NCBI GenBank assembly: GCA_963762565.1
Contig: CAVXLD010000001.1
Span: 1,152,001 to 1,216,000, forward strand
Source of the DNA: an uncultured Verrucomicrobiae bacterium
Lineage (GTDB): Bacteria; Verrucomicrobiota; Verrucomicrobiia; Chthoniobacterales; JAFAMB01
Length of the DNA stretch: 64,000 nt
Reading direction: 5' to 3'
Shown here: in pieces, positions 1-64,000 of the stretch
How positions within the stretch are numbered: position 1 is the stretch's first letter
Layout: each line of letters starts with the position of its first letter
Notes under the pieces: generated by a model
The model's database searches: none
Told to the model about the DNA's origin: nothing
What the model saw: the letters and a program-made list of their open reading frames with translations, nothing else
Translations under genes and position numbers: made by a program

Positions 1-525
1 ATCTGGCATTGAAGAGCGTGAAGACGCCGGCGAAGTCCGGGTCCTTGTTAGCGGCACTCACAAGCGCTTTGGCTGCCTGGACCAGAGCCTCTGGTTGGAC
101 GCGACGGTCGACGTGGTGGCGTCGAGTCCGGCGAAAGGTGCGACGTGCTCAACGCCCTTCGTCGTCAGTATAATATCAATACCTCTGCGAACGACTTTCT
201 CGGTCCGCGCCAGGCTCGCACCCGGCGGAAGCTGAACGAGATTGATTAGATAGCCCTGGTCTTGTTCTGGAATGAATCCGGTGGGCGTTCGGGAAAACTC
301 AATAACAGCAACGCCGATCAGGCCGACATAGACGACAAGAACGAGGGGCACGGTTCGGACGAGCCGACCCGTGACTATTCCATACCAGGAGGAAAGCTGG
401 TCGAATCCGAAATTAAACTTCTCGAAGCCAGCGCGAAGAAGGAGCCGAGGCAGACCGTCTCGCGCAACGGCGTGGGCATCGTGTGCCTTGAACAGCACCG
501 CGCAAAGCGCAGGGCTCAGCGTCAC
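1..525 (-). pseudogene. RND (AcrB/HAE1-type) efflux transporter internal fragment, 5'-truncated and internally deleted
   Basis: TLSPALCAVL...PTGFIPEQDQGYLINLVQLPPGASLART is typical of RND pumps. After ~nt 90 the sequence jumps in another frame to a later RND segment (VQAAKALVSAANKDPDFAGVFTLFNA). No N-terminus upstream of 525. Confidence 0.8.
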
Positions 526-814
526 GAGATGTCGAGCGTCATCTAAAACGTGCGCTTGCGATCCCTTACGCTAAGCTCAGGAGACGGGAGTTTACCTACG
601 CTAAGAAGCGCTGTCTCCTCTGGGACCATGTACTGCACTCAAGGTAACCTTTCGATCTGAGACAATAGGTCGGTAAATTGATAGTAGCCACATTGATCGT
701 CTTCCCAGCGGACTTTTACCCCCAAACCGTCTATTGCAATCACTTCGCCCTTCGACCCATCCGGGGTCCAGACGACAATCTCTTGCAGTCGGAGGGTCTG
801 AGCTTCTTGGGCGT

Positions 815-1432
815 TCATGAGGAGCGATGCTGGCCCGAAGTGGGCTCGTGATCACGATGTGACTCTTCCCCTGCATGCACCACGTCTAAATACTGATCAC
901 TAAAGAGAACCCAGGTATCGTTCTCATCTTCCAGACTATTGCGGCGGGCGATGTTTAACGTGATCTGGAGTTCCTGTAGCGCCCGCTCGAATCGATTCCG
1001 CTCTGGACGCTGGGTCATGTTAAATTCCTCTCGCAACGAACCGGTCGTCAGAGGATCCAGCTTCAGCCTTTCATAGATTTTCTGCGCTAAGGAGCTGCAT
1101 TCCCTCAGTGGCCGATGATGTTTCGAATAGTGTTCGATACGAAGGTAATCCATACTCATCAATACGGCCCGACCAGCCGGAATCTTTCCATAGAAGATCT
1201 CTGCGGGATAGATAGCCGGTAGTTCATTTTTCCATCGCCAGATGGCAATGATTTTTTGGCCCCAGCCCTTTTCTCCTGGTTGCCTATCAGGCAAATCGAC
1301 CACCTCCCATAGGTTCGGCATACCAACCCCGGCGTCGGAGAAAATGCCGCATATCCCGACTTGTAAGATATAGGCCCTGGCCTGTTTCAAGGTACGGACG
1401 GCAGCTACCTTGCGTTTAATTGAGTGGATCAT
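815..1432 (-). CDS. hypothetical protein, possibly AlkZ-related winged-helix DNA-binding family
   Basis: 205 aa ORF; W-R-W-K..LP...IFYGK and a C-terminal RFERALQELQ..L helix recall AlkZ-related proteins (recognised by eye). Confidence 0.5.
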   Translation of the reverse strand: MIHSIKRKVAAVRTLKQARAYILQVGICGIFSDAGVGMPNLWEVVDLPDRQPGEKGWGQKIIAIWRWKNELPAIYPAEIFYGKIPAGRAVLMSMDYLRIEHYSKHHRPLRECSSLAQKIYERLKLDPLTTGSLREEFNMTQRPERNRFERALQELQITLNIARRNSLEDENDTWVLFSDQYLDVVHAGEESHRDHEPTSGQHRSS

Positions 1433-1601
1433 AGCTCGCCGATAAAAATCCCCACAATGGAAAACGGGTGAGGGAACGATGCTGAGATAGGCTATCGAGT
1501 TCGCAGATCATTAACTGAATTATCGCTCTTCGGACCAGGATAGCTAGTGACCGCCGTGTCCTCGCGGCCAGAGACTTCGCCGAATGCAATTCCGACCGGC
1601 T

Positions 1602-1763
1602 TCATTCGCGGCTATTTCTGTCTTCGAGCGAAATGTACGACGAGGTCGGATTTCCGTGTAAGAATAACACGGTTGGTAAATCAGGGCTCCCTGCTTCCCG
1701 GTAGGCCATGGTGGAATACAGAACCGGGACCTGAGTGAGCGTTACGTCAGCAAGTGTAGTCAT
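1602..1763 (-). pseudogene. haloalkane dehalogenase 5' remnant
   Basis: Not in the ORF track. Manual translation gives MTTLADVTLTQVPVLYSTMAYREAGSPDLPTVLFLHGNPTSSYI, then unrelated sequence and a stop. AAGGAG RBS upstream. HGNPTSSY is the DhaA/LinB-type N-terminal motif. Confidence 0.75.
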
Positions 1764-1942
1764 ATCTCCTTCTTCTGCTTGAATGCGGTTTCGAAATTTG
1801 AGGTGGTGGTCTTCATTTGAAGTGTGCGGATAATGATTGGAGTTGTTGTATAACGTTGTGGGGGTTCGCGAAAATAAGAGAAATCTAATCTCTAATTAAG
1901 AGAATGTATTTCTCTTGTCAGCCGGATCACAAAATTAAAATT

Positions 1943-2593
1943 ATGCCCCAGTCCAAATTCCCTTCCTTCCAGCGCGCCCGGCAGCCCAAGCAAATCGAGC
2001 AAAGACGAGAAGCGATTTTGGAAGCAGCTTTGGTACTGTTTCAGAAAAAAGGCTTGAAAAATGTCACCTTGGTCGACATCGCGGAAAAGGTCGGCACCGC
2101 TACATCGAATATCTATCGGTATTTCGACAGCAGAGAGCACATCTATCTGAGCGTTTTGCAACGACAGGGTTCCGAGTGGGAGAAAAGAGCAATGCCGGCT
2201 CTTGACGCGCTGAAGAGAAAGGGAACCGCCGCGAAAGTGGCAGAGGTGCTGACGCGCTCCTTTATTCAGTCCGTGGAATATTCCACCTTGATAACGGCCG
2301 CCAATACCGTCCTGGAAAAGGAACTATCGCCCGAGCTCGTGATAGATTTCAGATCGGGTTTGCTTGAACGCAGGAAACGCTTGGCTCAGGCTTTAGCAGC
2401 AGCCTTGCCCGGCACCCGCGTCGAAGAGATATTTCCTTTGACCCTGCACATCTTTACCCATGTCGCCGGCTTGTGGCCTTTCTGCCATCCCTCTTCCGAA
2501 TCGGAGAAATTGTTAAAGGATCCCGAACACGCGCATCTCAACATCAATTTTGAAATTGAGATGAAACAGTTTCTGTTGCGCTTCCTGAAATGA
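1943..2593 (+). CDS. TetR family transcriptional regulator
   Basis: FQRARQPKQIEQRREAILEAA...VTLVDIAEKVGTATSNIYRYFDSREHI HTH; divergent from the dehalogenase remnant. Confidence 0.9.
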   Translation: MPQSKFPSFQRARQPKQIEQRREAILEAALVLFQKKGLKNVTLVDIAEKVGTATSNIYRYFDSREHIYLSVLQRQGSEWEKRAMPALDALKRKGTAAKVAEVLTRSFIQSVEYSTLITAANTVLEKELSPELVIDFRSGLLERRKRLAQALAAALPGTRVEEIFPLTLHIFTHVAGLWPFCHPSSESEKLLKDPEHAHLNINFEIEMKQFLLRFLK

Positions 2594-2934
2594 ACACCCC
2601 TGCCGGTATTAAAGCCAGAGACAAAGGGGGCCGAAGCGGTAACCGAGTATTCGGCGCTTCTCTTAACCGCCTCAGTGCCGCTGACCAGGCAACCCTCAGC
2701 CGGATCGTCGACCGATCGCAGCCCTTCGGGGACCGAAATCCGTAAGTACGAAATCTCGAACTAACATCCGCTCGAGTCCTTTCTCGCGTAACCCTCTCGT
2801 GGACAGGCATGAAAGAGTCCACTATGATGGGTCGGCACGAAATCTGTTTGTAGAGCACTCCTAACCCCCCGAACCCAGCGCTTGGATGGCCGATAGTGAA
2901 ATCCCGGATTGCGCCGAAACCCTAGTGCCCACTT

Positions 2935-4728
2935 ATGAATCACTCACAGGAACTTCAGTGGATTGATTATTTCGTGATGATCATTTACTTCGGCTTTGTC
3001 CTCGCCATCGGCTTCGTGCTGAAGCGTTTCATGCGGACGAGCTCCGAGTTTCTTACCGCCGGCCGTTCTATCCCTGCCTGGGTTGCGGGACTTGCTTTCT
3101 TGTCGGCGAATCTGGGTGCACAGGAAGTAATCGGGATGGCCGCTTCCGGGGCGAAGTACGGCATTGCCACCAGTCATTTTTATTGGTTGGGCGCCATTCC
3201 CGCGATGGTTTTTGTCGGCATTTTCATGATGCCCTTCTACTACGGTTCTAAAGCCCACTCGGTGCCGGATTACCTTTTGCTGCGGTTCGACAAAAAAACC
3301 CGCAGTCTTAACGCCATGACCTTCGCAGTCATGACGGTGATGTCTTCCGGGATTTCGATGTATGCCATGGCGCTACTGATTCAGACTTTGCACATCTTCG
3401 ACACGCCTTTCCAAATGTTGGGACTGCCGAACTCCTGGGTGTTTCACGTTAGCATCATCGTTTCGGCTGTGATCGTGCTTGGCTACATCTTCCTCGGCGG
3501 GTTGACCAGCGCCATCTACAACGAAGTTTTGCAGTTTTTCCTGATCGTGGCCGGGTTCGCTCCGCTAGTTTTCCTAGGACTCAAAAACGTCGGCGGGTGG
3601 TCCGGCCTAAAAGAAAAGCTTCCTTCTGCCTTTGTCCATACATGGAGTGGAATGGGAAACCCGCATAACAATCCTTTGGGGGTAGAATGGTTCAGTCTCG
3701 TTATGGGGTTAGGGTTCGTGCTTTCCTTTGGTTATTGGTGCACCGATTTTTTGGTGGTGCAGCGAGCCATGGCGGCGGACTCGATGAGCGCTGCTCGTCG
3801 CACACCGCTGATCGCAGCCGTACCGAAGATGCTGTTCCCCTTCCTAGTGATCTTCCCGGGCTTAATCGCGTTAGCGCTTACTCAGCCAGCCCATTCCAGC
3901 TCCGCGACTAAGAGTGCGGAGGTAGCTAATGTCCAACTCATTGCCCCGCAGGTGAATGTGGAGACGGGTCAGGTGGTCAAGGACAAAGAAGGCAATCCAG
4001 TGCTGGACTACAACACGGTTATTCCCCAAATGCTTCTGCACTATTTCCCCAGCGGAATGCTCGGGCTGGGACTAACCGCGCTGCTGGCCAGTTTTATGTC
4101 CGGGATGGCAGGTAATGTGACCGCTTTCAACACGGTGTGCACTTACGATATTTACCGGGCTTACGTCCGGAAAGACGCGGACGATGAACACTACTTCAGG
4201 GTAGCTCATTTCATGACGGTCTTCGGCGTGGCTTTATCAGTGGGTGCTGCCTACTTCGCTGCCGCGTTCAACAATATTATGGATATCCTGCAGTTGGTGT
4301 TCGCTTTCGTTAACGCGCCCTTGTTCGCCACCTTCCTGCTGGGGATGTTCTGGAAACGCACCACGGGCCATGGCGCGTTCTTCGGCTTGCTGAGCGGGAT
4401 CACCGCCGCCGCGCTTCACCAAGGCTTGACCATTCCAGAGGGCAGTGTCCCCGGGATCAAAGGCGGTTGGATCGCCATCGTGAACACCTATTCAAGTGAG
4501 ATGGCCCAGAATTTTTGGACGGCCATCTTTGCCTGGACGACTTGTTTTGTAGTGACCATCATTATCAGCCTGGCCACCAAGCCGCGACCGGACAACGAGC
4601 TGAAGGGGCTCGTCTATTCTCTCACTGAAAAAGAACGCGAAGTGTCGCTCGCCTGGTACCAGCGCCCGGTCCTGTTGGGGGTTGTGGTTTTGGCCCTGAC
4701 GCTTGTGCTTAACATCATCTTCTTTTAA
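2935..4728 (+). CDS. sodium:solute symporter (SSS family)
   Basis: 597 aa polytopic protein; FLTAGRSIPAW, ANLGAQE, YWCTDFLVVQRAMAA, ASFMSG motifs. Confidence 0.93.
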   Translation: MNHSQELQWIDYFVMIIYFGFVLAIGFVLKRFMRTSSEFLTAGRSIPAWVAGLAFLSANLGAQEVIGMAASGAKYGIATSHFYWLGAIPAMVFVGIFMMPFYYGSKAHSVPDYLLLRFDKKTRSLNAMTFAVMTVMSSGISMYAMALLIQTLHIFDTPFQMLGLPNSWVFHVSIIVSAVIVLGYIFLGGLTSAIYNEVLQFFLIVAGFAPLVFLGLKNVGGWSGLKEKLPSAFVHTWSGMGNPHNNPLGVEWFSLVMGLGFVLSFGYWCTDFLVVQRAMAADSMSAARRTPLIAAVPKMLFPFLVIFPGLIALALTQPAHSSSATKSAEVANVQLIAPQVNVETGQVVKDKEGNPVLDYNTVIPQMLLHYFPSGMLGLGLTALLASFMSGMAGNVTAFNTVCTYDIYRAYVRKDADDEHYFRVAHFMTVFGVALSVGAAYFAAAFNNIMDILQLVFAFVNAPLFATFLLGMFWKRTTGHGAFFGLLSGITAAALHQGLTIPEGSVPGIKGGWIAIVNTYSSEMAQNFWTAIFAWTTCFVVTIIISLATKPRPDNELKGLVYSLTEKEREVSLAWYQRPVLLGVVVLALTLVLNIIFF

Positions 4729-4758
4729 ATCCTTTAATAACCTGAAATTACGAGTCTT

Positions 4759-4998
4759 ATGGGTTTCGATATTCGGCTGCCGATCGGCTACTTGTTCACA
4801 ATTTTTGGGGCTTTGCTGGTGCTCTTTGGCCTTTTCACTGCTAATGCGGACATGTATCAACGTTCGCTCGGGATCAATATTGATCTCTGGTGGGGAGGAG
4901 TTTTGTTGATCTTTGGACTACTTATGGCTTTTGCTGCGCGAAAGGCTAAATCGCGGAATCGCACTGGTCAGCCGCAGCGCCCGCCGCCGTCAAAATAG
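4759..4998 (+). CDS. small 2-TM membrane protein, SSS-associated
   Basis: MGFDIRLPIG...GINIDLWWG; directly downstream of the SSS gene. Confidence 0.75.
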   Translation: MGFDIRLPIGYLFTIFGALLVLFGLFTANADMYQRSLGINIDLWWGGVLLIFGLLMAFAARKAKSRNRTGQPQRPPPSK

Positions 4999-5272
4999 CC
5001 GGAATCAACCTGATTGAGAATGCGCCGGACCCGAACGATCGCGATAGCAATCGCTTGGGCCCACGATTGAGCGGAGCGGATAACTAGCTCCGTAGGAGCG
5101 CAATCTTTATAGATAAACGGCAGAAAAGAAGGAGTTAGAGGAGTCCAAGGAGTTGCAGGAGGTCAAGGAGGCGGAGCCGTGGAGCGCTGCCTCGCCTCCG
5201 CCTTCGCCATGCCACGGCGCGATCCGACAGCCGCCCATGCGTGTTAACATAAGCAGTCGCGGAACCCCTGAT

Positions 5273-5394
5273 GGGGAGGGCGCGCGTCCCCGCGCCCGCG
5301 AAGACGTTCCCGAAGCCAACGGTGCATTTTCGTCCTTGATCAGGGAAGGCTATGGGCTTCGGGAACGGCGGATCGCGAGGACGCGATCCCTCCC
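5273..5394. repeat. paired REP-like element, GGGAGGGCGCGCGTCCCCGCGC family
   Basis: Arm at 5273 and inverted arm GAGGACGCGATCCCTCCC ending at 5394; related copies near 33793, 45148-45267, 54821-54848, 56953-56980 and 61312-61442. Confidence 0.8.
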
Positions 5395-5472
5395 AGCGCT
5401 GGGTCCGGCAGCTGCTGGCCTAAGCCGCTCGGGCAGCTTGTGGAGCTTGGCTCCGGTCTCCGGCCTGGTTCG

Positions 5473-5889
<417 letters not shown>

Positions 5890-5890
<1 letters not shown>

Positions 5891-6135
5891 GAAAACGGAA
5901 GTGGGAAAAACGGAAGTGCGAAAACGGAAGTGGGGACAGGTCAATAGTCAGCAAAAAGTCTAGCTGTCCAGCACCACCGCGACTTGCTCAACGAACGAAA
6001 ACGGCGAAAACGGAAGTGGGGACAGGTCAATAGTCAGCAAAAAGTCTAGCTGTCCAGCACCACCGCGACTTGCTCAACGAATAACTGACCTGTCCCTAAG
6101 CCGACTGACCTCTTCGGAAATAGCTGACCTGTCCC
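5890..6135. repeat. GGGACAGGTCA(A/G) REP-like cluster with 86-bp-period tandem duplication
   Basis: GAAAACGGAAGTG x3 (5891-5932); motifs at 5932 and 6018 (+), 6085 and 6124 (-); 5919-5995 is repeated at 6005-6081. Confidence 0.9.
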
Positions 6136-6143
6136 TTTCTTTT

Positions 6144-6907
6144 CTATCCTTGGGACGGGTTGAGCACCCAAGTAACTTCCTTTGCGGCACTAACAAAACC
6201 GAGATTCCGTAGAATCGGTTTACTGGTCTCGCGTGCTTCGGTGCTCAGGTGCTGAAGACCGCGGCGTCTAGCCTCTCTGGCGCGTTCTGCCACGAGCGCT
6301 CGATAAATACCCATGCGCCGATAAGACGGCGCCACCCTCCTCCGAAAAGCAGGCCAAAAGAACTCGGTAACCCAATTTCCAGGCGGGCCGAAGCGGCGAT
6401 CTCGGCAGAAACATAAGCAACGTAGAGCGCCAGGTCCGGATCGCTGAGCCGATCCGAATAGGCTGTACGCTGCCAAGTGTCCAGTCCGCCGAACGCTTGC
6501 TCCGATGCCTTCAAAAAGTCTTCAAGTTGTTCCTCTGTCGTGACCCTGCGGATATCGACATTGCCCGCGGTCGACGCCTGCACCTCATTCGCCAAATCAA
6601 AGATCATCAATGTTCCCGCAGCGTCCGGCTCGAATCCTTCCTCGGCGAGGCAACCGGAAATCTCGGCTGGAGAATCATGCTCGTAGACTCTCCACATTAA
6701 CTTCTCACCTCGTGATCTAAAGTGGGCAGCCTGGCTAGCCACGGCTTGGCGCACCGTACTTGGAGTTAGCTCCCAACAAGAAATGAAGTTGAAATAACCC
6801 GTTAAACAGACAACGCCGTCCGCTCGCTCAACCACCAGCCCCGGTGGCGCTTTGGGGTTGGCGCGCACTTCCGCGTCATATTGGGCCAGCACACGCGCGA
6901 GATCCAC
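6144..6907 (-). CDS. GNAT acetyltransferase (single frameshift near 6335, possibly a sequencing error)
   Basis: ORF 6245..6907 ends LLFGGG; the other frame continues VAPSYRRMGIYRALV...LSTEARETSKPILRNLGF (acetyl-CoA motif). Confidence 0.8.
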
Positions 6908-7055
6908 AGTATCAGTTTACCCGACGTCAAGCTCTAGAGGAAGGGGCGCTTCACCGGGGTCGCGTCTATACCAAACCTGACTGGCTTCGCTTGTCAGGGC
7001 CAGCTTGCGGCGCCCCTGTTGCTCGTTCCCATAAGGGACCGTTCACTCGTAGACC

Positions 7056-7222
7056 ACGGTCGTGAATTGGGGACAGGTCAACGGTCGTGAATTGGGGACA
7101 GGTCAATAGTCTGCAAGGACAGAGATCTGAGTAGGGACAGGTCAACTGTGTTGGTTGCCGCGTAAGCCATTACGCGTGAGCACGTGCCGTCAATTGGTTC
7201 GCAAAATGGCTGACCCGTCCCC
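7056..7222. repeat. GGGACAGGTCAA REP-like cluster
   Basis: 25-bp tandem ACGGTCGTGAATTGGGGACAGGTCA x2; motifs at 7069, 7094, 7134 (+) and 7210 (-, one mismatch). Confidence 0.9.
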
Positions 7223-7338
7223 TTTCTTCTCTGCAAAACACATTTAAACAATACGCGCTCTCACTCGAGTCCGGACGTCCGTAAAATCCGTTCGCTAATT
7301 AATTACCGGCCACGCCGGGCGCCGGCCTAATGACTCAC

Positions 7339-7488
7339 CTATCGCCGGCGCTTCCGAGATCCGCGAGAGCCTTTTGCGATGGCCCGAAATGCCAAGATTG
7401 ACGCAAGTAACGCCACCACGATCAGGGCACACAACAAGAGTGCCGATGACGCTTGGTCTCCGAGCATCTGCGCGAAGTTTGATTCCAT
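7339..7488 (-). CDS. putative 49-aa single-TM small protein
   Basis: Manual translation MESNFAQMLGDQASSALLLCALIVVALLASILAFRAIAKGSRGSRKRRR*: hydrophobic helix followed by a basic tail. Confidence 0.5.
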   Translation of the reverse strand: MESNFAQMLGDQASSALLLCALIVVALLASILAFRAIAKGSRGSRKRRR

Positions 7489-7604
7489 AGAGTGACACTC
7501 AGTAAAGCGGTTTTCCAGGGACCGTAAGAAAGGGACAGGTCAACTGTGCCCGTTATCGTGCAGGCAAGTACAGTAGGGTGCCTGTCGCAATAGAGGCTGA
7601 ATTA

Positions 7605-8916
7605 GGGACAGGTCAATAATCATGACTAACCGCAAAGGAAACCAAACAAGGTGCGGATCAATAGAAGATAACAGGCAGCGCTTTTGCCGGGGACCCTTCG
7701 GAAAGCTTTAAAACGGGGGAAAGCGTTCGAGGCCGTGCCCGCGGACGTGGCTCGACCTGCGCGAAGGCTAAAATGCTAGGCTAGCTGACCGGCCGGAGAC
7801 GGAGATTGCGGAGCACCCAGATCTGGTCATCGGCTATGACGGGCAGCCGGTAGCCACGACCGGATTGGGTAGGAGCGACGATTTGTCTGCAACGGGCGAA
7901 TTGTTCTTGCACAAATCCCCGGCTACCGAGGATTCCGCCATCGGTAAAATAGCGTATGCGGCAGCGCAGAAGGTCCGCCAGTGGGATCTCGCCTTGCTGC
8001 TGCTGGAGTACTTTCTGGGCAAGGTCCCCTTCAATGGTCGCACCCACTTTGGAAGCAGCCGTTCCGGTTCGAAAAAGCAGCTTGCGATATTCCCGGCGCG
8101 CATCCTTCCAATTGCTCTCTGTGCCTAGGCCTAATGTCTCCTGAATCCCCAGTTTGGCGTGGGCCGAGTCCTTAGCGATCGCCTCGGCGTAGCCACAATA
8201 GCGGTAGTCTTTCGGATCTTCGCATAGCCCAGCCCTAAGCGGATTTAAATCGATATAGGCAGCTACCGCACTTAAAGCTTGGCCCTCCTCGATTAATACA
8301 CTCTTAAAGCGCTCCGCCCACAGAACCCCGTATCGGTGATGGCGTCGATTGTACCACTGTGCAAAGCGGCCCTTGAGCTCCTTCATGTAAATCGATACGT
8401 CAAAGAGCCTGCTCAAGTGATGCTCCCTGAGCTGTTGCGCCTGATCGCTCAAGCTTGCTTCTTTGGCGTAGGCGGCTAGTTGCTGAGCCACTTGAGTGCG
8501 CCGCTCTGGCCCGTAGCCAAGCTCGATACAATCCAGCAACTCCTGGTCGGAAAGTGTTCGTCGTTCCGGCACCTTGCACAAGATATGAAAATGGTTGGCC
8601 ATCAAAGCATAGGTTAGCACTTGCACGCAGCAGGCCTCCTCCAGCCGCCGCATCAGGTGAACGAAGTGCTCGGCTTCAATCGAACCAGGGCTTTGGGTCC
8701 GAAACAGAAATCGCCCATCGACCACTCGTGACATGCAGTGGTAGAAGGTCTGTCCTTGTCCTTTGATTCGTGGCTGTCGCATTGGTGCTCAGCCCACATT
8801 CATAACACAAATCATTGCTGTATCAATATTTTCTCTTTGATAACCGAGTGGGCGACCCCCGGGGTAGCCCTCATATCCTTCGGTCCGCCCCCCGTCTTGA
8901 ATAATTGACCTGTCCC
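7605..8916. mobile_element. REPtron-like unit: RAYT bracketed by inverted GGGACAGGTCAAT motifs
   Basis: GGGACAGGTCAATAAT at 7605 and ATAATTGACCTGTCCC ending at 8916 flank the RAYT; extra motif at 7532; GC hairpin at 8850-8870. Confidence 0.7.
7781..8782 (-). CDS. REP-associated tyrosine transposase (RAYT/TnpAREP, Y1 HUH superfamily)
   Basis: YHCMSR, YALMANHFHIL (HUH), YN....G.LW.ERFKS, YIDLNPLRAGL (catalytic Tyr), DP.DYRYC and C-terminal RYFTDG.ILGS..FV. Confidence 0.92.
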   Translation of the reverse strand: MRQPRIKGQGQTFYHCMSRVVDGRFLFRTQSPGSIEAEHFVHLMRRLEEACCVQVLTYALMANHFHILCKVPERRTLSDQELLDCIELGYGPERRTQVAQQLAAYAKEASLSDQAQQLREHHLSRLFDVSIYMKELKGRFAQWYNRRHHRYGVLWAERFKSVLIEEGQALSAVAAYIDLNPLRAGLCEDPKDYRYCGYAEAIAKDSAHAKLGIQETLGLGTESNWKDARREYRKLLFRTGTAASKVGATIEGDLAQKVLQQQQGEIPLADLLRCRIRYFTDGGILGSRGFVQEQFARCRQIVAPTQSGRGYRLPVIADDQIWVLRNLRLRPVS

Positions 8917-10665
8917 TGTCTTGGTCTTGGTACTTCCGCGAGATTTAGCCGCGTAACGAGCGTGTTAGGATGCTCGGAACCGAGCACTTTTTCTTCTAAC
9001 TCCAACACCGATCGATACTCCGTTTCGTTTCGGCGTCCGCATATTTGCCTTGATGCAAAAGCGCGTTCCCCAGGTCGCTGCGGCTCCCTAACGTGTCCGG
9101 ATTTTCCGGGCCCTTAACCTTTCCTTTCAACCTGACCACGGTGCGGTACTCCGTCTCGGCTTCGACATACTTGCCTTCACTATCGAGAGTGTCAGCCAGG
9201 CCGCTGCGCGTTGTCAGCGTGCTCGGATCCTCCGGGCCAAGCACCTTTTCTTTGAGCCGCAGCAGCTCACGATACTCGGGTTCGGCATCGGCATACTTAG
9301 CTTGGTAGTCAAGGGCAAGCGCTAGATTGTTGCGCGTCTTCAATGTGTCCGGATGTTCGGGGCCAAGGATTTTCTCTCTGAGCTGAAGCACCGCCCGATA
9401 CTCCGTCTCGGCTTGGTCATACTTCCCTTGAAAGAAAAGCGCGGCTGCCAAGTAGTGTCGCGTTGTCATGGTGTCAGGGTGCTCTGGGCCGAGGATGCGT
9501 TCCTGTTCGGCTAATACATCGCGCAAAACCCGCTCGGCGTCGTTGTACCGGCCTTGATCGTGGAGAACCCAGGCGATAGCGAACTGGACCCGCGCCCACT
9601 GGGCCGGATCCCGGGTTTGGTCGGTGAGTTTCTCAGCATCACCGAGTCGCTTCAGAGCATCGGCGTATTCGACGCGTTTCTCGGCCGACCAGGCAGCCAG
9701 CTCAAACGCTTTGACCGCCTCGACGTTCTTTGGCGGCCCGGCGCGCTGCGCTTCGTCGGCGGCAGCGAGTGCTAGGCGCTCCGCTTCATTGTAATCCTTC
9801 GCCACATAAGCCGCGTTCGCCCTCTCGTAGGCTGTGGCATTTGGAGCCTTCTTCAGTTCTTCAGCGAACCGGGGGAGCTGTTCCTTTAAGGTCGCGGCGT
9901 CAATCCCGAGGTTTTTGGCGAGTGCCGCGTAGGTGCGCTCATCAATCTCTGCCGGTTTCTGGCCCGGCCTCTCCTGGCGCACTTTGTCCTGCACCTCGGC
10001 ATATGAATTGACACCCTGCAGCAGTTTTTCGACAGTTTCCTTGAGCGCTTGAAGCTGCTGATTAGTTTGGCGCTGCTGTTCGCTTGAGTGCTGCTGACCC
10101 TGCAATAGCCAAATACACAGGGTTACAGTCAAGATCATCAGCGCAGCAACCGACACGGCCCAACGCTTTACTCCTCGTCGGAGTTGGATGAGATCAGCCC
10201 GAAGCTTCAGCACGCTGGCTTCCAGCCCCTCGTTGCTGCTCAAGGGATGGTAAACGTGGCTATCCGCTTTAACGCGGGCGCGATAAGCGGCCTGAAGTTC
10301 ACATTTTTCCGGGTCTTCGCCCTCGTGTGGATCAGCAGGAAAAGTCTCGTCCAGGAAGAGGTACCAGACCTTTTTCCCCTTAATCTTAGCATAGAGCGCT
10401 TCGTATTGAGTGTAACTGGCGCGGCCGAAAGTCTCATCCGGTGCGGGCGGTTCTGCTCCGTAGCAGTTACCGACCAGTTGCACCCTCCATTGCTGGCCTC
10501 GACCCTTCGTCGCAGCATCGCGCGAAGGTCCCCTTCTTCGATGCCGAAGATATCCTGCCAATCCGGCTCGTACCCAAGGAATATCAGTGTGTTGGCTACG
10601 AGCTGGCGCGCGCTCTTGAGTTCGCGGCTGACAGCCGAGATGAAGATGGCGGGACGCGGAGACAT
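8917..10665 (-). pseudogene. DUF4062 - TM - TPR protein, two frameshifts, 3'-truncated at a REP motif
   Basis: N-terminal IFISAVSREL...VQLVGNCYG...SYTQYE (DUF4062) split near 10485; TM helix; LGPEHPDT TPR repeats. A GAAAC duplication near 9025 shifts the frame, and the last repeat runs into CCAAGA x2 plus GGGACAGGTCAA. Confidence 0.8.
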
Positions 10666-11003
10666 CAGAGTTTCAATGGGGGATGGCAAGGCTAACACCG
10701 AGGCCGGGTGAGGCGCCATCTAATTCCCCCCAGGGGTCACGATTATAGAGCGTGTTGCCCAAATCGATTCGCACAATAAGGAAAGATCACAAGACCACAA
10801 AGGTAACCCTGTCGCACCTCGCTGCGGGCAAGTTAGTAAAAGTTGTACAGTCGCTTCGAGAGTGCCTGCTACACTCGCCTCCTCTAAGTCAGTAGAACAC
10901 CAACCTCTTCTGTCTTTGTGACCTTTTCGTATTGTGATTTGAGGTTCTAAAAGCGGGAAGAGTCACGTTTCTAACAGCCACGATAGCGGCAAAACAGGTA
11001 TTT

Positions 11004-11151
11004 CACAGAAGATCACAAAGAACAGATACTTTGAACAGGAGGTAAGGGAGGAAACAGAGATAGAAGGTCGAGCTTAGCGCCAAGTAACCCTCCGTTGCCT
11101 CTGTTATCTCCTGTTTAAAATCCGTCTTTGTGGCCTTCGTGACCTTCTGTG
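11004..11151. repeat. nested inverted 9-nt periodic repeat element
   Basis: Outer pair CACAGAAGATCACAAAG / CTTTGTGGCCTTCGTGACCTTCTGTG; inner pair AACAGGAGGTAAGGGAGGAAACAGAG / CTCCGTTGCCTCTGTTATCTCCTGTTT. Confidence 0.75.
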
Positions 11152-11269
11152 GATGATTTCTTTTTTGCGGTCGTTGGTCACTCTTCTCATTCTCTGTCTT
11201 ACCCTTGCGACTCTGCGAGATTTTTTTCTTCTTGGTTGCAGCTTACCCATACTAGGATCCGCCGCGGCT

Positions 11270-11761
11270 ATGAAGACATTGTTCAGGATTGCTTTGTTGG
11301 TTCAACTGGTCAGCGGTGTCGGCACCACGTGCAAAGCGGCGGATAACGCCGACGCTGAATTGATGCGGGCTGCAACCGAATTGGCTCGACAATATGACGC
11401 TCGTTACGCTGCCCGGGATTCCGCCGGCATGGCGGCACTTTACGCCGCGGACGGGAGGTTAGTGTCACCTGAGGGTCCGACCCTGCACGGCCGAGTAGCG
11501 CTCACCGCTTACTAGAGCAAACGTTTCGCTACCGGATTCAGAGGCTACGTCACCAAAGTCGTGGAAGTCCATGCGCAAGGAAACAGCGGCTACGGCATCT
11601 CCGAATTCGCTGTCAGCACTCCCATTGTAAATCGCCAAACGCACCAACTGCATGGAACCATGGTCTCGGTCTACCAACATGATGCCGACGGTTGGCACTT
11701 TAGCTTGGTGGTTCACAGCGTCCCGGGAAGTAGGAGGGGAGACTTGGTCGGTCAAATGTGA
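11270..11761 (+). pseudogene. secreted NTF2-like (DUF4440/SnoaL) protein with in-frame TAG
   Basis: Signal peptide, D.AGMAALYAADG..VSP.GP.LHGR, TAG at 11513, then the same frame continues ...VYQHDADGWHF. Confidence 0.7.
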
Positions 11762-12020
11762 AGGCGAAAAGGGGTGAACCCCCTCGCCTTAGGCTCGGAA
11801 TGACAAATCACAAATGACAAATGACAAACGAAGGCACTCCGCGGATGACGCCCGTCGTGAATTTCGTGAATCTGTCATCTCGTTCGTCCATCTGCGGTTG
11901 GGTTTTGCGCCTTTAGTACGTAATTCTACGCATTGTCCCGAACCCGTTCTGTGCCAGGTTGGCTGAAAACAAGCTTCGGAAACCTCGCTTCCGTTGTAAC
12001 CAGTAATTCAAGCCATATAT

Positions 12021-12525
12021 ATGCCTGCTACAATTAGCCCTTGGTTCAACAGGGGACGATGTTAAGCGTCTCCAGCGGGTTCTCGCGCGACATTTGCTCT
12101 GGAATCCATTCGGTCCTATAACGGGAGTGTTCGATGCGAGCCTCGAGACCTCTGTAAAGTCTTTTCAACAGGCAAATGGATTGGTAGCCGATGGGGTTGT
12201 TGGTCCGACAACCTGGGCGAAATTGCCCAGCTATCGCGAAGCATCACCAGAGTTGAAAGAAGGATGGAAGGGACCGGCTGTAGCTTGGCTGCAAAAGGTG
12301 TTGGCCGGGCAGGATTTTGTGATCAATTTTACCCCGTATAACGGTGCCATCGACGGCATCTTCGGTCCGAAAACTGACGCCGCCGTACGCGCATTACAAA
12401 CCTGGGCCGGCCTGCCTCCAAACGGCGTTTTGGACGACAACACCTGGTTCACCTGGATGGAACCCGGCTCCGCTTCGCAATTAACCCTCGAAGCAGCCTC
12501 CAATCTCACCGATGGCTTGTTGTAA
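12021..12525 (+). CDS. peptidoglycan-binding domain protein (two PG_binding_1 domains); +1 frameshift near start
   Basis: MPATIS/LGSTGDDVKRLQ, FQQANGLVADGVVGPTTW, DGIFGPKTDAAVRALQ. Confidence 0.8.
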
Positions 12526-12665
12526 TCCCAACCCGCTGGTTACAACTCTCGGTTTGGGAATCTAAAATAGGAACAGGTCACAGCTCCTGCATCGCGGTGG
12601 CCGGTGCACGCGGAAAGATTTGCAAAAATCAGAAGTCTTTTGCGTCAGGTTGATAGAGACGCCAG

Positions 12666-12983
12666 ATGATCTTCTACCATAGGACGAACGCTGCAAAAAC
12701 CATCTTGCGCTACGGATTTAGAGACGCAGAACGATTTCGCGGTTTCGAAAGCCCAGTTCTCCGGGGAGTCTTCATTTCTGACGTTCCGCTCGCGTGCATG
12801 GAAGAAGAAAAAGGGAGCCAAGTTCTGAAAATCACGCTCCCTGACGATTTTGACATCTCCGATTACGAATTGATCGAGAAGAGCAAACATTACCGAGAGT
12901 GGTGCATACCGTCGGAACTGATTAACCTACTCGGCCAGGTCGAACTCCCGGAAGGAGAAGCTGAATTGGGGACAGGTCAATAA
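12666..12983 (+). CDS. hypothetical protein, possible ADP-ribosyltransferase-like fold
   Basis: FYHRT..A..IL..GF, GVFIS, REWCIP pattern; the stop codon comes from the sequence GGGGACAGGTCAATAA. Confidence 0.5.
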   Translation: MIFYHRTNAAKTILRYGFRDAERFRGFESPVLRGVFISDVPLACMEEEKGSQVLKITLPDDFDISDYELIEKSKHYREWCIPSELINLLGQVELPEGEAELGTGQ

Positions 12984-13078
12984 TCGCCAACTGTCTGGCT
13001 ACCGGTCGTATTTCCAATGAAACAATTGACCTGTCCCTCGCCCTGGATTCAATTGACCTGTCCCTCGCCCTGGATTCA
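12968..13078. repeat. GGGACAGGTCAA inverted pair plus 27-bp tandem duplication
   Basis: Motif at 12968 (+), 13026 and 13053 (-); CAATTGACCTGTCCCTCGCCCTGGATT x2. Confidence 0.9.
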
Positions 13079-13205
13079 GACCTGGACCGGCCTGCCTCCA
13101 AACGGCGTTTTGGACGACAACACCTGGTTCACCTGGATGGAACCCGGCTCCGCTTCGCAATTGACCCTCGAAGCGGCATCCAATCTCACCGATGGCTTGT
13201 TGTAA
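13077..13205 (+). repeat. 129-bp direct repeat of the 3' end of the PG-binding gene (12397-12525)
   Basis: 5 mismatches in 129 bp, 4 of them synonymous. Confidence 0.95.
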
Positions 13206-13213
13206 GCTCAATC

Positions 13214-13435
13214 CGTTCGGCGTTCGGCGTTTGGCGTTTGGCGTTGGTCGGCGGTCGGCGGTCGGCGGTCGTTGCTTAGGACCGTCAGTTAGGGATAGGT
13301 GGACTGGGGCTTTTAATCGTGCTCGTGCTCGGGATTTGGAAGGCGAGGCGTGGGCGTATGGGCGTATGGGCGTATGGGCGATGCGGCGAATTGCTCAGCG
13401 TTTCGCCAATTTGCTATCTGCTATTTGCTATTTGT
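13214..13435. repeat. 7-8 nt tandem repeat tracts
   Basis: (CGTTYGG)n, (GGCGGTC)n, (TGGGCGTA)x3, (TGCTATY)n. Confidence 0.8.
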
Positions 13436-13514
13436 AGTCGCGAACGAGCCTCGGGCGAGTTCGTGCTACCGGCCTCACTTGCGCCTTCAAGAGAACCCGT
13501 TTAGGAAGGGAGCC

Positions 13515-14504
13515 ATGGATACCAGAACTGGCGTGACTCGGCGAGAGTTCCTGCGGAGTTCTTTGATCACTGCGGCGGGTCTGGCGACGGGCGTCTCCGG
13601 CGCTACCCTCTCTTCACCGCCGACTTTATCGGAATCACTGCGCCTCGTCTTCGCTACTGATACCCATCTGATGCAGAACAATGGCTTACGTTCGGCAGAA
13701 GGACTGGCTGCAGCGGTAGAGGCAATCAAAGAGTTGCGACCACGACCAGATCTGATCGTTTGCGGCGGCGATCTCACTCATCCCTGGCCAAACCTCGATT
13801 ATCCCGCCGCGAACAAACTGCTGGATCGTTTCCTTGGCATTTGGGCACCGCTGCATTCGATCGAGACCCATTACGTTTTCGGAAATCACGACTTCGTTGG
13901 CACGCTGAACCCGCGTGTTTCTCGACACGATCCGCGCTTCGGTAAGGGGCTGTTTGAGAAGCGCCTCGATCTCCCCAGGCTGTATTACTCATTCGAAAAA
14001 CGAGGCTGGCGTTTCATAATCCTCGACGATGTCTGGCCGAATCTGGACGGCAGCTACTACGGACAGTACAAGGCGGACCAGCTCGACTTCGTCCAAAGCG
14101 AATTAAAAGCCCACAAGGAAAAACCAACCGTCATCGCCAGCCATATCCCAGCGGTTTCCAATTTCGGGACATTGCTCGGATTCGCCAGATCTATTCAGAC
14201 CAATTTCAAGCATCGGCCTTCGCTGATTTCGAGAAACGGCAAGACGCTAGTCAATATCATTCGCCAGTCCGGAGCTAACGTAAAGCTGGTGCTTGCCGGG
14301 CATCTTCACCATCAAGAGAGGATGGAGGCCGATGGCGTTAGCTACCTCAACGGGGGCGCGATTTGTGGTAACTGGTGGAAAGGATCGATGATGGGCTGTC
14401 CGGAAGGATTCAATGTGATCGATCTGCACCCAGATGGTTCATTCGCGATCGCTTATAAGACGTTTGGTTGGGCTTGGGACAGGTCAACTGTTTCGGTTCA
14501 CTGA
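13515..14504 (+). CDS. Tat-exported calcineurin-like metallophosphoesterase
   Basis: TRREFL Tat motif; DTH, GGD, GNHD, SHIP and GHLH motifs; CGNWWKG. Confidence 0.88.
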   Translation: MDTRTGVTRREFLRSSLITAAGLATGVSGATLSSPPTLSESLRLVFATDTHLMQNNGLRSAEGLAAAVEAIKELRPRPDLIVCGGDLTHPWPNLDYPAANKLLDRFLGIWAPLHSIETHYVFGNHDFVGTLNPRVSRHDPRFGKGLFEKRLDLPRLYYSFEKRGWRFIILDDVWPNLDGSYYGQYKADQLDFVQSELKAHKEKPTVIASHIPAVSNFGTLLGFARSIQTNFKHRPSLISRNGKTLVNIIRQSGANVKLVLAGHLHHQERMEADGVSYLNGGAICGNWWKGSMMGCPEGFNVIDLHPDGSFAIAYKTFGWAWDRSTVSVH

Positions 14505-14524
14505 TTAGCAGCCGATCCTCAGCG

Positions 14525-15427
14525 ATGGATTCTCGACCACCAATTCTATTGGCCGTTTTCGGAGCCCTGCTTCTGACTCAGATAGCGGCCTCTGCATCTG
14601 ATCTGGCTTTTCTGGGTCCAAAAGGAAGTTATAGCGATGAAGCGGCAACTATATGGGCGTCTCGTGACCATATCACTGGCACTCTCCCTTTAAGCACGAT
14701 CAGCTCGATCGCAGAATCTGCCCGGGACGGACGGGTAGAATTTGGTTTGCTGCCATTCGAGAATAGTATCGGCGGATTCGTCGGGGAAACGCAGAAGCTC
14801 CTGCTGGCGGCGGACCTCGGATGGCGCATCATCGGAGACATTACTATTCCGATCAGTAACAATCTTTTGGTAAAGCCCGGGGCGAAGGCATCGGATCTGA
14901 AGAAAGTAATATCGCATCCGGAGGCTCTTAAAGAATGCGCGAAATGGCTAAAGACGAACTTCCCTGAACTGGCTCAAGAGGAAGTCAGCTCCACCGCGGC
15001 GGCTGCAGAAGCAGTTTCCAAAGGGGATGGGACTATCGCAGCGATCGCCTCGCCGGCGGCTGCGAGTGTTTATCAGCTGCAGATATTGTTCTCAAATATT
15101 GAGGACGATCGATCTAATGCCACGAACTTCGTGGTAATCGAAGGCGCCGGAGGCAATTTCTCAGAGCAAAATCCGACTCGCCTGGTTGTCCGAATCGAGG
15201 CAGCAAGCGGGACGGACATTTTTGCCCGGTTGCTAGACGCTCTGAATCGTCTTTCATTTAGTTTGACCAGCGCAGCCAGCGTAGCCACGGGCAGTCTAGG
15301 TTCACATCGATTCGCTCTCATATTGGACTCAAAAAAGGGAACAGATCTCGGCCAAATTCAAGATCTGCTTCGGCCTACCGGTGCTGTACTAGTCGGAGCG
15401 TACCGTCCCTCCGGCCTCGGACAGTAA
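14525..15427 (+). CDS. prephenate dehydratase-like protein with N-terminal signal peptide and degenerate ACT-like C-terminus
   Basis: AFLGPKGSYS, LPFENSIGG, SHPEALKEC..WL, SSTAAAA, IEDDRSNATNFVV. Confidence 0.8.
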   Translation: MDSRPPILLAVFGALLLTQIAASASDLAFLGPKGSYSDEAATIWASRDHITGTLPLSTISSIAESARDGRVEFGLLPFENSIGGFVGETQKLLLAADLGWRIIGDITIPISNNLLVKPGAKASDLKKVISHPEALKECAKWLKTNFPELAQEEVSSTAAAAEAVSKGDGTIAAIASPAAASVYQLQILFSNIEDDRSNATNFVVIEGAGGNFSEQNPTRLVVRIEAASGTDIFARLLDALNRLSFSLTSAASVATGSLGSHRFALILDSKKGTDLGQIQDLLRPTGAVLVGAYRPSGLGQ

Positions 15428-15501
15428 AAGATCGCAACGCGGCCGATCCTTCTAAAACCTTGAAACCGGACGCCTCGGTTTGCGGTAGAAAGCTAATACC
15501 T

Positions 15502-15669
15502 ATGGATTTTTTGTTTTTGGCCGCGGCGCACCAGCTATCAGCCAGCATGCCTCAAGCGTATCCGACATGGACGACTAGTAGCGGGGTCGAGATTATGGCG
15601 GACATAATTAGTGGCTTCCTCACGCTTGGTTTCGGCATCTTTATTTACCGGCTGCCCCCGGAAAAGTGA
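15502..15669 (+). CDS. small putative membrane protein
   Basis: 55 aa ORF with a C-terminal hydrophobic helix. Confidence 0.35.
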   Translation: MDFLFLAAAHQLSASMPQAYPTWTTSSGVEIMADIISGFLTLGFGIFIYRLPPEK

Positions 15670-15748
15670 AACCAAGACCTTTCGTTTTCGCCCGTGAGAA
15701 ATCCTCGCGTCCTTGTCCTTTGTGGCCTTCTGTGCTGATGGTGACTCC

Positions 15749-16584
15749 ATGATCTTCAAAGGTCTGTTCGGGCCAATGGCTGCTCTGATTGGCCTGGGGT
15801 TCTCTTTCCCGGCGGTCGCTGAAGCCGGTGGACCGGTTCGGCTTTACAGTGCGGACCGTACCCATAACGATTTTTGGGAAAACAGGGGAAGTCATCGCGA
15901 TCGAACAGGAGAACGGAGCGATGGGCCTCCAGGTTAAGGAATCGGACGGATTCAATGTCGAGGTGGTTAATCAGTTGAAGGAACCAACCAGTATCCATTG
16001 GCACGGCTTGATCCTACCCGCGTTGATGGACGGAGTTCCGTTTGTGAGCCAGGATCCAATTCCTCCCGGTGAGACTTATCATTATCAGTTTGCGTTGAAG
16101 CAAAGTGGAACTTACTGGCTCCATTCTCACTATGGTCTACAGGAACAATTGTTAGCCGCCGCGCCGTTAATCCTGGAAAGCGAAGCGCAAAACGCCAAGG
16201 CCGATGAACAATACACAGTGCTCTTGAGCGATTACTCGTTTACGTCGTCTGCAAAAATCCTCGAACGATTGAAGGGCGGTATGCCGGTTCAGCGGCAACC
16301 AACTTCTTCGTGAACACCGGAGCGTTGACCAGCCAGTTAACGGCGGTTGATGGAAAAGATATCGAGCCGGTATCGGGAAATTATTTTCAGTTAGGGATCG
16401 CGCAACGGATCGATCTGCTGATGAAAATCCCGGATAAAGGGGACGCTTTTCCTATTCTGGCCCAGCGTGCCACATCCTCTATCACGCGGCGGTGGGCATG
16501 TTCACGGTTCTCAAATACGACGGCGCCGATACCAAGTTTTGGCAACCCGAGAAAACGCTGACCGAGCTTAGGGGAGAGCGTTGA
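15749..16584 (+). pseudogene. multicopper oxidase with frameshift and two internal deletions
   Basis: TSIHWHG and GTYWLHSH, then a jump to AVDGKDIEP...AQRIDL, then a jump to CHILYHAAVGMF (C-terminal Cu site). Confidence 0.85.
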
Positions 16585-16590
16585 GTTTCC

Positions 16591-17193
16591 TCAATCGATT
16601 AACCGATCATCTGCGTGCGCTCTGAGTCGCTCCGAAAGAGCATCCGTGATATGTCGCATTAGATCAGGAGTCTCACGAGAAAACCCATATACCCATTCTG
16701 GAAAGTTGAGAGGCTTCTGTACTGCCCAGATCTCGTCGTGGCGATCGGGAGGCAGAATTTGAGCCGGATCGCCGACTGCGATCCATCCGATGGGAACAAA
16801 CACTTCGGGCGGAATGACCGTGCGCAAATGCACCGTCGCATGAGGTCGTACTTCCGCGCCCCGTCCTAATTTCGCTCCGTGAAAGATCGCCGCTGATGTT
16901 GCCACGAACACTTCATGCTCAAGAGAGGCACCGACGACATGAGCGTTGGGCCCAACGAGGCAGTGATCCCCAATGGTACACGCATGTTTTGCAGTCGCTC
17001 GAATGACAGCGTTTTCCATCACGATGCATTCGCGTCCGATCTGGATGAGGCCACCAGACTCACCCACTATTCGCGCACCGTAGAGAACGCGGGAGCCCGG
17101 ACCGACGTACACGTTGCCGCATATCGTCGCATCGGGTGCAATCCAAGCGGTCGAATCAATTTGCGGCCGATGCCCTGCGTGTTCAAATAACAT
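16591..17193 (-). CDS. gamma-carbonic anhydrase-like hexapeptide repeat protein
   Basis: PQIDSTAWIAPDATICGNVYVG and left-handed beta-helix repeats. Confidence 0.85.
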   Translation of the reverse strand: MLFEHAGHRPQIDSTAWIAPDATICGNVYVGPGSRVLYGARIVGESGGLIQIGRECIVMENAVIRATAKHACTIGDHCLVGPNAHVVGASLEHEVFVATSAAIFHGAKLGRGAEVRPHATVHLRTVIPPEVFVPIGWIAVGDPAQILPPDRHDEIWAVQKPLNFPEWVYGFSRETPDLMRHITDALSERLRAHADDRLID

Positions 17194-17480
17194 AGGTAGA
17201 TCCTCCGATTTCAGCGGTCTCCTCGGATGGGATTGAGTTTACCATAAGCAACCGGTCACCGTTAAACCATTGTTACACTTCGAGTCGCCGTTCTTGCACG
17301 CCCGCAGATTAACGCAGAGCCTCGCGCAGAGGACGCAAAGGACGGAGAGGTCCAATCGTCTTCTTGTTTGCGTCCGCTGCGAACTTTGCGCGAGGTTCTG
17401 CGTTAAGCGATGCGGCCGGCTTTTCGCGGCTATTCTATTTTGTTCCCCTGAAATCGGGCCCGATTAGGCATCGGCCTCGA

Positions 17481-18978
17481 CTACTGTGACGCCGCATCGG
17501 CGGCGGTACGGAAACCGATTTCAGACGACCGGTCCAGGGTGGGCGCCATGAGCAGATACTTGTTGTGATGATTCAGTTGGTACGCAGTCGGCGTCGAAGG
17601 AAAGTAGAAGTTGATAGGAAAGTTTGACTGCGGTTGGTACGCTGAACCGCCCCGAACTACGGCGGCGATCGTGTGTTCATCCGTAAACGTGTTTGTCCAT
17701 TGCCACACGTTACCGACCATATCGAGGACACCGAAAGGACTGGCGCCGCTCGGATGCGCGGTGACATCATCCGGAGGAGTCGTGTCGCGGCCGGTATTTA
17801 CCGTGGGAACGTTCGTTGCCGAGAAGGTACTACCCCAAGGATACAATCGGCCGTCAGTCCCTTGAGCTGCATACTGCCATTCCCATTCGTTTGGCAGGCG
17901 GCGTCCAGCCCATCGGACGTACGCTGCCGCGTCTTGCCAGGATACCCAAGTCACAGGTTTGTTGTCCCATCCCGCCTGGTAATGAGGATGAGCTGGGTTT
18001 GACCAGTCCCAATCGAGCAGGAAGTTATGAGTGTCCGCCGGACGATAGTTGGTCGCGTCCATGAAACCTTGATACTGCAGGTTCGTCACCTCGGTCTTAT
18101 CCAGGTAGAACGTATTGATCGTCATTTGATGACTGTGAGTGTAACTGGGTTGCGATTCCCACGGATATTGAACATCGGCGCCAGGTTCACCGTCTCCTTC
18201 GATCTCCGTGCCTTCCACGGTGAATTCGTAGGTACCTCCTGAAATGGTGACCATTCCGTTAGGTGGTTCCGAATACGGCTTGGTTGTCTCGGTTGGATTA
18301 ATGGCCTGGGTCAGTACGGTGTTAGCGGCGGAATAAGAGCTGAGCGGTTTAGCAGTCAATTGGCGCATCGTGGCCAGGAATTCCTTCAGCTTAGCTGGCA
18401 GATCGGCGGGCTTGGCGCCAAGGATTGCTCCGTAACCGCTGTCTTCAATAGAGAAAGCCAGGACGGCCGTCCCATTGCTAACAACCGGTTTCAGCTCAAC
18501 CCCATGCCAGAGATCGTAGTACACCTGCTTGGGGAAATCCGGGCATATCACGGATCAGTTGGTCCTGGTTTCGGCTATCGACGCCCATGTTGGGGTAGGT
18601 CGGCCAAAGCAAAACTGAATCGATCCCGCCGTACCGTTTATCCAAATCAGAGAGGTAGGTAGAGACAATATACTTACCGCTACTCACATCGTAAAAGTAC
18701 CGATCATGGGTCATCTCTTGGGGCTGAATCGGGTTGTGTTGGGTCCAGTTTAGCGGGGCGAATTGATAGATAGAATCATCGTAGTTAATGCTGGCCCGTT
18801 GCTGAGCCCGCCAGCTTTGCATAGCGGCTAACCAGGCGGCGGTATCACCAGGAGTATCAGGGCCGTTAATTTGAATATAATCAGGAAACACCAGCGTATA
18901 ACCGGCGGCATCGGCGTGTCCGGGGAGGGAAACGCCGATCAAGGCGAGAGCCAAACAGGGAAGAATATTGAATTTCAT
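17481..18978 (-). pseudogene. secreted SUMF1/FGE-sulfatase-domain protein with internal deletion near 18540
   Basis: N-terminal part RYGGIDSVLLWPTYPNMGVDSRNQDQLIRDMP joins out of frame to a C-terminal FGE domain (KPVTWVSW.DA, RLPNEWEWQYAA, DMVGNVWQW, IGFR). Confidence 0.75.
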
Positions 18979-19043
18979 ATTCAGGAGGAAACGGGGGAAC
19001 ATCGATTAGACGGCTAGCGCTTAAACAGCGACGTTGCGGCTGA

Positions 19044-19168
19044 GCAAACGATTGCGCAATCGATTAGCCGAACTTTTAGGCCCACTTTTTCAGGTTGTCA
19101 AGAATGACCATTGACACTCGCCCAAAAAGGCCTAAAGCTGGCCGCAATCGATTGCGCAACTGTTTGCG
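19044..19168. promoter_or_regulatory. divergent sigma70-like promoters with LacI-type operators
   Basis: TTGACA at 19111 (+) and 19101-19096 (-); operators GCAAACGATTGCGC (19044) and CGCAATCGATTGCG (19143); the same motif lies upstream of the LacI gene. Confidence 0.7.
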
Positions 19169-19225
19169 CTGTCCCTTGTGTAACCTGATTAACCCCCAAA
19201 CTGTTTAGCCCACCCCATCTCTTAT

Positions 19226-20179
19226 ATGCGTCTTACCCCCCATCAGAACCGGCCAGTTATCAGCACCTTGCTGACTCTGGCGCTTTGCGGTGTTACTCTA
19301 GCGGCTCAAGCCGCCGATAAACCCAGAGTCGCTCTGGTTATGAAATCGTTGGCCAATGAGTTTTTCCAGACCATGGAAAAAGGGGCCCGCGATTATCAAG
19401 CCCAACACTCCAGCGAATTCGATCTGATCTCGAATGGGATCAAAAATGAAACCGATGTCGGCGCCCAAATCAATCTGGTGAACCAGATGATCGCCCAACG
19501 GGTGGACGCCATTGTCCTAGCGCCGGCTGATTCGAAAGCGTTGATCGCTGTCGCCAAAAAAGCGCAGAAGGCCGGTATTCTGGTCATCAATATTGATAAC
19601 AAATTCGACGCCCCCACCCTGGCCCAGGAGAATGTTAAAATTCCATTCGTCGGACCGGATAATCGGAAGGGAGCGAAAAAGGTCGGAGACTATTTGGCGA
19701 AACAACTTTCACCGGGGAGCAAGGTGGCGGTCTTGGAAGGAGTTCCCGGTGCTTTCAACGGGATCCAACGAAGACTCGGCTTCGACGACGCTATGAAAGA
19801 CGCCAAGATCGATGTGGTGAGCTCCCAAGCTGCAGACTGGGAAACCGCCAAAGCGAACCAGGTAGCATCGGCGATCATCACGCAATACCCGAATCTCAAC
19901 GCAATTCTCGCGTGCAACGATAGCATGGCTTTGGGAGCAGTCGCTGCGCTTAAGGCCGCCGGCAAAGAGGACAGTGTCAAAGTGGTCGGCTTCGACAATA
20001 TCACGGCCGTCCAACAGTTGATCAAAGACGGCAAAATGCTGGCCACCGCCGACCAACACGGCGACCAGCTCGCGGTCTACGGGATTCAATACGCTTTGGA
20101 ATCGCTGGCTAACAAGGGAGCATCGCTGCCAGATCGTGAAACTAAGGTGGATTTGATCACCAAGGACGACTTGAAATAG
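19226..20179 (+). CDS. rbsB: sugar (ribose-type) ABC transporter substrate-binding protein
   Basis: Signal peptide; MKSLANEFF, APADSKAL, NDSMALGA, VGFDN (Peripla_BP_4); substrate not proven. Confidence 0.85.
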   Translation: MRLTPHQNRPVISTLLTLALCGVTLAAQAADKPRVALVMKSLANEFFQTMEKGARDYQAQHSSEFDLISNGIKNETDVGAQINLVNQMIAQRVDAIVLAPADSKALIAVAKKAQKAGILVINIDNKFDAPTLAQENVKIPFVGPDNRKGAKKVGDYLAKQLSPGSKVAVLEGVPGAFNGIQRRLGFDDAMKDAKIDVVSSQAADWETAKANQVASAIITQYPNLNAILACNDSMALGAVAALKAAGKEDSVKVVGFDNITAVQQLIKDGKMLATADQHGDQLAVYGIQYALESLANKGASLPDRETKVDLITKDDLK

Positions 20180-20388
20180 CGACGACCTGCGGCCAAAACG
20201 AACCCGTGAAAGGTGAAAGGTGAGAAAGCCTCGAGTGTTGACAAGACTTTCACCCGTAGCAGGACGAAGATAACGAAGGGTGCTTTAGCCCGGATTGTTA
20301 TATAGAATCGTTGCCCTTCGTTTGCTTCGTTAGCTTCTGTAAGATCTCTTCACTAGCTACTGTAAGATTTCAGCCTCCCGCCCATCGG

Positions 20389-21897
20389 ATGACCGCACTT
20401 CTCCAAACTAGGGGACTCAGTAAGGCGTATGCCAGCCCGGTCCTGCAGGATGTTAATTTCGATCTGCGGGCCGGAGAGATCCACGCGTTGGTTGGAGAGA
20501 ACGGAGCAGGCAAAAGTACTCTTTGCCACATTATTGCTGGATTGCGTGAAGCGGATTCAGGCGAAATGTTCCTGGAAGAGAGCCCCTATCGGCCAACCAG
20601 CAAAAGGGTCGCTGAACATAAAGGGGTACGAATCGTTCTCCAGGAGCTTAGTCTAATCGACAATTTGTCTGTGGGGGAAAATCTATTTCTCCCCCGCTTA
20701 CCGAATCGAATGGGCTGGATCCGGGACAGCCGACTGGCACAAGCCGCTCGGACTGCCTTGGACCGGGTCGGCTTGATCGACCTGGAACCGAGTGTTCCGG
20801 TCCGTCAGCTTGGGATCGGACAGAAGCAATTAATCGAGATTGCCGCCGGAATTTCGCAAGAGTGTAAGGTCCTGATTCTTGATGAACCCACGGCCGCGCT
20901 GACTAGCGCCGACGCCGAGCGGTTGTTCGCGCAGGTTAGAAACCTGCGGGAAGCAGGCGTCGGTATCATTTTCATTTCCCATCACCTCGAAGAGGTTCAG
21001 GAAATCGCGGATCGTGTGTCGGTCCTACGCGATGGCAGTCTAGTTACGGTTAAGGACCGGGGATCCTATTCAATTGATGAAATCATCCGTTCGATGGTGG
21101 GTCGGGACCTTGGCGAATCGGGGGAACGAACTGCTAGAACGGGTTCGGGCGACGTGTTGCTTCGCGTCGAGAATTTGAAAGCGCCTCCCGTTGTGCGGGA
21201 CGTCAGCTTTGAAGCTCAAGCAGGTGAGATTTTAGGGATCGCTGGTCTCATGGGTTCTGGTCGGACCGAAACCATGCGTGCACTCTTCGGAGCCGATCCC
21301 CGAACTGCCGGCAGAATTTTTGTTAAAGGTAAAGAGGTTCAAATCCGCCGGCCAGCAGACGCAGTAAAATTGGGAATCGGGTTCTTAACTGAAGATCGTA
21401 AAGGCCAAGGGCTGCTTTTGCCTAAACCAATCAGGATAAATATCAGCCTGGCCCGAATGCTCGGCGAAATTGCCCGTTTCGGTTGGATCGACCGAGCGCG
21501 AGAAAATCGGGTTGCCGATAGCTGGGTCCATCGGTTGAGTGTGCGTTGTTCTTCCACGGAACAGGCGGTAGTTAACCTTAGCGGTGGTAATCAACAGAAG
21601 GTTTTACTTGCGCGCTGGCTCTACCGAAACTGCGATATCCTGATTTGTGATGAACCTACCCGAGGTATCGACGTGGGTGCAAAGTTTGAGATCTATCAGC
21701 TGCTCGGTGAACTAGCCGCCGGAGGAAAAGCGATTGTAGTGATTTCTTCGGATCTCAAAGAGCTGCTGACGCTCTGCGACCGGATTGCCGTGATGTCGGC
21801 CGGCAAATTGGTCACAGAATTCCGGCGAGGCGAATGGACTGAGGATGGAATCATGGCGGCGGCGTTTATTGAGCTGACCCGGCCGACGCCTAACTAG
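20389..21897 (+). CDS. rbsA: sugar ABC transporter ATP-binding protein
   Basis: GENGAGKST, LDEPTAAL, LSGGNQQKV, DEPTRGIDVGAK; duplicated ABC domains. Confidence 0.9.
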   Translation: MTALLQTRGLSKAYASPVLQDVNFDLRAGEIHALVGENGAGKSTLCHIIAGLREADSGEMFLEESPYRPTSKRVAEHKGVRIVLQELSLIDNLSVGENLFLPRLPNRMGWIRDSRLAQAARTALDRVGLIDLEPSVPVRQLGIGQKQLIEIAAGISQECKVLILDEPTAALTSADAERLFAQVRNLREAGVGIIFISHHLEEVQEIADRVSVLRDGSLVTVKDRGSYSIDEIIRSMVGRDLGESGERTARTGSGDVLLRVENLKAPPVVRDVSFEAQAGEILGIAGLMGSGRTETMRALFGADPRTAGRIFVKGKEVQIRRPADAVKLGIGFLTEDRKGQGLLLPKPIRINISLARMLGEIARFGWIDRARENRVADSWVHRLSVRCSSTEQAVVNLSGGNQQKVLLARWLYRNCDILICDEPTRGIDVGAKFEIYQLLGELAAGGKAIVVISSDLKELLTLCDRIAVMSAGKLVTEFRRGEWTEDGIMAAAFIELTRPTPN

Positions 21898-22027
21898 TCG
21901 ATTTCAGCGTTGGAAGAAAAAGAGCTACGAGAAACAACCCCGAAACGGCGAATCGGCGAATGGGCGAATGGGCGACACCGCCAGCGCCACCGGCGAACGA
22001 ACCGAGCAATTAACTGATCCAGTTTTT

Positions 22028-23068
22028 ATGAGACCGAACCCTTATCCCACTTCGACTGATGCATCGCCCGGGGCCGGCATCAAGTCGAACCTCGGGGGGC
22101 CGAGCCGGCGAGCCGGTCAGCTCCGCGAAATCATCGAGAACAGTTTGGGATTGGTGGTCGTTCTGGTCTTGCTGATCGTCCTATTTAGTTTTCAAACCGC
22201 CCATTTCTTCTCGGCAACGACCTTCGAAGCGATCGCCAACGAGATTCCGACGGCCATTTTCATCGCCATTGGTATGACCTTTGTTTTGATCATCGGCGGG
22301 ATAGACCTGTCGGTTGGATCAGTCCTGGCATTGGGGTCCGGCTTGTTAGGTGTTGCTATTGTGCACTGGCATTGGCCGCTCTGGGCCGCGATTGGGTTGT
22401 GCGTATTGTCCGGTGCTCTTTGCGGACTGCTGAATGGGTTTCTAACCATCCGCTTTCGCCTACCTTCCTTTATCGTAACGCTCGGCCTGATGGAAGCGGC
22501 TCGGGGAGCGACCTATCTGGTCACAAATTCCCAGACCATGTATATCGGTTCCACGATTGAAGCGGTGGACAACGCAACTTTATTTGGGCTTTCGTTGCCC
22601 TTCTTGGTTGCGATCGGTTTTGCCATCATCGCTCAATTTATTCTCACTGGAACCGTCTTCGGTCGCTATGCCATCGCTCTCGGAACCAGCGAAGAAGCGG
22701 TCCGCCTTTCCGGAATTGACACTCGACCAATAAAACTAGCGGTATTTACCTTAAGCGGTGCTTTAGCCGCTGTGGCCGGAATTTCTTATTGTGCGCAACT
22801 TTCCGCGGCCGATCCCAACGCGGGCAATGGGTTTGAGCTCGCGGCTATCGCGGCGGTGGTGATCGGTGGGACCAGTCTGATGGGAGGCCGTGGTTCGGTC
22901 ATTAATTCATTGTTTGGAGTTCTGGTAATTGCGGTACTGGAAACCGGGCTAGCTCAAATCGGAGCCCAAGAATCGGTGAAACGGATGGTAACCGGAGCCG
23001 TGATCATCATCGCCGTTATCGTCGATTTTTATCGGACGCGCCGGGCGGAAGCGAAGGCGAGGAAGTAA
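22028..23068 (+). CDS. rbsC: sugar ABC transporter permease
   Basis: GMTFVLIIGGIDLSVGS, PSFIVTLG, ELAAIAAVVIGGTSLMGGRG. Confidence 0.9.
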   Translation: MRPNPYPTSTDASPGAGIKSNLGGPSRRAGQLREIIENSLGLVVVLVLLIVLFSFQTAHFFSATTFEAIANEIPTAIFIAIGMTFVLIIGGIDLSVGSVLALGSGLLGVAIVHWHWPLWAAIGLCVLSGALCGLLNGFLTIRFRLPSFIVTLGLMEAARGATYLVTNSQTMYIGSTIEAVDNATLFGLSLPFLVAIGFAIIAQFILTGTVFGRYAIALGTSEEAVRLSGIDTRPIKLAVFTLSGALAAVAGISYCAQLSAADPNAGNGFELAAIAAVVIGGTSLMGGRGSVINSLFGVLVIAVLETGLAQIGAQESVKRMVTGAVIIIAVIVDFYRTRRAEAKARK

Positions 23069-23187
23069 GCAGTAAGCAGTAAGCGGTAAGCGGTAAGCAC
23101 TAAGCAGTTCAGGAGCCAGGAGCGAGAATCCAGGTCAGGAGATCTGGCTCCTAATACTGATTACTGATTACTGATTACTGATTACTT
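23064..23187. repeat. inverted heptamer arrays
   Basis: (AGTAAGC)n ... (TGATTAC)n enclosing an (AGGAGCC)-type pair. Confidence 0.8.
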
Positions 23188-23241
23188 CTCCCAGGCGTCA
23201 AGGTGCGCACGGACAGTTAGTCTGCCAAATGCAAAGAATGA

Positions 23242-23297
23242 TTGACCTAATTAACTCCACGCGTTATCCAAGAGAACGCTTGCGCAATCGTTTGCTC
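23242..23297 (+). promoter_or_regulatory. promoter and autoregulatory LacI operator
   Basis: TTGACC -35-like box; GCGCAATCGTTTGC at 23282. Confidence 0.6.
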
Positions 23298-23323
23298 AGG
23301 CTTTTTCGCTGATTATAAGCTAA

Positions 23324-24388
23324 GTGCCACCTACCCGTATTAAGTCCTCCGGAGCGCCGACCATGAAAGATGTTGCTGAGTTGGCCGGCGTGTCGGTAAC
23401 CACCGTTTCCCATGTGCTGAACAAGACCCGGTATGTAGACCGGAGTTTGGTTCGGCGAGTTGAGGCCGCGGTTAAGACCCTTGGGTACCAGCCGAATGCG
23501 TTAGCGCGAGGATTGCGCCGAAAAGAAACCCGAATGCTTGGCGTGGTGGTACCGGATAATTCCAATCCATACTTTGCTGAGCTCGCTCGGAGCATCGAAG
23601 ATGCGTGTTTCGAAAGCGACTATAACGTCATCCTCTGCAATTCCGACGAAGACCCGACTAAAGAACGCGCTTACTTATCTCTGTTAGCGGAGAAGCGCGT
23701 CGATGGAATTGTTTTTGTCGCTTCAGGCGATGATCGCGCCGGAGTACAGGCCGTTCTGCAACAGAAAATTCCACTGGTGCTTTTGGATAGAGAGCTCAAA
23801 GGCACCAAGTGCGATGCGATTCTAGTAGACAATCGTTCTGGCGCGCGTCGGGCGACCCAACATTTGATCCAGGGAAACCACCAGCGGATTGGTTGCGTCT
23901 GTGGTCCCAAGAATCTGGCTTCAGCTAAAGAACGGCTTCAAGGTTACCAAGACGCTTTCACGGAGGCGCGCCTGCGCATGGATCCCAAATTGATTCAGCC
24001 CGGAGACTTTCACATCGAAGGCGGATTTACCGCCATACAATCGCTGCTGGATCTGCCAACTCGAATCACTGCGGTCTTCGTAGCAAACGATTTGATGGCG
24101 ATAGGCGTCTTAAGAGGAATCGCAGCCCGCGGTCTACGCGTGCCAGAAGACATCGCAGTCGTGGGATTCGACGGCATTTCCCTGGGAAGATACACGCAAC
24201 CGCCACTAACAACGGTGGCGCAACCAATTCGTAAAATTGGAAAGTTGGCGACCGAGCTAGTGTTATCGCGAGTAAACGGCGAGCGAGAGGAACCGCGAAT
24301 TCATCGCTTAGAGACGAACCTGGTTGTTCGCGGGTCTTGCGGGATTACACAGAAGGGCACGAAGACAAATCTTTTGAACAAGAGCTAA
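23324..24388 (+). CDS. rbsR: LacI family regulator (RbsR/PurR-like)
   Basis: TMKDVAELAGVSVTTVSHVLN HTH, YQPNALARGL, VGFDG, LTTVAQP. Confidence 0.88.
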   Translation: MPPTRIKSSGAPTMKDVAELAGVSVTTVSHVLNKTRYVDRSLVRRVEAAVKTLGYQPNALARGLRRKETRMLGVVVPDNSNPYFAELARSIEDACFESDYNVILCNSDEDPTKERAYLSLLAEKRVDGIVFVASGDDRAGVQAVLQQKIPLVLLDRELKGTKCDAILVDNRSGARRATQHLIQGNHQRIGCVCGPKNLASAKERLQGYQDAFTEARLRMDPKLIQPGDFHIEGGFTAIQSLLDLPTRITAVFVANDLMAIGVLRGIAARGLRVPEDIAVVGFDGISLGRYTQPPLTTVAQPIRKIGKLATELVLSRVNGEREEPRIHRLETNLVVRGSCGITQKGTKTNLLNKS

Positions 24389-24624
24389 CAGCCAGCCTGA
24401 GAACAGCTTCGTGGGTTTGCAACCACCTCTTGGTGTCGATCCAAATCAGACGTTGTGTTAGTGCCGGTAAAAATGCTTTAGGCAGGAATAGAGCATCTGA
24501 ACTCGACCATCTGCTCTATTACATCTAGCTTACATTCGCATTACAAATACATAATAATATCATGTTGCTTTTGCCATTGATATCGGATCGATGTTTGTTA
24601 AGTTTGCAGGGTAATGAGCAGAGA

Positions 24625-24840
24625 ATGAAGAAGCGGCCCAGCAAATCTGAAGTCAAGATTATCGCTATAATCGGTTTATCTGAGAATCTTCTAATTCAAG
24701 CGGACCTGGTCGAAATCGCGGAAGAGTTGCGCAAAAGCCGGTCAAAATGGATCAAGGAAGATATGGCGGATTGGGTGCTCGAGGTTAAGGAGAGGGTGAA
24801 AAATCTCCACTGGCAAGAGCCGAAACATCCGTGGAACTAA
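24625..24840 (+). CDS. hypothetical protein
   Basis: 71-aa protein-like ORF, no recognised motif. Confidence 0.35.
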   Translation: MKKRPSKSEVKIIAIIGLSENLLIQADLVEIAEELRKSRSKWIKEDMADWVLEVKERVKNLHWQEPKHPWN

Positions 24841-24935
24841 AGCTTGCACAAGCGCCTGACGAAGCCTCGCACAGAGGGCGGAAGGGACACAACGATTGTT
24901 TCTCCGTAAAGAAACGCATCGGGAACCGGTGGTTG

Positions 24936-25520
24936 CTACGACTGAGCCCGCCAGTCGGCCTTTCTCATACGGTATAAGACATGCCGCCGAAGGAGGTGGT
25001 CCTCGGGCACGATTGGGTGGTTAAAATCTTCAGCAGGGCAATATTGCATACCGAGTTTCTCCATCACGCGCCGGGATTTTACGTTGGTCAAGGTCGTGAA
25101 AGCGACGATCTCCTGAAGTCCGGCCCGTTCGAACCCGTCTCGCAGCGCTTCGTTGGCAGCTTCGGGCGCATATCCCTTACCCCATTCCTCCGCACAGATC
25201 CGCCAGGCAACTTCAGCGCAGGGGCTGAACGGTAAAGTGTATGGTGGAATGCTAATGCCCACGAAACCAATGAATTTCTCTGAATCAGCAATCTCAACCG
25301 CCCAGCGTCCGAATCCGTGAGCGTCGAAATGTTTCTTGATGCTCTTGACGCTCTGACGTGTCTCCTCTTCCGTCATTTTCCCTAACATGAATTCCATGAC
25401 TCGCTGATCGGCATTCATGCTTGCGAAAGGTAAGAGATCGGATTCCTTCCAGCGGCGCAAAATCAGACGCCGGGTTCGAAGGATAGTCGGACAGTCGCCG
25501 CTCGCCGATGCGTTTTCCAT
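24936..25520 (-). CDS. GNAT acetyltransferase, RimJ/RimL-like
   Basis: LRTRRLILRRW, WGKGYAPEAA, NVKSRRVMEKLGM, FNHP. Confidence 0.9.
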   Translation of the reverse strand: MENASASGDCPTILRTRRLILRRWKESDLLPFASMNADQRVMEFMLGKMTEEETRQSVKSIKKHFDAHGFGRWAVEIADSEKFIGFVGISIPPYTLPFSPCAEVAWRICAEEWGKGYAPEAANEALRDGFERAGLQEIVAFTTLTNVKSRRVMEKLGMQYCPAEDFNHPIVPEDHLLRRHVLYRMRKADWRAQS

Positions 25521-25591
25521 TCTGTAACTCCTAATGATGATCGCGATCTTATGCGTCAGGTTCCACAGCCTTTTTTTGGTAGCGTTGGCAT

Positions 25592-26446
25592 TCATTCGTC
25601 TCCCCCTATACGAACAACCAATAGAGTTTCTGCCCAGTTCTGCACGCGCGACAATACAGAACCCGCAATCGGTGCAACATGACCGGCGTGTGCCACGGAA
25701 ATAACTTGTTTCTGCCCAGCGTAGGCTTGAGTCACAAGTTTCTGATACTTCGGCAAGACGAGCTTATCGCGTTCATCTACGATAAAAATCGCGGGTACAT
25801 GAGCGGCTTTCGCGTTAGCGATACTATCTAGAGCGGCCGGCACTTTTAGGGCAAGGGGACCCGCCAACAGCCAAAGATTCCACCAGCCATACTCGCCAAC
25901 GATCATCTGGCGCAGAGCCGGTGGATCCTGGAGAATCACACCGACGACCGGGCGATGCGCGGCCACATAAAGCGCGGCGGCTGTGCCTAGGCTATAACCC
26001 ACCAGCAGGATCGGCCGGTCTCCCGCGATTCGCGTTAACGCGTCAAAAGCCGCGAGGGCGGCTGGCCCAACCTTGGCCAGGCGCGCGGGGCCGGTGCTGC
26101 CGCCGTATCCCGGATAGTTAACACCCCAGACCTCCAATGACTTATTAGGAAATAGATCGATTTGAATACCGTTTTCCGCACGAGTCCCATTGCCATAGAA
26201 ACAAAGGAGATATAAATCGGGCCGGCTGGAAGCGACGGCTTCGGTTGACCGCATCCATATCTCTAAGTCGCCTTTTTCGAATGCAATCGTTCGGCGGACC
26301 GCCTTCCCCACGGATAACGGCTCAGTTGTCGGATAGAGCACGAAGGAATCCAGCACCGGAATGACAGTTACCAGACCGACGTATAAGAGCAATGCACCAA
26401 TAACGATAGACCGGAGGTAGTGCATACGTCGCGAGACAGTGATCAT
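25592..26446 (-). CDS. alpha/beta hydrolase
   Basis: YPGYGGSTG, GYSLG nucleophile elbow, C-terminal AGH. Confidence 0.8.
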   Translation of the reverse strand: MITVSRRMHYLRSIVIGALLLYVGLVTVIPVLDSFVLYPTTEPLSVGKAVRRTIAFEKGDLEIWMRSTEAVASSRPDLYLLCFYGNGTRAENGIQIDLFPNKSLEVWGVNYPGYGGSTGPARLAKVGPAALAAFDALTRIAGDRPILLVGYSLGTAAALYVAAHRPVVGVILQDPPALRQMIVGEYGWWNLWLLAGPLALKVPAALDSIANAKAAHVPAIFIVDERDKLVLPKYQKLVTQAYAGQKQVISVAHAGHVAPIAGSVLSRVQNWAETLLVVRIGGDE

Positions 26447-26534
26447 TTATTATCCCACCGAACTCTCGTTGCGCCTATCTCTGCGCAACAATCGAAAAAA
26501 GTTAAATCCAAGAAAGAAAAAGCGATCGATCCTT

Positions 26535-26694
26535 CCACAGAAGATCACGAAGGACCCAAAGACAGACGGCTTGAACAGGAGGAAGCAGGGGCAACAGAGG
26601 TAAAAGACCGGCCCCCGAAAGAACCTTGTGGGGGAACCCTCCGTTTCCTCTGTTAGCTCCTGTTCAAAAGATTTGTCTTTGTGGTCTTCTGTGG
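26535..26694. repeat. nested inverted 9-nt periodic repeat element
   Basis: Same two nested pairs as at 11004-11151. Confidence 0.75.
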
Positions 26695-26780
26695 ACCCGC
26701 CTGCGGATTAAGCGATCGGACCGCTCCGAGCGCATTTTAGGTGACTAAGCCTTTATCTGTAAATCTGTGTCCATCTGTGG

Positions 26781-27311
26781 TTAAATTCTTTTCCAACTTC
26801 GAAAGAAAATGACCGTAGGTTGTCCCTTGTAAACGCTCCTGACTGCTTCCCGGTATCCCATCTTCGCAGCCAGGCGAAGAGACGGTTGGTTTCCGGAATC
26901 GATCAGGCACGAGGAATTAGGCGTTTGAAAATGGTTCGCTCCCCAAATGTGAATCGCCTGCACGGCTTCTACGGCAAACCCCTTACCGTGTGCCGAGCTG
27001 GCAAAGACCCATCCGGCTTCGGGAGAGTTCCCAAGTGGCGGCTCGATGGCGCGTTTCAAGTCGGCAAATCCCACTTCGCCGAGGAAGTTTCCAGTCACTT
27101 TTTCTTCGACGACCCAATATCCGAATCCAAGTAGCAACCAATGGCCGGCATATTGGAGCAAGCGTTTCCAAACATCTTCTGGCGTTAATGGAATGCCGCC
27201 GATATAGCGAATGACAACGGGGTCAGACCAGAGTGCGGCACAGTGAGGGAAATCTTCGACACGATGGGCGCGAAGTACCAGTCGCTCAGTCTCCAATCTA
27301 GGAACCTTCAT
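26781..27311 (-). CDS. GNAT acetyltransferase, RimJ/RimL-like
   Basis: LETERLVLR, GHWLLLGFGYW, PEAGW, HGKGFAVEA, NQPSLRLAAKMGY. Confidence 0.9.
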   Translation of the reverse strand: MKVPRLETERLVLRAHRVEDFPHCAALWSDPVVIRYIGGIPLTPEDVWKRLLQYAGHWLLLGFGYWVVEEKVTGNFLGEVGFADLKRAIEPPLGNSPEAGWVFASSAHGKGFAVEAVQAIHIWGANHFQTPNSSCLIDSGNQPSLRLAAKMGYREAVRSVYKGQPTVIFFRSWKRI

Positions 27312-27419
27312 AGGAAAATGACAGATGACAAATACACGGTTTCCGGGAGGGCCGGCGCCCGCTAATCTGTCATCTAGTCATTTGTCATGCAGGATCTAGT
27401 ATTGCCTCTCCAAAGTTGG

Positions 27420-28621
27420 AGACCTGGTTTTTCGATTAGCTGGCTACAGCTTCATCAGTCAAACCTCGACGCCGCCGGAGTGACGGATCTGCGGCCGGAT
27501 GCCTTCATTCCGCGCTTGGTGTTTGGCGACTATATCCAGGACTTGCTGCGCGAAGCATGTGAGACGTCAAAGTGTCTAGACCTTATCCATGACGAAATTG
27601 TCGACATAACCCGCCTGAACGACGAAACATTCCAGCTATTCGACCCGAGGAAGGCAAAAGTCTGAGAGGAGCGCAAGTCGTCCTTGCGCTTGGCAATTTT
27701 CCGCCCGGCAGACACCTCGGTGCGGACAAAGCCCCGGAGCAGTATTGGTTCAGCAACAATCCTTACTCAGCCGGGACTCGCGCCGAGCTAGCTGAACCGG
27801 GCGATATACTCATTATCGGGACCGGATTGACTAGCCTTGATGTGTTGCTGACGCTGGCTCCAACAAAGCAGGAGGGCAAGATTCACATACTATCCCGGCG
27901 AGGTCTTTTTCCTCAGGCGCATGGCAACGTCGCGAAGTATTCTCCGTTTTTCGATTCTGATCATTTGCCGAAGACCGCCTGCGAGCTCTTGCGCCAGGTG
28001 CGCCGTCAGGTTCGAATTGCACTTGCTGAGGGAATCGACTGGCGACCAGTGGTAGACTCGATTCGCCCGTTTAACCAGGCCATCTGGCAGAATCTCAATT
28101 ATGTCGAGCAGAAACGATTTTTGAGACACCTGCGCGGCTTCTGGGACATCCATCGTCACCGCTGTGCTCCGCAAGTAATGGCCGTAAAAGAGCAGCTTGA
28201 AGTTGAGAAACGACTGATTTCTCACCGTGGACATATTCTGGATCTCCGTCCGGTAGAAAACCACGTCGAGGTCACCTACCGGCCCCGAGGAACCCAAGTA
28301 AAAAGGACCATTGTAGTTAGGCGAGTTCTCAGCTGCACCGGCCCTCAGTCAGACTATCGTAAGCTGGACGATCCTTTGGTCCGCCGGCTGTTGGAACGCG
28401 ACCTTCTCGCACCTGATCCCCTGCGAATCGGCGCTTATACCGACCAAGACGGACGAGTACTCAATCAAGCTGGTGAGCCGATCCATCGCCTCTACACGCT
28501 AGGTAGCCCGCGAATGGGATTTCTTTACGAATCGATTGCCGTGCCGGAACTGCGCGTTCAAGCAAACGACTTAGCCAAGCGCATTCTAGCATCTCATCGT
28601 GGCGCGCCAAACCGGCGCTGA
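27420..28621 (+). pseudogene. FAD/NAD(P)-binding oxidoreductase, 5'-truncated and frameshifted
   Basis: FIPRLVFGDY, IIGTGLTSLD, SRRGLFPQ.H, WDIHRHR, CTGP, ESIAVPELR; N-terminal Rossmann motif missing after the heptamer repeats at 27316-27388. Confidence 0.75.
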
Positions 28622-28770
28622 ACTTCCATAGAAGAGTAGCCTTTATTTTTGGCGATCGAGGTTACGGCTTGGTTCCGCGTTCGGAATAATGTTTGTTTAA
28701 GTAGATCCGCAGAATTGCATTGCAACGTATGCAGAATTGGATCGATGAAGAATCGTCGTACATTCGACTC

Positions 28771-29234
28771 ATGACCACAGCCGATATCAAGACGCCACGT
28801 CCGTATCCCGGGATCAGGCAGGCCAAGATATCGGTGGCAAAGACGGAAACCCCACGAGAAAGCCTTCTGCCGATATCGCTTCTATCCGCAAAGGGATTCC
28901 GCCAAAGGATTTCGTACTGCTAGCCAGGCATATCGGTTTACCGCAGGCAGAACTAGCCAGGAAATTGGGGCTCTCCCCGAGAACGATAGCAGTGCGTATT
29001 GCCGGGGGCCAAAAGAAACTCAATCCTGAAGAAAGCGAAAAGGTCCTCCGGATCCAGCACATCTTTGAACAGGCCATTCGCGTTTTTGGCTCGTTAAAGG
29101 AGGCGCGAGAATGGCTGTTAAGTCCGGCAATTGGACTCGAAGGTCAAGGACCCATTGATCTGCTCGATACTGAGCCGGGCGGTGCTCAAGTCCGTGATTA
29201 CCTTGGCGCGATCGAATACGGAAACTACTGGTGA
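28771..29234 (+). CDS. Xre/MbcA/ParS-type antitoxin (frameshift in first ~20 codons)
   Basis: IGG...IASIRKGIP, HTH, LNPEESEK.LR, A.EWL..P..GL.G..PIDLLDTEPG...V..YL..IEYG; overlaps the RES gene (GTGA). Confidence 0.85.
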
Positions 29235-29701
29235 AGCTCTACCGGTTCGGTTCCGGGTCCGCGCGGCCTGCAGCCGAAGAGTTTAACGGACAAGGTGGCG
29301 TTCTAGCTGCTGGCAGGTGGCACATTAAAGGTACACCGGTCGTTTATACGTCTACCTCAGAGCCCCTCGCACTTTTGGAAAAGCTGGTGCACCGACGATC
29401 AGCTACGGTCGTCTATCCGCTTTATATCGCCGATGTGCCCGATCATTTAATTGAAGAGCTTCCCGCCACTAGTCTGCCGGCAGATTGGAGATCCATTTTC
29501 CCAAGTCGTTCCACTCAACGATTGGGTAACAATTGGCTTATAGGTAGATCCGGAGTGGGACTTCTAGTGCCGAGTATTCTCCTCACTGGCGCCGCTCCGG
29601 AGGTTAAAAACTGTCTAGTGAACCCTGAACATCCGGAATTCAAAAAAGTCGCGCTGAGCGGACCAATACTGCTAGCGTTGGACAGCAGGTTCAATCAGTA
29701 G
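29231..29701 (+). CDS. RES domain toxin
   Basis: GRWH..G..VVYTS.S..LA.LE.LVH and LVPS (conserved R, E, S). Confidence 0.9.
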   Translation: MKLYRFGSGSARPAAEEFNGQGGVLAAGRWHIKGTPVVYTSTSEPLALLEKLVHRRSATVVYPLYIADVPDHLIEELPATSLPADWRSIFPSRSTQRLGNNWLIGRSGVGLLVPSILLTGAAPEVKNCLVNPEHPEFKKVALSGPILLALDSRFNQ

Positions 29702-29858
29702 GGTTCAAAGTTATACCCGAATCCTTTCGCACAGAAAACGAAGGCAACGAAGGATATTATTGATTGTCCTAGCGGCGTTTCGGAGCCGACGGCCCTTCGT
29801 TAGCTTCGTTAACGTTCAGCTGAGCTCACGTCGAAGCCTTCTGTAAAATTGGCTTTGC

Positions 29859-30644
29859 TCAACGCTTCGCGTACTCGTCGTGCCGGCGCCACCACATGCC
29901 CTCGGTCTCGTAGAGGTCATCCTCGTTCCGACCTTTCGGGGCGCGGTCGAGCCATTGGTACATCCCCCAGAGGCCATCCAGCCCACGGGCATAAGTGGAA
30001 TAGGTGTGATAGATGTGCCCGTCCTGGAGCACGAATGCGCTCATGCCTGGCCGGTCGCGCGTGTAGGTGAGCGCGTCCGTTCCGCACATGGCCGCATTTT
30101 CTATCACGATATCCGGGAGCTGGGTTGTCTCGTCCATGGCATGGCCTCCGCACTTATAGTTATACTCGATGCTTCCCTCGCGCTGTTGCTGCTCGGAGAA
30201 CGAAACGTTGAAGTCGGCGTTAAAGTCGTTGTTGAACGAGGACGCCCAGGGAAACGTCCACCCCATTCGCCCCCTATAGGCCTTTATCTTTGCCAGTGGC
30301 GCGCGTGACACTACCGATAGCGTTACATCGTGGTTCGCCAGGTGGACAACGAAGCCGTTGAACCCGTCCGCGATGGTAGAGCAGGTCGCACACCCCGCCG
30401 AGTAGTCGGGACCGAACATGTAATGGTAGATAAGGAGCTGCGACCGGCCCCTGAATAGGTCTGCCAGCGATGCACTCCCTTCATCGGTGTCGAATCGGTA
30501 TTCTTTTTCGACCCGAACCCAAGGCAGTTCCTGGCGTTGGCGCGCCAACTCGTCGCTGTGCCGGGTTAGCTCCTTCTCTGCCTCAAGCAGCTTGAGCCGC
30601 GCTTTCAACCATTCTTCACGTGTTCCGGTTAGGTGCGTTGCCAT
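29859..30644 (-). CDS. DUF899 thioredoxin-like protein
   Basis: REEWLKAR..LL..EKELTR, LADLFRGRSQL, CATCS, YHTYSTYARG, WWRRHDEY. Confidence 0.9.
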   Translation of the reverse strand: MATHLTGTREEWLKARLKLLEAEKELTRHSDELARQRQELPWVRVEKEYRFDTDEGSASLADLFRGRSQLLIYHYMFGPDYSAGCATCSTIADGFNGFVVHLANHDVTLSVVSRAPLAKIKAYRGRMGWTFPWASSFNNDFNADFNVSFSEQQQREGSIEYNYKCGGHAMDETTQLPDIVIENAAMCGTDALTYTRDRPGMSAFVLQDGHIYHTYSTYARGLDGLWGMYQWLDRAPKGRNEDDLYETEGMWWRRHDEYAKR

Positions 30645-31037
30645 ATCGATGTGTTCTCTTTCTTGGGGTTCTGTTTGTTCTCGCGGTACAATTCGGTAGT
30701 CGTTTGTCGTGCGATAAACTTAGCGTCGGATTCCGAACCCATGGAGTTACAAATGTGTCGGGATTCCGAAAACCTAACCGCAGCCCCGAAATTCTCCGGG
30801 GTAAAATGGACGCAGATTTACGCAGATTTCGGTCTGGGCTTCGACTATGCCACCGACTATACGGCGATTAGATTGGCTTGGAACAAGGCTTTAAGATCAC
30901 TCAGCTTTGCGTTCGTTGTGCTCTTTTGCGGCTATTCTCAATCTTCAGATAGGGAGAGGTCAACTGTACCGGCAGTCGAAGACGCGGAGTAACTTGACTT
31001 TGCCTAGCGATTTCGGTGTCCTCTAGTGATCGCCCTT

Positions 31038-31457
31038 ATGCGTAGCCTGTTCCTATTCTTGATTTTATTGCCTCAGCTAGCAGCAGCAGATCCATTTCAA
31101 AAATTACGTCAGGAATGGACTCGAGATCTTCACGAAAAACGGGTTGCGGCATCAACTGCTCTCTACTCTCCGGATGGGGTGTTTATTCAGCCTGATGGCA
31201 CAAGAGTGAAAGGCTCGACCGCAATCTACAACCTTTACCAAAAAATAACGTCGACCTTCGATAGCGATCTGAATTTCTCATCTGAGCGGGTCGAGACATC
31301 CAAGGACCTTGCGTACGATTCCGGTACCTACACCGAGACACTAGTGACGCGGGCAACAGGCAAGTCGATGCTGACGAAGGGTAGTCACCTAACCGTTTAC
31401 CGAAGGGGTAAAAACGGAAACTGGAAAATCGTTGAGCAAGCTTGGACCGGGCACTAG
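31038..31457 (+). CDS. secreted NTF2-like (DUF4440) protein
   Basis: Signal peptide; ALYSPDG..I.PDG, DLAYDSGTY, TVYRR..NGNWKI. Confidence 0.75.
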   Translation: MRSLFLFLILLPQLAAADPFQKLRQEWTRDLHEKRVAASTALYSPDGVFIQPDGTRVKGSTAIYNLYQKITSTFDSDLNFSSERVETSKDLAYDSGTYTETLVTRATGKSMLTKGSHLTVYRRGKNGNWKIVEQAWTGH

Positions 31458-31496
31458 CCAAACGCCGGCCAGGTCAGCATGGCAAACTATCTTTTA

Positions 31497-31915
31497 CACA
31501 GAAGATCACAAAGGACACGAAGAGGTGACCGATCTTTTACAGAAGCAAACGACGGTTTTCATGGGCCTGCAAATATCTAGCCGAGGGTTTGCCAAGTCGA
31601 ACGAGGGTCGAACGCCAGGGACAATTCCTCATACCGTACCCTACGGGACGGTTTCGCTTTTCTGCATATCCCAGGCATTTCATGCCAGGTCGCCTTCGCA
31701 GACTATGGCGCACCCTAAGTCTACCTTTTTGCACAACCAACCGCTACGATCGCGACGTAGGCCTTGCGGAGTCGGGCTACTATCATCTAGTCCCTCCGGG
31801 ACACAGCATTGGCCAGCTCAATCGTTTTTCAACAACCTGGACCCCTTCGTTACCTTCGTTGCCTTCTGTAAAATTCCGATTCCTTCTGACTTTGTGTCCT
31901 TTGTGACCTTCTGTG
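31497..31915. repeat. triple-nested palindromic intergenic element
   Basis: Outer pair CACAGAAGATCACAAAG / CTTTGTGACCTTCTGTG; middle pair TTTACAGAAG.. / ..CCTTCTGTAAA; inner CCGTACCCTACGGGACGG-type element, homologous in inverted orientation to 54615-54725. Confidence 0.7.
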
Positions 31916-32765
31916 AGAGTTGATTCGGTCGTAAGCCCTTACGACGGGGCTTGAGCAGTCCTCGAAACCGCTCCACATCCTTCGGTGTCGCCGGATTGCA
32001 AATGACTAAGGTTAGGTCGGGGCGGCCATCGATAGAAAAGGACGAGAACTCCAGCCCGAGCACTCCTGCAACCGGGTGTCGCAAATGTTTTATACCTTCA
32101 CCTTCGTGAGCGCGGATATCGTTGGCCCGCCATATCACCTCAAATTCCGGGCTTAACCGGCAGAGTTCGTTGACCAATGCTTCGACATCTGCAGCAGCGC
32201 CGGCTCGGGTTGTGTCTGCTCGAAACGCGGCCACGGCAAACCGCGCGACGCCTTGCCAGTCGAGCTGCGCAGCACGGGCCTGGGGGTCAAGGAAGATCCG
32301 GCGCAGCATATTACGCTGTTCAGGAATAAGTTCATCATAGCCAAAGAGAGCAGATGCCGCGCGGTTCCACGCGACGAGATCCCAAGTGACGGTTTTTACA
32401 AAGGCCGGGGTGAACTCCATAGCATCGAGGACGCGCTGGATCCGCGGCGAGATCCCTTCCTTTGCTTGATAGCGGACCACTGGAGGATGCCCCAAGGCAA
32501 TTAAGAAAAGATGTTCGCGCTCAAAATCCGTCAACATGAGCGCGCGAGCAATACGCTCCAGCACCTCGACCGAGGGTGAACCGCCGCGTCCCTGTTCAAG
32601 CCATGTGTACCAGGTAGGGCTGACATTGGCGCGCTGGGCCACTTCTTCTCGCCGCAGGCCGGGCGTTCGCCGGCGGGTCATCGGAAGACCAAGAGCGGCC
32701 GGGTCAAGTTTGGCCCGACGGTCTTTCAGATAGGTTCCAAGCTGATTACCATTTGTTTCCGGCAT
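31818..32765 (-). CDS. MmyB-like XRE-HTH/PAS regulator (C-terminus runs into repeat)
   Basis: LGTYLKDRRA..P...GL...RRRTPGLRREEVAQRANVS.TWYTWLEQGR. Confidence 0.9.
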   Translation of the reverse strand: MPETNGNQLGTYLKDRRAKLDPAALGLPMTRRRTPGLRREEVAQRANVSPTWYTWLEQGRGGSPSVEVLERIARALMLTDFEREHLFLIALGHPPVVRYQAKEGISPRIQRVLDAMEFTPAFVKTVTWDLVAWNRAASALFGYDELIPEQRNMLRRIFLDPQARAAQLDWQGVARFAVAAFRADTTRAGAAADVEALVNELCRLSPEFEVIWRANDIRAHEGEGIKHLRHPVAGVLGLEFSSFSIDGRPDLTLVICNPATPKDVERFRGLLKPRRKGLRPNQLSQKVTKDTKSEGIGILQKATKVTKGSRLLKND

Positions 32766-32769
32766 ATTA

Positions 32770-32812
32770 CCCCGTTATTATTATATACCCCGTTAGTTAT
32801 TATACCAGTATA
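32770..32812. promoter_or_regulatory. direct-repeat operator between divergent genes
   Basis: CCCCGTTATTATTATA and CCCCGTTAGTTATTATA in tandem. Confidence 0.45.
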
Positions 32813-32884
32813 ACAACACTACTTTACTAGAATAACATTCAAGCCAGAATAGCGCATCTCAAACATCAAAATGGAGGTTATTTA

Positions 32885-33781
32885 ATGCGTATTTTTGTTA
32901 CTGGCGCCACTGGCTTCATCGGTTCTGTTCTAGTTAAGGAATTGCTCAGCGCGGGACATCAAGTGCTCGGCTTGTCCCGCTCCGATGCCGGCGCCAAGTC
33001 GCTGGCCGCAGCGGGCGCCGAGGTACATCGCGGTTCGATTGAAGATCTGGAAAGTCTGCGCACCGGGGCAGCAGCTTCGGACGGGGTTATTCACCTCGCG
33101 TTCAACCATGACTTCTCGAAATTCGTCGAGAACTGTGAGGCAGACCGGAAAGTCATTGAGGCCATCGGATCCGTCCTGGCCGGTTCCGATCGGCCGTTCA
33201 TCATCACCTCAGGAACCGGGATGGCGAATACCGTGCCTGGTCAGCCTGCGTTCGAAGATAATCCAATCATCGACTCATCGGTGATTCCACGAGCAGCTTC
33301 GGAAGAAGCCGCCGCGGCGTTGGCAGCGCGAGGCGTCAACATCTCGGTGGTGCGCCTTCCGCAGGTCCACGATCCAGTCAAACAGGGCCTCATTTCTTGG
33401 CTCATCCCAATTGCGCGGGAAAAGGGCGTCTCGGCGTTTGTGGGCGATGGACGCAACCGGTGGCCCGCCGCGCACGTTCGGGATACGGCCCATCTCTATC
33501 GGTTGGCGCTGGAGAAGCAGGAGCCAGGAGCCAAATACCACGCGGTGGCTGAAGAAGGTGTGCCGCTCCGCGATATCGCCGAAGTCATTGGCCGGGGCCT
33601 AAAAATCCCTGTCGTCTCGCTGTCTCAGGAGGAAGCTGCGTCCCACTTCGGATGGCTGGCAATGTTTGCCGGTCGCGACGTTCCGGCCTCAAGCGCGCTA
33701 ACGCGGAAACGGCTCGGCTGGAGTCCAACCGGGCCTGGATTGATTTCCGATCTCGAGCGGATGGATTATTCCGGAAGCTGA
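32885..33781 (+). CDS. NAD-dependent epimerase/dehydratase (atypical SDR)
   Basis: MRIFVTGATGFIGS, HLAFNHDF, WPAAHV.D. Confidence 0.9.
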   Translation: MRIFVTGATGFIGSVLVKELLSAGHQVLGLSRSDAGAKSLAAAGAEVHRGSIEDLESLRTGAAASDGVIHLAFNHDFSKFVENCEADRKVIEAIGSVLAGSDRPFIITSGTGMANTVPGQPAFEDNPIIDSSVIPRAASEEAAAALAARGVNISVVRLPQVHDPVKQGLISWLIPIAREKGVSAFVGDGRNRWPAAHVRDTAHLYRLALEKQEPGAKYHAVAEEGVPLRDIAEVIGRGLKIPVVSLSQEEAASHFGWLAMFAGRDVPASSALTRKRLGWSPTGPGLISDLERMDYSGS

Positions 33782-34035
33782 GGCGCATCGCCCGGGAGGG
33801 ATCGCGTCCTCTTCCGGCCGCCGCCGGATTATTACCGAAGCGGAGGACGTGCTGCGAGCGCGCGGACGAAGATACGCCGTTAGGTTGTGGCACATCCTCG
33901 CGGCGCGCGGGGATCCGACGTCGCCAGCGGTCAGAAGAAAAAGGCCCACGATGGAAGGCTATGTCGGACAGGCTGCGCGCCCTCCCCAAATTCACCCCGC
34001 GGATGCAGGACGGGGATGCTCGATAGGCCAACCCG

Positions 34036-35850
34036 TTAACTCTTGCGGGTGAACCCGTCGGCGCTCCACTCTTCGCTCCCGACGCCATGATGGACAAAGA
34101 ATAGGCCGGTTGGATCGTATTTGTTTTTGATGGCGCGTAGACGCGAATAATTCGGGCCCCAGAACGATTCCTGCCACGAATTCTCGAAGTAATTGGTCTC
34201 TGAAACGTAAGAGGCTGGTTGGGGAACGATTTTTCTGAGCTCGTTCATGGCCTGGGCGATTTTGATCGCGTTTTGACGAGCGGCCGACACATCGGGTTCA
34301 TGGCCGGCGATACCGGGATAAACCGGGTCTCCGCCACCTGCGATAATAACAAGAGCAAATGCATTTAGTACTGCTGGATTCGTGGCGGTATCGCGGGCGG
34401 CGGCAATTTCTTCTGGTGGTGCACCGGCTAACCCTTTGTTGAAGTGCAGTCCGACTCGCCAGTGGCGGGTCGCGGAAAAAAGAGCATCGACCAGCCGCTC
34501 TGTGCTGTCCTTCGCTAGAAGAGTGTCCGGTAGCCAAATGGATTCATAGCCGTGCCAATACATTCCTACTTGGTTGTTGTCACCTGCCCACCAATAATGT
34601 TTATCGGATACACCTTCCCTGGAATCTGCTAACACCACTTCTGGTGCATTCTTTTTCCAAAAATCGAGATCCCAGTGGTGTCGGGCAGGGATGGCCGGAA
34701 TAATTGGGCCCAACCGTATACTATAATCCGCCGGCGATTGGTTGATCCGATCGAAGAACGGTTTCCAGATACTCTCTGCTTCGGATTTAGTGAGACCTTG
34801 GAACAGGAGCGTGATGGAGAGTTGATTGTTGCCGCCTAAGGACACGGTCTCACCCCAGTGGGGGTTAAACAACTGATCTCGATAGAATTCAATAAACCAG
34901 CCGATCAATTCCCGGAAAGCGGTATCCGAGTGTGCCTCGATCGTGGCGATCACTGTGCCGAACAATTCGGGAAGATCGCGGGTTCTTAAGGTTAGTTTTG
35001 TTAGTACGCCAAAACTGCCGCCGCCACCGCCTTTGATTGCCCAGAATAAATCGGAGTTAGTGCAGGCGTTAGCAACACGGACGGCGCCGTCTGCGGTCAC
35101 AATTTCGGCCTCCAAAAGACCGGCCGCTGCCGTGCCGAATCGTTTTGAGTAGCTGCCAAATCCGCCCCCGTGAACCAGGCCGGCGACACCGACGGTAGTA
35201 CAACCGCCACCTTGGACATAGCGGCCGGCCTCGACAGTAACGGCGCGATAAACATCTATCCACATCGCACCGGATTCGACCGTGACCGCGGCTTGCGGTG
35301 ATTGGTGTTGGGCACATCCCTGGCCAACAAATGCGTCGTGTAAAACGATCTTGTTCATCGCCCGGGTCCAAATCAGGAGCGAGTCGGGCGCGTTTGATCC
35401 GCCGAGGTAACTGTGGCCGCCACCTTTCACGACCAACCGGAGATGGTTGGCCTGAGCAAAATTAACTCCGGCAACGACGTCATCGGTGGTCTGCGCAGCA
35501 ATCGCATAAGCACTTGGACTGGAGATCCAGGCGTCGACCCAGCCCGTGCTTTGGGTAGCACCCGGTTGATCACCGACATAGAACGGGTTTTGCAGGTCTT
35601 TAATTATTTTGTCGCGAGCCGCAGCGGTCGTGTTTCCCGCAAGAACCGGTTCAACCTTAATCAGCCGGCCGTTTACCGTTTGATTTAGTTTTTCCCAACT
35701 CGCAGCATCGGGCCAATTTTTGTCGGAAGTGCGTACTCGCGAGGCAGGCGGGGTCGGTGAAGCGCCGCTGGCCGGTACCGAGAAATAGCGCCAGAGTACG
35801 GACACAATCGGAAGTGTCGCCAAGCGTCTAAGGAAGCTTTTTCGGGTCAT
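34036..35850 (-). CDS. FAD-linked oxidase (FAD_binding_4 + BBE), probably Tat-exported
   Basis: VKGGGHSY, GGCTTVG.AG...GGG, DLFWA.KGGGG.SFG, FWG.NY.RL..IK.KYDP. Confidence 0.88.
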   Translation of the reverse strand: MTRKSFLRRLATLPIVSVLWRYFSVPASGASPTPPASRVRTSDKNWPDAASWEKLNQTVNGRLIKVEPVLAGNTTAAARDKIIKDLQNPFYVGDQPGATQSTGWVDAWISSPSAYAIAAQTTDDVVAGVNFAQANHLRLVVKGGGHSYLGGSNAPDSLLIWTRAMNKIVLHDAFVGQGCAQHQSPQAAVTVESGAMWIDVYRAVTVEAGRYVQGGGCTTVGVAGLVHGGGFGSYSKRFGTAAAGLLEAEIVTADGAVRVANACTNSDLFWAIKGGGGGSFGVLTKLTLRTRDLPELFGTVIATIEAHSDTAFRELIGWFIEFYRDQLFNPHWGETVSLGGNNQLSITLLFQGLTKSEAESIWKPFFDRINQSPADYSIRLGPIIPAIPARHHWDLDFWKKNAPEVVLADSREGVSDKHYWWAGDNNQVGMYWHGYESIWLPDTLLAKDSTERLVDALFSATRHWRVGLHFNKGLAGAPPEEIAAARDTATNPAVLNAFALVIIAGGGDPVYPGIAGHEPDVSAARQNAIKIAQAMNELRKIVPQPASYVSETNYFENSWQESFWGPNYSRLRAIKNKYDPTGLFFVHHGVGSEEWSADGFTRKS

Positions 35851-35937
35851 ACGTCGGAAATTCTCGAGTTAGCTAACTAGGGCGGAGCGAATGACAGATG
35901 ACAAATTACAAATGACAGATGACAGATGCGGGGCCAG

Positions 35938-36714
35938 TCATCGGATCAGACCAGCTTGGAGACTCGCGAGCACGTCCTGATTGGTGCGCTCGAATTGCAG
36001 GGGAGTGACCGAGACCCGACCGTGTCCAATGGCGAAAGTCTCCGATCCAGGCGTGTCCCCTCGGGCTGAGCGTCGAAGGTGAAGCCAATGATATTCGAGG
36101 CTGCGGGGATCAATACCGGAGACGACGTCGACGTCCTCCATCAAGCCGGTTCCTTGAATGGTCAATTCGATCGGCCCCGCCTTATCGGCAGGGACATCCG
36201 GAAAATTGATATTCAAAATTGAGCCTTGGCTCCAACCGCCTTTCGCGAACTGCCTGATCACCTTGGGAGCAAGCGCGCGAGCCGTGTCCCAACGCACCGC
36301 ATTGCGATCGCTGAAGGCTTGGCTGAGAGCCATCGACGGGATCCCGAGTAACATACCGGTCATGGCCGCACCCACCGTTCCGGAAAAGACGGTTTCGATC
36401 CCGAGATTCGCGCCGCGGTTAATGCCCGACAGAATCAGGTCTGGTCTTCCCGACACCATCAGATGACGGACTGCCATGACCACACAGTCGCCCGGCGTTC
36501 CGGAGACTGAGAATCGACGCTCCTCCTTCTGCGAGACCCGCAAAGGACTGTGCAGGCTCAAAGAATGCGACGTCCCGCTTTGGTCGTAGTTCGGGGCAAC
36601 GATCCAAACCTCTTCAGCCAGTTCCTCTGCCACCTCAGTCAAAATCCGAAGGCCAGGAGCATCGAATCCGTCGTCGTTCGTGAGTAGTACTCTTGAGATG
36701 AGATGAGATGTCAT
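35938..36714 (-). CDS. surE: 5'/3'-nucleotidase SurE
   Basis: LLTNDDG..APG, SGTPGDCV, SGINRGANLG, SGTVGAA. Confidence 0.93.
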   Translation of the reverse strand: MTSHLISRVLLTNDDGFDAPGLRILTEVAEELAEEVWIVAPNYDQSGTSHSLSLHSPLRVSQKEERRFSVSGTPGDCVVMAVRHLMVSGRPDLILSGINRGANLGIETVFSGTVGAAMTGMLLGIPSMALSQAFSDRNAVRWDTARALAPKVIRQFAKGGWSQGSILNINFPDVPADKAGPIELTIQGTGLMEDVDVVSGIDPRSLEYHWLHLRRSARGDTPGSETFAIGHGRVSVTPLQFERTNQDVLASLQAGLIR

Positions 36715-36770
36715 GCAAAAGAATTTAAAGTCTCACGCAAAGACGAAAAGGCGCAAAGGTTAAAACGGAG

Positions 36771-38246
36771 TCACTTCACCAATTTCTGATTCCGATACAA
36801 CGCCCGCCATTCGATCACCTCGGTAAGCAGTGTCTTTTCTACCCGCGCAACTACGCGCAGGACGCTGGTCCAACTCTTGGTTTGTTCCAGTTGTTTCCGA
36901 TAATCGAGGATAAGTCGACGCATTTCGAGGAAACGCCGCCGGCGGCGTCCGTAATCATTTACGACGATCATGGCGCCGGTAACTGCCGCCAGTTGGTAAG
37001 CCAAGACCACTGCCAAACCTAGCCACGACATCCAACCGTTTGAAGGCAGTAAATGGAAGACTTGAGCCGTCATGACGAAGAAAAGGTTCCCGGCAATCGC
37101 CAAAACGACAGACCAGCGAATGATAACCTGAGCCCATGACATGACTCGATCGGCCCGGCGCGTCTGCCGGGAAAAATAGCTGCTCTGCTGGACGATCCGC
37201 TCCTCATGGTAGGATTCTTTAAACGAGGCAAAATCCGTTTTCTGATTCTTGAACCCGGCCAACATCTTGAGATGATTCAGAGCCTCCAGCATTCCGTGCA
37301 GCTCGGGAATCACCGCTTTATCAATCACATCGTAGCGGACCGGAGCATCCCACAGAGCAACGAATGAGCGCGAAACTTCCGCGGCGGCCCGAACCCTGGC
37401 CCAGCTTTCCTGTGTTTCTTTAGCTTTCAGAAACTTCGGGGCCAGCGCGGCGATTAAGCCAAGAAGGGCGCTGGTTCCAAATAAAAGGCTGGCCTGTTGC
37501 CGAAAAATGTAGGCTGCAACCGTGAGCACAGCGGCAGTGCCAGCACACAAGATGGGTGTCGCAGCAATCTTGCGAAACTGTGGAGCCACTCGATTTGCAT
37601 TCTCATCGAGTTTTTGGAACCAAGCGATTGCCTGGTCCCGATAGGTACCTCCCGGCTTAACTTTTCGGTCGGGTAAGTTGTTGAGGAAAGTTAGCTCGGG
37701 ATCATGCCAAGATCGGTCGCTTTCGTTCCAACGCGTTATTTCACCGGTTTCACTGTGAATCCAAATAACCGGTGTACCGAGATTTTTACAGCATTCCGCC
37801 ATTTCCCCGGTGCCGCCGATTCCTTGGGCCGGGAGTCCATTCCATAACACAATCAATAGGCCGCTCTGCAAAATCGTTTCCAACCCACACTCATAGTAAC
37901 AATGTGGGCGGCTGAGTCCCCCACCTACGACCTCGAAAGAGACCGCTCGCTCGAGCGCGTTTTCAGCGCGTTTCCAAGTCGCGGCTTCGAAATCTTCGCT
38001 GAACTGAGCCGGCGGCATCGGCAAAAGGACGCGCAACGGTATACCGAGCTCAAAACATGCTTCAGCAAAGAGTAGGTCGCCACCCGCTGCCAGGGACGAG
38101 AGACCGGAAACTCCGCCCGGCAGCTTCGAATTCCATTCACTTAGCACTTTCAAAATCATGTCCCGACACCCCGATTCGTCGGCCAGTTTCATATGTCCCG
38201 AAAAACCGATTTGCAGAGCGGGGGTTAATTTAACTTGGGACTTCAT
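36771..38246 (-). CDS. SLOG domain fused to two SLATT-like 2TM modules
   Basis: IGFSGH, SSLAAGGDLLFAE, LWNG.PAQG.GGT.E (SLOG); 2TM + W...R.AAE; Y...RI..Q..YF + 2TM + E..L..E..EW. Confidence 0.65.
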   Translation of the reverse strand: MKSQVKLTPALQIGFSGHMKLADESGCRDMILKVLSEWNSKLPGGVSGLSSLAAGGDLLFAEACFELGIPLRVLLPMPPAQFSEDFEAATWKRAENALERAVSFEVVGGGLSRPHCYYECGLETILQSGLLIVLWNGLPAQGIGGTGEMAECCKNLGTPVIWIHSETGEITRWNESDRSWHDPELTFLNNLPDRKVKPGGTYRDQAIAWFQKLDENANRVAPQFRKIAATPILCAGTAAVLTVAAYIFRQQASLLFGTSALLGLIAALAPKFLKAKETQESWARVRAAAEVSRSFVALWDAPVRYDVIDKAVIPELHGMLEALNHLKMLAGFKNQKTDFASFKESYHEERIVQQSSYFSRQTRRADRVMSWAQVIIRWSVVLAIAGNLFFVMTAQVFHLLPSNGWMSWLGLAVVLAYQLAAVTGAMIVVNDYGRRRRRFLEMRRLILDYRKQLEQTKSWTSVLRVVARVEKTLLTEVIEWRALYRNQKLVK

Positions 38247-38437
38247 GGGGAGGACTAAGCGGAATCGTCAGCAGACGGGCCTAGTGTAGGACGCAGCTCA
38301 GCGATCTTTCGATGAAAAAGCGCCAAAACACATCCAGCCAGATTGCCTGCAGCGCCGAATCCGTGAGCGCTAGGAGTCGCCCTTCCGCCGGCACGCCTCC
38401 TGGCTCCTGGGTTCTGGCTCCTCTTCGTCAACTCCCA

Positions 38438-39247
38438 TCAGCCTTTTTTTGCGCTCCGCTTTTGATCGTGTTCAGAGATCCATTTCAATCCTTCCAGCCA
38501 GTGTTCATGGCTGAGGTGGGTAAACTCCGGGTAACTGGCTCTCTCCCAGCGCGACGCCATACCGGTAGCCACCTCTTCGAAAGTTACCAGGCACTTTCGA
38601 GGCCCCATGGGTTTAATGAGCCAGTTGTGGTAGGAATCAACCAGTGGACCATGAATGGTCCAAGCTCGCCCGTAACTGCGCCAACCGAGACGGTTCGGAG
38701 GATCGCATTCAATAACCAGGCCGTCGACTTTGTCAGGGGGGACTTGACCCAAGATTGGTAGCAGTTGAGGCACGTCGGAACTCAACCAGGAAAACTTCGT
38801 ATTCTTTTGCAATACCCGTGATCCACCCCAAATCTTGACCTTCCCCGCGTAAGGGCACCACTTAGGCCATAGCTCCGCGTGAACCAGGTGATCCCATACC
38901 GTTTCACAAGAAGCGTTTATCTCGATCTGGTTATGCGCAAAGACTTCTGCAGATCGATTAAACATGGCGGTGGGCCAATGCATCTCGGGTGACCGCTGGA
39001 TCCAATCCCTGTTTATGGCATCACCGACAGGAGTGGGGGTCGGGGTGGCCTTCCCCGTCACTGTGATAGCCGGCAACGGGGTATCTCCTTGGGCGGCCGT
39101 CGCCACGATTAAGAGCAGCCCGCAAACCGCGAGCGGTAAGACGTAGTGATCACTAACAGTCAATTTGCGCGGATACACGCACCGGGGGTTTACTCGCCTA
39201 TCCATAAGCCTGATTGCATTCACGTCCTGGGTGAGAGTAACGACCAC
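38438..39247 (-). CDS. SRPBCC/START-fold protein (start uncertain)
   Basis: FAHNQIEINAS.E.VWD.L..AE.WP.W, ECDPPNRLGW, WLEGLK. Confidence 0.7.
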   Translation of the reverse strand: MVVTLTQDVNAIRLMDRRVNPRCVYPRKLTVSDHYVLPLAVCGLLLIVATAAQGDTPLPAITVTGKATPTPTPVGDAINRDWIQRSPEMHWPTAMFNRSAEVFAHNQIEINASCETVWDHLVHAELWPKWCPYAGKVKIWGGSRVLQKNTKFSWLSSDVPQLLPILGQVPPDKVDGLVIECDPPNRLGWRSYGRAWTIHGPLVDSYHNWLIKPMGPRKCLVTFEEVATGMASRWERASYPEFTHLSHEHWLEGLKWISEHDQKRSAKKG

Positions 39248-39747
39248 AACGATACCGAAAACCGGGGTTCGGCCAAGAATTAGGAAATCGACCGGAAACT
39301 AAGACTTACGGCAAGACTCTATGAATCTGATTCGCTCTTGAGCAGTTCGCGGAAGGACCGCAGAATTTCAAGGTAGCTAAATCCAGGAATAAATCGGCCT
39401 CTGCCCGAGTCTTATTCTATGAGAGGACGAGATCGCGTTTTTGCTGTCGGTCTGTCACAAACCAAAGCTTGGATTCATAAAGAGACGTTCCGCTATGCCC
39501 AGTCCCGAAACATCTAAGGAACAAAACGAGTCACTGCATGGTTCGCGCTGGGTAGTTCCCGGGAGCCGCCTGCTGCCCACTCCTGGAGCTGCCGGATTGC
39601 AAAGCGGCTCCCCTCCAGACGTTGGGCCGCGCTCAGGCTCCGGTGACGATCAACCGTTTCGGGGCGATGATGAGGCGGCTAGACCGAGCCTGATTGATAA
39701 CTGGATCGATGCTTGATCCCCAGGGATCAGCGGAGCAAGGCCAGGGC

Positions 39748-39984
39748 AGCCATGAAATGGCGTAACAGAGCAGCCCAGGGCTTCAGCCCTGGGTATATTT
39801 GTCGTAACATCCGCCCTGAAAGGGCGGCCGAAATGCGCGACTTTGGACCCACATCCGTGGCGATCCACGCTCGTCCGATACTGCGCTACGTCCAAGGGAT
39901 TCGGTGGCCCTTTCAGGGCCAATTCTATGGGACGCTTTCCCAGGCCTGAAGGCCTGGGCTGTTCTATTACGCCATTTCATGGCT
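39748..39984. repeat. ~240-bp palindromic REP-like element
   Basis: AGCCATGAAATGGCGTAA..CAGCCCAGG.CTTCAG.CCTGGG..GCCCTGAAAGGGC, mirrored at the other end. Confidence 0.85.
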
Positions 39985-39992
39985 ACTACCAC

Positions 39993-40892
39993 CTACCTGC
40001 GCCTCAGCTCCTCTAATTCTTCCAAGGTACGCGGCCACTCAGATCCTAGCAGGCGGGACAAGCTGCGGTCGGCAAGGACTACTCCGCCGGTCTGACAGCG
40101 AGCACAATAATTGGTCTCGTTGTCGGCATAACGAATCCGCTGAACTTTTTCGCCACATCGCGGGCAGGGCTGGTTATAGCGGCCATGTACTGCCATTTCT
40201 TTGCGAAAGGCAGTGACGTTTTCTGGAAAATCAGAGCCAGCTTCATTTTGCAGGCGATCAATCCAGAGCTCCAGCGTCTGTCGCGCCGCCATCAACAATC
40301 GCTCCCACTCTTCCAGCTTGAGTTTGCGAGTCATTGCTATCGGCGACAACTGCGCGGCATGTAAGATCTCATCTGAATAAGCGTTGCCAATACCATCTAC
40401 TAACCGGGGATCAGTCAGAGCCCGTTTCAGCGTACGGTTTTCCGCGGTAAGCGCAGTGCGAAATGATTCTAGATCACTTTCGAAGATATCGATCCCGCCC
40501 GGATCGGTTGAGCGGAGGCCGGCTTCGCCACCAAAAACGTGTAGCGACGCACGGCGCTTAGTGCCGGCCTCAGTTAATACCAGGGAACCGTTGGGGAAAT
40601 CGAATGCCGCCAGGGTGTTGCGTCCCGCGATCGAAGCCGGCGGCAGTCGCCAATGAAGCCGGCCGGCAATCATGAGATGCAGCACCAGCCATAGATCATT
40701 TTCTACTCCGATGGCAATTCGTTTGCCAATTCGCCTCAGGTCACGTACAACGCGGCCTTCTACCTCGCGAATCGGTGGTTCGGCGGTACGAAGTAGAAAT
40801 GTGCTCGCGATTCGGACCCGCATAAGTCGCTCACCCAGTACCCTCGGCTTGAGCGCATTGATGTAGGTAACAATGTCCGGTAGCTCCGGCAT
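39993..40892 (-). CDS. Fpg/Nei family DNA glycosylase
   Basis: N-terminal MPELPD, HLMIAGRL, GIGNAYSDE (H2TH), C-terminal CPRC...CARCQ zinc finger. Confidence 0.9.
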   Translation of the reverse strand: MPELPDIVTYINALKPRVLGERLMRVRIASTFLLRTAEPPIREVEGRVVRDLRRIGKRIAIGVENDLWLVLHLMIAGRLHWRLPPASIAGRNTLAAFDFPNGSLVLTEAGTKRRASLHVFGGEAGLRSTDPGGIDIFESDLESFRTALTAENRTLKRALTDPRLVDGIGNAYSDEILHAAQLSPIAMTRKLKLEEWERLLMAARQTLELWIDRLQNEAGSDFPENVTAFRKEMAVHGRYNQPCPRCGEKVQRIRYADNETNYCARCQTGGVVLADRSLSRLLGSEWPRTLEELEELRRR

Positions 40893-40931
40893 GACTTAGA
40901 ATCTGGCACAGGGAACGAGCGGGTACAGAGC

Positions 40932-41036
40932 TCAACCGCAGATGGACGCAGATTTACGCAGATAAAATGAAAAAGAACCAGGGGCCGCGACTCGCATGGT
41001 CTTTATCTGCGTAAATCTGCGTGCATCTGCGGTTGA
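40932..41036. repeat. inverted 9-10 nt periodic repeat pair
   Basis: CAACCGCAGATGGACGCAGATTTACGCAGATA / TATCTGCGTAAATCTGCGTGCATCTGCGGTTG. Confidence 0.85.
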
Positions 41037-41066
41037 ACTCCGTTTCCCCTCGTCCTCATTCGCTAT

Positions 41067-42902
41067 ATGGCTATGGTGAACGACCTCGCGATGGAAATCC
41101 TCCCCAGATTTTGGTGCGCTGCCGGCGCAATGATATTCTTTACGATGTCGAATGCCCTTGGATGGGCGCCGGCAGGCGGTCATATGATGTCGAAATATGC
41201 AGCGGACGTGAACCCAAACTCGGTTTGGCCGGAATATCCACGCCCACAATTGATGAGGCCGAATTGGATTAACCTGAATGGGCTGTGGGATTACGCAGGT
41301 ACTAACGACCAAGCCAACCCGCCGAATAAATGGGCCGGGCAAATTCTGGTGCCTTTCCCGATCGAATCGGCTTTGAGCGGAGTTTGCCAAGTGCTCAAAC
41401 CGACTCAAACCTTATGGTATAAGCGCCAATTGGTTCTTTCTCCGCCAGGCAACGGACAACGCATTCTATTACATTTCGAAGCCGTAAACTACATCGCCGC
41501 GGTGATAGTGAACGGTAAACTCGTTGGTGAACATCAAGGCGGTTATGATCCGTTTACGTTCGACATCACGGACGCATTGGCTGCCTCAGGAACTCAGGAT
41601 CTTGTGGTCAAGGTAATCAATCCAACGGGCGAAGGGAAGTATCCCTATCAGCCCCGAGGCAAGTTAAGTTTAACCCCTGGCGGGATCTTCTATACCGATG
41701 CTAGTGGCATCTGGCAGACGGTATGGATTGAAATCGTCCCGGCGACTTATATCGCGGATTTATTGATCGTGCCGGACATCGACAACCAGAAGGCCCTGGT
41801 GACGGTTCAAGCGGGCGGCACTCGGCCGACTCAGCAACCGGACCAGGTAACCATTGAACTGACAGATAGCGAGGGAAAGAAGATCTCCACCGGTACCGGA
41901 CTGGGTAACACGCCGATCGCATTGAACGTGGCTGATGCCCATCTTTGGTCTCCGGATGATCCCTATCTTTACAGGCTAAAGGTCACCTACGGTTCCGACG
42001 TGGTGACGAGCTACTTGGGGATGCGCAAAGTCGAAATCAGCCAGGATGCAGATGGGATCCAGCGCATCTTTGTTAACCATAAGCCGCTATTCCTGTTTGG
42101 CCCCTTAGATCAAGGCTTTTGGCCGGATGGGATTTATCTCGCCCCCACGGATGCAGCCCTGCGGTCCGATCTCGAGTACGAAAAAATGCTCGGCTGTAAT
42201 ATGGTTCGTAAACACGTTAAGGTAGAACCTCGGCGTTGGTATTACTGGGCGGACAAACTTGGGCTGCTGGTCTGGCAAGATTTTCCTTCTCCGCAGGATT
42301 TTGCTCAAAAACAAGGTACGGCGGATCGTACGCGGCCCGCGGATCAAGCCGCGCAGATTGAGAAAGAGATGAAGGCCATGGTCGACACTCATCGGAACCA
42401 TCCTTGCATCATGATGTGGGTCGTATTCAACGAAGGCTGGGGTCAGTACGATACGGTGCGGATCGCTAATCTGTTCAAGACTTGGGACTCGACCCGCCTG
42501 GTCGATGACTCCAGCGGCTGGAACGATTTCGGCGCCGGCGATGTCCTTGACGACCACACTTATCCCTGGCCAAAGCCGGTTGCACACCAGCGCAATCGCG
42601 CCAGTGTGTTAGGTGAATTTGGCGGCGCTGGTTTCCCCATCCCGGGTCACCTATGGAATCCGAACAGCCAGTTCTCGGATGAACACGACCTGCCGAACGC
42701 GTCCGCTCAGCAACCTTTTATTATCGGCCGCTTGGAAACCGTAAAAGATCTGGCAACCAAAGGTCTTTCGGCGGCCGTGTACACTCAACTGAGCGACGTG
42801 GAAAACGAGGTCAACGGATTCTTAACTTATGACCGGACAACCGTGCAAAAAGCAAATCCGGATGCCGTTCGGCCTGCAGTGCGCAAGCTGTACGCGCCGT
42901 GA
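41067..42902 (+). CDS. glycoside hydrolase family 2 (start uncertain)
   Basis: EYPRPQL.R..W.NLNGLW, LHFEAV, SGIWQTVW, LDQGFWPDG, RKHVKVE, WVVFNEGWG, GEFGG. Confidence 0.9.
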   Translation: MAMVNDLAMEILPRFWCAAGAMIFFTMSNALGWAPAGGHMMSKYAADVNPNSVWPEYPRPQLMRPNWINLNGLWDYAGTNDQANPPNKWAGQILVPFPIESALSGVCQVLKPTQTLWYKRQLVLSPPGNGQRILLHFEAVNYIAAVIVNGKLVGEHQGGYDPFTFDITDALAASGTQDLVVKVINPTGEGKYPYQPRGKLSLTPGGIFYTDASGIWQTVWIEIVPATYIADLLIVPDIDNQKALVTVQAGGTRPTQQPDQVTIELTDSEGKKISTGTGLGNTPIALNVADAHLWSPDDPYLYRLKVTYGSDVVTSYLGMRKVEISQDADGIQRIFVNHKPLFLFGPLDQGFWPDGIYLAPTDAALRSDLEYEKMLGCNMVRKHVKVEPRRWYYWADKLGLLVWQDFPSPQDFAQKQGTADRTRPADQAAQIEKEMKAMVDTHRNHPCIMMWVVFNEGWGQYDTVRIANLFKTWDSTRLVDDSSGWNDFGAGDVLDDHTYPWPKPVAHQRNRASVLGEFGGAGFPIPGHLWNPNSQFSDEHDLPNASAQQPFIIGRLETVKDLATKGLSAAVYTQLSDVENEVNGFLTYDRTTVQKANPDAVRPAVRKLYAP

Positions 42903-42915
42903 TGGTTAGGGATTC

Positions 42916-43128
42916 GTGGAGCGCTGCCTCGCTTGCGAGGCCGTGGTGACCGGAGCGATTTAGTCAGACATGCGCCGGCGTTGGCTTAAACTCTGTATCG
43001 TCCTCGGTTGAGTCGAAGATTTGGACTTCCACAGAAACCTACAAGCAATAGAGCACTGAACGGAAAGGGTAGTAATTGACCGCCCCTTCCTTGTTCACCA
43101 CGGCCTCGCAAGCGAGGCAGCGCTCCAC
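42916..43128. repeat. paired REP-like element, GTGGAGCGCTGCCTCGC family
   Basis: Inverted arms; other copies at 5179, 45931, 48808 and 52080. Confidence 0.8.
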
Positions 43129-43154
43129 GGTTCCGACCGACGAGAACGAGGGGG

Positions 43155-43520
43155 TTAGCTCGATGACAGACAGAAGGTGTTTCCGTCAGGGTCCTTGAAT
43201 AGCACATAGGTGCCCCAGGGTTGCTTTTCTGGTTCACCTAGGAACTCGACTCCGCGGGCCTTCAACTCGGCGTACGTCTTGTCGATGTCGTCGCAGGTAA
43301 ACACCACGTTTGAAAACGTCCCCACCCGATCCTCATGTCCCTCCGGAGTAAATAACACGACCCTGGTTTCAGCCTTCGGGGGTTTTAGCTCGATCCAACG
43401 CTGTTTGTCGTTGAATGGTTGATCTGTGAGGATTGAGAAGCCTAGCTTCTCGGTAAAAAAGTCGAGCGCACGATCCTGATCGCGAACTGGCAGATTGACT
43501 AATTTGACGTGAGTTATCAT
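43155..43520 (-). CDS. VOC/glyoxalase family protein
   Basis: VRDQDRALDFFTEKLGF, QPWG....FKDPDGN. Confidence 0.9.
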   Translation of the reverse strand: MITHVKLVNLPVRDQDRALDFFTEKLGFSILTDQPFNDKQRWIELKPPKAETRVVLFTPEGHEDRVGTFSNVVFTCDDIDKTYAELKARGVEFLGEPEKQPWGTYVLFKDPDGNTFCLSSS

Positions 43521-43767
43521 AAAACGGAGATGGGCTAACTGCAGACTGCTTAAAGCAGCCGCCATCTGAGCTCAAAGCCAAAAAGCGTTGCCTTGACCGA
43601 AAGTGGTGTACCGATTAACGGTACACGAGTAACGCCGTGATCGCCGGGATCGCCGGGAACGCCGCCGGGATCGCCGGCAACGCCGGGAACGGTGAGAAAA
43701 GACAGCCGAAACGGCGTATGGGCGAGTGGGCGAAACGGCGACTCCTCCGGGCAGGTCGCGCAACCGT

Positions 43768-44181
43768 ATGACGACTTCTTTAAGATCCAATAATACCGGA
43801 TTCAGCTCGATACGAACGTCGGTTTTTACATTGGAACGGTACGTTACCGAGGTACTCATGCGAGACCTGATCGCTCACGATCATTTGCCGTCCGCTTTTC
43901 TCGTCTACCTTTTTCTTCGGGGTCGTGCGACCGTCCCAAAGACGAATCAGCAAATGCATCGTCGAAGGATGCGTCCGGTAACCATCAGCGTGCGCGAACT
44001 AGCGACGCAGACAGGCTTGGCTAAGAGTGTTGTCCAGACCGCGTTGATCGCGCTCCGCAGACGACAATTGATTCGATTGATTGCTCCGGACAAAACCGAG
44101 CGGCGAACGATCGCTGCTTCTTATGAGGTGTTACGTCCCTGGCGAAGAACAAATCGACGATCCCAGGCGATTTCAAACTAG
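43768..44181 (+). CDS. winged-HTH DNA-binding protein
   Basis: LMRDLIAHDHLPSAFLVYL, S.RELA.QTGL.KS.VQ.A...L.RR.LI, YEVLRPW. Confidence 0.65.
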   Translation: MTTSLRSNNTGFSSIRTSVFTLERYVTEVLMRDLIAHDHLPSAFLVYLFLRGRATVPKTNQQMHRRRMRPVTISVRELATQTGLAKSVVQTALIALRRRQLIRLIAPDKTERRTIAASYEVLRPWRRTNRRSQAISN

Positions 44182-44227
44182 CTAGAATCTAAATTCGTAA
44201 CCACGTTTAACTGGAAAAAACCTTACC

Positions 44228-45091
44228 ATGCCCAAGCTGCCATCCCCTCTGATTGACATCCTTTCGGCGGAATCGTTCGCGGCCGAACATCTTCCGGGTA
44301 GCGTCAACATCTGTGTCTATGAGACTGCGTTCATCGATAAGATTCGCGCAGCGTTTCCGGATACCAGCAGTGAGCTCACTGTGTACGGCTTAAATGATTC
44401 TACGTTGGAAGCCAGGGTCGCGTTAACAAAACTCGCAGATGCTGGGTACAGCCGAGTTCAGGCATTACCGGGTGGCTTGGAAGGCTGGAAGGCAAGCGGC
44501 GGAGACATCGTGCGAGGCGTAGCGACGGCGTTACCATCGGGCCGCTTCGAGGTCGATCAAATAGCCAGCCTGGTCGAATGGATGGGGCGAAATCTTTTTA
44601 ACCGGCACCTCGGCACCGCAGAACTCGGCCCCGGATACGTGCTGATCCAGAACGGTAGGCTGGCCGGCGGGCACCTTACTATTGACATGACGAGCCTCAG
44701 TTGCACGGACATGCCAGACCCCGGGCTTTGCGAACGGTTGATCGCGCATCTGGAGAGTGACGACTTCTTTGCCGTCGGAGAATATCCGCAAGCTGAGTTC
44801 GAGATCAGAGAGGCCGACTATCGATCGGGCGCCAGACCCGATGAACCGAACTATCAGATCAAAGGAGATTTTACCTTACGGGGAGTAACCCGACCGATCG
44901 AATTCGCAGCGGTGGTCGCGAGAAAAGCCGATGGTTCGTTCACCGCGCAAGCGTTACTGGACTTGGATCGAACCTTGTGGGGCGCTGACTACGGTTCGGC
45001 CAAGTTTTTTGGAGGGCTAGGCATGCACGTCGTTAACGATGACTTCCATCTCCAGTTGAAGGTCGTTACGAAAGATAAGGCGACGGAATGA
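44228..45091 (+). CDS. rhodanese-like + YceI fusion protein
   Basis: EHLPGSVNI..., LPGGLEGW, then YceI HLESDDFF....YP, GDFTLRGVT, LDRTLWG..YGS. Confidence 0.8.
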   Translation: MPKLPSPLIDILSAESFAAEHLPGSVNICVYETAFIDKIRAAFPDTSSELTVYGLNDSTLEARVALTKLADAGYSRVQALPGGLEGWKASGGDIVRGVATALPSGRFEVDQIASLVEWMGRNLFNRHLGTAELGPGYVLIQNGRLAGGHLTIDMTSLSCTDMPDPGLCERLIAHLESDDFFAVGEYPQAEFEIREADYRSGARPDEPNYQIKGDFTLRGVTRPIEFAAVVARKADGSFTAQALLDLDRTLWGADYGSAKFFGGLGMHVVNDDFHLQLKVVTKDKATE

Positions 45092-45270
45092 GTTTCCGTG
45101 CGGCCTACGAGAAGTTTCGTTTTCGGATCGAGTTTGGGCCCATCGCCGGGAGGGTGTGCGTCCCCGCGCGCCGCGAGAACCTGCTACAACCCAAAGTGTA
45201 TTTTCGTCGGGGTCACAACCCACCCTCGACTTCGGTAACAGCGGATCGCGAGGACGCGATCCCTCCCGCA

Positions 45271-45891
45271 TCAAACCAACGTCTTCAAAAACTCGCTGAC
45301 TTTCTGCTTCGCACCACTCAAGACTGATTCACCATCGCAGAACAATAGGACATCGAAATCATAGTCGAGGATTTTTGGTAGCGACGATTTGAGCATTTTG
45401 GAATCATCCAGTTTCTCTTCTGGAATCAGTCCCAAAGCTCCCGGCGGGTTACCGATGATGGCATCTCCTAGGATCAGGATACCGGCTTTGTCTCGGGCCG
45501 CAGCGTGATAAGCCGGACCGAGATACAGCCCAATCTCGCCGGGTGATTTACCCGGCAAATGGATAACGCGCAGCGCCTCACGGATCAGATCTCCTTCCTG
45601 AACGGCTTCATCAATCGGGAGCGAAACAAATTGAGGCAGCTCCTCCTTTCCGGCGATGATGCGAGCTCCGTAGCGGGTCCGGAACAGCGGCGCGTCGCGG
45701 ACATGATCGCGGTTGGTGAGAACAACCGTCGAAATCGGTGTCGGTAGGTTCTGCCAGCCGGCATCCTCCGGAGCTGGAGGATCAATCAGGACGACGCCTC
45801 CCGGCAGAACGATCGCATAACCGTTCAGATCCCATGGTCTGTCGGCATAAGTCGAACCCCAGGTGAAAATGCCGGGAAGAATCTCGCGCAT
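45271..45891 (-). CDS. metallo-beta-lactamase fold protein
   Basis: LIDPP, LTNRDHVRD, LPGKSPGE, GDA (degenerate metal ligands). Confidence 0.7.
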   Translation of the reverse strand: MREILPGIFTWGSTYADRPWDLNGYAIVLPGGVVLIDPPAPEDAGWQNLPTPISTVVLTNRDHVRDAPLFRTRYGARIIAGKEELPQFVSLPIDEAVQEGDLIREALRVIHLPGKSPGEIGLYLGPAYHAAARDKAGILILGDAIIGNPPGALGLIPEEKLDDSKMLKSSLPKILDYDFDVLLFCDGESVLSGAKQKVSEFLKTLV

Positions 45892-45960
45892 GTTCGAGAA
45901 TGCATGATGATGAGCGACGAAGCCAGCCGGAAGGCAGCGCTCCACGGCTAGCAGACAATT

Positions 45961-46268
45961 TTAGGCCTCCGCAGCGCCGAGTTTGGTAGCCTCAGGAACC
46001 TCGATCAGTTTCCCTGTCCTTACATCATAAACGAACCCGTAGATCGGGATTCGGCCAGGAACCAGAGGATGATTCCGAATACGGCGAACATCGGTTATGA
46101 CTGCCGAAGCCGGATCCTTAAAAGTCAACCAATCGAAAAATTCGCCATCCTCGGATCCAGGTCCGGCCCCAACATCACGCCACCCGTTTTGATCCACAAC
46201 TGCGGTCTCCAGACTGTTAGCCAGGAGGTCTCGGATTATGGCATCGGTAAAGAGCCCCATTCCGCAGG
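45961..46268 (-). pseudogene. beta-carbonic anhydrase (clade D-like) C-terminal half
   Basis: [38 protein letters not shown]-terminal CxD/H ligands missing; the break coincides with the duplication boundary. Confidence 0.75.
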
Positions 46269-46311
46269 TTCGCTTGCTACTCAATTTTACCCCTTTTATC
46301 CCTGATCCGCT

Positions 46312-46807
46312 ATGTCCGCTCCTTCTCCCCGCTGGCATCTAGCTCAAATTAATATCGGCCGAATCCGCCCCCATGACCGATTCGCTTATGTCGGGGTTTG
46401 TGGCCGAGCTTGACCCCGTCAATGCTTTGGCCGATACCAGCCCCGGTTTCGTCTGGCGACTTCAGACCGACGCCGGAGATGCTACCGGCATTCGCCCGTA
46501 CGATGACGAAACCATCCTCATCAATATGTCGGTGTGGGAAAGCGTCGAAGCTCTCAAAGCCTTTGTTTATCGGACACATCACGCCGATGTCATGCGCCAA
46601 CGAGAGAAATGGTTCGAACACCTCGACACCTATTTCATCGCCCTCTGGTGGATACCGGCGGGGACTATTCCGACGGTTTTAGAAGCCAAGGTCCGGCTCG
46701 ATCATCTCCGCGAAAACGGCGAATCTCCCTACGCTTTCTCTTTCAAGAGAGTCTATCCGCCGTCGTCACCTGTCACGGTTTTAGACAATGCGGCTGATTC
46801 TGTATAA
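46312..46807 (+). CDS. DUF3291 protein, copy 1 (frameshift near 46370)
   Basis: HLAQINIGR / [41 protein letters not shown]. Confidence 0.8.
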
Positions 46808-46848
46808 ACCGTTGGCGCACTTCGCCTTTCTCTCTACAGATAAGCATT

Positions 46849-47790
46849 ATGCCATTGCCAACCGATGAGAAACTGCTGGCTCTAAGCCAGGATCTGCTCA
46901 AGCAATTCGATACCATCTTCGGTTTACATCCAGGTTTTCGCGCGGCGCACGCTCGCGGGACCATGCTCACCGGTACTTTTACGCCTGCTCCTGACGCTGC
47001 ATCCCTTACCAGAGCTCCCCATATCACCCGCGAATCGACTCCGGTTACCGCACGATTCTCTAGCTCAACCGGCATTCCGCTGTTGCCGGACAACGATCCG
47101 AATGCCAACCCGCGGGGGTTAGCCATTCGGTTTCATCTCGGCGAGCATGTGCACACGGACATTGTGAGCCATTCGATCGATGCCTTCCCCGCGAGGAACG
47201 CGCAGGAATTTCTAGAATTCTTGCGGGCGGTTGCAGCCAGCGGACCCGACGTTCCGTCACCGAAACCGGTTGAGATATTCTTGGGTTCACATCCGGCAGC
47301 GCTCGCTTTTGTACAAGCTCCGAAGCCGAGTCCGGCCAGTTTCGCCAAAGAAAACTTCTACGGAGTGACGGCGATGCGCTTCATCAACAAAGAGGGCGCC
47401 AGCCGTTACGGTCGATACCGGATTCTACCTGACGCCGGCGTCGAACATCTCGATCCGGAAATTACAAAGGACAAAGGGCCAGATTTCCTTTTCGATGAGT
47501 TAAGCGAACGGATCGCCGCGGCGCCGATTAGTTTTCAAATCTTTGCTCAGCTCGCGAACGAAGGTGACGAGGTCAACGACGTCGCCGTGCATTGGCCCGA
47601 AGATCGACCTTTAGCGCGGCTCGGCCAGATCGTTTTAACTGCACCGGCCGAAAATGACGCCCAAGAGCAGAAGAAAATTATCTTCGATCCAATCCCGCGA
47701 GTCGACGGGATCGAGCCATCGGATGATCCACTGTTGGAGGTACGTGCCGCGGTTTATCTGCTGAGCGGACGGCGACGACGCCAAGCGTAA
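46849..47790 (+). CDS. catalase-related heme peroxidase (SrpA-like), copy 1
   Basis: GFRAAHARG, ARFS, RGLAIRF, DPLL..RAAVY..S..RR. Confidence 0.88.
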   Translation: MPLPTDEKLLALSQDLLKQFDTIFGLHPGFRAAHARGTMLTGTFTPAPDAASLTRAPHITRESTPVTARFSSSTGIPLLPDNDPNANPRGLAIRFHLGEHVHTDIVSHSIDAFPARNAQEFLEFLRAVAASGPDVPSPKPVEIFLGSHPAALAFVQAPKPSPASFAKENFYGVTAMRFINKEGASRYGRYRILPDAGVEHLDPEITKDKGPDFLFDELSERIAAAPISFQIFAQLANEGDEVNDVAVHWPEDRPLARLGQIVLTAPAENDAQEQKKIIFDPIPRVDGIEPSDDPLLEVRAAVYLLSGRRRRQA

Positions 47791-47797
47791 AAAGGAT

Positions 47798-48041
47798 TCA
47801 CCACAAAGACACGAAGAACACAAAGACAATCCCAACCGCAGATGAACGCAGATTTGGAAGGGCCGTGCCACGCGCTCAGCGAAAGATGGCGCCACGATGC
47901 ACACGAAGCATTCGACGCAGCTTTGGCCGGTCTTTAGGTGGTTTGACCAATTCGTGTGCACAACGTGGCTTTTTTATCTGCGTTAATCCGTGTTCATCTG
48001 CGGTTGGCCTTTCGTTCGTGTTCTTTGCTCCTTTGTGGTGA
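47798..48041. repeat. nested inverted repeat element (also in copy 2)
   Basis: Outer pair TCACCACAAAGACACGAAG / CTTTGTGGTGA; inner pair CAACCGCAGATGAACGC / GTTCATCTGCGGTTG. Confidence 0.75.
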
Positions 48042-48053
48042 GTGCACTGCGGA

Positions 48054-48785
48054 TTACTCCCGGCGGGCCTCGAAGTAGGTGTTACAGATTTCGAGGATGA
48101 TGGTATTGGGTCCTTCGACCAAAACGGTTTCACCCGGCACCGCCTCACTGCCGTTCAGGGATAGTTCGGCGATCTTCACATTCGGGTGATTAATGGTGAT
48201 CTGCTTAACTGCAGATGCCGCGATCCCGAGCTGGTTAAAGTCCACGTGCGATCTGCTACCGGAATCGCCCTGAGCAAACTCTTGTGCGCCGAGCATGTTC
48301 GTTGAGCTCCCCGAGCTTGGTACATTGGTCGTTTTCCAACGGAAACTGTCGGCGCGATATTCTATCTCGGTGCCTACCAGGGTTTGCGCCTGTTTGCTGT
48401 CCAGGCACGTGACCGTATCGGCAGGCAATACTTTATGGACGATCCATTTCCCAAGCAGCTCCGGAGGGATTTTACCGACGGGCGTGGTATTCGATCCTGC
48501 TTGGGCAACTAACTGTTCAAGAAAATCGGCTCGCGCTTTTGTGGCCTGAGCTAAACAGGCAGCATCTTTGCCACATTTTTGATCTCGTTGCTTGAGCCAG
48601 TCCAATTCCTGCCTGCGCAACTCCGCCAGTTTAGCTGGGTTACCACGGAGTTGTGCCACTCGCTGTTGGTAGGCCTGATTAAGGCGGGCGTCTTCCTGAC
48701 TAAGCCCGGCTTCTTGCGCGGCCGAGATAGTGGCGCAGGCGCCGGCTGCCAATAGGATGATGCCCTTATGTAACCTGCATTTCAT
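48054..48785 (-). CDS. secreted LprI-like (DUF1311) domain protein, copy 1
   Basis: Signal peptide; DARLNQAYQ...LR.Q..W...RD..C....C.....AR. Confidence 0.7.
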   Translation of the reverse strand: MKCRLHKGIILLAAGACATISAAQEAGLSQEDARLNQAYQQRVAQLRGNPAKLAELRRQELDWLKQRDQKCGKDAACLAQATKARADFLEQLVAQAGSNTTPVGKIPPELLGKWIVHKVLPADTVTCLDSKQAQTLVGTEIEYRADSFRWKTTNVPSSGSSTNMLGAQEFAQGDSGSRSHVDFNQLGIAASAVKQITINHPNVKIAELSLNGSEAVPGETVLVEGPNTIILEICNTYFEARRE

Positions 48786-48841
48786 TTTCCACGGTTCCGA
48801 CCGAGTCGGCCTCGCAAGCGAGGCAGCGCTCCACGGTTTTG

Positions 48842-49501
48842 CTAGCTGGGGAGAGCGAAACAAACGATCTCGTTTACCGCTCGATGGTTTGACCAAAAGT
48901 TCGATCCGTCAAAAGCCAATGAACGGCATGGGAACGGCACCTTGGCTAAGTCCTCGATGCGGGATGAGCCGGAGGATTGTAAATTCAAACGGGCGATGCT
49001 CCAATCTTCGTTCCCCTGCTCCGTTCCACGCAGAACGTAAATCGCTCCCCCGAAATAGGTGTGCCCGCAAATCTCAGCGCCAATGTCGTACGTCTCCAGG
49101 ATACTTCCGCTAGGATCGAGTTTCAGAATACGATGCTTATACCATTGGCTAAGATAGACGTGGCTGCCGTCGTAGCTCAGGTAGGATCCGGTAAACTCCG
49201 GACAAGCAACCCGATCGGTTTCGGAGAATCCACTATCGGAAGAATAACGTCGCAGATACCGATCGTCCGCGGCTCCTTCTCCGATATTGAAACAGAGCGC
49301 TTCACCGGTTGAGACAGCCGCCGATGGTATTCCTGGCGCTTCGGTTTCTTTGAATACGCGCAGACTTTCCGGCTCAATCCCGTAAATACGCCGTAAGTCA
49401 CGCGAGCCCATCCATAAGGCATCGTTGTGCCAAGCTAACGCTTGAGGTGTCACGGCAGGGGAAGCGACGCGCCTGCGTTCTTTAATTGCTGGTAGCGACA
49501 T
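48842..49501 (-). CDS. hypothetical beta-propeller-like protein, copy 1
   Basis: Repeated LAW..../LSYDG/LAFDG..W blades. Confidence 0.6.
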   Translation of the reverse strand: MSLPAIKERRRVASPAVTPQALAWHNDALWMGSRDLRRIYGIEPESLRVFKETEAPGIPSAAVSTGEALCFNIGEGAADDRYLRRYSSDSGFSETDRVACPEFTGSYLSYDGSHVYLSQWYKHRILKLDPSGSILETYDIGAEICGHTYFGGAIYVLRGTEQGNEDWSIARLNLQSSGSSRIEDLAKVPFPCRSLAFDGSNFWSNHRAVNEIVCFALPS

Positions 49502-49581
49502 GGGGGGTTCGGGTTGCGGGTTAGGAGTCACAGGTTTCGACTTACGCTACTCAATTTTACCCCTTTTATCCCTGATCCGCT

Positions 49582-50068
49582 ATGTCCGCTCCTTCTCCCC
49601 GCTGGCATCTAGCTCAAATTAATATCGGCCGAATCCGCCCCCATGACCGATTCGCTTATGTCGGGCTTTGTGGCCGAGCTTGATCCCGTCAATGCTTTGG
49701 CCGATACCAGCCCCGGTTTCGTTTGGCGACTTCAGACCGACGCCGGAGATGCTACCGGCATTCGCCCGTACGATGACGAAACCATCCTCATCAATATGTC
49801 GGTGTGGGAAAGCGTCGAAGCTCTCAAAGCCTTTGTTTATCGGACACATCACGCCGATGTCATGCGCCAACGAGAGAAATGGTTCGAACACCTCGACACC
49901 TATTTCATCGCCCTCTGGTGGATACCGGCGGGGACTATTCCGACGGTTTTAGAAGCCAAGGTCCGGCTCGATCATCTCCGCGAAAACGGCGAATCTCCCT
50001 ACGCTTTCTCTTTCAAGAGAGTCTATCCGCCTTCGTCACCTATCACGGTTTTAGACAATCGCGGCTGA
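49582..50068 (+). CDS. DUF3291 protein, copy 2 (same 5' frameshift)
   Basis: Near-identical to copy 1; a 1-bp insertion alters the last codons. Confidence 0.75.
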
Positions 50069-50119
50069 TTCTGTATAAACCGTTGGCGCACTTCGCCTTT
50101 CTCTCTACAGATAAGCATT

Positions 50120-51060
50120 ATGCCATTGCCAACCGATGAGAAACTGCTGGCTCTAAGCCAGGATCTGCTCAAGCAATTCGATACCATCTTCGGTTTACAT
50201 CCAGGTTTTCGCGCGGCGCACGCTCGCGGGACCATGCTCACCGGTACTTTTACGCCTGCTCCTGACGCTGCATCCCTGACCAGAGCTCCCCATATCACCC
50301 GCGAATCGACTCCGGTTACCGCACGATTCTCTAGCTCAACCGGCATTCCGCTGTTGCCGGACAACGATCCGAATGCCAACCCGCGGGGGTTAGCCATCCG
50401 GTTTCATCTCGGCGAGCATGTGCACACGGACATTGTGAGCCATTCGATCGATGCCTTCCCTGCGAGGAACGCGCAGGAATTTCTAGAATTTTTGCGGGCG
50501 GTTGCAGCCAGCGGACCCGACGTTCCGTCACCGAAACCGGTTGAGATATTCTTGGGTTCACATCCGGCAGCGCTCGCTTTTGTACAAGCTCCGAAGCCGA
50601 GTCCGGCCAGTTTCGCCAAAGAAAACTTCTACGGAGTGACGGCGATGCGCTTCATCAACAAAGAGGGCGCCAGCCGTTACGGTCGATACCGGATTCTACC
50701 TGACGCCGGCGTCGAACATCTCGATCCGGAGATTACAAAGGACAAAGGGCCAGATTTCCTTTTCGATGAGTTAAGCGAACGGATCGCCGCGGGGCCGATT
50801 AGTTTTCAAATCTTTGCTCAGCTCGCGAACGAAGGTGACGAGGTCAACGACGTCACCGTGCATTGGCCCGAAGATCGACCTTTAGCGCGGCTCGGCCAGA
50901 TCGTTTTAACTGCACCGGCCGAAAATGACGCCCAAGAGCAGAAGAAAATTATCTTCGATCCAATCCCGCGAGTCGACGGGATCGAGCCATCGGATGATCC
51001 ATGTTGGAGGTACGTGCCGCGGTTTATCTGCTGAGCGGACGGCGACGACGCCAAGCGTAA
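50120..51060 (+). pseudogene. catalase-related peroxidase copy 2, 1-bp deletion near 51001
   Basis: GATCCATG versus GATCCACTG in copy 1; loses the RAAVY proximal Tyr segment. Confidence 0.7.
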
Positions 51061-51325
51061 AAAGGATTCACCACAAAGACACGAAGAACACAAAGACAAT
51101 CCCAACCGCAGATGAACGCAGATTTAGAAGGGACCGTGCCACGCGCTCAGCGAAAGATGGCGCCACGAATGCACACGAAGCATTCGACGCAGCTTTGGCC
51201 GGTCTTTAGGTGGTTTGACCAATTCGTGTGCACAACGTGGCTTTTTTATCTGCGTTAATCCGTGTTCATCTGCGGTTGGCCTTTCGTTCGTGTTCTTTGC
51301 GCCTTTGTGGTGAGTGCACTGCGGA

Positions 51326-52057
51326 TTACTCCCGGCGGGCCTCGAAGTAGGTGTTACAGATTTCGAGGATGATGGTATTGGGTCCTTCGACCAAAACGGT
51401 TTCACCCGGCACCGCCTCACTGCCGTTCAGGGATAGTTCGGCGATCTTCACATTCGGGTGATTAATGGTGATCTGCTTAACTGCAGATGCCGCGATCCCG
51501 AGCTGGTTAAAGTCCACGTGCGATCTGCTACCGGAATCGCCCTGAGCAAACTCTTGTGCGCCGAGCATGTTCGTTGAGCTCCCCGAGCTTGGTACATTGG
51601 TCGTTTTCCAACGGAAACTGTCGGCGCGATATTCTATCTCGGTGCCTACCAGGGTTTGCGCCTGTTTGCTGTCCAGGCACGTGACCGTATCGGCAGGCAA
51701 TACTTTATGGACGATCCATTTCCCAAGCAGCTCCGGAGGGATTTTACCGACGGGCGTGGTATTCGATCCTGCTTGGGCAACTAACTGTTCAAGAAAATCG
51801 GCTCGCGCTTTTGTGGCCTGAGCTAAACAGGCAGCATCTTTGCCACATTTTTGATCTCGTTGCTTGAGCCAGTCCAATTCCTGCCTGCGCAACTCCGCCA
51901 GTTTAGCTGGGTTACCACGGAGTTGTGCCACTCGCTGTTGGTAGGCCTGATTAAGGCGGGCGTCTTCCTGACTAAGCCCGGCTTCTTGCGCGGCCGAGAT
52001 AGTGGCGCAGGCGCCGGCTGCCAATAGGATGATGCCCTTATGTAACCTGCATTTCAT
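51326..52057 (-). CDS. secreted LprI-like protein, copy 2
   Basis: Protein identical to copy 1. Confidence 0.7.
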   Translation of the reverse strand: MKCRLHKGIILLAAGACATISAAQEAGLSQEDARLNQAYQQRVAQLRGNPAKLAELRRQELDWLKQRDQKCGKDAACLAQATKARADFLEQLVAQAGSNTTPVGKIPPELLGKWIVHKVLPADTVTCLDSKQAQTLVGTEIEYRADSFRWKTTNVPSSGSSTNMLGAQEFAQGDSGSRSHVDFNQLGIAASAVKQITINHPNVKIAELSLNGSEAVPGETVLVEGPNTIILEICNTYFEARRE

Positions 52058-52113
52058 TTTCCACGGTTCCGACCGAGTCGGCCTCGCAAGCGAGGCAGCG
52101 CTCCACGGTTTTG

Positions 52114-52773
52114 CTAGCTGGGGAGAGCGAAACAAACGATCTCGTTTACCGCTCGATGGTTTGACCAAAAGTTCGATCCGTCAAAAGCCAATGAACGGCA
52201 TGGGAACGGCACCTTGGCTAAGTCCTCGATGCGGGATGAGCCGGAGGATTGTAAATTCAAACGGGCGATGCTCCAATCTTCGTTCCCCTGCTCCGTTCCA
52301 CGCAGAACGTAAATCGCTCCCCCGAAATAGGTGTGCCCGCAAATCTCAGCGCCAATGTCGTACGTCTCCAGGATACTTCCGCTAGGATCGAGTTTCAGAA
52401 TACGATGCTTATACCATTGGCTAAGATAGACGTGGCTGCCGTCGTAGCTCAGGTAGGATCCGGTAAACTCCGGACAAGCAACCCGATCGGTTTCGGAGAA
52501 TCCACTATCGGAAGAATAACGTCGCAGATACCGATCGTCCGCGGCTCCTTCTCCGATATTGAAACAGAGCGCTTCACCGGTTGAGACAGCCGCCCATGGT
52601 ATTCCTGGCGCTTCGGTTTCTTTGAATACGCGCAGACTTTCCGGCTCAATCCCGTAAATACGCCGTAAGTCACGCGAGCCCATCCATAAGGCATCGTTGT
52701 GCCAAGCTAACGCTTGAGGTGTCACGGCAGGGGAAGCGACGCGCCTGCGTTCTTTAATTGCTGGTAGCGACAT
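52114..52773 (-). CDS. hypothetical beta-propeller-like protein, copy 2
   Basis: One substitution versus copy 1 (GIPW vs GIPS). Confidence 0.6.
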   Translation of the reverse strand: MSLPAIKERRRVASPAVTPQALAWHNDALWMGSRDLRRIYGIEPESLRVFKETEAPGIPWAAVSTGEALCFNIGEGAADDRYLRRYSSDSGFSETDRVACPEFTGSYLSYDGSHVYLSQWYKHRILKLDPSGSILETYDIGAEICGHTYFGGAIYVLRGTEQGNEDWSIARLNLQSSGSSRIEDLAKVPFPCRSLAFDGSNFWSNHRAVNEIVCFALPS

Positions 52774-52781
52774 GGGGGGTT

Positions 52782-52925
52782 CGGGTTGCGGGTTAGGAGT
52801 CACGGGTTTCGAGTTACGAGTTATGCGTTGTGGGTTGGAACTTGCAGGTCGGCGAGCGCACCGAATGTCTCGGCTTCGACAACGCCAACCCGTAACCCGC
52901 AACCCGTAACTCGCAACTCCTAACC
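52782..52925. repeat. inverted heptamer arrays
   Basis: (CGGGTTN/CGAGTTA)n ... (AACCCGY/AACTCGC)n. Confidence 0.75.
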
Positions 52926-52926
52926 T

Positions 52927-54021
52927 CTACCTGGCTCCGGATGACTCGCGTATCACCAGTTTGCTGTCTAACAAAATGTCGCGTACGGGCATATCCGGCC
53001 TGGCAATCCGCTCCAGCATAGCACCAACCGCAGCCGTGCCGATCTCCCGGCAGGGTTGATGGACAGTGGTCAATGGTACCGGCAAGAGCTTGGCATATTC
53101 GACATCATCAATTCCCACAATTCGGACATCCGACGGGATGCGATAATTTAGATGCATCAAGGTATGCATTAGACGCCCAGCCGTCCGATCATTTGCGCCG
53201 ACAACTCCGTCCGGCTCTAGCAGCTCCATTAAATGGCGAACCTCATCCTCGTCACCGGTCTCCAAGCTTTGAACCAGCGCTGGGTCGATCGGAGCACCAA
53301 ACACAAACAGAGCTTCTCTATAGCCAGCAATCCGCGCTGCCACCGTCGAAGCGGAATTCGAATAGGCCAGAAAAGCGATTCGCCGGCAGCCCAACTTGAG
53401 CAGATGCTCGGTGATCATGTAGCCGGCCCGGCGGTGATCGATTCCAACTAGATCGTGCCTGCTCCGTTCCGGATAGGGCAAGAAACAGCGATCAATCAAT
53501 ACGACCGGTATACGTGCCCGTTCGAGAGCAAAGATGATACGCTGATTGGTTTCGTCGCTCTCAGCGCCTCGCTCAAGTGGGGCAAAGAAAACGCCGCCCA
53601 CTTTCTTGCGAATATATTGTTGGCAGAGATCCCAGGTTTGATTGGATTTGGTCGCAGGATCCGGCGTCAAATTGCCCCAGAGCAAAGCATGCTTAGACGC
53701 TTGCGGCGCCTCAGACATCCCCTGCCGGATCGGACCAAAGATTTCCGTGTCGGCAACGTTCGGAAACAATAATCCGAACAGCAAGCCAGCCTCATCCACC
53801 GGTCCACTTCCAACATAGGTGCCAGACCCCGGTCGCCGCTCAATCAGGCCGGCCTGTTGCAACTCCCGCAGGGCTCTACCGACTGTAATTCTGGAAGTCT
53901 CAAATCGTTTGATGAGAGCCGCTTCACTGGGAAGCTTTTGACCGGGTTGATACCGCCCCGAGACGATATCCGTTTTTATCGTCTCGAGCACCTGACGGTA
54001 TTTGGGTATGCTGGCGCTCAC
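52927..54021 (-). CDS. GntR-HTH + LacI-type sensor regulator (AraR-like)
   Basis: PKY......I.SG.Y.PG.KLPSE, SRITV.RAL, G.GTYV; VGIDD, LTTVHQP. Confidence 0.88.
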   Translation of the reverse strand: MSASIPKYRQVLETIKTDIVSGRYQPGQKLPSEAALIKRFETSRITVGRALRELQQAGLIERRPGSGTYVGSGPVDEAGLLFGLLFPNVADTEIFGPIRQGMSEAPQASKHALLWGNLTPDPATKSNQTWDLCQQYIRKKVGGVFFAPLERGAESDETNQRIIFALERARIPVVLIDRCFLPYPERSRHDLVGIDHRRAGYMITEHLLKLGCRRIAFLAYSNSASTVAARIAGYREALFVFGAPIDPALVQSLETGDEDEVRHLMELLEPDGVVGANDRTAGRLMHTLMHLNYRIPSDVRIVGIDDVEYAKLLPVPLTTVHQPCREIGTAAVGAMLERIARPDMPVRDILLDSKLVIRESSGAR

Positions 54022-54872
54022 ATTTTATATACGTAATATCGAAACCTGATATTACAACTTAAGATGTTGATAATGAGCAATTAACATTGGGTTTTAACCC
54101 AATCCACACTGATTTAATCTAATGTGCCCTGGAATCACTTCCAGTACTGCTATATGTGATCCTTAGCTCCAATTGAGAGCAACAAGGTTCTTTAAACAAA
54201 ATCGCAAGACTGTGGCTCAGAGGGCTCCTTTTGGCAGAATTTCTGGGCATTCCGGAAAGCGTTTCGTTATACGGACGCCCAATCCAGGATGCTGAGAAAA
54301 ACTAAGAAAGGTCAAATATGGAAGGAATAGTATTCGCGTTTTTTGTTCTGAAGAATGGATATGAGCGGCCGGCCAGGAACATTCCTGAGCCTCAGTTTCA
54401 ACCGTTCAATCTTGCGGCGCTTAGATTGCCGAAAGACACGGATGAGACAACCCGCGGTGCCAAGGCAAATCGGCAACCAGCGTTAGCAGTTTCAGCGGCG
54501 TGCTGAGCGCCTCTGTTGTTGAGTAACAATGATCGTCGGGGTTGCACTCAAGGTTAGTCTCCTGTCCGTCCGGGCAGGTTCGTCTAGTCCTAGTGCAATT
54601 CCGATTTGATCGGTCGTCCCGTAAGGACTGAACGATCGTAGCGGCTCGACTGAGCTCGCCGAAGTCCTGGCAATTTCTTGCCAGGGAAGTGTGTGAAAAG
54701 GCACCGTCCCAGCGGGACGGTATGAGATACGGTTAGCGATGTACTTAGATTTCGAGCTATGCCGATCCGCAGCTTCAGACCCGATCCAGCGTCGGACTAT
54801 GCCCAAATTAAAGACCTGTTCGCGGCGCGCGGGGACGCGCGCCCTCCCCCACCTCGTGCTCTGACTGTTCCG

Positions 54873-56180
54873 CTATCGCCCAGAGCGGAAACGTTCTTTA
54901 AGAGTCGGAAAGGTATTCATCAGGAGGAACACAGATTTCGCGAAAAGTTTCTGCAGACCTTCCGAATGGAGTCGTTCCATATTGTGTAGCGACAAGCGAA
55001 CCGCGTGGAAGCCGTGTTCAATCATCTCTCGTTCGTAGGCGGCTAGCGCATCCAGAAGGAGAACCTCTCCCCTGGCAGCTTTGACCAACGCACGCTTTAA
55101 GGCGGCCGCATCTCGCAAAGCCATGTTAGCGCCCATGCCGCGATATGGCGTCATATTGTGCAAGGCATCTCCTAGCAAGGTGACATTTCTGGTCTGCCAG
55201 GGAGGAACAGGAACCGATGTTTTGATCGGAAACATACTAAGATCGGACGTTCTGTTAACGATCTCCCGAAGAGCAGGATCCCAACCCTTCATCAGCGTTA
55301 GCGCCGCTCTCTTGAGGTCTTCAGGTATGGGAGCTTGTTGATTACCGGTCGAGCCGAATTTCTCCCGGCGAGCAGAAAAACCCCACATCAGGTATTCCTC
55401 GCGGTTTGTAAATGGTGAACTCGTTTCGGCCGAATCTATCCTGTCTTGGAGGGTTGGGTCAGTGAGATTCGAGTCTCCGTATTCGACGGCATTGGTGAAG
55501 AGAAAACAACCTTTTCGTCCCAGGACTAGAGTAGGTCCAAGGAATACTGCCGGTGGCGCCATCTTACGGACCGCGTCATTCAAGCCAAGTTTACCAGCCA
55601 CTGACAGGAGCCCGGTCTCGACGCGTTGCGCGTGCGGGAGTAACTGTGTCCTAACCCGGGAGCTGGCTCCGTCGGCGCCTATTAAAACATCCCCGGTAGC
55701 GCTCGAACCATCTTCGAAGAGGACCTTCACGGCTCCTTCCGGCGTGTCTTCAAAGCTGACGAATTTCTTGCCAAACTGCACAACCCCATCGAGCCCTTCC
55801 AGCAGGACGCGACGGAGTGCGATACGGGTGATGGGCCGCTCACAGTCCGGGGAATATGGATCGGTCTCCAAGATCTTGATACCCAGCAGCAGCTTTAATC
55901 GTTCATCTAGAAACGAAACCGCCCGGCTCGGCTTCAGTGAGTTTTTGACCAGGGTCGCAAAAACCGAATCTGGCAAACAGTCTTTCAGCGCCCGGTTACC
56001 CGTCGGATTGATACTGAGACGGTAACCGCCCTGCCGATCGAAAGGGACCGGGTCACGCTCAAAGACCTGAACTGAAATTTTTTCCGATCTCAAACCTTGG
56101 GCGAGACAAAGGCCTCCGGTACCGGCTCCGATGACGAGGACTTTCAGCGGGTGCTTAGCTTCCTGAAGAGTCTGACTCAT
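54873..56180 (-). CDS. FAD-dependent monooxygenase
   Basis: VIGAGTGG, LIGADGASSRVR, TLLGDA.H.M.P..G.GAN.ALRDA. Confidence 0.9.
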   Translation of the reverse strand: MSQTLQEAKHPLKVLVIGAGTGGLCLAQGLRSEKISVQVFERDPVPFDRQGGYRLSINPTGNRALKDCLPDSVFATLVKNSLKPSRAVSFLDERLKLLLGIKILETDPYSPDCERPITRIALRRVLLEGLDGVVQFGKKFVSFEDTPEGAVKVLFEDGSSATGDVLIGADGASSRVRTQLLPHAQRVETGLLSVAGKLGLNDAVRKMAPPAVFLGPTLVLGRKGCFLFTNAVEYGDSNLTDPTLQDRIDSAETSSPFTNREEYLMWGFSARREKFGSTGNQQAPIPEDLKRAALTLMKGWDPALREIVNRTSDLSMFPIKTSVPVPPWQTRNVTLLGDALHNMTPYRGMGANMALRDAAALKRALVKAARGEVLLLDALAAYEREMIEHGFHAVRLSLHNMERLHSEGLQKLFAKSVFLLMNTFPTLKERFRSGR

Positions 56181-56184
56181 AATT

Positions 56185-56240
56185 TCAACCATTTGGTTGA
56201 AAATTGATCCGCTCAACCAGTTTGTCAACCAACTGGTTGA
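56185..56240. promoter_or_regulatory. two palindromic TetR operators
   Basis: TCAACCATTTGGTTGA (56185) and TCAACCAACTGGTTGA (56225), plus a half-site at 56213. Confidence 0.75.
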
Positions 56241-56278
56241 AATCCTACGCGGCCTGATCCAATATTGATCTTAATAAC

Positions 56279-56911
56279 GTGCCTCACTCTAAACCGGACC
56301 CGGCCAAGACCGCAGGCAAAGCGCTAAAGTCTAAAGAATCAGCCAAAAGCAATGAAAGGCGTCGCGAGATCGTCCACGCCGCCTATCAGACTCTGGCCGA
56401 AAAAGGATTTGAGGGACTTCGGATGCGGGAGATCGCTAAACGAGCCGGTATTGATCATTCAACATTGCACTACTATTTCTCGGGAAAGGAGTCGCTGATC
56501 GATGGAGTCGTTGACTACATCATTCAGGACCTGGCGATTGGGCGGCCGGATATGGAGAGGGAATTAAGTCCGCGCGAGCTGCTCGCAGGCCATTTTAATG
56601 CGCTCGTCCGCCAAATGGAACAAACACCAGAGATGTTTGTCGTGCTGGTGGAGCTACAAGCCCGAGCCCTGCGCGAACCCGCGCTGCGAGCGATTTTCGC
56701 AAAAAACGACCGTGGTTGGAAAGGCTTTCTACTAGAAATACTCCGAGCGGGGATTCAGAAAAAAGAGTTCCCCGCGACGCTACAGCCGGAGGTAACAGCC
56801 GACGTCATCATTGCCATGGTTAGAGGCCTAAGCACAACTTTTTCGGGCCGGCCCGAACTGATGAAACGTCCTCTTCAACAACTGCTCCGGTGGGTTGAAG
56901 GCAACGACTAA
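56279..56911 (+). CDS. TetR family regulator
   Basis: RRREIVHAA...LAEKGFEG...REIAKRAGI.HSTLHYYF.GKE.L. Confidence 0.9.
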   Translation: MPHSKPDPAKTAGKALKSKESAKSNERRREIVHAAYQTLAEKGFEGLRMREIAKRAGIDHSTLHYYFSGKESLIDGVVDYIIQDLAIGRPDMERELSPRELLAGHFNALVRQMEQTPEMFVVLVELQARALREPALRAIFAKNDRGWKGFLLEILRAGIQKKEFPATLQPEVTADVIIAMVRGLSTTFSGRPELMKRPLQQLLRWVEGND

Positions 56912-56947
56912 GCAGGTGCGTTTCTAGTTTGGTGCGACAATGCAGAC

Positions 56948-58060
56948 CTATTCGCGGCGCGCGAGGACGCGCGCCCTCCCTGCTGACGGATCCTTTACCA
57001 ACACCATCTTTGCCAGAGGCATCGAGGTCCTCTCTGGCGCAGCGGCCAACCGCGCGGCCATGCGCTCCTCCAAACGCTCAATGAACTGAGCTGCACGAGC
57101 AACACGGTTATCCAAGCCGGCAGCCAGGGTAGGTCCAACCGAGGCTCGGGAAAAAGCGGCCCAACGTGCGCCAAAAGCCCGGGCATCACCATCCTCTTCG
57201 AATTCGCTCCACACATGGTCTTCGCCGTAGAAAATCTCGAGCTCTTCGACTGAGAGCCCTGCGAAACTTCCTGTCTCCGCAAAGGGCGCAATAAATTCCT
57301 TACGGCTTCGGCCATAAGTCGGGATCACCATGCGACGCATCTCCGATGCGTTGATAAATCTCTCTTCAACTAAGTCCGTTAGGCTACCATAAATGGCTTC
57401 GACAGAGGCCCGGTAACCGAAATCACCTTGATCATCAACCGCCATGCTCAATAGCACGAGCCGGGCTCCAGGTCGCAATTCAGCGCCCCGATGGGCGAGA
57501 AAATTCCGCCAATCTTGCGCAGCCTGAACAGAAAAAACTGCTCTCGCCGCAGGATCGCGACTATACGCAACTTGTACTTGGTCAGGGATAGATGCTGGGG
57601 CTCGGCTGAGCCATTGTACCGCCCAGGAACTCCATCCTAAGGTCACACTCGACTCAGGCAAAATCTGCTCGTAAAACGATCTACCAACTGCATAGGGAAA
57701 CACGGCAGTATTCTCCCACAGGTAACTGGCAGGATCCGAGGCTAGCATCTGGAACAGCGCGCCGAAATCGTTACCTGGTAGGTCGGTGTGTACCACCGAG
57801 ATAGCCCGTTTCTTGCCGATGCGCTGGCGAAGGACTTCAATCGCCACGCGCAGAGGAACAAGAGAGTTGCGGCCCTCCGACGAGCCATAATCTGCAATCA
57901 CGATCGGTTCGGGGACGGGTGGTAATAAAACTTCCTGCGCTGCTTTCTCAAGCAACGGTACCGCCGGCGATGAACCGGCAGCCTGCACTCGGGAGCTCCG
58001 ATTGTAGGCTCCACGCCCCTCCATGGGCGACGGCCCGTTTAGTTCAGAGCATTCGGCCAT
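56948..58060 (-). CDS. SAM-dependent carboxyl methyltransferase (SABATH/Methyltransf_7)
   Basis: MEG.G.Y..SS..Q, IADYGSSEGRNS, DLPGNDF, VGRSFY..ILP..S, S.AVQWLS, DW..FL..R..EL.PG. Confidence 0.85.
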   Translation of the reverse strand: MAECSELNGPSPMEGRGAYNRSSRVQAAGSSPAVPLLEKAAQEVLLPPVPEPIVIADYGSSEGRNSLVPLRVAIEVLRQRIGKKRAISVVHTDLPGNDFGALFQMLASDPASYLWENTAVFPYAVGRSFYEQILPESSVTLGWSSWAVQWLSRAPASIPDQVQVAYSRDPAARAVFSVQAAQDWRNFLAHRGAELRPGARLVLLSMAVDDQGDFGYRASVEAIYGSLTDLVEERFINASEMRRMVIPTYGRSRKEFIAPFAETGSFAGLSVEELEIFYGEDHVWSEFEEDGDARAFGARWAAFSRASVGPTLAAGLDNRVARAAQFIERLEERMAARLAAAPERTSMPLAKMVLVKDPSAGRARVLARRE

Positions 58061-58078
58061 TTCGATTACCCAGTCTAG

Positions 58079-59023
58079 TTATAAGCCTGCGCGGCTAGGT
58101 TTGAGTAACATGACCACGAGAACACCTACAAGAATGAAAAGCGCCCCGATCAAATGGTAAGAGAGCAGGTGTTCGCCAAGAAGAAAATAAGCCAGGATCG
58201 CGACAAAGACAGTTTGTAGGTAGAGAAAAACACCGGCTCGGGAGGCGCCTAACGCTTGCACACTCAAATTGAACAAATAGTACATCAGAGCGCCGCCGGG
58301 CCCAGCGGTGTAAATCAACGCCCAAAAACCTTTCGTGCTCAGAGCGGTTCGCTCGTCGTGCATTAGTTCCCAAGTGTAGAAAGGAGTGGCTGCTACCACT
58401 CCTGCTCCCAGGAGCACGACCAAGAGCGGCAAACCCGGCAGTTCATACTTCGCCTTCCGCAGCAATACGGTATACAGGGCAAAGGCCATCGCCGCGCCAA
58501 CCACAAAGAGGTCTCCAACATTTAGATCGAGACGGAGCAATGCCCACAAATCTCCGCGGGTCACAATGATAGCCATCCCGACGAAAGCGATGATTGAACC
58601 AATAAACTGCCAGGTACCGACCGGCTCGTTCAATAGGAAGCGCGCCAGAACCATCGTCATCACCGGCATCAAAGCAATAATCAATCCGGCATTAATCGCG
58701 GTAGTATAGTTCAGGCCCATATAAATGAGGCCTTGAGTGATTGATAAACCCAGGCCGCCGATTATCAGGAGTGAGAGCCATCTTTGTCGAATTAGGCCGA
58801 TCATCGCAGACCAATGCCGATGAGTAACGGGAAGTAGGATGAGACAGGCAATAAAGACTCGCCAGAAACAGAGTGCCCAAGGGGGCATTTCGCTAATCAC
58901 TGCCTTAGCAGCAATATAAACGCCGGCTGATAACAGCCAGCAAAGGACAGCTAGGCCAGCCGCAATATGTGTATTTGCGTTAGAAGCTACATCAACCGCG
59001 GTTTGTTTTGGTGCAGCCGGCAT
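58079..59023 (-). CDS. DMT/EamA family transporter
   Basis: About 10 TM helices, two EamA repeats (LNYTTAINAG, LGE.L). Confidence 0.88.
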   Translation of the reverse strand: MPAAPKQTAVDVASNANTHIAAGLAVLCWLLSAGVYIAAKAVISEMPPWALCFWRVFIACLILLPVTHRHWSAMIGLIRQRWLSLLIIGGLGLSITQGLIYMGLNYTTAINAGLIIALMPVMTMVLARFLLNEPVGTWQFIGSIIAFVGMAIIVTRGDLWALLRLDLNVGDLFVVGAAMAFALYTVLLRKAKYELPGLPLLVVLLGAGVVAATPFYTWELMHDERTALSTKGFWALIYTAGPGGALMYYLFNLSVQALGASRAGVFLYLQTVFVAILAYFLLGEHLLSYHLIGALFILVGVLVVMLLKPSRAGL

Positions 59024-59380
59024 AGTGGGTCGAAAGGTTGTCGCTCTATCAGTAGGGGATTTCGACACCAGAGCATCGCGGACCATTAAATGCCCTACCC
59101 ACAGATGTATCCATATGCTCTGTGGATAAACAGCCAAAACGCAGTCTCCTTGAAAAACTTTCCGGCTTCAGTCACGTTGCGACAACTGACAGAAGATCGC
59201 GAAGACTAAATAATGCACAAGAAGATCACAAAGGCCACAAAGACAGAAATTCTTCATAGAAGGTAACGAAGCAAACGAAGGCTAAGGCGACAGGCTCCAG
59301 GCCATTTGCTGACCTTTTCTTTCGATACCTTCGTGCCTTCTGTAAAAATTGGGGTCTTTTTTCACCCCCCACTGACCAAT

Positions 59381-60901
59381 ATGTTGAATTCGCTTTTAGA
59401 GGATGCCAGCACAAAGTTTCCCCTCAACGTTGCCCTAATTTTCGAAGATAAGAGCTATAAGTACGCGGAGCTCTGCTGCCTGACGGAAAGCTTGTCGGCG
59501 GCTCTTATCGAACAGGGAGTTCGACCCGGAGACCGGGTGGCATTCCTGCTGCCGAACTGCCTGGAGATCGTCCTTTGCTACTATGCTTGTTTCAAGATCG
59601 GCGCTGTCGCCGTGCCGCTTAACATTCGCTTCACAGCAGAGCTGCTTGAATATGCGATCAATCATAGTGGCGCCCGTGTTCTCATCAGCGAACCAAACCT
59701 GTTTTCCCAAATCGAAAGAATCCGGTCGTCGCTGCGGGAAGTTAAACAATACTATCTGACATCACATGATTCGGAATTCGAGGGAGCCAGGCCTTTCGCC
59801 GACCTGCTGGCCACGACGTCTGATTTGAAACTCGAGACGTCTTCCGGGAACGGTCCGGCCGCTATCTACTACACTTCGGGCACGACAGGAGTGCCAAAAG
59901 CAGTAATCCATTCTCATGCCAGCCTGACGCAAGCAACCCAATACCAAATCGATCAGATCGCTATCACCTCAGCAGACACCACGCTGATCCTGTTCCCGAT
60001 CTGCTATCTGATCGGTTTTGGTTCTCAAATTCTGCCATTCCATCGGTGCGGAGCTACCTGTGTCTTGCTAGCTCAATTCGAACCTCGAGCTGCACTGGCC
60101 GCCATGGAAAGCCACAAGCCAACCAAAACCTACGGCTTCCCTAAGTTGTATCATGATTTGATCAACTGCCCGGATGCCGGCTCCTATAACGTCAAGTCCC
60201 TCAATTTTTGTTTTTCTGCGGGTGAAGCGATCGCAGTCGCTATCCAGGAACGATTTAAGCACGTCTTCGGAGTCGAGATCACAGAGGGCTGCGGGATGAC
60301 TGAGCTGCAGATTTACTGCATGAATCCTCCGTACGGCGACAAAAAGATTGGCTCAATCGGAAAACCAATCCGCGGTATGGAGCTTTCCCTGATTGATGAT
60401 TCGGGTCACTCGATTTCCACCGCGCGTCGGGTAGGAGAAATGATCGTGCGAGGGGGGAGTATGACCTCCGGCTATTGGCGCGATATCGAGCTAACTAACA
60501 AGAGCATTCGAGACGGATGGTTTCACACCGATGATCTTGCGTATCGGGATGAACAGGGCTTTTACTGGTTCGTCAGCCGCAAATCCGAAATTATTAGGAA
60601 CGAGGCCGGGCTAATCTCTCCCATCGAAGTGGAAGGCGCCTTATACGCACATCCGGCCGTGCTCGAGGCCGGCGTTATCGGTGTACCTGACCCATTCGAA
60701 GGTGAAGTCCCTCAAGCCTACGTTGTCGTCCGGCAGGAAAACCCTCCGGTGACGGAGTCACAACTAATCGATTTGGTGAGGAGTCGGCTCCCAGGCTACA
60801 AGGCGCCGACTCGGATCATTTTCACTGAGAGCTTACCTCACGGGCCTACAGGCAAAATCGATCGTAAAACTTTGCGAGCAAAGGCGCTAGCTTCCCATTA
60901 G
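59381..60901 (+). CDS. AMP-dependent acyl-CoA synthetase
   Basis: YTSGTTGVPK, EGCGMTE, GWFHTDDL (canonical TGD), P.GPTGKIDR. Confidence 0.88.
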   Translation: MLNSLLEDASTKFPLNVALIFEDKSYKYAELCCLTESLSAALIEQGVRPGDRVAFLLPNCLEIVLCYYACFKIGAVAVPLNIRFTAELLEYAINHSGARVLISEPNLFSQIERIRSSLREVKQYYLTSHDSEFEGARPFADLLATTSDLKLETSSGNGPAAIYYTSGTTGVPKAVIHSHASLTQATQYQIDQIAITSADTTLILFPICYLIGFGSQILPFHRCGATCVLLAQFEPRAALAAMESHKPTKTYGFPKLYHDLINCPDAGSYNVKSLNFCFSAGEAIAVAIQERFKHVFGVEITEGCGMTELQIYCMNPPYGDKKIGSIGKPIRGMELSLIDDSGHSISTARRVGEMIVRGGSMTSGYWRDIELTNKSIRDGWFHTDDLAYRDEQGFYWFVSRKSEIIRNEAGLISPIEVEGALYAHPAVLEAGVIGVPDPFEGEVPQAYVVVRQENPPVTESQLIDLVRSRLPGYKAPTRIIFTESLPHGPTGKIDRKTLRAKALASH

Positions 60902-61240
60902 CTTCTCTCGCCGCTCCGCCTGCATCGCTTCTAATTTTTTTGATTGCTCGGGAGTCAATACTTTGCCGGCCTGTTCTTTAAAATTCGTTTGAATAGCCTG
61001 GACCTTACGCAGTTTCTGCAACTTGCCCAGGGAGGAGTTGGCCATCAGCGCTTTAATCGCTTGGTCTCGTTGCGCTACTATCGGAGTCATCGCCTTCTGT
61101 TGTTGTTCGTTCAGCTGAAGCTTTTCCGTAAGCTCCTTCATTTGGATCCCTTCCATGGCTTGACCGATGGCAAGACTCGTGAAGCAGAAAACGGCTGCTA
61201 CGAGCACGACTAGTTGGGGGAATAATTTGACTGATTTCAT
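60887..61240 (-). CDS. secreted helical protein (Spy/CpxP-like)
   Basis: Signal peptide; KLQLNEQQQ and LTPEQ motifs. Confidence 0.55.
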   Translation of the reverse strand: MKSVKLFPQLVVLVAAVFCFTSLAIGQAMEGIQMKELTEKLQLNEQQQKAMTPIVAQRDQAIKALMANSSLGKLQKLRKVQAIQTNFKEQAGKVLTPEQSKKLEAMQAERREKLMGS

Positions 61241-61507
61241 TCGAATTAACTGGGGTTGTTGGTTTGTGGTTATTTGTTGGGGAGTAAAGTCGGATTCGGG
61301 AGGCATGCATCGGGGAGGGCGCGCGTCCCCGCGCGCCGCGACGACGTGACAGAACCAAAGATGTATATTTGTCCCTGATCACAGCATGTCCTCGGCTCCG
61401 GTAACAATCCGGCGGCTGCCGGACGAGGACGCGATCCCTCCCGGGCGATGGGCGTTCAGACACCTCTATCCCAGGGAAAAAAAACCGGGCTGTTTTCTTA
61501 AACCATT

Positions 61508-64000
61508 TCATGGTTTAAATCGACTTGGCCGGGCTTTAACTTTCCGCCTTGTAACTAACTTTTCAATCAGGCAGAAGCTGGCCGGGATCAGGAAAATCGC
61601 GATGGCACATGCCGCGAACATTCCGCCGATCACGGTCGTGCCCATTACTTGCCGGGCAACCGCACCGGAGCCGGAGGCCATCCAAAGGGGTACGCATCCG
61701 AGGATGAAGGCGAAAGAGGTCATCAAAATTGGCCGGAGCCGCAAGCGGGCAGCGGCCAGGGCTGCGTCTACTAACGGAGTGCCCCGTTCATACTCAACCT
61801 TGGCAAACTCAACTATCAAAATGGCGTTCTTAGCAACCAGTCCAATGATCATAACCAGCCCAATTTGGGCAAAGACGTTATTTTCGATTTGGACGAGATA
61901 GGAAGGCAGAAACAGCCCGTTGATTAACCGCCGCAAATAGAGCATCCCAAATGCCCCGAAAACAGCGATCGGTGTGCTTAATAGCACGCTGAATGGAAGC
62001 GACCAACTTTCGTACAACGCGGCTAAGATCAAAAACACAAATAAAAGCGAAAACCCAAAGATGGCCGCCGCCGGCACACCTTGTTGGGTTTGTTTCTCCT
62101 GGAACGACATGCCCAGATAGTCATATCCCATCTCAGGGGGCATTGTTTGGGCAAAGACCTCTTCCAGCGCCTTCATCGCCTGATCGGAGGTGTACCCAGG
62201 AGCGATCGCGGCATTGATTTGGGCGGAGCCATATAGATTGTAGCGCATGGTAAACTCCGGCCCAGAGCGTCTCTCGATTCGGGTGACGGTACTTAACGGA
62301 ACCATCTTGTTCTGGCTATTACGGACATAAAACTCTCCCAGGTTCTGCGCGTCTGTCCGATACTTGCCTTCCGCTTGGACGTAAACCTGCCACTGACGTC
62401 CAAACCGGTTGAAATAGTTAATAAATGTTCCTCCCATTAAGGCCTGGACCGCCTGATAGACGTCGCTAATCGCAATCCCTTGGTTCAGGGTTTTGTCTAG
62501 ATCCACGTCGACATAGGTCTGCGGGACGTTAGGCTGGAAAGTTGTGCTGATCTGGGCTAGCTCGGGTCGTTTCCGAGCCGCGCAAAGGAAGGTGTCAACG
62601 TTCCTTGAGAGAAGCCCGGCATCTCCGCCTGACCGGTCTTCAAGCACGAAGCTAATATCACCAGACGCACCGGCACCCGGAATTGCCGGAGGAGAAAAAG
62701 CGAAGGCGATCGCCTCCGGCAGCTGAGACAGTTCCCGGTTAACTTGAGCTTTGATCCCTTGATAGGTTTCGTGACGTTGTTCGCGCTCTTTCCATGGGGT
62801 CAACGACACGAACAAAAACGCGCTATAGGTACTTTGGACGCCGCTCAGTAAGCTCGAGCCGATGGTAGTGGTGACGTAACCAACTCCGGGCGTCCGCGAC
62901 ACTAAGTTTTCGATCTTGCGGCAAACCTCGTCCGTGCGCTGCAACGATGCCGCATTCGGAAGTTGCAAATTGATGTAGAAATATCCCTGATCTTCGTCCG
63001 GCAGGAAACTTGTTGGGATTTTCCTGCCAAACAGGAAAGCTGCGCCTCCAAAAACCACGATCAAGGCGATGGCTAACCCAGTCCGCCGGATGAAGAGAGC
63101 CGAAATCCGGACATATCCTTCGGTGGCGCGTCCAAATATCTGATTGAACCAGCGAAAGAAAGCTCCCAGGGGTCCGGTACCTTTCCGCCGCGGCCGGAGC
63201 AAGAGCGCACATAACGCCGGACTAAGGGTCAGGGCGTTAAAGGCTGAGATTAAGACTGAGATAGCGATGGTGACGGCAAACTGCTGGTAGAGTCTCCCGG
63301 TGATCCCCGGAATAAAAGCGGTGGGCACAAAGACCGATGCTAAGACCAGAGCGACACCGATGACCGGACCGGTAATCTCTTTCATGGCCTTGAGCGTAGC
63401 TTCCCTGGCCGAGAGTCCAGCCTCGATGTGGTGTTCCACCGCTTCGACTACCACAATGGCGTCGTCAACTACCAGGCCGATTGCCAAGACCAGGCCAAAT
63501 AGCGAAAGTGTGTTGATCGAAAAACCTAGCAGCGGAAAAAATATAAAAGTGCCGATCAAAGAAACCGGCACGGCTAACAGCGGAATGAGGGTTGCTCGCC
63601 AGCTCTGCAGAAAGAGGTAGACGACCAGGATCACTAGAACGAGCGCCTCGACTAACGTCTTGATCATTTCCTCGATGCCGGCTGTAACGGGCTTGGTTGT
63701 GTCCAACGAGACCACATAGTCCACGCCTTGAGGAAATCGTTCCTTGAGCTGGGTCATTAGTGTCTTGACGCCATTCGCCGAAGCCAACGCATTGGTACCA
63801 GGAAGTTGATAGACAGAGACCACCGCGGCGGGTTTACCATTAAATCGACCTCTGGTGTTGTACGCTTGCGCGCCAAATTCCACCCGTCCGACATCTTTAA
63901 GTCGCACGGAGCCACCGCCCGTCTCCTGTCGCAGCAGGATATTGCCGAATTCTTCGGGGCTCATTAGGCGTCCTTGGGCTCGGGCCGTGTAGGTAAATTC
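61508..64000 (-). CDS. RND efflux transporter (AcrB/HAE1), 5' part outside the window
   Basis: LAIGLVVDDAIVVVE, NALTLSPALCA, GLVAKNAILIVEFA, RLRPILMTS. Confidence 0.95.
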   Translation of the reverse strand, partial: EFTYTARAQGRLMSPEEFGNILLRQETGGGSVRLKDVGRVEFGAQAYNTRGRFNGKPAAVVSVYQLPGTNALASANGVKTLMTQLKERFPQGVDYVVSLDTTKPVTAGIEEMIKTLVEALVLVILVVYLFLQSWRATLIPLLAVPVSLIGTFIFFPLLGFSINTLSLFGLVLAIGLVVDDAIVVVEAVEHHIEAGLSAREATLKAMKEITGPVIGVALVLASVFVPTAFIPGITGRLYQQFAVTIAISVLISAFNALTLSPALCALLLRPRRKGTGPLGAFFRWFNQIFGRATEGYVRISALFIRRTGLAIALIVVFGGAAFLFGRKIPTSFLPDEDQGYFYINLQLPNAASLQRTDEVCRKIENLVSRTPGVGYVTTTIGSSLLSGVQSTYSAFLFVSLTPWKEREQRHETYQGIKAQVNRELSQLPEAIAFAFSPPAIPGAGASGDISFVLEDRSGGDAGLLSRNVDTFLCAARKRPELAQISTTFQPNVPQTYVDVDLDKTLNQGIAISDVYQAVQALMGGTFINYFNRFGRQWQVYVQAEGKYRTDAQNLGEFYVRNSQNKMVPLSTVTRIERRSGPEFTMRYNLYGSAQINAAIAPGYTSDQAMKALEEVFAQTMPPEMGYDYLGMSFQEKQTQQGVPAAAIFGFSLLFVFLILAALYESWSLPFSVLLSTPIAVFGAFGMLYLRRLINGLFLPSYLVQIENNVFAQIGLVMIIGLVAKNAILIVEFAKVEYERGTPLVDAALAAARLRLRPILMTSFAFILGCVPLWMASGSGAVARQVMGTTVIGGMFAACAIAIFLIPASFCLIEKLVTRRKVKARPSRFKP

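Follow-up and report, generated by a model that had tools for sequence, protein, structure and literature searches.

Single DNA strands are cut and rejoined at hairpins by the IS608 TnpA and E. coli TnpAREP enzymes. The TIRtrons, in the part of their description available to us, consist of a tyrosine transposase of the TIRYT class flanked by inverted repeats of the GGGGWSAS type, which occur as singles, dimers and groups and form families of moderate size (Di Nocera 2013, PMC3733652); that such flanks are published had been stated correctly in an earlier note on this DNA. TnpAY1 proteins of subclass 2.3, known from Chromatiales and Alteromonadales, carry the motifs NHYH, WE and YVDLNP, are about 325 aa long with a two-part tail, and have about 55 aa inserted between β3 and αC; in the available text, no REP-like sequences are reported with subclass 2.1 or 2.3 (Quentin 2018, PMC6006769). 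The 16-mers flanking Group 1 RAYTs occur on average about 12 times per replicon, according to the available part of PMC5581495.

Here we describe a locus in a 64-kb stretch of bacterial DNA (the window) that is very probably a TIRtron: judged from its sequence, an intact TIRYT-class gene lies within inverted copies of its putative cognate end and is accompanied by a local swarm of non-autonomous copies. The features, with the strand of each repeat core, are as follows.

5538..5890, minus strand: aquaporin (MIP) pseudogene, N-terminal half missing, split over three frames
5918..6141, both strands: cluster A, cores 5933 (plus), 6019 (plus), 6086 (minus) and 6125 (minus), a ++-- order
7057..7227, both strands: cluster B, cores 7070 (plus), 7095 (plus), 7134 (plus) and 7211 (minus, one mismatch)
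7526..7621, plus strand: repeat copies past the 3' end of the transposase gene, cores 7532 and 7605, the latter being the inner arm of the bracketing pair
7781..8782, minus strand: intact Y1 HUH transposase gene of the TIRYT class, 333 aa, from Pfam, translation, homologues and fold
8900..8922, minus strand: the other bracketing arm, core 8906, 124 nt upstream of the transposase start codon
12557..13076, both strands: cluster D, cores 12570 (plus, one mismatch), 12969 (plus), 13027 (minus) and 13054 (minus)
13077..13215, plus strand: 5'-truncated duplicate of the 3' end of a PG-binding gene, 94% identical to 12397-12535
14470..14494, plus strand: single copy E, core 14476
30952..30967, plus strand: degenerate isolated copy with one core mismatch, 3' extension AACTGT retained, 16 kb outside the cluster

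In agreement with the earlier note, our analyses support a RAYT relationship for the 333-aa ORF and show its Y1 HUH enzyme to be intact. The HUH pair is H64/H66 in NHFH (residues 63-66) and the catalytic tyrosine is Y176 in YIDLNP, which fits the class 2 signature Y-x-x-x-N-P; NHFH and Y176 are invariant across 23 aligned homologues, and homologues of 333 aa align at 100% coverage. The protein scores above the cut-off of Pfam Y1_Tnp (32 bits, cut-off 23) and below that of the NCBIfam equivalog REP_Tyr_transpos (NF047646; 59.1 bits, cut-off 80), the match to the latter model being confined to its C-terminal half. The PDB searched by sequence alone gave no significant match; the predicted structure had 4er8_A, 2a6o_A and 2xqc_D as top fold matches, the best being 4er8_A, the E. 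coli RAYT-REP complex (probability 1.00, TM 0.67 on target). Compared with short forms, the protein has about 53 aa extra after the HUH strand, and its C-terminal tail is conserved.

This length, insertion and tail resemble those of subclass 2.3, although the motifs here are NHFH, WA and YIDLNP rather than NHYH, WE and YVDLNP. With subclasses 2.1 and 2.3 and the Group 1 RAYTs of Bertels the locus shares Y-x-x-x-N-P, an NH[YF]H-type HuH and few-to-moderate associated repeats; compared by motifs and architecture, it differs from subclasses 2.1 and 2.3 in having clear inverted dimers beside the gene. It resembles TIRtrons in its RAYT-like Y1 gene, in inverted repeats at a fixed distance that fit GGGGWSAS as GGGGACAG, and in the occurrence of singles, dimers and groups (clusters A-E here, dispersed dimers in other genomes). 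It differs from them in its long protein with the internal insertion, in its host, a probable member of the Chthoniobacterales (Verrucomicrobiota), and in its 14 exact copies in 8.6 kb, of which only five have the fourth G.

More distant systems share less. REPtrons (RAYT/TnpAREP with REP, REPIN or BIME in E. coli and Pseudomonas) likewise have a single Y1 gene within inverted short repeats, dimer hairpins and intergenic clusters of alternating orientation, and the nearest fold is one of theirs; here, however, there is no GTAG/GTGG foot, the single unit is not palindromic, the cut-off of the NCBIfam RAYT model is not reached, and the copy number seen is small and local. A REPIN-like hairpin of two inverted units is predicted at this locus, and dispersal is seen in other genomes. 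The Y1 HUH fold and presumed single-strand cut-and-join chemistry recall IS200/IS605 elements (IS608, ISDra2), from which the locus differs in having no tnpB and no one-strand subterminal hairpins, ends that are inverted repeats, and a protein twice as long.

The core repeat, GGGACAGGTCA, has 14 exact copies in the scanned 64-kb window, on both strands and all within 5933-14486, against a chance expectation of 0.02 copies (largest 1 in 100 shuffles of the window). Confinement of 14/14 to 8.6 kb of 64 kb has a chance probability of about (0.134)^13, or ~4e-12, and the other 55 kb, made up of ordinary genes, holds no exact copy. Of the 16 copies, 14 lie in intergenic DNA, and the other two reach into ORFs at their final codons only. 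Two further copies in the region, 7211 (minus) and 12570 (plus), have one mismatch, so that all 16 motif positions previously listed within 8.6 kb are real to within 1 nt. Two degenerate copies elsewhere had also been noted: that at 30952 is confirmed, and that at ~43076 is not, as nothing matches the 12-mer at up to three mismatches between 41810 and 46009. A second one-mismatch copy outside the region lies at 18000. Because three core pairs (5933/6019, 7070/7095 and 13027/13054) are local tandem duplicates, the number of independent copies is nearer 11-13; beyond these duplicates the copies form several subfamilies with different flanks, in both orientations and in separate gaps. The full repeat is about 16 nt, of the form GGGACAGGTCA-A-Y-N-R-T. 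The GGGGWSAS motif is complete, as GGGGACAG, in 5/14 exact copies (5933, 6019, 7070, 7095 and 12969); the other nine, both gene-bracketing copies among them, have GGGACAG after A or T, which fits 7/8 positions.

The transposase gene is bracketed by the inverted pair 7604-7620 / 8901-8917 (17 nt, 94% complementary). As the gene stands between these arms, and homologous genes in five other loci are likewise bracketed by the core, our comparisons support the core as the putative cognate repeat of the transposase, a tie between motif and enzyme already proposed in the earlier note. Computed folding predicts that the inverted dimers form panhandle hairpins of 12-13 bp in single-stranded DNA (6019/6086 in cluster A, z -3.79; 7134/7211 in cluster B, z -2.05; 12969/13027 in cluster D, z -3.72), unlike the single copies, which had no significant fold (z -1.15 and +0.41) and in this differ from REPs and IS200/IS605 ends, which are hairpins. 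In cluster A, 78 nt are duplicated exactly and in tandem (5918-5995 / 6004-6081), and there are also 15-nt tandem repeats; cluster B has a 25-nt tandem duplicate (7070/7095) and cluster D a 27-nt one (13027/13054). Within cluster D lies a conserved 105-aa ORF (12666-12983), whose final codons are supplied by the 12969 copy. The metallophosphoesterase ORF, the conserved alignment of which stops at residue 319/329, takes its final 10 codons and its stop from copy E, which is 88% complementary to the 13027 copy over 25 nt. Further simple repeats are scattered through the region of the clusters.

The same inverted dimer occurs at no fewer than 119 loci in at least 54 assemblies (counted by hand) from about seven phyla, assemblies and phyla being those among the dimer matches listed; examples include 14 loci in one Acidobacteriota MAG and eight contigs of Hespellia stercorisuis. 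The core brackets Y1 genes in five of the 119 loci listed (L036, at 84% identity, L051, L030, L019 and L056), with wide flanks available for only 80 of the 119. As loci were fetched by the dimer, the finding of clusters at RAYT-bearing loci is partly built in; in L056 and L030, 7-8 kb separate the Y1 gene from the dimer by which the locus was fetched, which makes those two associations independent of the search design. In L036, the closest relative, the upstream repeat is identical in sequence and stands 119 nt from the gene, versus 124 nt in the window. L030 and L051 have tandem stacks as well, and one Actinomycetota MAG has 41-nt arrays. Among the matches listed, at least five cores fall within 1 kb at 8/19 Verrucomicrobiota loci (two of the eight, L007 and L009, from one MAG) versus 0/86 loci of other phyla; the window, where 9 kb hold 14 exact cores, surpasses every compared locus (maximum 9). 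The transposase gene is the only gene common to four related transposase loci, and no neighbour of the window transposase is common to L036, L051 or L030.

The earlier note had read the locus as a gene-capture platform, an integron analogue built on HUH chemistry whose transposase would excise, join and trim foreign segments at the sites; we consider this very improbable. In its favor, the sites separate small genes that are unrelated to one another, along with two truncated ones, the neighbours differ entirely from those of L036, L051 and L030, and L068 has genes enclosed by two near-identical dimers 2.6 kb apart. The aquaporin remnant, DUF4062-TPR, PG-binding and metallophosphoesterase genes that had been named all have Pfam support, and the small TM protein is a 49-aa ORF at 7339-7488 on the minus strand; the supposed GNAT, a language-model lead, lacks Pfam support, and the supposed ART-like protein, a label for which we found no support, is a conserved hypothetical protein. 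The truncated 5' end of the aquaporin remnant, which covers Pfam MIP profile positions 129-198 of 222, adjoins the tandem repeats of cluster A, and homology of the PG-binding duplicate begins 3 nt past the last repeat unit of cluster D. The distances from these two fragments to the nearby repeat arrays are 3 nt (PG-binding duplicate) and about 45 nt, so repeat-linked rearrangement is possible there; such ends would not be expected from passive tolerated insertion alone. The 105-aa ORF does lie within a plus...minus repeat pair, but only it and the transposase do so: all other genes are in minus...plus intervals, between elements and not inside them. The pieces taken as trimmed carry damage that cut-and-join chemistry does not produce, namely at least two frameshifts in the aquaporin remnant (from its three-frame translations), a frameshift in the DUF4062-TPR gene and an in-frame TAG at 11513-11515 in the SnoaL/DUF4440 ORF, indicating ordinary decay. 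A multicopper oxidase in the region is also fragmented, whereas ORFs from 17 to 64 kb of the window give ordinary full-length domain matches. Likeness to integrons, in short genes split by a repeated site near a recombinase gene, is superficial: comparison of the ORFs of the region and of the whole window with Pfam gave no integrase domain, no tyrosine-recombinase integrase and no attI/attC were noted among the annotated features, and the genes of the region, which lie on either strand, share neither a cassette orientation nor a promoter and have no common site on the promoter side and no cassette-like site of their own. Elsewhere, a Y1 gene is present in the examined DNA of only 3/8 dense-cluster Verrucomicrobiota loci, the L036 element is compact amid intact ordinary genes, and across the 1.3 Mb of loci fetched, no gene of the window turns up again bounded by repeats, the only recurrences being a phosphoesterase (L052) and a TetR gene (L068), single genes whose flanks are not shared. 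The enzyme, its candidate cognate repeat and the published flanks stand; the capture inference is not supported, as genes lie between elements and fragments are decayed. Nothing shows gene capture or shuffling; the layout fits the published TIRtron instead.

Two other explanations concern the repeats themselves. They could be protein-binding, structural or transcript-end elements served by a Y1 protein domesticated as a maintenance enzyme, with the cluster reflecting function and not transposition. Consistent with such a host role, the exact 11-nt core is retained across about seven phyla (among the matches listed), nearly all copies are intergenic, and RAYTs are widely seen as domesticated single-copy genes (available part of PMC5581495); repeat copies here often lie directly past gene 3' ends. 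Single copies without structure of their own, ++-- groups and tandem duplicates that would be redundant for a regulatory site in one gap, the absence of any matching Rfam family, and the contrast between the 8.6 kb and the ordinary genes of the window nevertheless make this improbable. Local copying without the enzyme, by slippage, unequal exchange or segmental duplication of a few founders in a non-essential region, is an unlikely source of most copies, but not a negligible one: the 78-nt duplication and the 25-nt and 27-nt tandem units each carry a core, a gene end of 139 nt is duplicated, other simple repeats are present, and stacks and arrays recur in L030, L051 and the Actinomycetota MAG. 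Tandem duplication, however, accounts for only 3/16 copies, the others differing in flanks, subfamily, orientation and gap.

If the locus is a TIRtron, its non-autonomous copies would comprise singles, inverted dimers (REPIN- or MITE-like) and short tandem duplicates. By analogy, the enzyme may nick and rejoin a single strand of DNA, either at the core or next to it; searching the literature by the name TIRYT we found no biochemical work on any member, so cleavage at the core is what we infer. New copies may land preferentially beside existing ones and near the gene, which, together with slippage or unequal exchange, would build ++-- stacks wherever an intergenic gap tolerates them. Its large size here may arise for the cluster because insertions into a belt of pseudogenes carry no cost, and the genes between stacks would be resident chromosome, not captured cargo. 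If the window copies were nearly all of those in the source genome, the notion of a swarm of a mobile family would be weaker for that genome. On this reading the locus belongs to a familiar type of small mobile unit and sits in a stretch of decaying genes.

All 14 exact copies of the 11-nt core GGGACAGGTCA in the 64-kb window, counted on both strands, lie between positions 5933 and 14486 (0.02 expected from shuffles). The same stretch holds two more copies, at 7211 and 12570, that differ by one mismatch, and a motif search on both strands recovered all 16 positions listed in the earlier note to within one base. Outside the cluster there are one-mismatch copies at 18000 and at 30952, the latter keeping the 3' extension too; a degenerate copy claimed near 43076 is absent even when 3 mismatches are allowed. 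Conservation extends past the 11 nt to a unit that is roughly GGGACAGGTCA-A-Y-N-R-T and whose 5' side carries subfamily-specific bases such as TGAATTG or AAGAAA. The copies are grouped as follows.

Copies of the core in the window, by group (position and strand)
Group A: cores at 5933 (+), 6019 (+), 6086 (-) and 6125 (-)
Group B: cores at 7070 (+), 7095 (+), 7134 (+) and 7211 (-)
Group C: cores at 7532 (+) and 7605 (+), then the transposase gene, then a core at 8906 (-)
Group D: cores at 12570 (+), 12969 (+), 13027 (-) and 13054 (-)
Group E: core at 14476 (+)

Three core pairs are plain tandem duplicates, one of them an exact duplication of 78 nt. Placement is intergenic for 14 of the 16 copies, and the other two only add the last codons to ORFs: relatives of a 105-aa ORF are about 100 aa long and cover about 90% of it, and in a phosphoesterase the conserved alignment stops at residue 319 of 329, just ahead of the repeat. 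Exact cores are more numerous here (14 in 9 kb) than in any compared locus (9 at most). Intergenic spaces of the cluster region also hold short simple tandem repeats with units of 7-15 nt (5879-5933, 11799-11826, 13214-13265 and 13351-13382). An Rfam scan of 5000-15500 at E values up to 1 returned only a chance-level match, so no known RNA family fits this region.

The transposase gene, ORF 7781-8782 (-), is bracketed by the inverted repeat pair 7604-7620 / 8901-8917 and encodes a 333-aa protein with the HUH motif NHFH and a tyrosine inside YIDLNP. The protein passes the Pfam Y1_Tnp model and scores 59 bits against the NCBIfam RAYT model, under that model's cut-off of 80. Homologues of equal length number in the thousands, several of them named transposase or RayT, the closest named ones coming from Verrucomicrobia. 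An alignment of 23 homologues keeps the whole architecture, including the helical insertion that follows the HUH strand and the RYFTDG-ILGS motif of the C-terminal tail. Searches of the PDB gave no match by single sequence and, by profile, only ISDra2 TnpA at a non-significant E of about 0.5. The best structural match to an AlphaFold model (mean pLDDT 73.8, weak in the tail) is the E. coli REP-associated tyrosine transposase with its REP hairpin (4er8_A), followed by the TnpA proteins of IS608 and ISDra2.

A locus of this type is already in print as a class. RAYT-like genes with flanking inverted repeats have been described as TIRYTs and their loci as TIRtrons; the repeats share GGGGWSAS and form moderately abundant families, present as singles, dimers or groups (Di Nocera et al., 2013; PMC3733652). 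In the classification of Quentin et al. (2018; PMC6006769) most TIRYTs fall into subclass 2.1, and subclass 2.3 is a long form of about 325 aa with a 55-aa insertion; the account given there of subclasses 2.1 and 2.3 reports no REP-like sequences for either. For Group 1 RAYTs, flanking 16-mers are described as occurring about 12 times replicon-wide (Bertels et al., 2017; PMC5581495). Our literature search found no bacterial paper among the matches listed for the exact motif string, and no biochemical study of TIRYT transposases. The earlier note had read the locus as an enzyme with its cognate sites, and the motif is confirmed and this reading supported; its further proposal, integron-like capture of genes at the sites, is not.

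We scanned genomes for the inverted dimer, defined as core, 45-75 nt and reverse core, a pattern for which arithmetic predicts few chance matches in 596 Gb. The scan returned at least 119 stretches, and by hand count the matches listed come from 54 assemblies. Judged by their names, we take the organisms to represent about seven phyla: Acidobacteriota, Verrucomicrobiota, Bacillota, Actinomycetota, Bacteroidota, Pseudomonadota and Myxococcota. Several genomes carry the dimer as a repeat at dispersed sites, with 14 loci in one Acidobacteriota metagenome-assembled genome (MAG) and 8 contigs in Hespellia stercorisuis. A protein-family profile detected Y1 genes in five of the 119 dimer loci listed, wide flanks being available for only 80. 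These are a Chthoniobacterales locus (L036) whose enzyme is 84% identical to that of the window, two loci (L051 and L030) at about 50% identity, and two with short forms of 268-269 aa, from a Coriobacteriaceae MAG (L019, 29% by alignment) and a Clostridium MAG (L056, 23%). The same core brackets the Y1 gene in all five. Because the gene of L030 and that of L056 lie 7-8 kb away from the dimer by which their locus was retrieved, these two associations were not built into the search. The upstream repeat stands 119 nt from the start codon in L036 and 124 nt in the window, with identical sequence. We conclude that the repeat goes with the enzyme family and is not a feature of this locus alone.

At least five cores within 1 kb were found in 8 of 19 Verrucomicrobiota loci and in none of 86 from other phyla, among the matches listed; this tally sets apart eleven array loci from one Actinomycetota MAG and leaves out three loci that overlap. 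A single MAG accounts for two of the dense clusters. In the DNA fetched, which for several loci stops at a contig end and in one case is just 982 nt long, only 3 of the 8 dense loci contain a Y1 gene. Dense clusters do not need a transposase gene nearby. The array loci (L039, L054, L055, L061, L064, L066, L080, L106, L112, L115 and L117) hold tandem arrays at many sites of that genome, with a period of about 41 nt and a unit made of the core and a near-reverse-complement about 14 nt apart. Two further loci bore on synteny. In another Verrucomicrobiota MAG (L052, 1301-2296 and 2408-2478) a homologue of the window's metallophosphoesterase, at 49% identity, adjoins a dimer, and in L068 two near-identical dimers of 93-94 nt in direct orientation, 2.6 kb apart (3514-3606 and 6150-6243), enclose other DNA and a TetR gene 58% identical to window 1904-2590. 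We rejected both as synteny; only a single gene is shared each time and no repeat lies near the window's own TetR gene, so their position beside dimers may be coincidence.

Single copies taken from the window show no folding (z -1.15 and +0.41); its three inverted dimers, taken as single-stranded DNA, form panhandle hairpins of 12-13 bp (z -3.79, -2.05 and -3.72). In some other lineages a single unit folds by itself, its covarying flanks forming a hairpin that leaves the core in the loop; 59 of 328 distinct copies do so, compared with 2.5% for shuffled partners. We rejected this core-in-loop hairpin as the repeat unit of the window, where copies pair over 4 bp at most. The dimers at the centres of the Hespellia stercorisuis loci (L004, L005, L017, L029, L059, L094, L096 and L109) each form an almost perfect palindrome of about 100 nt. 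Where copies diverge the two arms still complement one another, and so do the copy-specific flanks beyond the cores: within copies, perfect outward runs measure 10, 11, 6, 0, 6, 8, 4 and 8 nt, whereas between copies the mean is 1.0 and the maximum 5. Such complementarity points to inverted duplication in place, to correction of one arm by the other, or to insertion into palindromic targets. It also suggests that dimers in other genomes may be made in place by fold-back copying and not inserted whole; the window's dimers show no arm complementarity in copy-specific flanks.

The genes among the repeats were used to test the gene-capture proposal. If the plus...minus bracket of the transposase is the guide to what lies inside an element, only the transposase and the 105-aa ORF (12666-12983) are enclosed; the GNAT-like ORF, a 49-aa membrane ORF (7339-7488), the DUF4062-TPR, SnoaL/DUF4440 and PG-binding genes and the phosphoesterase all occupy minus...plus intervals, that is, they lie between elements. 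Unlike an integron, the locus has no integrase and no common gene orientation in our ORF domain search of the window. The only ORF common to any pair among the window, L036, L051 and L030 is the transposase, and the compact L036 element (cores 3303-5650) sits amid apparently whole genes with Pfam matches to a secretion ATPase, a kinase-like protein and a short-chain dehydrogenase. What had been taken for gene pieces joined and trimmed at the sites look like products of decay, with frameshifts and an in-frame stop. The aquaporin (MIP) remnant lacks its N-terminal half and is also split over three frames, the DUF4062-TPR gene is frameshifted within its DUF4062 domain, and the SnoaL/DUF4440 ORF is interrupted by a TAG codon in frame at 11513-11515, downstream of which an 81-aa piece has no Pfam match on its own. 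Just beyond the cluster a multicopper oxidase is in fragments (15789-16313 and 16310-16561). This belt of disrupted genes, the PG-binding fragment included, spans 5100-16600, around and just past the repeats; ORFs from 17 to 64 kb have ordinary domain matches and the rest of the window looks intact. We saw no tRNA gene or other island marker in the window, and PADLOC gave only one weak match (E 0.0011) on 7 ORFs, so no defence system is assigned.

Elsewhere in the window, a tandem duplication of about 3.3 kb (46373-49531 and 49643-52902) carries four ORFs, with DUF3291, catalase and LprI domains and one more, whose Pfam scores are almost identical between copies. ORF 29231-29698 has a RES domain, of toxin-antitoxin type, with a neighbouring ORF at 27827-28618. 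The 155-aa ORF 61-525 is probably a gene fragment, its match to the AcrB/AcrD/AcrF profile covering only positions 479-609 of 1021; at the opposite end of the window there is a long AcrB-type ORF (61511-63964). The window also contains a sodium:solute symporter gene at 2935-4728 and a prephenate dehydratase ORF at 14468-15427.

We propose that the enzyme would cut and rejoin one DNA strand at or beside the core, its likely substrate being the dimer hairpin or a panhandle of the two arms around the gene. New copies would land beside old ones and near the gene, and slippage would add tandem units. Some evidence points to a more active role. The 3' end of the PG-binding gene (12397-12535) recurs as a truncated duplicate at 13077-13215, 94% identical, which starts 3 nt past a repeat unit, and both copies seem to be followed by a degenerate core; the truncated end of the aquaporin remnant abuts the group A repeats. 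Together with the unmatched core count, these make repeat-linked rearrangement plausible, with either the enzyme or ordinary recombination between repeats as its agent. That repeat copies mark both insertions and breakpoints of deletions and duplications made by the transposase, so that a TIRYT reshapes the host genes around it, we consider improbable; its candidate events are the missing 5' half of the aquaporin gene and the PG-binding duplicate with its truncation. If true, it would amount to a weak version, using HUH chemistry, of the local shuffling of genes first proposed, and a domesticated-looking transposase would be remodelling its neighbours; the present evidence falls short of this.

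The locus is a clear case, well preserved, of a class that has been little studied. In Verrucomicrobiota, Actinomycetota and Bacillota, Y1 genes of 23-84% identity occur with one and the same exact 11-nt core, which forms REPIN-like dimers in about seven phyla. A first biochemical test of the class thus has a defined substrate.

Follow-up and report, generated by a model that had tools for sequence, protein, structure and literature searches.

In this study we show that the arm GGGACAGG, a repeat found round a transposase gene in the window (by which we mean the whole 64-kb stretch of DNA analysed), has its outer boundary some 10-16 nt upstream (5') of the motif, most often at 12-15 nt, and that the other end of the segments starting there varies. 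The motif is the terminal inverted repeat (TIR) of a TIRtron, and it is probably the predicted binding end of the resident Y1/HUH transposase (gene 7781-8782). With good probability, to judge from the junctions, this enzyme would introduce a nick some 13 nt beyond the outer side of the motif and link the end so formed to whatever DNA lies near it, following no rule of gene direction. The sequence-only reading of the same interval, which had seen an attC-like cassette geometry, omitted both the Y1 gene and the pairing of the motifs into inverted dimers. The features concerned are collected in Table 1.

Table 1. Arms, dimers and genes of the window referred to in the text
Feature	Position	Strand	Remarks
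Dimer cluster	5918..6149	.	Arms 5933+, 6019+, 6096-, 6135-
GNAT gene	6144..6907	-	Frameshift splits it: 6245-6907 and 6144-6476
Arm cluster	7057..7234	.	Arms 7070+, 7095+, plus dimer 7134+/7221-
371-nt unit	7122..7492	+	From -12 of arm 7134 through dimer and 49-aa ORF
Small ORF, 49 aa, hydrophobic stretch	7339..7488	-	No Pfam family
Single arm, G1 at 7532	7519..7543	+	Upstream of and antisense to 49-aa ORF; counter-case
Inward TIR, 3' side of Y1 gene	7592..7616	+	G1 at 7605; relatives share layout
HUH/Y1 transposase (TIRYT)	7781..8782	-	333 aa, intact frame, like TnpA-Y1 subclass 2.3
Inward TIR, 5' side of Y1 gene	8905..8932	-	G1 at 8916; joined 16 nt outside motif to truncated TPR gene
DUF4062-like/TPR gene	8933..10665	-	Frameshifted; ends about three repeats early at TIR junction
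Peptidoglycan-binding (PG) gene	12022..12525	+	Native C-terminus: LTDGLL* vs LTSGLI* in L025
Degenerate arm, 2 mismatches	12570..12581	+	
Hypothetical gene, 105 aa	12666..12983	+	Last 9 residues GEAELGTGQ encoded by arm from about -15
Dimer 12969+/13037- plus 27-nt duplicated arm 13064-	12954..13076	.	
94% copy of PG gene 3' end (12397-12535)	13077..13215	+	Joined at -13 of arm 13064
Metallophosphoesterase	13515..14504	+	Final 3 native codons exchanged for 10
Single arm, G1 at 14476	14472..14487	+	Homology to relatives ends 4 nt before arm

Exact copies of the arm number 14 in the window (1.77 expected), all of them within 5933-14483, and the 12-mer at up to two mismatches gives 21 matches (4.9 expected). 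The Y1 gene is bracketed by the inward arms 7605+ and 8916-; apart from this pair, copies mostly lie close to the gene as hairpin dimers of 56-122 nt, and gene-less dimers of the same arms cluster round it. Throughout the genome free TIR copies occur as singles, dimers or clusters; 12 dimer loci hold 34 of 58 motif matches, and 43 of 59 matches are found within 60 kb of the Y1 gene or its C12 fragment, in 3.9% of the genome. A single arm forms no hairpin of its own, is non-palindromic and lacks GTAG; it may resemble the IS608 right end. Of 47 copies, 22 have G and 22 have A before GGGACAG, whose invariance in these copies is imposed by the search. Families B and D (GGGACAG[G/C]ACAC, 104 matches) were left out, as they form the ends of a dispersed MITE-like element of about 290 bp with outward, that is opposite, polarity.

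The transposase carries NHFH at residues 63-66 and YIDLNP at 176-181, and H64, H66 and Y176 are invariant in 23 of 23 aligned homologues. It matches Pfam Y1_Tnp over the cut-off and NCBIfam REP_Tyr_transpos at E 4e-16, yet below the cut-off. A PDB sequence search with the single 333-aa protein found nothing; a search with a profile gave weak IS200-type transposase matches only (E 0.05). The same bracketing recurs across Verrucomicrobiota relatives, and an inward arm lies less than 400 nt upstream of the Y1 orthologue at 30 of the 32 metagenome loci that reach that far. Near Y1 homologues at 45-59% identity there are 6-22 motif copies in 16 of 17 cases, against 0-3 in 9 of 9 cases at 44% identity or less. 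Two congeners with an orthologue at 83-85% carry 24 and 18 motifs; three in whose assemblies (78-89% complete) no orthologue was found carry 2, 3 and 5. It is from the junctions only that we infer cleavage of the TIR by the Y1 enzyme.

A start about 10-16 nt 5' of the arm is common to tandem duplications, repeated dimers and gene homology, and the DNA joined there is arbitrary: 3' ends, 5' ends or interiors of genes, the end of another arm, or copied nearby DNA. Motif-containing tandem duplications begin 9-18 nt upstream of the motif in 14 of 15 cases (4.5 expected; 0 of 200,000 simulations), and five partial ones start at 10-14. Arms 7070 and 7095 form a 25-nt tandem duplication that starts at -13/-14 and ends at the motif end, and an 86-nt tandem duplication in the 5918-6149 cluster begins 15 nt 5' of arm 5933. 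In upstream flanks homology breaks off within -9..-18 in 12 of 21 cases; the corresponding figure for randomly chosen intergenic controls is 13 of 128 (Fisher p 4e-6). This interval was chosen after part of the junction data had been inspected, and when relatives were tested independently, 8 of 29 stood against 5 of 43 (p 0.12), with seven of these 8 at -13..-15. For repeated dimers and longer copies the ends fall at -3..-16, mostly at -9..-16. A base bias over 229 arms begins near -15, and beyond about -15 arms of one type are at background identity. Among the metagenome contig joints listed (15 of 47), the 7492->7122 joint lies at -12 and the joint in run X5 at -13. The genome has a second Y1/TIR family, and of its 13 junctions 3 lie at -13, with 90-99% identity. 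From the -13 rule we infer an outer end of the 7605 TIR near 7592. Counting against the rule are a boundary spread of about 8 nt, the phosphoesterase junction at -5, and distant relatives, where 3 of 90 arm pairs are clean duplications, one of them starting at -5. A cut-site consensus sought round the boundary gave no dinucleotide, only a purine bias at -15..-10. The junction rule was not found in print, and in the literature searched we found no mapped end or cut site for TIR-flanked TnpA-Y1.

HUH enzymes are described as using 5'-phosphotyrosine/3'-OH chemistry, with REP copies clustering locally (PMC8266576, in the part considered here). By such chemistry the Y1 enzyme would bind an arm, cut one strand some 13 nt upstream of the motif and remain attached to the 5' end as a phosphotyrosine, which any nearby 3'-OH might resolve. 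Re-joining after displacement synthesis would yield tandem duplications that are fixed at the 5' and variable at the 3' side; adjacent deletions, in which genes are clipped and recapped, would follow when an upstream 3' end attacks; and attack by the displaced strand's own end might release circles able to carry the next gene. Junctions in a gene's last codons would be tolerated and conspicuous, which might be the source of the 3'-end pattern seen from the sequence alone. It seems quite unlikely that the arms are instead ordinary MITEs moved by a DDE transposase, or products of slippage or homologous recombination, with the Y1 gene as a bystander. IS-like genes do lie near some clusters in the genome, and the ends of the separate MITE-like family also have GGGACAG, but that family is dispersed and of opposite polarity, arms bracket the Y1 gene across Verrucomicrobiota, and single arms are duplicated with variable 3' extensions, where slippage would leave the 5' boundary unfixed.

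The junction rule would also account for the C-terminal replacements. Native C-termini were suspected to be replaced at the motif, and this is true for ORF 12666, the phosphoesterase and the TPR gene, and probably for the GNAT gene. ORF 12666, without a Pfam or NCBIfam match, does read through the motif and stop on the next TAA; 15 of 16 aligned homologues end differently, 11 of these 15 within 0-5 residues of GQVEL (e.g. GQVELWEEIDP), and P0004 has the same tail. The phosphoesterase ends in FGW-AWDRSTVSVH*, compared with FGW-RAS*, YGW-RAG* (twice) and FGW-KAG* in 4 of 4 congener homologues, and its junction is spanned by an 818-nt contig of run X4. Its residues WDRST are encoded in the motif as described, but they are not the last, as four codons follow (WDRSTVSVH*). 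The TPR gene was thought to run directly into arm 8916; the main frame stops at 8996, and it is the shifted frame, after a frameshift near 9025, that does so, while a homologue of at least 727 aa (L037) continues beyond the truncation point. The GNAT stop was rightly placed 8 nt from a motif (stop 6146-6144, arm at 6135). It appears to be carried by the outer flank of that arm, a flank also present in L141, there without GNAT, and the C-terminus TWVLNPSQG* stands against TWVLP*, TWVLPPQ* and TWVLRSP* in 3 of 3 congener homologues. For the PG gene the reported distance of about 45 nt to a motif is correct (stop 12525), but the motif at 12570 differs at 2 positions; with that tolerance about 5 matches per window are expected by chance, and this one may be accidental or an old copy. 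A contig of run X5 passes from -13 of arm 13037 straight to the downstream repeat, without the PG copy.

Genes (from a hexamer caller) beside outer arms face them with the 3' end in 19 and with the 5' end in 25 cases in this genome (one contig-end locus dropped, one intragenic row at C11 mis-assigned), and in 44 and 38 cases in relatives, and the 3' and 5' distances to arms in this genome give a Mann-Whitney p of 0.33. The proposed genome-wide bias in orientation and distance between motif and stop codons thus vanishes, both here and in relatives. Six cases had been counted of a motif in sense at a gene's 3' end; the interval gives 6 vs 4, not 6 vs 0, and at arms 5933, 7070, 7532 and 13064 the outer side faces the 5' end of a gene or fragment (the MIP fragment, GNAT, the 49-aa ORF and the duplicated PG piece). 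That a gene 3' end facing an inward dimer always meets a sense arm (9 of 9) follows from the geometry. In-gene junctions in relatives comprise 3 sense and 2 antisense cases, and a gene flanked by an arm on the 5' side in one genome was found to have it on the 3' side elsewhere. One example of the suggested unit of an ORF plus a downstream site exists, at 7122-7492, where the small ORF indeed lies about 115 nt from the arm (7339-7488, 117 nt from 7221), but it is not a general rule.

We consider a true integron geometry, with a fixed-orientation downstream attC-like site for each gene and a tyrosine recombinase, to be barely credible. Integron attC arrays share with this locus an enzyme gene beside accessory genes separated by 56-122-nt palindromes; this length is within the attC size range, and the attC core consensus is RYYYAAC / GTTRRRY. 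The dimers are hairpins of this size, some arrays are co-oriented (L090; C1:1125-1129 kb), and in relatives 3' ends are in weak excess near arms (22 vs 11 within 120 nt, p 0.08). But the core RYYYAAC..GTTRRRY is present in 0 of 40 dimers, the genome (93.7% complete) has no TIGR02249 match over the cut-off (best 78 of 265 bits), congener homologues of these genes lack a downstream site, and the motif tracks the Y1 gene. The attC-like cassette geometry was not borne out: there is no orientation rule, no integron integrase and no attC core, and unlike in integrons gene direction is mixed and junctions are imprecise and often gene-breaking. In one-ended rolling-circle transposition of the IS91/ISCR type one end is fixed and one variable, and adjacent DNA can be carried; here, by contrast, there are a Y1 RAYT-type enzyme, two equivalent inward ends and gene-less dimers of about 100 nt. 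It is also very unlikely that the hairpins follow genes because they are retained for a role at RNA 3' ends, as terminators or stabilisers. GTAG and CGTC REPs sit downstream of an ORF in most cases (PMC3733652, considered in part), and in 13 folds the dimers scored better than most shuffled sequences (z -0.8 to -5.7), but dimer loci lie between divergent genes as often as background (8 divergent vs 5 convergent of 32; background 742 vs 648), and clustering and junctions would stay unexplained.

The TIRtron/TIRYT described by Di Nocera, De Gregorio and Rocco in 2013 (PMC3733652) resembles the locus in a Y1 gene flanked by inverted repeats with GGGGWSAS, in free TIRs in dimers or clusters, and in having neither a REP hairpin nor GTAG. 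Unlike there, the fourth G of GGGGWSAS is found in 22 of 47 copies here, and neither an element end nor a cut site, nor gene clipping, duplication or a gene-carrying cycle, is described in the part of that paper considered. In the classification of Quentin et al. 2018 (PMC6006769, likewise in part) the enzyme is like TnpA-Y1 subclass 2.3: 333 aa compare with a median of 325, NHFH/WAE/YIDLNP with NHYH/WE/YVDLNP, a long insertion separates the HUH and Y parts in a subclass marked by two core insertions, and identity to a 325-aa Shewanella protein is 30%, the insertion's end included. However, the C-terminal tail aligns poorly with the Shewanella protein, and subclass 2.3 is known there from Chromatiales and Alteromonadales, with no identifiable flanking REP-like structures; TIRYTs are placed mainly in subclass 2.1 (20 of 26) and none in 2.3. 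REPtrons and REPINs share HUH chemistry, doublet hairpins of about 100 nt and copies concentrated near the enzyme gene, but their REPs are, in the part of PMC8266576 considered, short self-folding GTAG palindromes cut at CT or CA. Here the putative cut would lie distant from the motif, with no dinucleotide seen, no GTAG-tagged short palindromes flank the Y1 gene, and NF047646 scores 59 of 80 bits. Class 2 TnpA-Y1 genes are reported from about a quarter of bacterial species, with their role unknown (PMC6006769). For TIR-flanked enzymes the junction rule names a definite substrate and predicts where it is cut, and by this rule TIRYT-type enzymes would reshape neighbouring genes, beyond copying their own repeats.

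As a tentative extension, compatible with the nicking and joining proposed above, the same enzyme might act as a gene-capture system. Units of dimer plus gene would be closed into circles and inserted anew where another arm is nicked at -13 or, alternatively, foreign DNA would be ligated between two outward arms, giving arrays of single accessory genes beside the enzyme, integron-like but by HUH chemistry and in either gene direction. The 7122-7492 unit (dimer plus 49-aa ORF) occurs head to tail, with the joint 7492->7122, in two independent soil metagenome studies, on self-closing 400-nt contigs of runs X5 and X6. This is either a circle or a tandem array, and the cycle depth (9.5 and 6.65) is about that of chromosomal contigs, so that a tandem array fits equally. 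In L187 and L142 dimers alternate with one to three genes beside the Y1 gene, the 49-aa ORF together with arm 7532 recurring in the L187 array (93%). The L090 array has three co-oriented genes and three dimers 93-98% identical; L092 also belongs here, and a second TIR family forms an array at C3:499-501 kb. On the other hand, no unit is seen at two array positions with the same dimer, and many junctions break genes (the TPR gene, a Nif11 gene in L143, the C12 piece). That piece, an 813-nt 91% copy of C7:8400-9204 with gaps of 14 and 13 nt to outward arms, would suit capture but is explicable by two adjacent deletions. Likewise, a gene for a lipoprotein-like product (97% identity) is found between family-C palindromes in this genome and between family-A arms in L154, but L140, L166 and L190 suggest that L154 and C3:500 kb may represent one hot spot.

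It is possible, if doubtful, that TIRYT enzymes are a gene-capture and shuffling machine that builds integron-like arrays and new C-termini by HUH chemistry. If capture were true, it might offer a mechanism for the unexplained link of TnpA-REP to diversified Nif11/prochlorosin precursors, and gene-carrying circles, if real, would be a second, integron-independent route to cassette arrays, in common soil Verrucomicrobiota. When 32 dimer loci were searched for empty sites, 14 had both flanks matched and 2 were collinear, both representing one TIR-bearing orthologous locus; the 12 non-orthologous dimers with both flanks matched gave an empty site in 0 cases, as capture would predict. However, congeners mostly lack synteny at TIR-less junctions of this island as well, and the missing empty sites therefore do not discriminate. 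In the C5 stretch the TIR-less junctions are syntenic and the dimer junction is not.

The GGGACAGG motif goes with a transposase. It occurs 14 times in the window (expected 1.77), always within 5933-14483, and the gene at 7781-8782, overlooked by the sequence-only reading, encodes a 333-aa HUH/Y1 transposase (Pfam Y1_Tnp) whose H64, H66 and Y176 are invariant across 23 aligned homologues. Close relatives of this protein are found in Chthoniobacterales and elsewhere in Verrucomicrobiota. Bracketed by inward-pointing arms, as we call single copies of this TIR, and accompanied by a GGGGWSAS motif, the gene has the layout of a TIRtron, which carries this motif (PMC3733652, available portion). In length, motifs and insertion the protein resembles TnpA-Y1 subclass 2.3, for which the accessible part of PMC6006769 reports no flanking structures. 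An inward arm lies upstream of the gene in 30 of the 32 close metagenome loci reaching that far. Homologues at 45-59% identity have 6-22 motif copies nearby in 16/17 cases, more distant ones 0-3 in 9/9; two orthologue-bearing congeners total 24 and 18 motifs, and three congeners without a close match (genomes 78-89% complete) 2-5. In this genome 43 of 59 profile matches lie within 60 kb of the Y1 gene or of a truncated copy on contig C12, and 34/58 fall in dimers, pairs of inward arms spanning 56-122 nt, where the motif forms the foot of the stem when folded. The locus is a TIRtron with locally spread mini-elements, itself a known kind of element; its novel features are TIRs around a 2.3-like enzyme, an end that could be mapped, the recapping of genes and a cycle that carries a gene. 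Literature searches, with subscription journals mostly outside their coverage, gave two relevant papers in which the term 'TIRYT', for the enzyme of TIRtrons, is used, and none dealing with where these elements end, where they are cut or whether their enzymes capture genes.

Arms at the Y1 gene and arrays of the second TIR family
Feature	Position	Strand	Remark
Arm downstream of Y1 gene	7605	(+)	inward; motif position
Arm upstream of Y1 gene	8916	(-)	inward; motif position
Second TIR family GGGGTCAGTCAA	C3:493900-508600		array
Second TIR family GGGGTCAGTCAA	C5:289700-291700		array
Second TIR family GGGGTCAGTCAA	C7:630200-636400		array

Several genes around the TIRtron are broken, either by decay or by assembly error: a MIP fragment (5538-5798), frameshifts in the GNAT gene (6245/6476) and the TPR gene (~9025) and a SnoaL-like gene interrupted by an in-frame stop (11513-11515). 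The C12 copy (551618-552199) is the C-terminal half of a second Y1 gene, 80% identical, between two same-strand arms and cut at -13 (offsets are nt 5' of the motif).

The element ends about 13 nt outside the motif, where it is joined to arbitrary DNA, and its opposite end is variable. This follows from duplications, flank endings, repeated copies and the information content of the arms. Tandem duplications, found at 12 of 47 close same-strand arm pairs in this genome, all begin 10-18 nt 5' of the motif, and seven end at its last base or with less than the full repeat there; pooled with three more among 90 arm pairs of distant relatives, 14/15 begin at 9-18 nt (expected 4.5). Among the 46 outer arms of this genome, 21 upstream flanks have a homologue ending within 120 nt, at -9 to -18 in 12/21 vs 13/128 controls (the informative ones of 499 random intergenic positions; p 4e-6), a range picked after the data had been seen. 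When 135 arms from relatives were tested independently, the counts were 8/29 v 5/43 (p 0.12), seven of the eight endings lying at -13 to -15. The boundaries of repeated dimers and of longer local copies fall at -3 to -16, mostly -9 to -16, the sequence information of 229 arms begins near -15, and the second Y1/TIR family of this genome shows -13 at 3/13 junctions.

Cleavage by HUH enzymes yields a 5'-phosphotyrosine and a 3'-OH, which can serve as a primer for synthesis or attack the phosphotyrosine link (PMC8266576, available portion). From the observed boundary we infer that the resident enzyme may nick the arm at about -13; any nearby 3'-OH would resolve this nick, and such resolution could yield duplications, clipped genes, copied gene pieces and the cycle. 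Copied pieces occur at 13077-13215 and in L151, a locus outside this genome (98.9% identical, joined at -12).

Comparison with homologues bears out the suspicion that native C-termini were replaced at the motif, namely in the phosphoesterase, ORF 12666 and the TPR gene. Phosphoesterase homology to congeners ceases 4 nt short of the motif; the four congener homologues all end in W-RAS*, W-RAG* (twice) or W-KAG*, the window copy in W-AWDRSTVSVH*, so that WDRST, taken for its last codons, is followed by four more. ORF 12666 was aligned with 16 others out of 21 matches: 15 have a different end, and one has the same arm-encoded tail, which begins at about -15. An unrelated 332-aa ORF (L142:8355-9353) has the arm-encoded end GLGTGQ*, as in ORF 12666. 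The TPR gene lacks about three repeats at its end and is cut 16 nt from the TIR; it runs into 8916 as proposed, but in a shifted frame only. The GNAT C-terminus was no more than probably replaced, given a DNA identity of 66-69%: three homologues have different ends, and the flank holding its stop is found again in L141, next to the same type of arm but with no GNAT there. The PG-binding gene kept its native C-terminus. Coordinates for GNAT, ORF 12666, the PG-binding gene and the small ORF (7339-7488) had been read correctly. The phosphoesterase (13515-14504) and an MBL-fold-like gene (C1:1145651-1146469), adjacent in a congener (L023), are here 19 kb apart in permuted order with the TIRtron between them; C8:93699-95287 is similarly permuted relative to L093.

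The sequence-only reading had seen attC-like geometry, with genes terminating at the motif in one orientation. This fails: there is no orientation bias, integron integrase or attC core. Gene ends flanking 32 loci are 29 3' vs 35 5' (p 0.53), and four arms left out earlier (5933, 7070, 7532, 13064) have a 5' end as outer neighbour. Genes outside the arms are 19 sense vs 25 antisense in this genome (p 0.45; single arms 10 v 10) and 44 v 38 in relatives (n=82), gene starts being uncertain because the calls come from our own caller. At dimers 9/9 genes terminating there face a sense arm, which the dimer geometry forces. Relatives show a slight surplus of 3' ends near arms (22 v 11 within 120 nt, p 0.08), and one gene has its arm at the 5' end here (C1:1146905) and at the 3' end in L187. 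No integron integrase was found in this genome, and the attC core is absent from all 40 dimers checked.

It seems rather doubtful that the arms form a different cassette system, building arrays of accessory genes. Relatives do have arrays in which dimers alternate with groups of one to three genes: those of L187 and L142 adjoin the enzyme gene, and the stretches fetched for L090 and L092 contain no Y1 gene. The second TIR family, often compact palindromes with arms ~24 nt apart, is arrayed likewise and has Y1 genes of its own (C3:501538, C5:290834). An 813-nt copy of C7 DNA lies between outward arms on C12 (gaps 14 and 13 nt), and two genomes share a small gene (97% identical) that is flanked by arms of one or other family. 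However, gene direction is mixed, genes are broken at many junctions, and the same dimer with one unit at two positions was never observed; the absence of empty sites has no discriminating power.

We compared contigs of four soil runs with window 2500-19000. Among the joints listed, one 400-nt contig each in X5 and X6, two runs of separate studies, joins 7122-7492 head to tail; with self-overlaps of ~30 nt and different start points, these contigs have the form expected of an assembly cycle. The 7122-7492 unit begins at -12 of arm 7134 and contains a dimer and a 49-aa ORF. Hence the proposed unit of ORF plus downstream site fits here exactly, but not as an orientation rule (19 v 25, 44 v 38). 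At 9.5 and 6.65 its depth is similar to what chromosomal contigs show, so a free circle and a tandem array are equally likely. In X5, again among the joints listed, -13 of arm 13037 is connected with the downstream repeat, and both the duplicated arm and the PG piece are missing. For E. coli, a mobilome preprint reports no REP circles (10.1101/2024.07.17.603846).

At L143:167-1419 two Nif11 genes (Pfam) lie between TIR arms beside a Y1 gene, one of them, a single case, cut at -13 of an arm. This resembles the prochlorosin case, where tnpA-REP was linked to diversified precursors, a claim the preprint qualifies in a note, and inverted repeats were not found (10.1101/2020.03.09.984088). In this genome ~13 Nif11-leader-like precursor genes (C5:584000-597500) adjoin an apparently LanM-like ORF of 890 aa, ~6 kb from the TIR dimer C5:603431-603552. 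A dispersed element of ~270-290 bp, with ends GGGACAG[G/C]ACACTAG outward, has 104 matches genome-wide (e.g. C1:226529-226796). In the window, near-identical direct repeats at 46276-48196 and 49546-51468 (spacing ~3270 nt) suggest a 3.27-kb tandem duplication.
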